DNA of 49,170 nt, counting the filler, from Jimgerdemannia flammicorona (lineage: Eukaryota): the NCBI GenBank assembly GCA_003990765.1. It is 2 parts of 2 records of this genome, joined end to end, with 100 filler letters (N's around TTAATTAATTAA, not from the genome) between each part and the next. Parts side by side here need not be neighbours in the genome. Positions count along the whole stretch, not along the records: positions 24,636 to 49,170 come from RBNJ01000965.1; 1 more part is not named here. The stretch is one strand, 5' to 3'. The position numbers and the translations under genes were made by a program. The notes beneath the pieces are model-generated. The model saw only the letters and a list, made by a program, of their open reading frames with translations, was not told the DNA's origin and searched no databases. Below, piece by piece: positions 1 to 49,170 of the stretch; positions within the stretch are counted from its first letter, which is position 1, and each line of letters begins with the position of its first letter.

Positions 1-75
1 GGGGGGGGGGTGTTAACGCGGATCTCGTATCCCTCTGACGCTCACTGCTTCCGATTTTCATCCCTTCCACACCAG

Positions 76-351
76 ACTTCCGCAACCGCATACCAGACCT
101 TCACGGCCATCGCAGATTCCAAGCCCATGCCCCCGAAACCCAAGACCGCCGCCGCCGTCGTAGCTTCGGAGCCCACCACCCTGCCGTCCAAGCCCAACCA
201 GACGACGATCCTGTCAGCGGACCTGTTGTCGAATCTGCGGGCCTCGTGCTCGACCTACCTGGCACGCATCACATGCTGGGTCGTCGATGAGCTGCGCAAG
301 CACGAGTTTCCTGTACCGGCGTACTTGGAGCAGTGGGCGGCGAGCATGTGA
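76..351 (+). CDS. Probable terminal exon of an unknown gene that begins before the window
   Basis: Pyrimidine tract and CAG acceptor at 73-75, in frame with the 10..351 ORF. GC-rich codon usage like the neighbouring genes, TGA stop at 349-351. No domain recognised. Confidence 0.5.
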   Translation, partial: TSATAYQTFTAIADSKPMPPKPKTAAAVVASEPTTLPSKPNQTTILSADLLSNLRASCSTYLARITCWVVDELRKHEFPVPAYLEQWAASM

Positions 352-1549
352 GGTGGTGGGTGGGAAACGGATTTATTGGGTTGAGGCGGACGAAATAGCG
401 ATAAAAGGTGCCACGTAGACTGCTTTGCACAATCCACCCTTCGTATAATATGTAGTTGTTTTTTCTCTTTCATTTATTATTGGTTCGCATGATGTTATGC
501 TGGTCCAATATGGTTCCGTTTTAGAACCTCTAGAATTTTCCCGTAGATTTGAGTATTTTTTGACTTTCTTTGTTTGCACCTTCATCGACGTATGTACTGT
601 CGAAGTCTTTGTCGTGTAACGAAATATCTAGTATTTCGATTCTTATCGTGACTGACTTTGCGATAAGATACAATATTTCGCTCATATTCTTAATGAACTC
701 GAAATGTGCGCGAAAATTGAGCTGGACTTTATTACTGAACATGGAATGTGATAAGAATCCCAGGCCTCGCTATCGGTCGCCAAGCAAGACTTCGTTCAGT
801 ACAAGGAGTGTGAGATCCGTCCTTCCTATAATGCTCCTTGGATTCCTCCTTTGATATGGTCAAGCTAGCTCCCCTCAAGTTGTATTCAGATGGACTGCTA
901 CATTTTGGGCATGTCGGAGCTTGTGGATCTCGCAAAGTATTTTTGGTGGTTGCATCCTTCTGTACTTCATACACTGAAATGTGAAATGAACTGCGAAAAG
1001 CCCCTTCTAATAATACCTTGATCAGCGACAAAGAACGTGCTCCCGTCAAGGGCGGGGGCAAACTTAAGGAAACCCAAGCCAGCTGTCACAGACCGCTCGC
1101 TTCCTCGCTCCGCGTGGGATGCCGTTATGTACGCTGTGCGAGGAGGAGAAAGGGGTGGTGACGAGTTGGAAGCAAACTTCTGGATTTCTGGATTTCTGGA
1201 TCAGATGGGTGGTTGGGTGCAAAAAGAATGGGTTGTGCGAGTAGGTTTTTATTAAATGTTACGATACACGGCGCTTCCTTTGTTGAATGAGCTATCTTTT
1301 TGGTCTCTGTATGTTAGTAATGCCCTAAGACAAGGTTGCGATCGACGGACGGGAAAGATGATGAAGTCAATGCGTCATGATTCCTGCAGGACTCAAGTCA
1401 TGATTCACCTTCCGATCGCTCCTATCGCTTCCTATCGCTGCAATACCTTTTTTTTTTTTTTTTTTTGTTTTTCCTTCCTTATCTACATTTATTAAAGAGG
1501 CCGCCTCGCTCTCTCCTCTCCCTATACCACCCCCACACCCACCCACCCG

Positions 1550-4500
1550 ATGCAATCCAACTCACCCAGCGTCCACTTCACCGCCAAAGAAAATGAAGCC
1601 GCGTCCTCTAGCATGACACGCCAATCCTACAACGACGACCGCGAGCGGCGCCCCCTCGCTGAAGACCAGCTGTCTAGCTACTACACCTTTTCGGCGGCGG
1701 CGGCGTTGCTGCACCGCCCAGAAATCGACCCGCGTATGTTCGCCTCGGAACCTATCAGCCTCGCGCAGCCGCACGGTTCCAACCCGTCTTCGGGCCTGGC
1801 CCTCGGCACTTTCCGCGGCGTTATCCTGCCCACCTGCGAGTTCATGTGGAGCGTGCTCATCTTCATCCGGTTCGGGTGGATCGTCGGTAGCCTCGGTGTG
1901 GCCGTCGCATGGGCTCTCATATTGCTGTGCGCCGCAAACGTCGCCATCACCGTGTCGAGCCTGTCGGCAATCGCTACGAATGGCATACCGAGGGGGAACG
2001 TAGTCCATATGTTGACCAAGTCGTTGGGAAGCGGGTTGGGTGGTGCTATCACGTATGTCTGCCCAACTTTTCGGATCTCCGGTTTTGTGGCATTTTTATC
2101 ATGAGAAACTCGTTAATGTTGGCGCTTTATAAAGATTGATGTATTATCTAGGACTATCCACATTTACTGCCATTGAGGTGAGGGCAATATAAATTTCTCA
2201 ACATGGTTATGTTATATTGTTGAAGAATTCCATCTCACGCTTTCGCAATTTCCCATTTCCAGGTCGTTGGTTCCACTCAAGGTTTACTGTTGTCGACGAA
2301 CATTAGTCTAACCGGCGCCAGCATATATTGGGATCAAGTGCTTATCGCCATCGCCTCAATTATTACCATTGTGTTTATTCCCCCCATGGTTGGTAAAGGC
2401 GTTGTGCTCAGGTAATCTCTCCCCTACTTCAGAACGATCCACCTATCCCAATCCTCTCAAAACTAATAGACACTCATCACCCATCCAAACCCATACCCGG
2501 GGTACAGACTCTCCATGTTCTTCATGGTCGCCCTCACAATCGCCTATCTCAGCCTAATCTCAGGCCTCGTTGCCGCGCCGAGCGTGATGAATTACGATGG
2601 CCAGGTCACTGGGATCCGGCGCGAGACCTTTGCCGAGAATTTCGGACCACCGGGGCCCGAAGAATTCGCCTGGCGCGAGACGCTTGTGCTCATGGTGCCG
2701 TGCTTTGTCGGGATATTCACGGGTGTGAACCAGGCCGCCCATCTGAAGAACCCGCTTGTTTCCATCCCGCTTGGTTCGTACCAATTTTCTCTGTTTACAT
2801 TTAAAATGCGATTTTTCTGGTTTCATAACTGGGGCCGTTATACTCTAACTTCAACCGGCATCCTTGACGTTTAATTTGCTTATCTAGGTGGATTCAGCGC
2901 CATATCGATCTCGATGACTCTCTACCTTTGCCTAACGGGCTTGATCGGCGCCTGTATCCATCACAAAATCCTCCTGGAGGATCTCACAGTCGTTCCTGGT
3001 AAACTCTTTATTATTTTCCATTGCAACACGCAGTATTTCATTTGCCACTCGTCTAACGGAGCTTTACAATGCCTAATGTGCATACAGGCATTGCGTGGCC
3101 GGACCCCTGGTTTGCCAAGGTGGGACTCTACCTCGTCGGCCAAGGGTCGGCCCTCCACAGCACCGTCATCGGGGCGCATGTCCTTCAGTCTTTGGCGGCG
3201 GAGGAGATTGTCCCGGGGCTAAAGTGGTTGGGTCTGGATATTGAGAGCCAAGGCATCCCACGACGAGGTTCGACGCGCTTCCATCTTCGCCCATATATGC
3301 ACAATCCTTCTTTTATTAAATTGACCATCATTTTTCACTCTTCCTTCGTGACAGCTATTACATTCATGACGCTCTTGACAATGCCTTTCCTCTTCTTCCC
3401 TGACTTGGATACAATTGCAACGGTTGTGACGATGATATTCTTGCTTTGCTACGGGTTGACCAACTTCGCCTGCTTTCTGCTGTCCGTCTTCCACCAACCC
3501 AACTGGCGTCCGCACTTCCGTTACTATCACCCATTGCTGTCCCTCGCTGGATCCGTTCTCGCCGTTGTTCTCATGTTCCAGATCCACGGATTCGTCGCAA
3601 CGCTGGCTATTCTTACCCTCTTGCTAATTGCTTGGAGCATACAGCTGCAAGGTGAGTGGGTTTGATGCCTTGGAATAGAGATTTGTGGATATTTGGAGAT
3701 ACTGCTAACACCGAATTTATTCTTTGATTTGCAGGAGCAACTGCATGGGGTTATGGTAAACTATCGATCAGATCAAAGTCCCCAAAGTTCAAATCAATAT
3801 AATTCTTACCGATACCTGCATTCATCCCCGCAAAATCACTCAAACTTCCCCTCCACAGGCATCCACGGCCTTCTCTTCCACCTAGTCATCACACATCTAA
3901 CCCAAGCTGAGCGGGAAGAATTCTTTCAGAACCTCCCTAAAATCGATCTCTCGCCCACAGATCACCCACGCGACTCGCTTGCTGCACACTCCATCACGAT
4001 AGGCAACGCACGGCTCTCTCCGCAGGCGGGTACGGTACACGTGACGACGTGGCGTCCGCACATTGTTTCGTTTGTGCCGTCGTCGCCCTCTACTCGTCGC
4101 GGACTGCTCTCCATCATCGCCCAGCTACGCACAAAGAGCCAGCTGTGCGTTCTGGCTGACCTCGTTACGACGGAGGAGGTCGACACTGCGGTTGGGAAGA
4201 GGGACCAGGATGGGAGGGGGGGGAAGATTACTATTGCGGGAGAGGGGATTAAGCCATTTAGGAGGCAGGAGGTGTTGGACGAACTGGTTGTGAGGAGGAA
4301 AACGTTGTTACAGAGAGGGATGGAGGAGGAAGGAATTCAAGGTGGGTGAGTGGGAGGACCTAGGATTTGGGATGTTGCTGAAAATTCATGAGACAGATGG
4401 ATCTGTCGCTGAATGTGGGTTGGCTTTTCAGGTTTTGCGAAGATTGTGACATGTTCGTCCGTCCGCGTGGCCCAAAGTATCTTGATGCAGTCCATCGGGT

Positions 4501-6055
4501 AAGTCAATGCAAACGCCTCTACAAAAAATGGAAATTCCTATTTCGCCGTTGATTTACAAGACCGTTTCTTTATCTGCCACAGATTAGGCGAACTGACCCC
4601 CAACACTGGTAAACCGCATATAAATTCCACCTTCGCCGCCAATTAATTTCCTTTCTCAACAGTAATTTCTGAACCTACCCCAGTGATTCACGCCTGGCCT
4701 TCCCCAACCGAGGACTCAGACCGCAACGTGGAGAGCATCCGCGAGCTGCAGGAGCTCTGGCTGCTGACTCGGCGACAGGGTCTGAGCACCGTGCTGTGCA
4801 AGGGACTGTCATCCTTTCCCGGGATCAGCGAACGAGTACGCGGAACGTGGGTTTTATTTCTAATTTCGTTTGCCTCTCTTCAGTTCGTTCATGTTAAATT
4901 TCGTTTTCGTTGACGTGTGCCGATGTTTTCTCCCCAGGCTCGATATTTGGTGGATCGGCCGCGACGGACAGCTACTCCTGCTCATCGCCACCTTGTTGCA
5001 CCAGCACCCCACCTATCGCGAGTGCAAAATCCGCCTGTTCTCCATGGGGAGGGTTGGCGAGGATTTGAAGGAGCTGGAAAAGAGGATTAGGGTGCATCTT
5101 AGCTTAATGCGTATTCGGGTACGTATATTAGTGATGGAAGATGGCATGACATGATACGTTAAAAAAAGAAAAAAAACTCCCCTAATTCGGCATCTTGGTA
5201 TCTTTTGCAACCAAACACAACGGTCAGGTCGATGAGGTGAAGAGCGTGCCAATCCAGTTTGCGGAGCCTGCCGTAAGCAATCCAAGTCATTCCCCTTTTC
5301 GTTCCCCGCTTCACTGCACTAACCTTTACTCACCAAAATGCTAAAACTTTCGTATCAACCTTCAGCCTCTTTCTCCGGTCGAGAGGCTGGCAGAAGAGGC
5401 GCTGACGCACGAGCTGGAGGCTGAGACAATGGAGCAATACACGTTCCACCGCGGAGACGAGCGTCTGCTCAATCAATTTCAGACCGCGTGGACACCGGTA
5501 TATTGCGCTTGAGATTATGGGATATAGTATGCGATCGATGAATGTTCGCTGACCCCGGATGCCAACTTTCTAACCACTTAGGGTAAGGCGCGAAAGCATC
5601 CGCTGTTTGAATCGGCGCACGTCTCGGCGCAGTTGAGGACAGAAATCACTAGGTGCAGCGGGGGGAGCGAGATTGTGCTGTTAAATCTTCCGGTTGGTGG
5701 TTTTACTTAAGTTTCGGTTATGGGTGATTGGCTTTTTCCTTTCTGTACAAATATCCGTTTTCCTTAAATGGTGATAAGAGGTGTCTTTAATCTTGCAGGC
5801 ACCGGATGTTGACGTTCAGGTCCTCGAGGATCCTGCGAAGCGTGCGGGGCTATGTAAGCAGCTTTCATTCGATGCAATTTTATTTTTGTTTGGAAAAAAT
5901 GACGTGTTTGTGTAATTAACTCTAACTCTCTCTCTACACGTCAAACAACGGCAGACATGGAACTCTTTCAGTATCTGACCGAGAAAATTGAGCGCTCGCT
6001 ACTCATCCACGTTGGCGAGAAGACGAACAAGATGCTGTCATCATACATCTTGTGA
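1550..6055 (+). CDS. SLC12-family cation-chloride cotransporter (KCC/CCC1-like), 18 exons
   Basis: Manually spliced with GT-AG introns: 1550-2052, 2135-2177, 2263-2411, 2508-2773, 2888-2998, 3088-3267, 3355-3651, 3735-3755, 3859-4341, 4432-4498, 4583-4608, 4684-4846, 4938-5118, 5228-5272, 5366-5497, 5582-5692, 5799-5853, 5955-6055. SLC12 motifs: LGTFRGVILP..SVLIFIRFGWIVG, SSLSAIATNG, PNWRPHFRYYH, WGYGIHGL, WRPHI, GLGELTPNT, LDIWW..DG.LLLL, IVLLNLP. Confidence 0.93.
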
Positions 6056-6496
6056 AAGGAGCTTTGTCTTTGTCGGCGAATCCTATTTTTCCTTTGCTCA
6101 ATTGCATTACTGCGGCCTCGGAATGTAATCAAATAATATTGTTAATGTGTATGCTGCATGTTTTTGCGTGGTCTCATCACATTGGTAAACCGGGAAGATA
6201 TTGGTTGGTTGAGATTAGCGCGTGGAATGACCGGCATGGGGTGCAAAGGCTCGGGGTGTTAATCCGCTGTTTTAAGCGTAGCACTTACCGTTCTATTCAA
6301 GTTGGATCGGACAGTTCTGAATTGAAAACTATCACCGTTGCTCTTGCGCAATATTGGTAATGAAAGCAGACGTGTCTCAACCATGACGGAATCACAGCAC
6401 TTATTGATGACGTCTCTGTGGCTCTGTGGATGACAACACACCACCGAGAAGATTATCAAAAAAAATTCCTACATTAAGGTAGTTCTCTCAATGCAC

Positions 6497-6612
6497 ACTG
6501 TTCAATGACGAGCTGTGTCTAACATACAGTTCAATGACGAGCTGTGTCTAACATACAGTTCAATGACGAGCTGTGTCTAACATACAGTTCAATGACGAGC
6601 GGTGACTAACAG
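6497..6612. repeat. 29-bp tandem repeat, ~4 copies, upstream of the MFS gene
   Basis: Unit ACAGTTCAATGACGAGCTGTGTCTAACAT; three near-perfect copies plus a divergent fourth. Confidence 0.9.
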
Positions 6613-6873
6613 ATGCAAGTGGGGAGGAAATGTCGTTGACGAATGAGTAAACACCCGACGCTCGGAACCAAGATGTCGGTTCCTTTCGCCCTTTCATGGT
6701 TAGCTACTGTAAGCAAACTCCACGTTTCCTGTGTCGGAAGCCATGTCCGAGTTTGATTTGTGATGAATTCTCCGAATAAACCTTAACCTGGTCGCGCCTT
6801 TTTCTACCGGCCGCCGCTGCAAAGGCGTCTCCCTCACCCACTAGTTCGTTCCCCCTCACCCCACCCTCACATC

Positions 6874-8405
6874 ATGGACGAAAAGACACCCCGCTCCGCC
6901 TCGTCCGCCATCGCGACGGCCACTGCCTCGCTCTGGGAGACGCTGCGACCGTACGCGGGACGGGTTGTCGTGACGTACTACGTGGCGGTGTTGTTCGGGG
7001 TGAACGACGGCGCCTTTGGGGTGATCCTCCCGCGCATCAAGACGCATTACGGCGTCAACGAGGCAGTCGTCTCCGTCCTGTTCCTATGCAATACTGCGGG
7101 TTACCTTTCCGCCGCGTTCGTCAATGGTCTCATCGTCCACCGGTTGGGACAGTCCGGCGCGCTCTATCTGGGCGCCAGCTCTCATCTGCTTAGCTATATC
7201 CTGTTGCTTGTCGCAGCACCGTTCCCCGCCATGGCTGTCTTTATGCTGTTCTTGGGATTCGGCATGGCGTTGGAGGATGCCGGCGTTAATGTTGTCGTGG
7301 CCGAGATGCCGTACGCGACTACACTGCTCAATTTGTTGCATGGTATGTGTGTCCTTGTGGTAGTTCCTCATAGGTTGCGTACGAAATTCCCCAAATTATG
7401 CCATCCTAACCACTTTAATCCATAGCCTTCTACGGCTTCGGCGCCCTCATCGGTCCCATTATCGCTTCAGCCCTCTTCGCCGATTCCTTATCCTGGAACG
7501 TGGTTTACATGATCCTAGGCGGCTTGGCACTGATCAACCTCATTGCCCTCTTTGTCATCTTCCGCCGTATCTCCCCCGCCGACCTGACCCACCGCCATGC
7601 CTCCACGCCCCCTACCGACCCCTCTAGTACACCAATCAAAACTCCGACGCACCTTCTCCGCGCGGCCTTCAGCCTCCGTGTCACATACCTCGGCGCCCTC
7701 TTCCTCCTCGCCTACGTCGGCGTCGAGGTCACCATTGGTGGCTGGGTCTATTCGTTCCTGACCGAGATCCGCGGCGGCGACACTGTGCGCATGGGGCCAT
7801 TGGTATCCCTCTACTGGCTCGGTCTGACTTTCGGCCGCGTCGTGCTAGGATGGGTCACCGGGAAGTTTGGAGAGAAGAGGATGATATACTTGTACCTTGT
7901 CGTCACCGTTGGGGGAGTGTTAGTGGTGTGGCTTGTCGAGACCGTGGAGGTCGACGCCGCAATGTTGTTCGTCGTGGGAGCCGCGCTAGGCCCTGTGTTC
8001 CCGACTACCATCTCCATCGCATCACAGGTCGTACCAAAGGAGCTGTTCGCGAGCTCCGTTGGGTTCTTGACCGCGTTCGGGAGCGGGGGAGCTGCGTTGT
8101 TCCCGTGGTTGACTGGTAAGTTAGAGGGTCTGGGCTGGGCGGTTGAGCGGTGGTGAGGTTTAGGCTATCGTTCCCATTAGCGACCATACCATTCACATTT
8201 TGCAGGCACTATTGCTGTGCGCTACGGCATCTGGATCATGATGCCTTTCTCCATCGCCCTGGTTGTCGTCATGTTTGCGTTCTGGATATTTATCCCCTCG
8301 CCGAAGAAGCCTGCCGAACAACTCGCCGCCAAGGAGGGGGCCCTAGCATCGTCAGAGACCGTGGTTAGGGTCGAGGGTGAAAGCGGTGAGGGGACAATTG
8401 TGTGA
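6874..8405 (+). CDS. Major facilitator superfamily transporter (fucose-permease/Bsc6-like), 3 exons
   Basis: Exons 6874-7342, 7426-8115, 8206-8405 with GT-AG introns. Many hydrophobic helices and motifs GVNDGAFGVILP, LNLLHAFYGFGALIGP, YVGVEVTIGGW, LGPVFPT. Confidence 0.9.
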
Positions 8406-8915
8406 GCGTTGAGAGGGAAGTGGGAGTTGGGATAGGAAATGAGGACGCGGGTGTTCCCAGAGAGCCGTGTTGATATTGTATATATAGCCACACATAAAAC
8501 GATCTTGCATAATTTTTTGTTGGAAATGGTTGTGCCAACTGCTTCGTTGTTCAAGAACACTGCCGCTGTGCTGTGATGTACGCGACCATTCTTTCTTGTG
8601 AACTTTTCTGATAAAGGTTTCTTTTGACACTATGTGTATGAAAATTATTCTCCCCTATGCTTCACCAATTGCAGTAAGAGAATTGTTGAATCAAAAAACT
8701 ATATTAGAAAAGGTTAGCTCATCTTTTGTTCTTTGAGAACTTTGGGAATCTGTACCAAGTTTCACCTATGTGACTACAGGTAGTAGAGACTCTTGTAGTT
8801 AGACCCACAAGACTTTAATACTCTGTAATAAGTATATATATATAGCTCATTTTGTTCTAGAGAAGTATATTTGTAAAAATCTTTCAAACTTAATATATTA
8901 ATATATTTTATATAT

Positions 8916-9676
8916 TGTAATATACTAGCTCAATAGAGGTAAATTATAAGATTGGGGCTACTATGTAGATTGGCTTGAGCCCTTAGTTACTTTGTCAAAA
9001 AACAACAAAATGTTTAATAGTTTTGGATGCAAATTTATATAATGTGAATAATTTCAACAATTTCCTAGTTTAGTGGTAATCTGGAATAATGTAGATAATT
9101 TTGGTGAACTTCTTGAGTAGGATGGATTTTCTTCTTAAGTAGATTGTATAATATAAGTGATTTTCTTCTTGAATAATTTCTGCATAATAATCTTAATATG
9201 TTATTACATAAGTAATTTAGTAGACTTTCTTATTAGGCAGATAACTTGAATAATATAGATTCTTCTTGAATTAACAGACTTTTTAGATAACTTAAATAAT
9301 ATGGATTCTTCTTGAATAAGAGACTTTTTTTTTAAAAATAATAACTTTTCTTAAATGATAGATTACTTAAAGAAGGGCAGACTTCTTTGTATTAGAAAGT
9401 AGACTAGAGTAAAAATAAGTAAAGCTCACAACTTCTTAACAGTAGCTCATTGATAGATATATCTCTTAAGTATTACAATTCTTTCTAGATTAAGTAGTTT
9501 TTGGTAGATATTTCTCCTAAGTATATCAGATAATTGGCTTTTGCTTTTGAATTTTTCAGACTCTTCTCTTCTTTATATTAGAAAATAAACTAGAGTATAT
9601 AGAAAAGAAAGCTCTCTGTTTGTTTTTTTTGACTTTTTGAACTGAGATTTATTCACTCAAATCTCTAGAGTATTTT
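8916..9676 (-). mobile_element. Heavily decayed, truncated LTR of the same family as element A
   Basis: TGTAATATACTAGCTCAATAGAGGTAAATTATAAG aligns to the element A LTR start TGTAATGTGCCAGCTCAATGGAGGCAAATTACAAG; 9421-9550 aligns to 25604-25730. Differences seen are mostly C>T/G>A. Confidence 0.85.
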
Positions 9677-10915
9677 TGTAACAATTTCATATTTATATTT
9701 TAGTCTTAGTACTTTTTTATATCTTTTTATTTATCTTTTTTTAATACTAAGCAATACTAAGTATCTAGTTATAAAACCTTTTGGAACATTGTAGAATTCT
9801 ATTAGTCATCTTTATTAAAAATCTATTTCTTGGCCTTTTTCTTCTTTTCTGAGATCCTTCCAGATCTTTCTTTCAGATCTTATTAAATATCCTTATTCTC
9901 TGCTTGAATAAAGCTCAGAATCTTTTCTCCCAGAATTTCTTTGAGAATACTTGAATCTATAAGTATCTCTTTAAGCTACTTTAGGTCTACTAGAATTACC
10001 AGACTTAGCTGCTTTCTCTTAAAGAAACTAGAACTATGTATTATACTTGGTAATAGTAATATTATTACACCTTATCTTATTAAGAAATCTCACACAAATT
10101 CAGAAACCAGTCACAACTAGTCACACAAGCCCAAAATGAACTATGGAGAACTAGCTTATCATTCAGACCCCTCTATTATAGAAGAAGCAAAAGATACAGA
10201 ACTATAAGTCAATCTGAAGGAAATAATTATCTCTTTAACTTATCAGATCTAACTACTTCAAGTATAAATAGAATACTAGAAAACAAGAACTGCAGTTATA
10301 ACATATTTTGCTACTATATATATTAGTTAGCTTTAAGCTACTTAAGCTAAATATCTTTGATAGTCACTAAGGAGGACTGATTATAGATATATAGATATTT
10401 CAGTTAGATCAATACTTTAAACTTATAAAAATGGAAGAAGACATGTAAGTCTAATTTGCTGCTACTCTTCTTTAAGAGAATACTACTATTTGATAGTATA
10501 ATTATATTATAACTACCTCTACCTATTTGAACATAAGAATCCAAGATTAGATATCCTTCAAGAAGGCCCTCTATAAGTAGTTCAAGCCTACTAATACTAT
10601 CAAGCTAGCTTGAGACAAGCTAGCATATTAAGTAACTCAAGTTTGTACTAAATTACAATATATAATTTCTGTCAATTCTACTTGAACTACTAGTAATATC
10701 TAAAAATAAAAAGATATATTGCTATATTCAAGATCTGAAAGAAAATACACAAGTCAAGATTGAGCTGAAGGAGCTATAAACTCTCAATAAAGCTATAAGA
10801 ATTACTGATAGATTAAATATTATTATCTTTAATAGCTGCTTTAAACTAGAATACTATAAGAAGAACCATTTTAAGAACTATTACAAGAATCAACTCAAAG
10901 TAGTTAGCCCAGTAC
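9677..10915 (+). mobile_element. Decayed Ty3/Gypsy 5' fragment (putative LTR 9677-10069 plus gag remnant), interrupted by a hAT element
   Basis: TGTAAC...TTACA-bounded segment followed by a stop-riddled gag-like frame (~10340-10500: NIFDSH, DI*IFQLDQYF, V*FAATLL*ENTTI**, matching the retrotransposon-gag W.FQ...YF / FAA..L...A..WW pattern). Confidence 0.6.
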
Positions 10916-12922
10916 TAGTGCTCTGAATGGATGCAATTTATCTGGATGAGATTTGATTCAGATTCATTATATAATGGATTTAAATCAACTTGAATTGGTC
11001 TTATGATCTGATCTAGATTGATCTTGATTTATCTGGATTGATTCAGATTGATCTATTCAGATTAATTCATCCAGATTGATCCATCTGAATTGATCTGTCT
11101 AGACTGATCATATGAAATCTTTGGTGACATCACTCTTTCTTTTGTTCATTTTTTACTCTGTTTTTTTTTCTTGCTACACTTTGATAACATTACCCTTTCT
11201 TTTGTTTCTTCTCTTCTTTTGTTCTTTTTTTGTTTTTTTTTCTTTATTCTTTTTCTTTCCTGCTATATCATAAGCAAACAAAACAGCAGTCTTTAATCAT
11301 ATATTAGTCAGTCTACTCATTTTTTTACTTTGCAATAATTATCAAAAGAGAGAGTATTCAAGATAGAAATATACTCTCTGTTGATAATATTAGATTCTTT
11401 ATCATATAGATAGTATACAAGCTACTCATCAAGAGCAGTAATAATGATAATAGTAATAGCAATAGTAGGGATAAGAGAGAATTTCAACAATAACTCACAG
11501 TGGTCCTTTGGATCTCAGAATTCACAGACCTCACAGCTATATATATAGTAGCCTTTTTGGAGTAGCCAATAGTAAATATAGATTGTTCTTTTCTGCTACT
11601 ACTTGTTTAAACTCCCCCAGCATAACCCAATTTACTTTGTGCTTTTCTTAGAGTCTATAGCTTACTACTTATTTAAATTTTCTCAGCATAACCCAATTCA
11701 TCTCATGCTTTTCTTAGGATCTACAGCTCTATAGCAAGATCTGCTGACTTTATTCACAACATCTGGTCAAGATGAAGAAAGGCTGGAGGATGTTGCAGGA
11801 TATATCTTTGGTGGCTGAGCTATTGAGTCAATGTATCATATGGCAGAGATCTCAAAAGGAACAGAAGTAAGCCTTTATGAGCAATCTTGTGCAACTTATT
11901 AGCATATAACTCATCAGCATACAACTCACTCACACATGCTCTTTTCTGAAATATCTGTCTCTGTGTTTTATTTAACTTTATTTTTATATAGTCTCTTTTA
12001 AAAACTCCCACACAATACTCATATATAATCTATTTATATATAACCCATCTATACACAACTTGATCCCTCAGATTAGGGCTCAGTTCCATTAAAAGGGAGA
12101 ATTCAAAGTTATCTAAGTTTAACTATGTCTGATATCTAATCAAATAGAGAAGTTCAAGAGTAAGATATTTAGTATGAGTAGTATCAGCATTACTATTAAG
12201 GCTTAGAGGTCTACATTTGAATCAGAGACAATCATTCTTGACTAAGAAGTCCATTGGCCAGCAAGAGTATTCAATGATGAAGAGAACTATATTATTATTG
12301 ATAATCATAGAGAAGTGATTGTGATAGTGGTAAAAAATCTCTATAGTGATAAGCTTCACCACTATATTAATGAGGTTTGCAAAGATTATATTAAATACCA
12401 GATGGCAGAAAAAAGAGAGCAAAAAACACAAAGAGTGGGGGTTTGGATAGAAATCAGATATATCACAATACTAGTAAAGGGTGGATTCCCAGAGATCTGA
12501 AATCCCCCACACTCACCTCCTTTTTTTTTTTTTTTTTTCTGAGATATTCTCTTGCTGACATACTCTTTTTTATTACACCTCTAGAGATGCACAAGATTCT
12601 GTACCCCTATTGGAACTTTAAAAGTACCATTAAAGAGCAAACTGCATACAAGTATAATACAGTCTGTATAGTAATAGCAGTTATGATCTGAGGTTCTTTG
12701 AGTAAGTTAATAGAGCATATAATAGGTGATCTTGGTACAGCTATATTTACATTCTTGGTATAATTTAGAATATCATATGAGGTGAGGAGTTCTACTTTTT
12801 TGGATGTAGCCCAGGGTTTCTGCCTCTCATATATAAAAAGAACTGACTAGATACTATCTGTTTTTGGCAGATTTCTAAGCTGAGACTCCTAGGGCTTAAT
12901 GAAGAGCAGGCATCCTCTAGTA

Positions 12923-13353
12923 TAGTGCTTCCAAATGAATCGAATCAATTTGAATTAAATCGAATTGAGGGTCATTTGAATCAAATTGAATTGGGGATTT
13001 TTCAATTCGAATTGAGTTCAAATTGAATTGAATTTGAATTGAATTAAGGGTCCAATTTGAAACCTATTTTTAGAAATATAATAACTCAATGAATACATGT
13101 CCAAATTCAATGATCTTTAGCTTGTTAGATTTCCCTATATAATAGGAATCTAACAAGCTAAAGATCATTGAATTTGGATGTGTATTTGTCGAGTATTTAA
13201 TTTCTAAAAATAGAGTTCAAATCAGACCTCATATTGAATTGGATCTCAATTCAAATTGATTCAAATCGAATTGGGCCTCAATTTGATTTGAAGTTTTCAA
13301 ATTGAATCGAATTTGGGTCCAATTCAATTCAATTTGATTCATTGGGAGCACTA
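12923..13353. mobile_element. 431-bp foldback MITE of hAT type
   Basis: TIRs TAGTGCTTCCAAATGAATC / GATTCATTGGGAGCACTA; 8-bp TSD CTCTAGTA (12915-12922) / CTCTAGCA (13354-13361); near-perfect internal palindrome 13060-13220; absent from the homologous site of the inner copy (~19465). Confidence 0.93.
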
Positions 13354-14049
13354 CTCTAGCACTATCTGACAGTATGAAGTCCTGGGCCAAGGGTTCACTC
13401 AATCATATACTTGGGTCACATCAGAATACATCAGGTGCAATATTTCTCTGCCCATATATATAGACAACAACATCATCCCAATAATGTTTTACATTCCAGA
13501 AAGAAAGGGCACAACTTGGAAAGACAGTGGTAAAGTCTGGTATGATCTCACCTATGGTTTCAAAGTCCCAATTGCAGTCAATATAACTATCCTATTCTAA
13601 CCACTATAGTACCATTGCCTTTGAGGAGAGCTTGGACACAATAAGCATTATACTTATAATAGATAATAGGCTCATCAAGGTCTGGAACCAGTGGGTGGAG
13701 TAGTTTTTGTGAGGGTTAGGCAATCTTTTATAAGGGTTTGGCAGTTATTTTGTGTGAGTTGAGTAGTCTTTTTTAGGAGGTTGGACTGGCAGTTAGGTGC
13801 CTCTTTCTATAGTACTAGTTTAGCCATTATGCCAGGCCCTACTGGCCTCTTGGCCCTGCTCTATAGTACTGCCAGTGTAGTACTATAGCATAGGGCCAGG
13901 GTGCCTATGGGACCCAAACTGGCAATGGAGTCCAAATTTGTAGTGGACTTTGACTACTGAAAGTACTCTCTAATTGCCAGAAATACTCTCTGACCACTGA
14001 AAGTACCCTCCAATCATCAGAAGCACTCTCTGACCCAGACTCAGACTCC

Positions 14050-14620
14050 TTTATGACTTGGGGTTACCTCTTTACTGCTGACAGAGAGCTACAAATTTTA
14101 CATACTTCCTTCACTAACCTCACTAACCCCCTAGCCCAGGTACAGACTACTTGGAGGTATTCCATGCTGCTGACAGAGGGCTGGCAGAGGACTGCAAATT
14201 TTGTATACTCTCTTTACCAATCTTGTCCCCCTGCCAATCCTGTCCTCTCTACCAGTTCTATCCTAGATATCAGTGGCTTGGGGCTGCTCCTTGCTGCTGG
14301 CAGAGGGCCACAAACTTTGTATACTTTCTCTGCTAACCCCCTGGCCCAGGTATAGGCTGCTTGGGGTTATCTCTTGCTACTGGCAGAGGACTGCAAATTT
14401 TGTATACTCTCTCTGCCTACACTACCCCCTCTGCCAACTCTCTCTATCCCAGACACTTGTAGCTTGGGGCTGCCTCTTGCTACTGGTGGAGGACTGCAAA
14501 TTTTGCACACTCTCTCTATCAACCCCACCCACCAACCTGGGCACTGACAGTATAGGGTTGTCTCTTGCTGCTGATAGAGGATTGCAAATTTTGTATGCTC
14601 TCTTTACTACTATCAATCCT
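14050..14620. repeat. Minisatellite of ~85-125-bp units with a conserved ~50-bp core inside the hAT element (inverted copy at ~18390-18750)
   Basis: About 6 copies of TTGCTGCTGRCAGAGGRCTGCAAATTTTGTATACTCTCTCT; adjacent ~20-bp tandem repeats at 13955-14035 and 18765-18870. Confidence 0.8.
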
Positions 14621-15039
14621 ACTGACCACTGCCCCACTCAGGCCACAAACTCTGGGCTAAGCCCTCTTCTTAAATATTCTACAAGACCAATTAACTTATC
14701 TGTGAACTTCAGGACCCACCAAATTTTAGTGGCCTATACCCTATCAAGATTTCAGATATATATACCTAGATTATCTTAGTATTTAATATATATATATCTC
14801 TTAAGGGCAATGAGATCCACCCTATCTGAGAACATCTACTCAACAAGAGTACTAATGGCAGGAATTACCAAGTAGTCTCCAGTTATACCACACAGGCTAG
14901 AGAAGTCTATTTAATACAGCTGTAGCTACATACTCTGGTATAGTGCTCTGAACAAGTCAATTTGAAACAAATCCAGATTCAATTCATCACATAATAGTTT
15001 GATCCAAATCTCAAATCTGAAGTTATCTCAATCAACTCA

Positions 15040-15310
15040 GATTAATCTGAATTACCCTATCTGAATCACTCCATCTGAATCACCCATTCAAATTACCCCA
15101 TCTGAACTACTCCATCCAAACCACTCAATCTGAATCACTCAATCTGAATTACTTAATCCAAATCACTCAATCCAAATTACTCAATCCAAATCACTCAATC
15201 TGAATCCTCTAATTCAAATCCTTCAATCTGAATCCTCATCTGAATTCTTCAACCAAATCCTCTAATCCAAATCCTTTAATTTGAATCCTCCAATCTGAAT
15301 CCTCCACATA
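15040..15310. repeat. Subterminal short repeats (TCTGAATCACTCAA / TCCAAATCACTCAA) of the hAT element
   Basis: More than 15 tandem ~14-15-bp units next to the left TIR; hAT elements typically carry subterminal transposase-binding repeats. Confidence 0.8.
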
Positions 15311-16149
15311 ACTTATATACCAGATATATCTACATACACAATACACATACATACAAATACATATATATATATATACAAATACATATGTATATATATACAA
15401 ACATATGTCAACAGATTAGTCTTCAATAGTTCATAGTACCAATAATGCTTCAAGTTAAACATCTCCAATAGTTCCACACCTTCCATGTAATTCTCACTCC
15501 AAAATCTGGCAATATTGTGCTAAGATGAGAGATGATGTTATTTATAACTATTGCAGGTAAAAAATTTAAAAACAAAAAGAAGATGTATCTATAATATAAC
15601 TGATACTTTATTTGATACATATATGATACTATTTCATTTACCTCTATAAACTATATAGCCAGAAGTTCAAAATGCTTAGTAGTTCAACTTCGAATATATA
15701 TCGATATATAAAAGACAAGCACTCTTGACAAAATCAAAAAGAATATAGAGACAAATAAAATTGATATCCAAGCTATGGTAGGTATATTTATCTGATTGCC
15801 TGACTATTTCTGTATCAAAAACCCCATTTAATTAAAAATATTTAGCCATACTCTTTGGCAGAATTTCAAAATTGGCTCATTTACTAGATTGTATACATAG
15901 ACCAGTCATTCATAACCATCAAGAGTGATTAATTACATAGTATCTTTAGTCTCCTCAAGTATGATTTATATTTGCCAAGTACCAATACTATTCACAAAGA
16001 TATCCTGGAGGCCTATAGAAAGGAGTATGATAATCTCTACCAGATACTTCAGGTAAAATAAATAAATAAGAGCAGTACCATAATATTTACAAGCTGAATT
16101 ATATATATATATTTATAAAGAGCTCACTAATTTAATCTCACATTCAATA

Positions 16150-17530
16150 AGCAGAATTCAGCAGGTAAAATTTCATTTACAATTAACATATGGATATCTC
16201 TCAATATAATTTTATTTCTGAGCATTACTGGTTATTGGATTGATCTTAATTGGTAACTTAAATCTCTCATCCTTGACTTTGTCAAACTTACTGACTCTTA
16301 TTCTGGAGACAATATCACAGATGCTTTTATTAGTTATATCAGGAAGCTTGAGGTCACAACTAAGGTAAAAAGAGAAGGCTTATCATCAGGTTGGTATTTT
16401 GAGAGAAGTCTTAAAACAAAACAGATTTTATTAGTTATTTATTTTTATATAAATTTGCTGACTGAATATTTTAAGTATAAATTTTGACCATTATAATGGA
16501 TAATGCTACAAACAACTCAACATTTTTTCAAGTTTTAGCAGCCAGTCTCAAATAGGAAAATATGGCCTTTAGTACAGAAAGCTGCTATATGTGATGCCAG
16601 ACCCATATACTGAACCTTGCTATTCAGAACTATCTTATGCACATAGACAAAACATCTGAGAGAGAAGGGGCCCTGAGTATAGTTTCCAAGCTATGTAAAC
16701 TAGTTGTGTCAGTCTGATCATCTCTGTAATAACAAGACAAATTTACTATATAATATAGAGTAATCAGTTTCAATATTTGCAATGATCCAGTATGTGCTGG
16801 AGTTTGCTATAGTATGTATTCTTTTCTTTGGTTGACTGAAGCAACTTATTTCAAATTATTGAAGTTTTTTTTTTAAAAAAAAAAAAAAACAAAACAAAAA
16901 AAGCCAATAGATTCAATGGTTGCTGCTAATAAGGAAATATAGAGCAAGGCTCTAGGTGAAAGTGAGTGAGATGTACTTAGGAATATTATCAGAGTTTTAG
17001 AAGTAAGTAGTGATTGCTCTGGCCCTATACTCATTTTGTCTGTCTCCACATAATGTAATACCTCACTGCATATAACTGCTAGTGTTTTAATAATTGTATG
17101 AAGAATATAGTCAAACAAATGACTCTAAAAATAAGCTCTGCAATACCAGTATATAACCTTCTGATTGACCAGCTAGAGGACAAGCTTGAGGATAGGCTAG
17201 AGAGTTACAGTAATTTATAGTTAAGTCTGAATCAGAGAGACACTATAGAGGTTACTCTAAGTAAGCTCAGAAAATACTACTTCAAAACATATACTGTCAT
17301 ATATTCTATCAATATAGATATGTCAGTATATAGCTATTGCCTCTTCCAAAACAGAGAAACTCCTACAAAAACTCACTCTCTTTCTCTAAACAGTGCTGGA
17401 CCCATGCTTAAAGCTACAATGCTATAAAGATCAGAACTGGGAGCAGTACTTCATTGAGAGAACCAAGTAGGCCATAATTAAAATTTACCAGAAAAACTAC
17501 ACACTATCATAATGTTCCAACTGAAGTCTG
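16150..17530 (+). pseudogene. hAT-family transposase pseudogene (catalytic core; N-terminal part probably from ~15420)
   Basis: Decayed motifs: IWISLN..FLSITGYWIDLNW*L (first catalytic-D region), IMDNATNN, C..HILNLAIQ (CxxH). Many C>T-derived stops. Confidence 0.8.
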
Positions 17531-17632
17531 AATAAATATGCTGAGAGATTCCTCCTGTTTCACATTTACTTCAGCAGAAAGAGGAAGAGAGAGCCATCAG
17601 TGGAAGAGTTGCTATCAATCAATAAACTCACT

Positions 17633-17638
<6 letters not shown>

Positions 17639-17677
<39 letters not shown>

Positions 17678-17877
17678 GTCTCTTGGACTCCTTCCTTTAT
17701 TAATATATCAATCTATCTCATATAAATACATTGAGCCCACCCCTTACCTGATCCCCCTAGGGGGGCTCCTCCTCCCCACCCCTACTCAATGAAAGACTAC
17801 TTTGTCTAATACCATCGCCACCTGCCCACTACTCTGTTCACAGATCCCTTCCACCAGACCATGATATTGTCTACCCT
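17639..17877 (-). mobile_element. 5'-truncated non-LTR retroposon (LINE 3' end) insertion
   Basis: 36-nt poly(T) at 17639-17674; AATAAA on the minus strand ~20 nt before the tail; perfect 14-bp TSD AACTCACTATTTAC at 17625-17638 and 17878-17891; absent from the outer hAT copy (~21775). Confidence 0.9.
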
Positions 17878-20364
17878 AACTCACTATTTACCTTACCAGT
17901 GACTGCATGATCCTGTTGGAGGACATAGAGGTACTCAACTGATAGAAGGTAGGTTATCAGATAGGTGGTTAGTTGCATTGGACCAATTTAATCTACCAAT
18001 CTAACCACCATTCTAACCACTACTCTATCTACCAGAGCATATAGCTGCAGCTATGTCAAACAGACTTCCCCAGCCTATGTGGTATGGCTCAGAACTATCT
18101 GATAATTCCTGCCACCAGTACTCCTATTGAGTGGGTGTTATCAGGTAGAATAGATCTCATTGCTCCTAAGAGATATATGCTGAATACTGAGACAATTTGG
18201 ACATATATATATCTGAAATCTTGGTGGAGCTTGGGTTACTAAAATTCAGTGGGTCCTGAAGTTTGTAGATTAGTTAATTGGCCTTATAGATTATTTAATA
18301 CTTTTTAAAAATAAAAAGAAAAAAAAAACTTAAGACTTAGCCTGGAGTTTGTAGCCTAAGTAGAGTAGTGGTCAGTAGGGTTGGTGGCAGCAGAGAGAGC
18401 ATATAAAATTTGCAGCCCTCTGTCAGCAGCAAGGGGCAGCCCCAAGCTATCAGTATCTGGATCAGTGGGCAGAGTCAGTAAGTGTAGGGTCAGTAGAGGG
18501 AGTATACAAAATTTGCAGCCCTTTACTAGTAGCAAGAGGTAGCCCCAAGCTGTAAGTATCTGAGATGAGAGGGTTGGCAGAGGGGGCAGAGTAGGTGGAG
18601 GGAGTGTGCAAGATTTGTGGCCCTCTGTCAGCAGTATAGGGCACTCCTAAGCAGCTTGTACCTGGGCTGAGAGTTGGCAGGATTGGTAGAGAGAGTGCAC
18701 AAAATTTATAGCCCTCCACCAGCAGCATAGGGGCAACCCCAAGCTGCCAAAGAGTCCAAGTCCAGGTCAGAGAGTGCTCTGGCAGTCAGAGGGTGCTTCT
18801 GGCAGTCAGAGAGTACTTTTGACAGTCAGAGGGCATTTTTGGCAGTCAGAGAGTACTTCTGGCAGTTGAAGTCCACTACAGATTTAGGCTCTATTACCAG
18901 TTCAGATCCCATAGACACCCTGGTCCTGCACTATAGCACTGTACTGACAGCACTACAGAGCAGGGCCAAGGGACTAGTAGGGCCCAGTATAATAGCTAAA
19001 CTAGTATTATAGAAGAGGTGTCTGACTGCCAGCTCAATCCCCCAAAAGACTGTCTAACCCATATAAAATAACTGCCAAACCCTTATAAAAGATTGCCTAA
19101 CTCTTACAAAACTACTCTATCTGCTGGTCCCAGGCCTTGATGAGCCTGTCATCTATTGTGAATATAATAACTGTTATGTTCAAACTCTCCTCAAAGGCAA
19201 TGGTACCATAGTGGTCATGTGGTTAAAATAAGATAACTATATTGGCTACAAATAGGATTCTAAAACCATAGGTGAGGTTATATCAGACTCTACTGCTATC
19301 TTCTCAGATTGGGCTCTTCCTTTCTGGGACATAAAACATTACCAGGGTAATGTTGTTGTCTGTGTATATAGATAGAGAAATATTACATTCAATATATCCT
19401 AATGTAATATAAGCATATAGTTGAGTGAACCCTTGGTCTAGGACCTCATACTGCCAGACTGTGCTGGTGGATATCTGCTCTTAGTCCAGTCCTGGGAGCC
19501 CCAGCTTAGAAACCTACCAAAATAGATGACATCTGGTCAGTCCTTTTTATATGCAGGGGGGCAGAAACCCCCCAGGCTACAGAAACCCCCTGGGCTGCAG
19601 CATCAAAAAAGTGGAGCTCCTCATCTCATATAGTATGCTAAATTGCACTAAGAATATATATACAGCTACACTGAGATCACTACCAAGCTGACCTGCTATA
19701 TACTCTACCAATCTGCTCAAAGAACCCCAGATTATAGCTACTATTGCCATATAGACTATATTATGCTCATATATAGTTTACTCTTCAAAGGTACTTCTAA
19801 AGTTCCAATAGGGATACTGAATCTTATATATCTCTGGAATTGTATCGAAAAGAATATGTTAGTAAAGAGAGTGATTATCTAGAGAGGAGAAAAAAAAAAA
19901 GAGAGATAAGTATAGAGGATTTTGGAACTCTGGAACCCACTCTTCATCAGTATTGCAGTATATCTAATTCTTGTCCAAACCCCCCCTCCTTACTTTTTCA
20001 CCCTCTCTTTCCTGCTACTTAGTATTTGATGCATTCCTTACAAATCTCATTGATGTAGTAGTAAAGCTTATCATTGTAGAGATTCCTTACCACCATCATA
20101 ACCATCTCTCTATAATCATTAATAATGATATGTTTCTCTTCATCATTGATTACTCCTGCTAACTAATGGACCCCTTGGTTGAGAATGATTAGCTCTGATT
20201 CGAATATAGACCCCAAGCCTTGATGATAATACTGATATTACTCATACTGAACATCTTGCTCTCAAATTTCTCTATTTGATCAGATGCTGGATGTGATTGA
20301 ATTCAGATAACTTTGAACTCTCCTTTCCAATAAAACTGAGCCCTGATCTGAGGGGCTGAGATAA

Positions 20365-20600
20365 GTATGCAGATGGGTTATATGTGGGTAGGTTATATAT
20401 AGATAGATTTCATATAGACAGATTGCATGTAGACAGATTGCATATAGATGGATTGCATACAGATGGATTGTATACAGACAGATTATATGTGGATGGGTTG
20501 TGTACAGACAGATTGCATACAGATGAGTTACATATAGATGGGTTACATTTAGACAGATTGCATGCAGACAGGTTATGTGTAGATAGGTTGTATACAGATA
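20365..20600. repeat. 15-bp tandem repeat (GAYRGATTRYAYRYA-like), ~15 copies, inside the inner hAT
   Basis: Produces the DRLHI/DGLYT ORF at 20384-20632; only ~2 units at the homologous position of the outer copy (~12020-12060). Confidence 0.85.
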
Positions 20601-22167
20601 TCATTTGGGTGTTTTTAGGAGAGACCACATAAAAATGAAGTTAAATAAAACATAGAGATGGGTATTTCAGAAAAAGAGTATGAGTGAGTGAGTTGTATAC
20701 TGATAAGTTGTATAAGTTATATAAGATTGCTCATAAAGACTTACTTCTATTCCTTTTAAGACCTCTGCTATATGATGCATTGACTCAACAGCTTAGCCAC
20801 CAAAGGTATGCCTCACAATATCTACTAGCCTTTCTTTATCTTAACTAGATGTTGCAAATAAAGTCAGCAGATCTCACTATAGAGCTGTGGACCCTAAGAA
20901 AAGCATAAGGTGAATTGAGTTATGCTGGGGGAAATTAAAAAAGTAAATATAAGTAAATAAGTGGCAGTAGAATAAGCAACCTATATCTACTATCAGCTGC
21001 TCCAAAAAGGCTACCATATATATAGTTGTGAGATCTGTGAATTCTGAGGTCTGAAGGGCTGCTATAAGTTATTATCAGAATTCTCTCTCATTCTTGCCAT
21101 CACTACCATCATCACCATTGCCATCATTATTGCTACTATCATTACTACCACTATTGCCCCTTTGGCTCTTGATGAGCAGCTTGTGTGTGCTGCCCATATG
21201 AGAAAAAATCTAACATTGTTAGCAGAGAGTATATTTCTACCTTGAATACTCTCTCTTTTGACAATCATTGCAGGGTAAAAAAAATGAGTAGACTGGACCA
21301 ATGTATGACTAAGGGCTACTGTTTTGTTTACTCATAATATGGCAGAAAAGAAAAAAAAACAAAAAAAAAAGAACAAAAGAAGAGAGGGAACAAAAGAAAG
21401 AGTGATATCACCAAAGTATGGTAGGATAAAAAAACAGAGCAAAAAATGAACAAAAGAAAGAGTGATGTCACTAAAGATTTTATGTGATCAATCTGAATAA
21501 ATCAATCTGGATCAATCCAGATCAATCCAGATCAGATCATAAGACTAATCCAAGTTGATTTGAATTTATTATATGATAAATCTGAATTGAATTTCATCTA
21601 GATCAATTCCATCTGTTTAGAGCACTACTCTGGTAGATAGAGCAGTAGTTAGAATAGTAGTTAGATTGGTAGATTAAATTGACCCAATATAACTAACTGC
21701 CTAACAACCCACTTTTTATCAATTAAGTACCTCTATACTCTCTAGCAGGATCATATAGTTACTGATAAGATAAATAGTAAGTTTATCTATTGATGGTAGC
21801 TCTTCCACTGATGGCTCTCTCTTCCTCTTTTTACTGAAGTAAATGTGGGACAGAAAAGATCCCTCAGTATATTTGTCTGGACTTCAGCTGGAACCTTGCA
21901 GTAGTATATAGTTTTTCTGATATATTTCAATTATAGTCTACTTATTCTCTTAATGTAGTGCTACTTCTAGCTCTGATCTTTATAGTATTGTAGCTTTAAG
22001 CATAGGTTCAGTACTGTTCAGAGAAAGAGAGTGAGTTTTGTAGAGATTTCTCTATTTTAGAAGAGATAATAGCTATATGCTGACATACTTATACTGATTG
22101 AGTATATGACAGTATCTGTTTTAAAGTAGTATTTTCTGAGCTTACTTAGAGCAATCTCCACAGCATC

Positions 22168-24168
22168 TGTAAGAGGATTACTTATTATAGTAACTATTAT
22201 ATAGTTCTGGAAGAGTTTTCTGGAAGTTCTGGATATTCTGGAAAACTATTTTCTTAAGGTTAAGATCAATTTCATATAGATTATGTCCTCTATACTTATT
22301 AATTTCTAGATTGGATTGACATCTCAACCAAAGTCATTTTATGGACTAGTTCTGAATATTCAGGATTTTCCATATTTCAGAAAGTTTGAGAAACTAAGAC
22401 TAGCTTAGTTGAATTAGTATATCACTGTAGATAATACCCAATTAGGAAATTTTATAATATAGTTGGGAGTGGGACCTAATAGGGTTTGGATTTACTTAAG
22501 AGTGATTTGTAGATTATTAAATAGATTTATTCACTATTTATAATATTGCTATACTAGGAGTAGTTATATAAAGGGATATTGTTGAGAAGTGCTCAGGAGT
22601 TATATTTAAATTGTTCTTGCCTAAGATTCTGAGGTCTGAGAGAGGGGGTATTTATACTAATGAGAGGCTATCTGGACTATACTAAATATGGATATAGCAC
22701 TTAATACCTTACTGAGTCAGAATATAGTTATATAGTATAAGTGTAAACTGATATATCAAGAGATTGTCTGACTGCTGAGTCAGTATACAGTCATATCATA
22801 TAAAGTTAATCTAACTATACTAATGACTGCTAAGCTATCTATAGATTTAAATACTATCTAGATAGTCTTTAATGATATCATTATTAATAATATTATCTCT
22901 GATAAAGTAGTTATCTAGGAAGAGTAGTTCTTGGATTACTTCTCTCTGTTCACTCAGATAATAATATATTGAGACCTTATTACCATCTCATAAGATAGTA
23001 TCATCTGTCTCATATACTGGATATAAAGTTAGTGAGTAGAGAAGGGGTATATTATCTTTGTATTCATCAGATTTGCTGTCTGTATATCTTCTATAAGTTA
23101 TAGTACTATATGTTGCTAGATTGTAGTAAACTGGTGGCTATGCTTCATATCACTCATACTTGGGTAGTGAAGTTATTGGTTCAATCTTGAGGGTTGTCTG
23201 GAGATATAGATTGTATTCTCCAGTCTCTTTATTGTAGTTGAAATAATTGGAGTTAAATATAAGTTGATACTCATATCAGTAGTCATTATCCCAATAGATC
23301 TTGTAGGTAATTATGAATTATTATAAGTTCATTAGTAAGATTGATAGGGTGACTAGGGTTGATAGAGATCCTTAGCTGGAGGTCATGTTGATATCAGAGA
23401 GATCATTATCTTCTATATCATTATTATCAAACTAGATTATATCATAGATATCCTTCATAATATATCCAACTTGAGGTATTTGTAGGATGTGATCATCAGG
23501 GTATAGAAAGGTTCTGTCTGTAGTTTGAATATACTCAATATACTTATAATTGAGTTCTTATACCATATCATCAATTTGGCCAATGGACAGAGTGTCAACT
23601 ATTTCAGTAGTAGTAACTCAGAGGTAGAAAATAAAGGTACTATACTCATAAAAGAGTTCTCAGTATTTATTGCTGATGAGTTTCTGGTATTGAGACATCT
23701 GAATAATGTCTGTATCATAGTAGTATTCAACAATATCTTCTAGAAGGCAGCTGATCTGATAGTAGCTTGAGATTTGTCCAATTTGGTGAGCTTTACTGAA
23801 TATGTTCAAGACATTCCATCAGACTTCTATAAAGTAGAAAGGTACTAGACTATGGATATTTATAAGGAGCAGAGAGGTGTGACTTAGTTGACAATGGTAT
23901 TCCAAATATCAGCAAAATACAGTTGTAGATCTTGGTGATTATAGTTGTGTATATGTTTAATAGTATCTGAATGCTTAGTATATATATTCAGTCCTAATTG
24001 ATAAGATTCCATTTATACATATAAATCTTGTATTCTGTGACTTCAAGTTGACTCAGCTTTGTACTCTGTGACTTCAGATTGACTCAGCTTCATGATCTTA
24101 TATATAATTTCCAGATTTTATCTAAGGGTGATATGCAATTTTGGTAGCTTGAAGGTTGTATACTTATT
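22168..24168 (-). mobile_element. Fragment of a third LTR-retroelement-like family (C), inserted in the outer hAT
   Basis: Interrupts hAT homology between 22167 and 24169. Begins TGTAAG and has a minus-strand TATAAATACCCC box at ~22650 like the A and B LTRs. 22168-23417 is homologous to 46192-47428. The far end lacks a canonical CA. Confidence 0.7.
23540..23820 (-). pseudogene. Decayed homolog of the ORF3 protein of elements A/B (family C)
   Basis: Manual translation WNVLNIFSKAHQIGQISSYYQISCLLEDIVEYYYDTDIIQMSQYQKLISNKY*ELFYEYSTFIFYL*VTTTEIVDTLSIGQIDDMV* aligns with ORF3-B (Q[ML]S..Q..I......LF.E....I..LR..T). Confidence 0.65.
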
Positions 24169-24535
24169 GTGTCTCTCTAATCCAAGCTTAACTATAAATT
24201 ACCACAACTTTTCAGCCTATTCTTAAGCTTGTCCTCTAGCTGGTCAATCAAAAGATTATATATTGATATTGCAGAGCTTATTATCAGGGTGGTTTGTTTG
24301 ACTATATCCTTCATACAATTGTCAAAATACTGGCAGTTATATATAGTGAGATATTATATTATATAGAGGCAGACAAAATAAGTATAGGGCCAGAGCAATT
24401 ACTACTTACTTCTAAAACTCTGACAATATTTCTATGTACATTCCACTTGCTTTCATCTGTAGCCTCACTCTGCATTTCTCTATTGGTAGCAACCATTGAA
24501 TCTATTGACTTTTTTTGTTTTGTTTTTAAAAAAAA

Positions 24536-24635
24536 NNNNNNNNNNNNNNNNNNNNNNNNNNNNNNNNNNNNNNNNNNNNTTAATTAATTAANNNNNNNNN
24601 NNNNNNNNNNNNNNNNNNNNNNNNNNNNNNNNNNN
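24536..24635. other. Artificial assembly gap/linker (N44-TTAATTAATTAA-N44)
   Basis: 100-nt N run with a six-frame-stop linker at 24580-24591; the hAT copy does not continue on the far side. Confidence 0.97.
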
Positions 24636-24724
24636 TAAGAGTTATATTTATATTAGTAAATTATATTAGAAATAGTAATACTATAACTCTAATAGTATAG
24701 AAAACTTAGTTGTAAACTAACTAT

Positions 24725-26067
24725 TATAATGTGCCAGCTCAATGGAGGCAAATTACAAGGTTGGGAGTTGATGTAGTTTGGCTTGAGCCCCCAGTTACTT
24801 TGTCAAAAAGCAACAAAATGTTCTTGGTGTTTAGCGGTATAATAGTCAAGATCTGGATACTGTGCAAGCGGTTTCCTTTTTGGGATAGTTCTCTGGGTGT
24901 AGCGGCGATTTGTGTGTAAATGGACTTCCTTCTTGGGTCAACTGGGAATGGTATAATTTGTGTGGCATGAGCAGTTTCCTTCTTGAGTGGCGGGTGATTT
25001 CTGTGTAGCGCGACGATCTTGTGCGCGATGGTCTGGCAATTTAGCGGTTCTTCTTATGTGATTTCTGCATGACGATCTCTGTATAGTGCGATGGGTTCCT
25101 TATGTGGGACATTCTGATAATTTCGGCGGATAACTCGATTTGGCTCACTGGGAATTGTATGGCGTGGGTTCTGGAAATAATGCTGGCAGTAGATATCTCA
25201 ATAACTCGGGCTCACTGGGAACAACAAATAACTCGGACGGCGCAGATTCTTCCTGAATCAGCTTCGACTGGGAATACTATTCGGATGGCATGGATTCTTC
25301 TGAATTGGGCTCTTCTGGGAATGCGGATAACTTGAAAATGGTGGATGATGCGGATTTGGCAGGCTTCTTGAAAACGGCGGCTTAACTGGGAATTAACTCG
25401 GATGGCGCAGATTCTTCCTGAATCAGTGGAATTCTAACTGGGAAATGGTGGTGAAGTTCTTTCTTGAACTTGGGCAGCAAACTTCAGGCTTATCTGGCAA
25501 GCGAACCAATAGTTCCAAAGGCGGCAAAGTTCTTCCTTGAACTTGGCAGCAAATCTTCAAGCTTTGTATTGGAAAGTGGACCGGAGTGGAAGAGAAGAGA
25601 ACCAAGCTCACAACTTCTTGGCGGTGGCTCGTTGGCAGGCATATCTCTTAAGTATTGCAATCCTTCCTGGATCAAGTGGCTTTTGGCAGGCATTTCTCCT
25701 AAGTGTACCAGACAATTGACTTTTGCTTTGGTTTGTATTCAACTTTCGAACTGAGGTTTTTATTCACTCTCGCCTCTGGGGTAATTTATACAAGTTGGTT
25801 GCTATCTGGTTACTATGTGGCTAACTATAGATCTGCTTCTTATGGCAGGTGTACAGAGTCTGTACGGTGTACAGGACCTGTACAGTGTACAGAGTCTGTA
25901 TGGTGTACAGAGTCTGTACAGGTAAACAGACCCTTTCTGGTATGTCTGGCTATTTATACAGTTTTCCGCAGCAAGAGTTGCTGGTTACTAAGCTGAGTGT
26001 TCATGTCATCTTGTTTGCGTCATCTGGTATAAGATATGATTCGGGTGGTACATGTTGACTCATTACA
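24725..26067 (-). repeat. 3' LTR of element A
   Basis: TATAAT(decayed TGTAAT)...CATTACA; direct repeat of 33663-35005; minus-strand TATA at ~25790 with AATAAA ~25 nt downstream. Confidence 0.95.
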
Positions 26068-26111
26068 TCAGCCCCCACTGAAGAGTAGTCTGTCTCAGAC
26101 TATTCTTCAGT
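26068..26111 (-). promoter_or_regulatory. Polypurine tract and adjacent 16-bp stem-loop of element A
   Basis: Minus strand GTGGGGGCTGA abuts the LTR; stem ACTGAAGAGTAGTCTG (26077-26092), loop TCT, CAGACTATTCTTCAGT (26096-26111), one mismatch. Confidence 0.8.
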
Positions 26112-26144
26112 CATCATCCCAATAAGCATAGGCTGCTTCTGCAT

Positions 26145-26621
26145 CTATACCTGTCTATTATCTTTATTGTCTGTACTGGGGTTACTCCATTCTAGGGGCT
26201 CTTCTTCTTCTTCAGAGAATAGGATTTCGACAGAGTTGATGATGCTCAGATAAGTAACAGGGTTCATTCTTTGAATATCATTCAGGGAGAATTGTGCCTG
26301 TGTCAGGGCTGTGACATTTTGTTTATAAATGGTGTATAGTCTGTCTGCGGCAGTAGTGTCTCTTCTGGTCAGACCTGTAGTGTTTCTGATATAGGTTTGT
26401 TCTGGGGCTGGGAGGTTCTGTAACTGTTCACCGATTGCATAATAGGCCTGCAGTTGGTGGACTTGTAGTAGGCATCTGGCCAAGGTGAGATTTTCTTGAT
26501 GAGCTTGGATCCTTTGAAGGGGGCTTCTATTGGCTTGGCCGAATTGGGGTAGAGGAACAGGTAGGGCTTGGAAGGAGCTGAGGACCAATGTCTGGAGGCG
26601 CTGATCAATTCTTTGGCTCAT
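26145..26621 (-). CDS. ORF3 of element A: 158-aa protein of unknown function downstream of integrase
   Basis: Open frame MSQRIDQRL...QAYYAIGEQL...AADRLYTIY...; its ATG (26621-26619) overlaps the true pol stop (ATGA). Homologous to ORF3 of element B; acidic C-terminal tail; no obvious TM segment. Confidence 0.8.
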   Translation of the reverse strand: MSQRIDQRLQTLVLSSFQALPVPLPQFGQANRSPLQRIQAHQENLTLARCLLQVHQLQAYYAIGEQLQNLPAPEQTYIRNTTGLTRRDTTAADRLYTIYKQNVTALTQAQFSLNDIQRMNPVTYLSIINSVEILFSEEEEEPLEWSNPSTDNKDNRQV

Positions 26622-29600
26622 GGTGTGGAGGGGAAATATAGTTTGAGGTGATTGATGTGTACTGGTGTTCTCAGGGTTCATCTATCCATGCTTCTTAAAT
26701 AGATGCTGGTTCCTTTGATGTTGTGTACAAGGTAAGGTCCTTCCCATTTCGGTTCCAGTTTGGCGGCAAAGTTTGTCTCAATCATGCTTCTCCAGACTAG
26801 GACTTGATCTCCAATCTTGATCTCCTGATCTTTCTGTTTTTGGTTATAATACTTCTTTTGTCTTTCCTGGGCTTTGATAATCTGTCCTTGGGCTTGATTT
26901 TGTAACTGTTCTGCCTTGTTGAGGAGGTCTCCAAGATTCTCATGGTCAGCAGTTCTGGTTTCCTTGGCAAACATTATTTCGAATGGCTTTTGTTTGGTGG
27001 ATGTAGCAGGGGTATTTCGAATTTCCTATAGGATCTCAGGTAAGCAGAGGTCCCAATTAGTAGGGTTGACTCGGGCAAGTCCTTTCTTGATGGTCTGGTT
27101 CATTCTTTCTGTCATGCCATTGGTCTGGGGGTGGTATGATGTGGTCCTTTTGAGGTGGATCTTATGAATTCGGACATAACTTGTGATTATGTTGTTGATG
27201 AACTCTGTGCCTCGGTCAGAGATGAGTTCTTCTGGGGGTCCATATCTGAGTGTGAGCCCATGGAGGAGGCCCACAATGGTTAAGGCATCTGCGATTTCCA
27301 TTGGGAAAGCCTCGGGCCACTTGGTCAGATGTTCTACAAATACAAGGATATATTTGTTTCTTCTTGGTGTAACTGGTAGAGGTCCAATTACATCTACTCC
27401 CCATCTTTGAAAGATGTGAGTGGGTGGGGGAATCGGTTGCAGAGGGGCTTGATAGTTCTTCTTCTCTTGGTACTTCTGGCAGGTGTCACATTTCTGAATA
27501 ATGTCCCGAACTTGAGTTCTGAGGTGGGGCCAATGTTGATATTGTTTTCAAATTCTGTCTTCTATGCTTGTCCATCCTTGGTAGGCTTTCTGATGTTCTC
27601 TTTGGATAAGATCTTCTTGTGCTTTGATGGCCTGAGGAGCTTCCTTTAGGGTGTGGTTCCTTGGGACACCCTTCCTCTGATTCATTAGGGCTGGTGGGAA
27701 AGTACATCAACATTGTTGTGGGCTTTCCCTACTTTGTGAATGATGGTGATTTTGTAATCCTAAAGGATAAGGATCCAGCAGGCTAGAATTCCGGCAGGTT
27801 CCTTGTGGTTGAATAGCCATTTGAGGGCTACATGGTCTGTGATCAGGGTGAACCTTTTTCCGATGAGGTAATGCTTGAACATGGTGACCGCCCATATGAC
27901 TGCAAGGCATTCCAGTTTGGTGCTACCATAGTTCATCTGCTGCTGATTGGTAGCCCTGCTTGCATAAGCTATCACATAGTGCTGTTGATCAGGTCCTTCT
28001 TGGGCTAGAACTGCTCCGAGGCCATCTTTGGAAGCATCTGTATACAAGATGAATGGCTTCTGCAGATTGGGGCGCACAAGGATTGGTGCTGTAGTCATGC
28101 AGTTCTTGAGTTCTCTGAAGGCTTTTTCCTGTGATTCTGTCCACTTGAATGTCATTCCTTTCTTGAGGAGGATTCGGATTGGGGCAGCGATTTGGGCAAA
28201 ATCCTTGATGAACCTTCTGTAGTAAGATACTAGCATCAGGAATGATAGTGTTTCTTTTGGAGTCTTGGATACTGGCCAATTATTGATCTTCTCAGTTTTC
28301 TTTGGGTCTGCATGAGTTCCTTCTTTTGAAACCACAAATCCTAGGAATTCAAGTTTCTGTTTTTCAAAGTAGCATTTCTTTGCATTCAGTCTCAAGTGAT
28401 TCTTACGGGTGAGCTTGAAAAATTCCTCTAGGTGGCGCAGGTGTTCTTCGAAATTTGCTGAATAGATGTTGGAATCATCCATGTATACAATCAGATAGTG
28501 GTGGATCAAGGGGGCATAGACTGAATTCATCATCCTCTGGAAGGTGGGGGGTGTATTGCAAAGTCCAAAGGGCATTCAGAGGTATTCAAACAGTTTTCCT
28601 AGAGCAAGGAAAGCTGTCTTTTGAATGTCCTTAGGGTCCATGGAGATCTCATGGAATCCTGCAAAGAGGTCCATACTGCTGAAGTATCTGGTATCTTGTA
28701 ACTGGTCCAAAAGGTCATCGATTCTGGGCAAAGGATAAGCATCCTTTTCAGTGACTGAGTTGAGTTTTCTGTAATCCACACAGAGTCTCCATCCTCCTTT
28801 CTTTGGTACAATAAGTATAGGGCTGGCCCAGGGGCTAGTAGAGGGTCGGATGACTCCATTGTCTAAGAGTTCTTGGATGTGCTCCTTTTCGAATGTTTTT
28901 AAGTGATGGGGTATTTTATAGGGTTTCTGCCGGATGGGTGTTGCACTTTCTGTATTTATGTTGTGGTGATATGATGGGTTGTATGGCAGGTTGCCATAAT
29001 CGGTAGTGAAGATATCTTGATATTTGTTGAGAAGTTTTACTAATTGTTGCTGTTGTTGAGGTGTCAATTCTTCTCCAATGTTGGTGGAAGGCTTCACTGT
29101 CTCCTGGGTCGCAGAGGGGCCTTTCCTTTCTTCTGGGACCTTTTGCTGTTTCCTGATAGGTTTAGTTCATAAACTTCCCTATGAGTTCGGTTGAGAAAAG
29201 GCACCAGATGTCCTATGATGGTTCCTTTTGGCAAGATGATGGTCTCCCAACTTTGGTTGATTCCTTGGGAGTGTACTGGGTTCATCTTGTCAGGGAATGT
29301 GTGTCCCTCTATGTCTAGGTGTGGGATGTCTTCCTTGGGTTCAAAGAAAAGGTTCCTGGGGTCGGGTGGTGCAAATATTTCGAAGGTAGTTTGTTCTCCA
29401 GGCTCCAGGATGAGATTCTTGTGCAGTCTGACTGGTTGGCGGTATACTTGCTGGGGTATATTCCTCTTGAGGTGGTTGACTTGAAGGAGATGTACCTCTT
29501 TTCTGTCTGAACTTCCAAATCCTTCAGCTTGTCTTGTCCCTTTGGTTAGTCCAGAGACTTCCTGTAACTGTGGGGTCTTGACCTTCATGAAGACTGCTTG

Positions 29601-32600
29601 GGCAATCTTCTGTCCTCTAATGATTCAGTGCCATTCTGCACTGCTGTTGTGTAGGATAACCTTGATTTCGCCTGTATATCCAGGGTCAATAGTTCCTCCT
29701 TCTACAGTTATCTCTTGTCTGGCAAGTCCAGACCTTGAGGTCAGTTGAATATAAGCTCCCTGGGGTAGCTGCATGGCTAATCCTGTTCTGACCATGAAGG
29801 TTTTTCCTGGCTTGATAGATTCATCCTCCAGGCTGTGAAGATCATATCCTATATCCTCTGGGTGGGCTTTGGTCGGGGGTTTGGCCTTGGGGTGCAGCAG
29901 GGCATACTGAGCAATATCCTTGCTGAGTTCGGACTTCCCTAAGGCTGAAGCTCCACTAGCAGAAAGTCTCCAGGCCCTAAGGTTGAGGTGTGGCCATCTG
30001 GCTCCAGTGGAAGGGTCCCGGAGGTAATTGATTCCCCTCCTTCCTGTAGGGTCAAGGGCTTCCATGAAGTTGGTGGCATCTTCTGCCCATCCTTGGTGGG
30101 TTGCATGTCTGATAAGAGCTAGGATGTCTTCTCCTAAATTGTAGATCTTGAGAATTCTTTTTCCAGGCTTCTTGGTCTGGCTTTTTCGAATCTGGCTTTT
30201 TCGGATCTAGCTTCGGTTATCTCCTTTCTTCAGGGTGTGTACTGCAACATCATGACTGAGGTGAATCTTCTGATGTCTGCAGTCTCAACAATCAGGGTAT
30301 CTTCCATGGTTGCAATATCCCATTGCCCGGAAATGATATTCCCAGCTATTTATCTCTTGTTGTCTTGGGAATCAGTACCCATCTTGATCATAGGTTGGGG
30401 GAAGGGTAGACAAGGAATATATGTCTGTTCGGGTGAAGAAGCCTTGTCCCCTAAATCGACTTTGTAACCTTGTGGTGACTTCTTGAAAGGTGGTGGATTG
30501 TGCAAGAGTAGTTGGGGGTTCTGGCCTCTGGGGTCTCTGTCTTTCTTGTTGGTCCAACAGATGGCACTGATAGCAGTAGTCTCAGGGAGAGTGGAAGACC
30601 ATTTGATGTAGACATCTTCCTAGCCAGAAAGCTTTCTCCTGGTGGGTTTCTTTCTTGGGGATGATAGTGATGGTACTGGGTCCTTCCTCTGTATTCCAGG
30701 GGTCATTGTCTTCAGGTGGTGTCCACTGAGAGTCATCCCAGGGGATGAGTTCGGGGACTTCTTCTTCATCAGGTGCTTCTTGTTCAGGAGCTTCTTGGTC
30801 AGAAGTTTCTTCTTCCTCAGATGATTCTTGACCCCAAATTGCTTGTACTTCTGCAGCTTTGGTCGCAGGTATTTCTGGAATATGTCTGCATTTCTTCTTC
30901 TTTCTTCTGCATTCTGGGCAGGCTGCACCAGGCGATTTCCTTTTTCCCATGATCTTGGAGGAGTGCTCGGGACACTTGTGTCTCTTGAGGCATGTGGGGC
31001 ATCCTTTGGCTTCTCCTGCAATGGCTCCAATAGTGATGGGGATGGTGTTCTTAGCCCACACATTGTCTTCTGGTCTATCATCCACCAGGTTAATTCGTGG
31101 ATTGAGTCTGGGATCATTTCCATCTTCGGATTCTTCTTCTTCTTCTGTAGTAGACTCCTCACTGCTGGCATACTCTTCTTAAATGGTGACCTTCTTCTTC
31201 TTCTTTGATTGCTTATAGCTGGTCACTTTAACTCTATACTTCTTGTCTCGGTAGTCAAACTTGAGTACTTGTTGACCGATATCAACAACTGCATTCATTT
31301 CCTTCATCCAGTTAGTGCCAAGAATCATGTCATAGGTGACAGCTTCGGTGACAACAGCTTTGGGGATAGAGAACTGAATGTGTCCAAGAGAGATGGTGAT
31401 ATTTCGTACTTCTCCAAGGGGTTGAGTTCAGGCTCCATCTGCTACTATGATGCTGAGGTTGGATGGTCCATCAATGGGCCATTGGAGGGTGTCCAGGAAT
31501 CGTTTGGCAATGACACAGACAGCTGCTCCTGTGTCTATGAGGATTTTCGCTTTTTGTCCTCCGATATCTCCATGTAAGTAGGTGCTGACATGTCTTTCAG
31601 CTGCTTGAACTGGGATGGAAGCTGGTTCTTGCTGTGGGATTGGAACTCGGCCAGTACTAGACCTGGTGGTTCTTAGCAATTTGTTTCAGACTCCAGCCGG
31701 TGTCAATTGCAAGAACTGCAGGAGAGGAACTTCCATCTTGGCTTCTTGAATCTTCTGCCAGGCTTCATTGTAAATATCCCTAGGTATAGTCTTTGGGGTG
31801 TACTTCTTTTTAGGCTTTGGAGCAACAGGTTCTCGTTCTTCTTGTTCCATTTCTTCATCTTCTGGTGGCAACTCGTTTGTCTCAGGCACAAAAGGTGAGG
31901 GAGTTCGGGGGGGTATTTCAACTTGTTCCTCCTCATGTTCCTCATCTTCCTCTTGAATGATTCTTCTGCTGATGTTCCTGGATGGTCTGCCCACAGGTCT
32001 CTTTCTTTTTTCTGCTGGGTAGACTGTCTTTGGGTAGTAACCTTTGTAGGATACAAGTCTAGGTCACTGTAGTCTTCACTATTGCTTGCTTCCTTGAAAT
32101 CTTCAACAGGATGGGCTTCGGTCTTCTTGTACTGGGTGTCATTCCTTCGGTTTGGTGGTTCTGAGTCCCTTTGGTCACTTCTTTTGTTATCACATTCAGT
32201 GGCATAGTGTCCAAATTGTCCACAGTGGAAGCATTGGACTTGGGTTCTGTCTTGGGCAGGGTACCTTCTTTCTTCTTGCTGGTAATTCCTGTTATCTCTT
32301 GGTAGATAACCTTGGCTCCTCTGTGATGGGTATCCTCTGTTGTTTTGGTAATCCCGATTTTCACATGTGGTGAGTTTTTCAATCTGCCCAACCAATCAGT
32401 CTAACTTGGAGCTGAGGTCTTGAATTTCGCTTCTGTCCTTCTTTCCTTCCTTGGCTGGCCTTCTTTCTTCAGATCTTTCTTGTCCTTGAAGGAGTCCTTG
32501 TAGGGCTTTGACCAGGATATCTTCTTTATCTTCCTTCTTGTCATGGTCACTCCAGGTGGTTCCTTGCCTGACATCAAAGAATTCTTGGGCTGCATCTACT

Positions 32601-33094
32601 TGTTCTTCAGACCTTCTGATGCCTAGGGTGCGGACATGCTGGGCAATATTCGGAGGAATCTCATTCATGAAGGTCATTGGACCTATGATGTCTTGGTTGG
32701 TGGCATTGAACCCGGCAGAGTGCATCCTCTTCTGGATTCTTGTAAAGAAGGCTCTGGGTGATTCTCCAAGATTCATCTTTATTCCCATGATGAATTCCTG
32801 GGCCTTGTGGCGGGTTTCATTTCCTGCATACTTTTCTATAAGCCAGTAGACCATGGCCTGATATTCTAGCTTGTAGGAGACTGCTGCTTGTATCTGTCTT
32901 GCTAGTTCGGAATCTGGGTTGTTTGCTGTTCGATGGAAAATCCCCCTGGCTGGTTCTCTGAGCTGAGCTTTGTAGATGGCGATTTTCCTTTTGTCTGAGA
33001 GATTCCTCAGGGCTGTGATTCCTTCGATTCCATCAAGGAATTCTCTGGGGTCTTCCTCTGGGTATCCTGCAAAGATTGGCAATGAGGTGGCCAT
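26618..33094 (-). pseudogene. gag-pol polyprotein of element A (in-frame stops, a few frameshifts; frame probably extends upstream to ~33600)
   Basis: Gag LPIFAG..EDP..FL and CFHCGQFGHYATEC; protease ILIDTGA; RT WRLCVDYRKLN, YPLPRIDDLL, MPFGL, YMDD; RNase H LYTDAS; integrase ISDRGTEF, YHPQTNGMTERMN, WEGPY, PVHINHLKLY. No chromodomain seen. Confidence 0.95.
29500..29920 (-). pseudogene. dUTPase domain within element A pol, between protease and RT
   Basis: Motifs GYDL (I), SRSGLA (II), GTIDPGYTGEI (III), KIAQAV (IV), RQAEGFGSS (V). Confidence 0.92.
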
Positions 33095-33642
33095 TTCTTC
33101 GTCACTTTCTTCTGATTCTGGTTCAAATTCGGATTCTGATTCAGATTCACTTTCTGAACTGTCACTAGAGACCAGGGTGCTTGGGTATCTTGAAGATGGT
33201 GTTCTGGTCCTTGGATGAGGTAGAGTAGGCCTAGGTATCCTTGTAGGAGCTACTTCTGGTTCTGCAAGAGGTTGTGGTAGGGGTTCTATTGGTGAAATTG
33301 GTGAGACTGGTGTGGGGTATCTGGCTGTAAGGTGTTGGGTCCGGATAATAAAGTCTTCTAGTTCTTGTGCAAGTTCTCCAAAATTTCCAGCAGGGCTGCC
33401 TGTATTGTCTGATTGATCTGGTTAATCTGGTTGAGGATTTCGGACTGTACTGCCTCCTGCTTCTGGTTGAGATCCTTCTGATGCTGGGTAGTTGGCAAGT
33501 CTTGAGGTGATTACTTCTCTTCCTGTCCAGATGCTAGTGATGACTGGTTCTCCTGTAGTGGCAGAGATTGGTATTGTATCAAATGTATCCAGTTTGACTG
33601 TGAGTTCTTGTGAGCTGAAAAGTCACGTCGATTTTGAAATCT

Positions 33643-33660
33643 TTCCCAGTTGAGCCCCCA
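33643..33660 (-). promoter_or_regulatory. Primer binding site of element A, tRNA-Pro-like
   Basis: Minus strand TGGGGGCTCAACTGGGAA, 2 nt from the 5' LTR; 14/18 identical to the canonical tRNA-Pro PBS TGGGGGCTCGTCCGGGAT, two mismatches explicable by CpG decay. Confidence 0.75.
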
Positions 33661-33662
33661 AA

Positions 33663-35005
33663 TGTAATGTGCCAGCTCAATGGAGGCAAATTACAAGGTT
33701 GGGGGTTGATGTAGTTTGGCTTGAGCCCCCAGTTACTTTGTCAAAAAGCAACAAAATGTTCTTGGTGTTTAGCAGTATAATAGTCAAGATCTGGATACTG
33801 TGTGAGTGGTTTCCTTTTTGGGATGGTTCTCTGGGTATAGCGGCGATTTGTATGTGAATGGACTTCTTTCTTGGGTCAACTGGGAATGGTATAATTTGTG
33901 TGGTGTGAGCAGTTTCCTTCTTGAGTGGCGGGTGATTTCTGTGTAGCGCGATGATCTTGTGCGCGATGGTCTGGCAATTTAGCAGTTCTCTTTATGCGAT
34001 TTCTGCATGACGATCTCTGTGTAGCACGACAGGTTCCTTATGCAGGACATTCTGATAATTTCGGCAGATAACTCAATTTGGCTCACTGGAAATTGTATGG
34101 CATGGGTTCTGGAAATAATGCTGGCAGTGGATATCTCAATAACTTGGGCTCACTGGGAACAATGAATAACTTGGACGGCGCAGATTCTTCCTGAATCGGC
34201 TTCGACTGGGAATACTATTTGGATGGCGCGGATTCTTCTGAATCGGGCTCTTCTGGGAATGCAGATAACTCAAAAATGACGGACGATGTGGATTTGGCGG
34301 GCTTCTTGAAAACGGCAGCTTAACTGGGAATTAACTCGGATGGCGCAGATTCTTCCTGAATCGGCGGGATTCTAACTGGGAAATGGTGGCAAAGTTCTTC
34401 CTTGAACTTGGGCGGCAAACTTCAGGCTTATCTGGCAAGCAAACCAATAGTTCCAAAGGCGGTGAAGTTCTTCCTTGAACTTGGCAGCAAATCTTCAAGC
34501 TTTGTATCGGAAAGTGGACCGGAGTGGAAGAGAAGAGAACTAAGCTCACAACTTCTTGGCAGTGGCTCGTTGGCAGGCATATCTCCTAAGTGTTGCAATT
34601 CTTCCTAGATCAAGTGGCTTTTGGCAGGTGTTTCTCCTAAGTGTACCAGACAATTGACTTTTGCTTTGATTTGTATTCAACTTTCGGACTGAGGTTTTTA
34701 TTCACTCTCGCCTCTGGGGTAATTTATACAAGTTGGTTGCTATCTGGTTACTATGTGGCTAACTATAGATCTGCTTCTTATAGCAGATGTACAGAGTCTG
34801 TACGGTGTACAGGACCTGTATAGTGTACAGAGTCTGTATGGTGTACAGAGTCTGTATAGGTAAACAGACCCTTTCTGGTATATCTGGCTATTTATACAGT
34901 TTTCCGCAGCAAGAGTTGCTGGTTACTAAGCTGAGTGTTCACGTCATCTTATTCATATCATCTGGTTTAAGATATGATTCAGGTGGTACATCTTGACTTG
35001 TCACA
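33663..35005 (-). repeat. 5' LTR of element A
   Basis: TGTAATG...GTCACA; same length (1343 bp) as the other LTR. Confidence 0.95.
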
Positions 35006-35870
35006 CTATTATATGGGGCATGCTGCAACAAAACCAGACAAAGTGAACATTTGATATTACTTGATTATTTATTTTTGTCACTGCTTTACTTATAACTTTT
35101 TAATTATTTAATATTTATTATATAATTTGATTAGAGTAAGTAAACCAAAAGTATAACCTAATGTTCTCTATTTTTATACTTCTCTTAAAGTCTTCACTAA
35201 TATTAATAGAACTTTGATATATTATAATTAGGTAGAACATAATTTTTTCAGAAAACATTTTTTCATTTTCATACTATAACTGAATTATTATTAGTAAAAT
35301 ATAAAAATCTGGTATATTTCTTTCATTCAGAACCATCTTAAAGAAAAAAACCATTGTTTTTTATTTTGACTAAAATAATCTATATACTTAACATAACCTT
35401 ATAAAAAAAATATATATAAGTATTATAATATAGCAGATGCTAAGATGGGCAAGTATGTCGGATCTCTTTATCTTGAATTCTTGTCTTCTTGACTCCCAGA
35501 GTCAGTAGTTCCTTGAGGCTAAATGTGTTTAAAGAGGTAATCCTGAAGGTCCTTTTATTGATATACTTGTTCTTTTTCTAACACTTTCGATCTGAGGTTT
35601 ATTCATTCCAAGATACTGGGTTATTTATATAAGTTTGCTGGCTATGAGAGAGTGGCTAAGTAATAAATGAGTCATTTGGACTTTGTTGAAATATTTGGAC
35701 AATGTCTAAATGCTATACTAAATTGGGACATTCAATTTGGATAATGTCTAAGAATTTAGACAATGTCGAAGTTGAGGACTACTAACTATAAGGCTGTACT
35801 ACTTTGGGACTGGGTGTGATCAAGTATCTATTCCCTATTTCCTTCTTCTAATTTTGGCTGTATCATCACA

Positions 35871-35914
35871 ACTTCCTCCTGAATAGATGGTCTCATCCCT
35901 GAGGCATCTATTCA
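35871..35914 (-). promoter_or_regulatory. Polypurine tract and adjacent stem-loop of element B
   Basis: Minus strand AGGAGGAAGT abuts the LTR; TGAATAGATG (35880-35889) pairs with CATCTATTCA (35905-35914), with inner CTCA/TGAG pairing around a 4-nt loop. Confidence 0.78.
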
Positions 35915-36369
35915 AACTTCCAGGCTTCAACTGTCTGTATGGTCTTATACTGTGCAATTTACTGCATGACTGTTTCCCAATGATGTCTTCTCACTTTCTT
36001 GAAGTCAGTGGGGGTTACTCCTCTCAGGTGGTCTATTGCTGGTTCATCTTCTTGGAATAACTTATGGATCCTTTTAGCAATAGTGATCTGTGAGTGGGAG
36101 AGTTGACACTCAGCAATCCAGTCCTCTTTGGTCTTTGCTGGATCTTAATTGAGCACCTGTCCAAGCTTGAAGTACTCTTGGAATTCTGCCCAATATTGAT
36201 AGGCTCTAAAGTGCAAGATCTAAGAGAGATGAGTCTGCACAATACTCTGAATATCCTCATAGTATGCCTCTATGGTTGGAGGCTCAGTAGTGTGCCATTG
36301 TCATTCGATGGCTCTTTGGGCAGTACTAGTGATCTTGAGTGCCATTGCGGTGCTTTGATTATTGGCCAT
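35908..36369 (-). pseudogene. ORF3 of element B (153 codons, four internal stops), missed by the ORF track
   Basis: MANNQSTAMALKITSTAQRAIE*QWH...QEYFKLGQVLN*DPAKTKEDWIAECQLSHSQITIAKRIHKLFQEDEPAIDHLRGVTPTDFKKVRRHHWETVMQ*...WKFE. All four stops revert to R or Q codons by one T>C; the ATG overlaps the pol stop by 11 nt. Confidence 0.8.
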
Positions 36370-39300
36370 GGTACTTCTTGAGTCAGTTTTGATAAATGGT
36401 GGTAGGGATTATTGTGTCTGAGGGCTTTCATAGCCAGAAAGTAGTCCCTTTTATATCTTGTACCAGATAAGGTCCTTCCTACTTGGGCTCCAGTTTTTGT
36501 GACCAAGAAGCTTCTACCATGTTCTGATATACTAGGACTTCATCTCCTATCTTGATAATCTCCAGGGGCTTGTGGGTTTTTTCTGTATTGTTCTGTTGTA
36601 GTGCCTGCACCTTGATTATGTAATCCTCTACCTTTTTTCTTATTTGATGCAATCTCTGTATCTCTATGTCCACATACTTCCAGATTGCGTCATTAGTTGC
36701 TGACAAACTTCCACCAGAACCTTCTTCACCGAATAGCATTTCTTGTGGTATAAAATGAGTGCTTTGTGATTGTATATCCCACAGAGTGGATAATGCAATT
36801 GGTAGATAGTGGTCCCAGTTTCCATATTTGTCACAGATCTTGGCAATGATATTCTTGAGGGTCTTGTTGGTTCTTTCTACTTGTCTGTTTCCTTGTAGGT
36901 GATAGGCTGTGGTCTTGATGTGTTGGATCTTGTATTTTTTGTAAAGAACCTCATGGAACTGGTTGACAAATTCTGTTCCTCTGTCTGTAGTAACTTGTTT
37001 TGGGGTCTTGAATCAGCAGATGATTTCTCTATGAAAGAAATCGGCAATTGACTATATATTGGCTTCCTTGAGGGGTCTAGTCTCTACTCATTTTGTAAAT
37101 AGATCCACTATTACAATGACATATCGGTTGCCCATCAATCAAGGGTAGAGGACCAATTACATCTATTGCAATGTGAGTAAATAGTATTGGTTCGATGTCT
37201 GCTGATCCAGGGGCTTGATCCCATTGGTCTTGTTTCTATTTCTGACATTTGTCACAGGTCCTGACAAATTGTCTGATATCTTCTTCCATTCCAGGCCACC
37301 ACATGGTTCTTCTCACTTTGTCATATATATTTATTCCTCCTATATGACCCTGTTCATGTACTTCTTTTATTACTTGATTCTTCTGGTACTCAGGGATAAC
37401 TAATTGTTGTCCTTTCTTGAGTATTTCTCCATCAGTTTTGAATTGTTTCTATGTCTGATTAATAATTGTTTTTATCCATTCTTCCAGATGCAGGGGCATC
37501 TTTTGCTGCCCCAGGTAGCTGATGATTCCATAGTACAGCTCCTTATTCATGGTGATTTTGTAGGGGTGGGGTCCTTCAGGATATCCATGAGAGGGCGTCA
37601 GCATTAGTATTGGTTCTTCCAGGGCGGTGAGTAATTGTGGCATTGTATGCTTGCAGCTTCATGATCCATCGAGCATAGATTTCTTTGGGCTTACTGGTGG
37701 TGAGCAACTAGGTGAGTGCTGAGTGGTCTGTCTGGATAGTGAAGTGTCTTCCAGCTAGGTAGTAGTGGAACTTCTCTACAGTCCAGATGACTGCAAGGCA
37801 TTCCAGCTTATAAGACTCATAGGACTGCTCTGCCCCGCAAGTACCTTGGCTGAGATATACTATCACATATTCGGCACCATTTTTCTTTTGTGCAAGGATA
37901 GCTCTAAGTCCCATTGCACTGGTGTCTGTTTGCAGAATAAACTCCTGAGTCCAGTCAGGTCTTCTCAAGATTGGGGCCTGGGTCAATCTGGTCTTGAGCT
38001 CATCAAAGGCTAGTTGCTGCTGCGAACTTAACTTCTTTTCTGAACAGATCATAGATAGGGCTGACAATGTGGGAGAATCTTCTAATAAATCTTCTATAGT
38101 AGGATGCAAGTCCCATGAAGGCTCAGGCTTCCATGGTGCTAGTAGGTACTGGGTATGCTGCCACTGCCTTGATCTTTGTGGGGTCTCTGTATGTTCCTTT
38201 ACAGTTGATAATGTGTCTGAGGTATGCGATCTCTTCTTCTCTGAACTTGCATTTCTTGGGCTTGATGTAGAGGCCATGTTTACAAAGCCTTCTGAGGATT
38301 TCCTCAATATGTTCCAAGTGCTCCTTGGCTGTTCAGCTGAAGATGATCACATCATCTACATATACCATCATCCATTTTTCCATAACATCTCTGAAGATGC
38401 TGTTCATCATTCGCTGGAAGCTTGCTGGTACATTGCACATTCCAAAGGGCATGTGGAGATAGACATAGGTTCCATCAGGGGTGATGAAGGCTGATCTTTT
38501 GCTGGCTTCTGGTGTAAGACCGATTTGGTAGAATCCTGAGAACAGATCCAAGGTGGTGTAGAATTGTGATTCATTCTCAAGCATAATGAGAATATCGCCA
38601 ATGTTTGGCAATGGTTATCTGTCCTTCTCTGTGACCTTGTTGAGTCTTCTATAGTCTGTGCAGAGTCTTGATGTAAATTCTCCTGGTTGGCTTCCTTTCT
38701 TTGGTGCAAGGACAACAGGGGAGGACCAAGGGCTGCTGATTTCTTCAATGATACCAGATTCCTCCATTTCCTTGATCTCTGTCTTGAGCCATTCTCTGTA
38801 TGCTGGTGGAATGGGGCGGGCCTTCTGATAGATTGGCTTTGCATCTCCAGTATTGACATCATGATAATACAAGGATTTCTTGGTCTTAATGTCCTTGAAA
38901 TCCATAGCTAGTACATCCTCGAATGTATGCAAGAGGCTCTGCAATTCTTCCCTAAGGGGAAAGTTTCCTCCAATTGTATAGGTGTATTTGTCTTGGCTTT
39001 CCTCCTTCTTGTGCTCCAATTCAGTGATCTTAGTTGCTGCGAGGACTCCTCTTCCTGTAGAGCCGAATCCAGCTCTTCCTTATTGAGTTTGTCTGATGTT
39101 TGCAACCTCCTTGATTCTTGGATTAAGGATAGGTAGAATGAGCATTTGTACTAGCCGATCCTTCTTCCTTACTTCAAATGGGATTATTGGGTTGTGGTTC
39201 CTGGTGAGGAGAAGGATTTCTCCAGTATAATCTGAATTGATGACTCCTCTTTCTATAGATATTTCGCTTTTCACCAGGCTACTCCTTGTCTTGAGGATTC

Positions 39301-41515
39301 TGACATGGTTTGGTGGGATGGTTACTTCAATTTCTGTTCCTAGAATGGTAGTGATCTGTGGTTCGAGTATTGTGTATGTAGTAGTATATAGGTCTAGTTC
39401 AGCTGCATTCTCTGACTTGTACTGTGGCATGACTGCATCAGAGTGAATCCTTCATATCTTGACTGTGATATCTTCATCCTCATCATCACTGTCATCCAAT
39501 AACTTTGGTGGTCTGTCTTCTAGTTCCTCCTAGTTCTTCTTTGGCTTGTTGGTGATCTTCTTCACCTCAATGATACAAGAGTAGCAGCAATCCAAGTGCT
39601 GGGCACAGTACATTCTTTCACCATGGGGGCACCTTCCTAGTAGGGCATATCTATCTGCGATTCTTATATACCATTCTTCCTCTGTCAATTGCTTGCCTTT
39701 TCCTTTCTTTGTAGTAACCATATAGGCTTCTTCTTCTTGGTCTTCCTTCATCTCAGGGCAGACTCCTTTGTGGACATTGATGGGAATTCTGATCTTCTTT
39801 CCCCAGTAGACAATCTGCATCTTCTGTGCACTGAGGTCAATCATTGCCTTGGCTTTATGAAGCCATTGATTGCCAATGAGGATATCATAGTTAGTTGCAT
39901 TGGTGACGATAACATCTATAGGGATAGTGGCCTCTCTGAATTTGATTGGTACATCTTGGATCTTTCCCAAGGGTGTTGCTCATGTTCCATCAGCTGTGAC
40001 AAATACCAGTTTGGTGGTTTCTTCTATCTCCCAACCTAGGTGGTCTACTGCTTTCTTGGTGATGAGACATCCTCCTGCTTCCATATCAATAATGGCTTCA
40101 AAGACTCGATCCTTGATCTGGCAGGTAGCATAGGCTGATGTTTTCCGATTATCTTCACTCTCTTCATCTGAATCTTCTTGTGCATTATTGGCTTCAATTA
40201 TTTTCCAACCTTGGTCTTTGCCAATATCTGAGATTCCTGTCCTCATTTATTGTCTGAAGGTTGGAATTTCTACTAGTTGGCCGAAGGTTGCATTGACCTT
40301 TTGATCCTTGAGGTCCTTGAAGATATCATACTTGAAGGTCTTGCTCTTGCATAATTTCTACTCCTTCTTCCCTTCACTTGATGGGGTGGTGTTTCTGATG
40401 ATATCTTCTATCGCTCGTTCAAGTTCAGCATCTTGTTCCAGCTCCATATCTTGATCAGCTTCGCTCTGGTAGTTCTCTTTTTTGATGACTGTTTCTGGTT
40501 GTCTTGTTTGTATCTGGGCCTTCTTAGGAGGTCTGCCTGGAGGTCTTTTGTAGGGACTAGATTGGACATCCTTCTTGCTTGAGGTGGCAGGGTAAGCTTC
40601 TCATTCCTCCCTCTCTTCCTCAGATTCTCCAATCTCCTCAAAGGTGATAGTGTTTGCCTGTTCATAGTTTCTGGTTACATTGCTTGGATTGGCCTTTTGC
40701 TTGGTTTCTGTTATGCATTCGGAGGCATAGTGGCCTTCTTCTCTACAGTTGTAGCATGTTATTGATCATCTTGTATTTGTAGCAGTAAACTTCTGTACTG
40801 GCTTCTTCTTGAACTCTTTGACTACATCACTGAGGTGTGCAGTCATTTCTGTGAACTGTTTGGCCAGTTCCTCCATTGGGTCAATCCTTCTCTGTTCTTG
40901 TGGTTGTCGTTGTATATTTCGGTTAACTATGGTAGCTGGGACTGTATTGGTGACCCTTGGTGCTTGTTCAATTTTTACTCCTGTTTTTCTTTCCATTGTA
41001 TGGTCTTGAGGGTGTCTAGCAGTCCAGTATCTTTGGACATATGTAACTTTCTGGCCCAGGTCCAGTGCCGTTGAGGTAGATCAGATAGCTAAAGTGATTT
41101 CTTGATAAATGCCTTTCATGAAGGTATTCTCAGCCACTTGGTCTTGAACTGCATCGGAGTAGTCAGCAAGGACTATTTGATGTCAGATTCTTGTATAGAA
41201 TATATTTGAGTCTTCAGACATTCCTTGGCAGATAGTATTCAGTTGATCCTTGAGTGCTTGTTTGATTTCATCTGTGTAATAGATTGCTTGGAGCCAGGCC
41301 TTGAAAGCTAGGAGTCTTGCTGGATCATCATTTCCCACAATATTGGCTGCAGTGAATGCAGTTCTCGCTGGGCCTCTGAGGCTTACAGGGAGTAGGGCTA
41401 CTTGTTATGCTGTACTTAAGGTCCTTATAGCAGCATACTGCTTGAAATCATCGATGAAGGTAATGATTGATTCATTGGAGGTATATCCATGGAATACAGG
41501 TGGTCTCATATCCAT
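36359..41515 (-). pseudogene. gag-pol polyprotein of element B
   Basis: Gag RPPVFHG and CYNCREEGHYASEC; protease AIIDMEA (decayed DTGA); RT RLCTDYRRLN, MPFGM, YVDD; RNase H LQTDTS; integrase TDRGTEF, GQVERTN, EGPY, LKKYHGQ*. Confidence 0.95.
39050..39450 (-). pseudogene. dUTPase domain within element B pol, between protease and RT
   Basis: AAELDLY, KTRSSL, GVINSDYTGEI, DRLVQML, GRAGFGSTG. Confidence 0.9.
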
Positions 41516-41593
41516 TTTATCTAATTGTGTTATGTGGGTTCTTATTGTGGTTATTCATTGTTCAGCTTGAAAGTGAGAGATTTATCTTGAATT

Positions 41594-41611
41594 ACCAGCT
41601 AATGGACACCA
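41594..41611 (-). promoter_or_regulatory. Putative PBS of element B (tRNA not assigned)
   Basis: TGGTGTCCATTAGCTGGT begins 3 nt from the 5' LTR. Confidence 0.55.
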
Positions 41612-42065
41612 AGTTGTAATATAGCAGATGCTAAGATGGGCAAATATGTTGGATTTCTTTATCTTGAATTCTTGTCTTCTTGACTCCCAGAGTCAGTAGT
41701 TCCTTGAGGCCAAATATGTTTAAAGAGGTAATCCTGAAGGTCCTTTTATCAGTATACTTGTTCTTTTTCTAACACTTTCGATCTGAGGTTTATTCACTCC
41801 AAGATACTGGGTTATTTATATAAGTTTACTAGCTATGAGAGGGTGGCTAAGTAATAAATGAGTCATTTGGACTTTGTTGAAATATTTGGACAATGTCTAA
41901 ATGCTATACTAAATCAGAATGTTCGATTTGGATAATATCTAAGAATTTAGACAATGTCGAAGTCGAGGACTGCTAACTATAAGACTGTACTACTTTGGGA
42001 CTGGGTGTGATCAAGTATCTATTCTCTATTTCCTTCTTCCAATTTTGGCTGTACCATCACAGTAT

Positions 42066-43830
42066 ATAAAAGAAAAATAAATATAAATTTATAACAAAAA
42101 ATATAATCAATAAACTCTAAGAGAGAAACAAAGAATTATTAAATTAAATCAAACAATTAAAAGTATCATTACAAGTTAAGTAGTTGAATAATAAAGAAAT
42201 TAAATAAGAGATAATCAAGTATTTAGTAGATAGATATATTACCATAATCCTGATTTAGTAGTAGTTGATAAAATTGCCCAAATTAATAATGAAGAATATT
42301 GACCAAGGCTTTGTGAGAATTATCCTACTGAAAGTTCTCAGCAAGGATATATTTGCTTGTTTTATCAATATATTCAATATTATGATAATTAATTTAAACA
42401 CTATAATAAAATAAATAATGCTAAAAAAGATATTTTCTCTACTCTACAATATTTAGATTTAGAGAAAAGTAAGAAATTTATTGAAAAATGATTAGAAGAG
42501 GATAAGATAAAAAAGGAACCATTTGAAGAAGGTTGAAGAGAAGAATTCAAAAATAAATATGACCTCTATAATATTTCCTTAGAAGACATAGTAAAAGGTA
42601 TTATTGAATGAACTGCAAAAGTTAAAATTGAGCATAAAAGCTTCAAGAAAACTACTGAGGAACTTTTATTAAATTATTCTGAATTAATAGAAGATGATAT
42701 AGAAAATGAAAGAGTTTATTAGTTAGAAGGATAACTATAAGAATTATTAGAGAAAATCAAAAACAGTAAATTAGATAAACTCAATAAAGTTGTTATAAGA
42801 ATTATAAAGTAGATACTAAAACTCACTTTATATTTTTTACTGAAATTAGTAAGAAATAGAATAATAAAAAGGAAATATCTTTAAAAGAGAAAATTAGAGA
42901 TAAGTCAAAATTATTGAAAAAAGAATATGAGAAAAATGCTATTCAGAAAGCTAAAATTAAGGAACTTCAAGTAGAATTATATAAGCAAAAAAAATTATTA
43001 GCAAAAGAGTATAAAAAAAACAAAACACAAGAGATAAAAAAAGAGGACTTATAAAGATAATTATATTTATTCAAAAAAGCTTTATCTAAAATACCAAGTA
43101 AGTTCAAGATATTAGAAATAAAAATAAAAAGTAAATTTTTACAATTATCAGAAAAAGTTAAGTCTCAAACTTGAGAAATTATTGCTTGGATAGAAATTAA
43201 GCTAAGTAATAATAAAAGAGTTAATTTATACAATCTTGGAATTAGAAGAGTAGAATAAAGAGAGTATTGTGATTTTTGCTCTTATTTCAAAAACAGTAAA
43301 AATTAATCTCTCTGTCAAATTAGAACTCAAAGCAAAGTAGTTGATAAAATAATTAAAAATAACTATGCATATGAAAACTATAAAGAAAAGTTTTTAAATG
43401 GTAAATTACTCAAATGCAAAAGATATAGAAGATTAAAAACTAAACTGAATTTTGACTTTTGGAGTAATAGATATATTTACTATTATATTAGATATAATAA
43501 AAATATAGAGAAAAAAGAACTTCCACTTTTGCTCAATGAAGAGATAAGTTAATCAGCATTTTATGAAAGATAGATAAATGCTTTATGAGAGAAAAAAGAT
43601 CAATTAGCAGTAGAAATAAATACTCATCTCAAAGCCTTAGAAGTTACTGAAGACTAGTATAAAAGACAAAAGTAAGACTTATTAGATAAAATAAAGGAGT
43701 TAGAAGCTAAAGTAGTAAGATTAAAAAAGCTAACTCCTCAAGAATTAATCAAGGAAATTAATGAGTTAAAAGCCCAATTAGAGCAATGAAATAGCTAATT
43801 CATAACTCAAATCAAGGTTAAAAAGTAATC
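42066..43830 (+). pseudogene. Cluster of ~4 closely packed, apparently intronless, very AT-rich Lys/Glu-rich decayed ORFs resembling Mollicutes-related endobacterial genes
   Basis: Frames such as AKKDIFSTLQYLDLEKSKKFIEK(TGA)LEEDKIKKEPFEEG(TGA)REEFKNK..GIIE(TGA)TAKVK and LKKLTPQELIKEINELKAQLEQ..FITQIKVKK*. Origin is inferred from style and recalled similarity, not from a search. Confidence 0.55.
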
Positions 43831-43869
43831 TTGATTAAAAGTAAAAAAGTAAATATTTTTATTTATTAA

Positions 43870-45610
43870 TAGTATAAATTAATTTAGAATAAGTAATATC
43901 TTTGAATTCATTTTAGACAAAGGGGTAAATATTGTGATAAAGATATTCCTGGCATTTCAATTTCATAGAAGAAAGTACTAGTACTAGAAATGACAAGGTC
44001 TTGATTATTTCTATAACTTTTAAAATCTCAGATTTACTACTTTTTAATAGTTTGAATTCTTAGAATAGACCATTGGTAATTTCTTATACTTTGATAATAC
44101 ATATCTGGATTCACTCTGATGAAAAGAAAATATTGAAACTTTTGTATACCAGATAGCTTCTTAAAGTATATTTTGAAACTACTCACAATGTTAAAATATT
44201 ATAAACCATCTCTGCTATTATAATACTGTACTTTATTTAATCTGGCAATACTAGACTTTTTTATTATATGTATCAATGATATGATCTATATAGTTTTGTG
44301 ATAAAGCCTTTTAATTAGACCAAAACTACCATCATATTTAAATTTGGTATAGTCTGGAACCATGAAGTTTAATTTAATACTTTCATAATACCTATAAATT
44401 ACCAAATACAAATAAAACTAAAGAGTGATATTATTCTTGTTTTGTCTGCCTGCATTATCACAAGTGATTTTTAAGTATCCTTCATCTCAGTTCAATTGCT
44501 TAATTCTATTGAAAACTAGACTAAGTGTACCATTCAGACTCTTTCTGAGAAGTTTATTCTTATTAAGAATATAATTAATTTACTTACAGACCACTTCATC
44601 TTGAATTCCAAATAAATGTACTTTACAAGTACTAAGATAATACACTTTGCCAATCTGTTGATCAGAATAAGACACATGGGCATTTTGGGCTCAGTCATAA
44701 CTATAATAAGTAGCTGTATTAATACTGCAGAATGATACCTTACCTTTTAGTATAGAATAATTCTGATCAATAAGTTTCCTTTGTTCTTCTGCCAATTTGA
44801 TATTTCTGTTATAATAGTTTTGTTCTAATTTGGCTTTGGTAAGATGCTCTTTATATCTCTTTAATAAGTCTTAAGTCTCTTCTTCTTTATAAGCTTTAAA
44901 TTGTAAATAATTCTATAAATATTAATAGGTATTGTATAAATTGGTTAAGAACTTATAATTTGGATATGCAGAGTTAGCTGATGCTACAATTTGCGAAATA
45001 TATCATATTTAAGTATGTGCAGAGTACTATCTTCTTTTAGACCAGCTAAAAAATCATAATAAATAGATTTGTAGCTCATTTCTATAGGTAAAAAGATAAT
45101 TAATTAAGTGACTCAATTAATATTTCTAACTAGGCTAGATAATTTATAGACTTTAGTAAAATTCAAAAGAAAATTCTTCACTACAGTAGTCATATTTATA
45201 TATATTAATGACCATCTTGGTTTTTTACTATAGCATTCTTTTTACATTACTATAGAGCTATGAGAGAAGACCATTTTTCAGCAAATGATTTCTGACATTT
45301 TCAAAATGGACATAGTTAATTCCCAGCATATTCAAATAGGTCTTCTGGCAAAGAAGTATATTGTAATCTTAGTAGTATAATGTTCTTTTATTAACATAGT
45401 TCTTATTCTTAAGACAGCAACTAATACTTATAGATCCACCATCTATAAACTTGAGTTGAGTCATTAAAAAGATGTCTTGTTCTAACTTGAAAAGAGCCTG
45501 AAAAGCTTCATGTATCTCAGCAAATACTTTCTTGAGAACTTTGGAAGAGTAACCACAACTACAGCCTACTTTTAAAAACTCTATTACTTTTTCATACTTA
45601 GTCATCATAA
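43870..45610 (-). pseudogene. Sola-like (DUF7869-type) DDE transposase pseudogene
   Basis: Minus-strand motifs GCSCG, YD*AQN..QQIGKVYY, TCDNAGRQNKNN (44434-44466), FMVPDYTKFKYDGSFGLIK (decayed GHTK..D..FG.IK). Confidence 0.75.
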
Positions 45611-45985
45611 CTATATAATATATTTTATATTCAGTTTGTTTAGTTTTATAAAATTTCTCCTATATCATACAAATTAATCAATCTATATATTCACTCTTCT
45701 TTATATGAACTTTCTTAATTCCACTGTTAATACAACAAATGCTAAAGTATAAAACTGCCCTTGATCTCTCTCCAATCCTTATATATAATTTTCAGCTATC
45801 TAGCTACAGCATTAATAATTACTTGTATGATTTTACCTTGTTTATATTTCTCATTATTGCTATATTTTAACTTAAGCACCTCATCTATTGATATAGCTTC
45901 AACTGTAGCTGCCTTTGCCTCCAACTTCTTTCATTTCTTTTTACCTGATTTCCCAATAGTAAGTAAGTATAAAGTGAAAATACAG

Positions 45986-45991
<6 letters not shown>

Positions 45992-46071
<80 letters not shown>
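45992..46071 (+). repeat. 80-nt poly(A) run
   Basis: Seen directly; followed immediately by TGTAAG, a possible LTR start. Confidence 0.9.
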
Positions 46072-46073
<2 letters not shown>

Positions 46074-46191
46074 TAAGCCAAGTACAAACCTTGGTTTAGC
46101 AAGGCTTGAAAGTTAACATCTTTACTCTTGAACTCAAAAATGAACCATTTTGGCCTTGTACCAGTAGAAGTAAATTTGGTTTCAGCAAAAA

Positions 46192-47428
46192 TATAAAAGG
46201 ATTACTTGTTAGGATAACTATTATATAGTTCTGGAAGAGTTTTCTAGAAGTTCTGAATATTCTGGAAAACTGTTTTCTTAAGGTCAAGATTAATTTCATA
46301 TGGAGTATATCCTCTATGTTTATTGATTTCAAGATTGGGTTAATGTCTCAACCAAAGTCCTTTTTCAGACTAATTCTGGATGTTCAGGATTTTCCATATT
46401 TCAAAAAGTTCAAAAAACTAAGACCAGCTTAGTTAAATTGACAGACAATACCCAATTAGGAAATTTTATAATGGGGTTAGGAGTGAGACCTAATGGGGAG
46501 TAGATTTACTTAGGAGTAGTATATGGGTTATTAAATATGTTTATTTGCTATTTATAATATTACTATACTAGGAGTAGTTGTATAAAGGAATATTATAGGG
46601 AAGTGCTCAGAAGTTGTGTTCAAGTCTCTTAGTCTGAGATTCTGAGATCTGGAGGAGGGGGTATTTATACTAGTGAGGGGCTATCTAGGCTATGCTAAAT
46701 ATGAATGTAGCACTTAGTATCTTACTGAGTCAGAATACAGTCACATAGTACAAGTGTGATCTGACATATCAAGGAATTATCTGACTGCTGAGTTAGTTTA
46801 CAGTCATGTCATATAAGGCTAATCTAACTATACTATAACTGCTAAGCTATCTATGGATTTAGATACTATCTGGGTAGTCTTTGATAACATCACTATCAAT
46901 GACATCATCTCTGATAAAGTAGTTATCTAGAAAGAGTTGTTTGTAGATTAACTCTCCTTATTTGCTGAGGTAATAATACATTGAGACTTTATCACTATCT
47001 CATAGAATAGTATCATCAGTCTCATATACTGGATAAGGTATTGGTAGGCAAAAGAGGGGTACATCATCTTCACTTTCATTAGATTCACTATCTGCATATC
47101 TTCTATAAGTTACAGCACTATAAGTTGCTAGGTTGTAGTAAGCTGGTAGCTGTGGTTCATGTTGCTCATACTTGGGTAGTGGAGTTGTTGGTTTGATCTC
47201 AAGGGTTGTCTGAAGGTACAGGTTATATTCTCTAGTCTTTTTGTTATAGTTAAAGTAATCAGGAATGAATGCAGATTAGTATTCATGCCAGTAATCATTG
47301 TCTCAATAAGTTTCATAAGTGGTTATAAACTGTTATAAGTTCATCAGTAAGATTGGCAGTGTGATTAGGGTTGGCAGAAATCCTTAGCTTGAGATTATAT
47401 CAGCATCAGAGAGATCATTGTCTTTACA
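46192..47428 (-). mobile_element. Second fragment of LTR-like family C
   Basis: Colinear with 22168-23417 over ~1.24 kb, differing mainly by transitions. Confidence 0.8.
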
Positions 47429-49170
47429 AGATGCTCCTTTCTCCACTACCTTATCAGTCACAATGGTTTAGTAGGCAACCTTTTGAGTCTACTTTCCACA
47501 ATTATTACCCCTCTCTATCTCAGGTTGGTTTGCTGTATCTGTTGCAGGGCAGTAGGAGAGAGGCAATGGTGATGAGTTGCCCCTTTATCAGTATCAGATC
47601 AGTGTCTTCTTTACTTTTTTGCAGTTTCTGGTGCCTTTGGCTGTGTCTGGAGTACATCCATTTTGGTGCAGCACCTTCTTTCTGTTATCATTACCAACAA
47701 GGTACTGTCTTGGTATATCTCAGACTATGTAGGGAGTTGGCTGATCTTGGGCATCAAGTGCTCAGTATAGATTATCTGCAGATCCTCAGTACCTATGGTG
47801 GGGCCCTCTAGCTTTGGTGAGCTTCTTGGCAAGTGTGGTTCTGGCATAGATGACTGCTTTTTAGGTATTGTTGAGATGGGAGGAGAGATGGCTGTCACAG
47901 ATAAGAGGAAGGGTGATAACAGTGAACCAGTAGGATACCAGGCTGAGGGCAGTCATCAGGGCTGGGGCAGGTGCTGTTTTGGTGGGGCCTTTTGATTGGT
48001 GCAGTGTGGTTAGGTGGTAGGTATCACTCTCAGCTTCATTTGGTGATTTGGCAGGTTAGGTCCTAGTCATCAGGGGGGGTCGGGGGGCCTGAGGCTACCC
48101 ATTTCAGGTGTTTTGGCTACACTCAACTAGAACCAGAAGCTGATATGGCAATATGATCAAGGCCTGCAGGCTTGAGTAGTGGGGTATTGGGAATCTCCTC
48201 CTGCCTTATATGTAAGTCCTTTACTCACCTTGAATGGGAGAACCAGGCCCTACCCACCATGTTGTGCTTTGATGAGAGTTTTTCTTTATCTATCATTCTC
48301 TTTGGGGTGGTAGGGGCTATTCTATTCAGCTCAGGCATGGCCTTATATATATGTTGAGTTCTTGGGCAGAGGAGGAAGAAGGCCCAGCAGGAGCCAAGGG
48401 AGCAAACCCAGAGCCAGTGTCAAAGCGAATGGAAGACATGTGGAAAAGCATGTATAAGGGGGACAAACAAAGAACGTAACCAAAATTGCATCAGCCATTT
48501 ATTGCCATGTAAAAACGTGGTTCTTATATACAAAATACAATATCCCAAAAGAGAGGATGCGCCACAACTCGGGGCGAACCAAATTAGGAACCACATGACT
48601 GCCAGAGATAGGCAGAGATAAAGGGGGAGCCAATCCCAGTTGCAGGATAAAAATCACAAACAAACACAAACAAAACAAATCCAAATCGAGATTAAAAAAC
48701 ATCTGCAGACCCCGGAGGGGTGAGCGCGAGCAAGGGGTGAGGCCGAAACGGAGCGAGCTACAGCGAGCCCAAGCAAAGCGAGGAGCCGAAGGCAGCGGAG
48801 GGGAGCGGAGTAAGGCCGAGACCCCGGAGCGAGTGCGAGACCCCGGAGGGGGCCAGGATGTTTTTTAATCCTCTCCGGCAGAACCGGAGGCACCAGAAGG
48901 TGACGAAAACGCAAAACGAGAGCGATGGATTGAAGAAGAAACGGAAGGAAGACGTGAACGAGCAATCAGAGGGCATCGGAAAAGAGATGAAAGTCCATGG
49001 CGTGAAAGAGAAGAGCGCAGGATGGTATCAGGGCGTTGAGTGACCCAGCGAGCATGATCAAATGGTACAACGAGAATCGGGGGTGGGAAAGAAGAGGGGG
49101 TACAGAGAGGGTAAGGGGGGAGAGAGGGAAGGGAGGGGGGGTAAAGGGGAGAGAGTAGGGAAGAGCGAAC

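Follow-up and report, generated by a model that had tools for sequence, protein, structure and literature searches.

A decayed composite mobile element in the chromosome of Jimgerdemannia flammicorona and its possible origin in an endobacterium reading TGA as tryptophan

An AT-rich block of pseudogenes

The stretch of DNA considered here (hereafter, the window) comprises 49,170 nucleotides of the Jimgerdemannia flammicorona genome, filler included, of which positions 24,636 to 49,170 derive from RBNJ01000965.1. Within it, positions 42001-44000 form an AT-rich block with a GC content of 0.22-0.23, whereas the genes and LTR elements range from 0.42 to 0.58; both purine skews of the block are +0.21. 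Read through their stops, the two plus-strand frames of the block give continuous protein-like text with one frameshift near 42800 and resolve into two abutting pseudogenes, ORF2 (42084-43205) and ORF3 (43212-43852). Converging on them from the minus strand, tail to tail with ORF3, is a pseudogene of a DUF7869 DDE-type transposase (about 43856-45800). In relatives of the element, ORF2 and ORF3 lie 1-13 nt apart; in the window the spacing, read by eye, is about 6 nt (ORF2 stop TAA at 43203-43205, then an ATA, formerly ATG, at 43212). This operon-like packing without introns, along with the base composition, bears out the very AT-rich block of packed same-strand ORFs described in an earlier sequence-only reading.

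The two reading pieces carry 30 in-frame stops (17 TAA, 6 TAG, and 7 TGA), 23 of which are TAA or TAG, so that code 4, which reads TGA as Trp, would on its own leave the frames closed. Over the whole copy, including the transposase, there are 58 in-frame stops and several frameshifts, and the block has no present function. A tRNA scan of the window and of 26 of the 64 loci with relatives of the element found none, which argues against an element-borne suppressor. Another AT-rich part of the window (15303-17002), which may contain a hAT-like motif, matched no Pfam family.

The ORF2 and ORF3 pseudogenes

ORF2 combines an N-terminal domain with a coiled coil and, besides the frameshift near 42800, has a second one just before its stop. 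Its homologues are the database proteins P0020-P0031 and the ORF2 of loci L040, L043, L045, L048, and L064; P0001 matched P0020 at E = 3e-40, with P0020 being 85% identical over the matched stretch, and had no match at near length in a word-indexed protein search. ORF3, recognized from family matches, alignments, a codon table, and a structure model, has an ATA in place of its start codon and one frameshift near 43265; it comprises zinc-ribbon-like Cys pairs, a long coiled coil, and a basic tail. P0002 matched the family proteins at E = 5e-53 to 1e-13, and their alignment shows four Cys pairs with little or no variation, in agreement with the coiled-coil and Cys-motif ORFs seen previously. In the window, five of the eight conserved Cys codons are now TAT or TAC. 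Two peptides had been read as the C-termini of these ORFs. The first, "IIAWIEIK," is the C-terminus of ORF2, the relatives of which end in "ARIEIKTN/K*"; the second, "FITQIKVKK*," is not the end of ORF3, the text of which runs eight codons further to a TAA at 43850-43852, with the relatives ending in "KKWPWLKxRK*."

Searches of ORF2 and ORF3 against Pfam returned only sub-threshold coiled-coil and zinc-ribbon noise, and NCBIfam and PHROGs gave no match for ORF0, ORF2, ORF3, or the transposase. The ORF3 model (pLDDT, 75; pTM, 0.40) had no match in the PDB at an E value of ≤0.001, and a scan of viral contigs for ORF3 found nothing. Named fungal proteomes contained no intact copy of ORF3, the sole named match being at E = 3e-4 over 17% of the query, and neither ORF2 nor ORF3 had a match among the named proteins of Mollicutes-related endobacteria (MRE).

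The DUF7869 transposase

The frame neighboring ORF3 matches the Pfam domain DUF7869 (PF25273) over residues 419-573 of the read-through frame, with a score of 41.8 bits (E = 1.1e-10), the cut-off being 26. The 602 codons of this frame include 28 in-frame stops, and a frameshift lies near 44100; no open frame is left. With tblastn the pseudogene is 60-67% identical, by segment, to L045, L040, and P0032, and its nearest relatives in nucleotide comparisons, as judged by transversions, are L045 (72 in 1469) and L040 (96 in 1688). The L040 transposase protein has 616 homologues at an E value of ≤1e-5, and the named ones come almost entirely from Glomeromycotina, including large nuclear contigs (Geosiphon, 1.19 Mb; Rhizophagus, 3.1 Mb), indicating that the transposase is eukaryote-like. 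The window pseudogene aligns along its length with such fungal proteins; however, its subfamily differs from them in having in-frame TGA at Trp sites, a linked ORF2-ORF3 cassette, and a conserved terminus, and the Rhizophagus homologues are only about 41% identical. One homologue, P0090, carries the label "MAG Candidatus Moeniiplasma glomeromycotorum"; it lies on a 124,773-bp contig and, over 56% of the query, shares 54% identity with the L040 transposase. Our literature searches found no paper using the name DUF7869.

A conserved terminus and two LTR retrotransposons

The element extends beyond the AT-rich block. Its terminus lies in reverse orientation (minus strand) at 35006-35056, where identity to a motif found downstream of ORF3 in 11 loci (L008, L012, L036, L037, L039, L040, L042, L045, L051, L052, and L064) reaches 93-100% over 39-54 nt; the match to the relatives spans 35001-35056. 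The sequences diverge directly after "CCCCATAT", and the flanks differ in each locus, indicating precise insertions. Next comes an AT-rich interval (35057-35368) between terminus and cassette, whose only matches to the loci are weak and inverted. It is followed by a plus-strand piece (35369-35422), which matches the relatives at 35369-35414. Its counterparts in 10 loci (including L045, L037, L023, L006, L029, L025, and L022), at 79-85% identity, lie directly upstream of ORF2 or directly behind the stop of the transposase.

Two minus-strand LTR retrotransposons accompany these remains. Element A (24727-35005), of the Ty3/Gypsy type, has LTRs at 24727-26060 and 33665-34998 that are 93.9% identical, with 80 transitions, 2 transversions, and no indels, and encodes the Pfam domains RVT_1, RNase H, rve, and dUTPase. 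Its end at 35005 and a 6-bp flanking repeat were read by eye; it abuts the terminus and lies outside the mobile element. Element B (35423-42061) has 448-bp LTRs at 35423-35870 and 41614-42061, which are 94.2% identical (26 transitions, no transversions, and no indel columns), and matches RNase H-like RT domains in Pfam. The sequence-only reading had placed element B at the edge of the block with a target-site duplication. A 4-bp repeat, GTAT, read by eye, does flank it; yet relatives match the DNA on both sides (35006-35422 and the block), so that element B sits inside the mobile element and has severed the upstream piece from ORF2. The fossil predates retrotransposon B, the LTRs of which have since diverged by 5.8%.

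Decay of the copy in a host chromosome

Fungi are known for C-to-T hypermutation directed at repeats, either by RIP or by deamination of methylated CpG. The host LTR pairs resemble the products of such processes: the copies of A and B combined differ by 106 transitions and only 2 transversions, without indels, and the stretch as a whole displays premature TAA, TAG, and TGA codons with CpG sites hit hardest. Changes from the loci to the window show the same leaning: C>T and G>A changes number 206, reverse transitions 56 (3.7:1), and transversions 54, and the G after a C changed at 11 of 14 sites. The C>T-type stops previously noted are thereby borne out, and the spectrum suggests that the block has decayed by the same process as the host LTR pairs. 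The terminus is a point of difference from RIP or CpG deamination. In the window this motif escaped decay, which a single old insertion does not explain.

These observations bear on whether the block is a misassembly or contaminant, with endobacterial DNA misjoined to fungal contigs. According to excerpts of two reports (PMC11423566 and PMC10507103), some assemblies of Mucoromycota include MRE contigs as well as chimeric MRE sequences, and N gaps occur twice in the window (24536-24579 and 24592-24635). However, the gaps are 10 kb from the block, the copy bears its 58 stops and several frameshifts, C>T and G>A outnumber the reverse changes in the comparison with living relatives to give a spectrum that matches the host LTR pairs, and a host LTR retrotransposon with its target-site repeat sits within it. 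We hence consider a chimera very improbable; the assignment of the block to a chromosome in the sequence-only reading agrees with both the transition-only decay and the interruption by a retrotransposon.

The same decay limits what the stops of the window can reveal. Four in-frame TGAs had been picked out at plausible Trp positions; they are present (42300-42302, 42489-42491, 42534-42536, and 42609-42611), and P0020 has Trp at three of the four. They are not diagnostic, because the same copy has 23 TAA or TAG codons, TAG at five sites where relatives have Trp (the fifth identified by eye), and TGA where relatives have Arg or Gln; the caution then voiced, that TGA in the window is weak evidence by itself, was well placed. 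At about 15 Trp sites counted by eye, the window has no TGG, five TAG, seven TGA, and three TAA, counts for which an all-TGG and a mixed ancestor account about equally well. The TAG codons require TGG at those sites in the ancestor of the window copy; at three of them, code-4 relatives have TGA in 3 of 3, 2 of 2, and 31 of 43 cases. All five transposase Trp sites can be reached by G>A alone from the codon of L040 or L045.

The genetic code and surroundings of the relatives

The relatives are 64 soil-metagenome loci (at least 64 distinct ones), with 31-57% protein identity to the window ORF3, over which one conserved Trp site and three conserved Gln sites were tallied by regular expression. The Trp site gave 47 matches, with 31 TGA, 12 TGG, 1 TAA, no TAG, and 3 other codons; the Gln sites had Gln in 54 of 55, 48 of 48, and 44 of 48 cases and no stop at any. 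In ORFs free of TAA and TAG, TGA outnumbers TGG by 154 to 53 in ORF3, 194 to 25 in ORF2, and 17 to 7 in the transposase, the last ratio matching the A/G bias of the Gln codons (79 CAA and 34 CAG). At least one in-frame TGA occurs in 62 of 63 ORF3, 44 of 45 ORF2, and 6 of 8 transposase ORFs. With TGA in place, omega is 0.098 over 501 codons for the transposases of L040 and L045, 0.09-0.16 for pairs of ORF3, and 0.37 for ORF2. Judging from codon usage and omega, the ORF2-ORF3-transposase family is written with TGA as Trp and is under purifying selection. The alignment of TGA to Trp expected by the sequence-only reading thus recurs across the family, whose Trp sites are mostly TGA, and against P0020; it fails for those TGAs of the window that fall at Arg or Gln sites. 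The database entries P0004-P0018 and P0032-P0036 could be code-4 gene calls in their own right and hence provide no evidence for standard-code copies; L003 has TGA at the three tallied Trp sites, and P0011 comes from a 1128-bp contig, the same size as L003.

Two other assignments of the code were rejected. A ciliate-type code, under which every stop would be sense, conflicts with the relatives, which never use TAA or TAG as sense, and a host reading TGA as Trp conflicts with its retrotransposons, which have TGG at Trp sites and TGA at the Arg site of the RT motif. Fungal mitochondria also read TGA as Trp, and a mitochondrial insert, or DNA of a eukaryote with TAA and TAG as Gln and TGA as Trp, would let the window frames read through. 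Such a source is nonetheless hardly credible: TAA and TAG are never found at the Gln sites of the relatives, so that only TGA is reassigned in the family; Pfam detects no mitochondrial gene in the block, and the neighbors of the relatives are bacterial; at least 64 distinct loci, at 31-57% protein identity to the window ORF3, do not fit a mitochondrial genome; and the elements of the host itself use TGG for Trp.

Indeed, the genes around the relatives are of bacterial type (IS630, IS1595, RmuC, an HU-like protein, MazF, HigA, and HigB) and not mitochondrial. When the flanking ORFs are read with code 4, 13 of 34 have Pfam matches, of which 7 are to DDE_3/HTH and the others to IS1595, P63C, HigB, PemK, RmuC, and, weakly, AAA-ATPase_like; NCBIfam matches above the cut-off are to IS630 (two), IS1595, and HigA. 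In a tree, loci with bacterial flanks are interleaved with loci carrying a DUF7869 gene or the terminus motif: L048, whose neighbors are RmuC and an HU-like gene, clusters with L045 and L036 (100/99), and the window falls within a 21-row clade (100/99) that includes six rows with bacterial flanks. Further, TGA-bearing copies also sit in DNA that does not look bacterial, as suggested by two loci. L040 holds a complete element with 12 TGAs, no other defect, and the conserved terminus, in flanks with a GC content of 0.40-0.49 and TGG only; in L025, a flanking ORF resembles a Mucoromycota protein cluster, which we regard as a lead.

Origin of the element

Taking these findings together, we propose, with a probability of roughly 55%, that the block descends from a mobile element of a code-4 bacterium, probably an MRE, a copy of which integrated in a eukaryotic chromosome and is now rearranged and decayed. 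The block, along with 35006-35422, would be the dead copy of a composite element whose canonical order runs from the DUF7869 transposase through ORF2 and ORF3 to the conserved terminus, and whose living relatives, translatable only with TGA as Trp, would reside in a bacterium with a Mycoplasma-type code, most probably an MRE of Mucoromycota fungi. On entering the host chromosome, where TGA is a stop, the copy would have been untranslatable on arrival. Its ORF2-ORF3 cassette is inverted relative to the canonical order. The transition-only, CpG-biased deamination of cytosines in the host would have converted codons for Gln, Trp, Arg, and Cys to TAA, TAG, TGA, and Tyr codons, and retrotransposon B would afterwards have inserted upstream of ORF2 and retrotransposon A beside the terminus. 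The block would thus probably record a passage of DNA from endobacterium to host chromosome.

Several observations bear on the donor. The window has no bacterial housekeeping gene; only the element itself matches the loci, and its neighbors are eukaryotic LTR retrotransposons. Pattern scans of 185,579 prokaryote species genomes, one genome per species, detected no relative, and the MRE identity of the donor is hence drawn from the one Moeniiplasma label and from circumstance. The transfer from MRE to host put forward in the sequence-only reading accordingly gains from the code of the family, the bacterial neighbors, and this label, and loses from the empty prokaryote scans and from the prevalence of DUF7869 in Glomeromycotina. 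As the transposase family is otherwise labeled almost only from that group, the proposed direction of transfer, from bacterium to host, is tentative.

The reverse history is that of a nuclear DNA transposon of the fungal genome, comprising DUF7869 and ORF2-ORF3, from which the bacterial code-4 copies were acquired. The window copy would then never have left the nucleus, and all its stops would be C>T or G>A decay of CAA, CAG, TGG, and CGA. The host-wide, transition-only decay suffices for every stop seen, and the Pfam assignment of the transposase, the Glomeromycotina homologues, the ancestral TGG at five Trp sites, the Trp residues of P0020, and the precise terminus insertions into differing flanks, with those of L040 having TGG only, all sit well with it; so does the host-to-MRE direction reported in excerpts of PMC5982333 and PMC10507103. 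On the other hand, no standard-code-compatible copy is visible among the loci, nearly all of which bear TGA, and L040 and L045 have TGA at three to four of the five transposase Trp sites at their low omega. Moreover, the agreement of TGA/TGG usage with the CAA/CAG bias points to a long residence under code 4 that predates the split from the window copy. Intronless, operon-like genes and an ORF3 with no convincing match in named fungal proteomes likewise do not suggest a nuclear origin, and the fungal labels are weakened by Glomeromycotina assemblies that hold MRE contigs annotated as fungal, according to an excerpt of PMC10507103. As decay hides the ancestral state of the window codons, its own stops cannot decide between the two histories; on balance, we think a nuclear origin unlikely, if far from negligible.

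A more speculative extension, which we would put forward only tentatively and as doubtful, is that the element is a cross-kingdom shuttle: a eukaryote-type DDE transposon that is resident and translatable only in a code-4 endobacterium and inserts terminus-precisely into the nucleus of the fungal host, dead on arrival. The window would then be an old landing and L040 a fresh one, and its working parts would be the near-invariant terminus and the ORF2-ORF3 cassette, which would move separately or be invertible.

Comparison with known systems and implications

Nuclear integrations of endosymbiont or organelle DNA are well known from Wolbachia-to-insect inserts and NUMTs. Like them, the block under an endobacterial origin would be foreign DNA from another code or context that cannot be translated in a eukaryotic chromosome and decays as a pseudogene; unlike them, it is a mobile element with a conserved terminus rather than a random chromosomal fragment, and the donor would be an MRE. 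The mobile elements of MRE (IS elements, phages, and ICEs) provide another parallel, as the cassette of the relatives, with TGA as Trp, adjoins IS630-type transposases in seven loci and IS1595 and toxin-antitoxin genes in L021. It differs from these in that ORF2 and ORF3 belong to no Pfam, NCBIfam, or PHROGs family above threshold and ORF3 resembles no solved fold. MRE genomes have many mobile elements, with transposases making up 1-8% of non-orphan genes, and have exchanged genes with their fungal hosts, as stated in excerpts of PMC4916391 for the former and of PMC5982333 and PMC10507103 for the latter.

As far as our searches reach, the family is undescribed; it combines a DUF7869 transposase that selection has maintained with TGA read as Trp, a cassette of two genes, and a terminus that hardly varies. 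A practical consequence concerns annotation: gene models predicted in fungal assemblies bypass the TGA codons of such elements by splicing, and these models should be viewed with caution. Most of the gene transfer described between MRE and their hosts runs from host to bacterium, and a bacterial mobile element fossilized in a chromosome would document the opposite direction; being older than retrotransposon B, it would also serve as a dated marker. Finally, the family could illustrate how a transposon adjusts to an altered genetic code.

A decayed copy of the element and the process that eroded it

Reading through all stops on the plus strand of the AT-rich block at 42066..43830 (GC 0.22-0.23, positive purine skews) reveals two abutting frames, ORF2 followed by ORF3, which confirms the sequence-only reading of a block of closely packed same-strand ORFs. 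The ORF2 pseudogene extends from ~42084 to a TAA at 43203-43205, with frameshifts near 42800 and just before the stop. The ORF3 pseudogene runs from an ATA at 43212, which aligns with the start Met of the family, to a TAA at 43850-43852, with one frameshift near 43265. Converging on ORF3 from the minus strand is a transposase pseudogene, a 602-codon frame with 28 stops, that matches the Pfam family DUF7869 (41.8 bits; cut-off, 26). An ~80-nt A run lies just past its 5' end (45990-46075), and a similar T run is found at 17639-17677.

The sequence-only reading had pointed to code 4, in which TGA encodes Trp; reading in code 4 leaves these frames closed, as 17 TAA and 6 TAG persist in the two plus-strand pieces beside 7 TGA. 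In the ORF3 family alignment, TAA and TAG of the window occupy positions of conserved Gln as well as of near-invariant Trp, and TGA corresponds to Trp at the tail and elsewhere to Arg, Gln, or Lys of relatives. Further, 5 of the 8 conserved ORF3 Cys codons are now Tyr codons. Together with the ATA start, these changes bear the hallmark of C>T/G>A decay; the window copy is nonfunctional. Relative to the living sequence nearest to it, the window transposase has C>T or G>A at 206 positions, compared with 56 reverse transitions and 54 transversions, and CpG is worst affected (the G after C is altered at 11/14 sites).

The earlier suggestion that neighboring elements carry the same C>T-type stops is borne out independently by two minus-strand Ty3/Gypsy-type LTR retrotransposons. 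In element A (LTRs at 24727-26060 and 33665-34998), the two LTRs are distinguished by 80 transitions and 2 transversions; in element B (LTRs at 35423-35870 and 41614-42061), by 26 transitions and no transversions. Neither pair has indels, and many changes are at CpG. In element A, moreover, the Arg codon of the RT motif has become TGA, and a Trp codon of the integrase reads TAG. Such almost transition-only divergence points to a strong repeat-associated C-to-T process in the host.

Several other features were observed in the window. A direct repeat of 1.24 kb (22170-23412/46194-47424) brackets the entire region, with the fossil and both LTR elements inside it; its two copies share 80.5% identity and are separated by 207 transitions and 27 transversions. 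They may represent LTRs left by an older element or, alternatively, another repeat that is present twice. N runs (24536-24579 and 24592-24635) lie ~100 nt upstream of element A. A large inverted duplication (10916-14443 versus 21627-18362; ~72% identical) has a self-complementary center at 12917-13359. A plus-strand read-through frame at ~15900-16900 displays a motif, "DNATNN...HILNL," that may be hAT-transposase-like; a Pfam search of this region matched no family. Positions 1-8200 hold GC-rich split genes, namely, AA_permease-type pieces and an MFS transporter.

Architecture and terminus of the element

A pattern scan of JGI metagenome contigs recovered at least 64 loci from at least 595 matches, with a median GC of 0.31 among the loci listed. 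In 8-9 of the listed loci, ORF2 and ORF3 are preceded by a DUF7869 transposase in the same orientation, and the spacing between ORF2 and ORF3 is then 1-13 nt. A terminus motif of ~45 nt, ending in CCCCATAT, is present downstream of ORF3 in 11 of the listed loci; it is 93-100% identical among them, and their proteins differ by half. Beyond the motif the sequence differs in every one of the 11, and hence the motif marks the true end of the element.

In the window, the motif is found in reverse orientation at ~35006-35056, adjoining element A, and 35369-35414 matches the segment that, in the loci, separates ORF2 from the transposase stop. Thus, LTR element B was indeed inserted here, as proposed earlier, but inside the element rather than at its edge. 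The resulting window order is reversed terminus, ORF2, ORF3, and reversed transposase. This would be the canonical arrangement after inversion of the ORF2-ORF3 cassette, with one breakpoint exactly past the transposase stop and the other exactly past the ORF3 stop; such exact breakpoints fit a cassette that also occurs without the DUF7869 transposase.

The termini of some metagenome loci show further peculiarities. In L036 (~1459-1550), two copies of the terminus motif, placed head to head, form a perfect palindrome, which could reflect elements joined tail to tail, the junction of a circle, or a hairpin end. In L040, a small ORF of 112 aa (ORF0), which includes a basic KKKRK stretch, precedes the transposase; its region (2031-2235) recurs inverted downstream of ORF3 in L039 (2505-2711), L037 (2176-2382), and L028 (2358-2441), suggesting long terminal inverted repeats.

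ORF2 (12 homologues) matched no family. ORF3 has 15 strong homologues and a weak one from Diversispora eburnea; its model (pLDDT 75) predicts a beta-rich domain that contains four Cys pairs, along with a pair of long helices (113-219) and a basic tail, and comparison with solved structures found no relative at E <= 0.001. Both are putative accessory proteins of the element.

Translation of the family with TGA as Trp

In the listed loci with transposase, ORF2, and ORF3, the only in-frame "stops" are TGA, at Trp positions. The 47 matches to one conserved Trp site among the listed loci include 31 TGA, 12 TGG, 1 TAA, and no TAG, and three conserved Gln sites show no stops in 151 matches. Among the listed loci, TGA occurs in 62/63 ORF3, 44/45 ORF2, and 6/8 transposase ORFs, with TGA:TGG totals of 154:53, 194:25, and 17:7, respectively. 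Omega is 0.098 for the transposase (L040 versus L045) and 0.09-0.16 for ORF3 pairs; the genes are under purifying selection with TGA codons in place. The confinement of TGA to Trp sites, the stop-free Gln sites, and this selection exclude random deamination as the cause of the relatives' pattern and establish translation with TGA as Trp.

The flanks, read in code 4, are in keeping with a bacterial setting: IS630-type transposases directly 3' of ORF3 in 7 of the listed loci; IS1595, P63C, HigB, and PemK/MazF in L021; HigA in L015; and RmuC with an HU/IHF-like protein in L048. In loci with bacterial genes, the flanking ORFs use TGA more commonly than TGG. In the ORF3 tree, these loci are interleaved with those in which a DUF7869 gene or the terminus is present (e.g., L048 with L045 and L036; support, 100/99), and the window copy lies within a 21-row clade (100/99) in which 6 rows have bacterial flanks. 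Taking these findings together, the relatives supply strong evidence that the family lives in a bacterium that reads TGA as Trp.

With the L040 transposase as a code-4 query, 616 homologues were obtained; the named ones are nearly all from Glomeromycotina, along with a protein labeled "MAG Candidatus Moeniiplasma glomeromycotorum," encoded on a contig of 124.8 kb, and a few proteins with other MAG labels. No relative emerged from pattern scans that covered a single genome of each prokaryote species, and hence the assignment to Mollicutes-related endobacteria (MRE) rests on code, neighbors, habitat, and one label. Passages in the literature describe MRE as rich in mobile elements (PMC4916391) and as possessing host-derived genes (PMC5982333, PMC10507103), and some Glomeromycotina assemblies as including MRE contigs annotated as fungal (PMC10507103; also PMC11423566). 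Gene models from Ambispora, Geosiphon, and Diversispora (P0037, P0039, P0045, and P0046 in the transposase alignment) omit the "YSYDW" segment, which suggests an in-frame stop there too, hidden by predicted introns.

Ancestry of the window copy

By transversions, the window transposase is nearest to L045 (4.9%) and L040 (5.7%), which have TGA at 3-4 of 5 transposase Trp sites; the window codons at all five can be derived from theirs by G>A alone. Across ORF2, ORF3, and the transposase, the window has TAG at five Trp sites, implying an ancestral TGG at each, and at three of these code-4 relatives nearly always have TGA. At ~15 Trp sites, the window has no TGG, 5 TAG, 7 TGA, and 3 TAA. At per-site G>A rates of 0.2-0.5, these codons fit a TGA-rich or a TGG-only ancestor alike. 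Being undiagnostic, they leave the case for bacterial origin to the family. The proposal of an MRE fossil finds partial support, in the strong evidence that the family is housed in a TGA=Trp bacterium; the window's own in-frame TGA codons, though present, are weak evidence, as the sequence-only reading had itself cautioned.

Other observations sustain the alternative that the window copy is a nuclear transposon. The transposase is eukaryote-like, and L040 carries a complete TGA-bearing element between flanks (1-1750 and 6197-6373) with a GC of 0.40-0.49, in which Trp is encoded only by TGG and an AAA-ATPase-like pseudogene is found. As a lead, the ORF beside L025 is similar to a large cluster of Mucoromycota proteins. 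Moreover, the window terminus motif is undecayed, being identical to the consensus of the loci, whereas ~29% of G/C sites in the coding parts have changed. Bacterial origin is favored instead by the ORF3, ORF2, and transposase ORFs of the listed loci, among which no standard-code copy is visible; by the Trp codons of L040 and L045, whose A/G balance equals that of their Gln codons; and by the operon-like packing of the family genes. The points that favor a nuclear transposon also suggest a bolder possibility, namely, that the element may be a shuttle.
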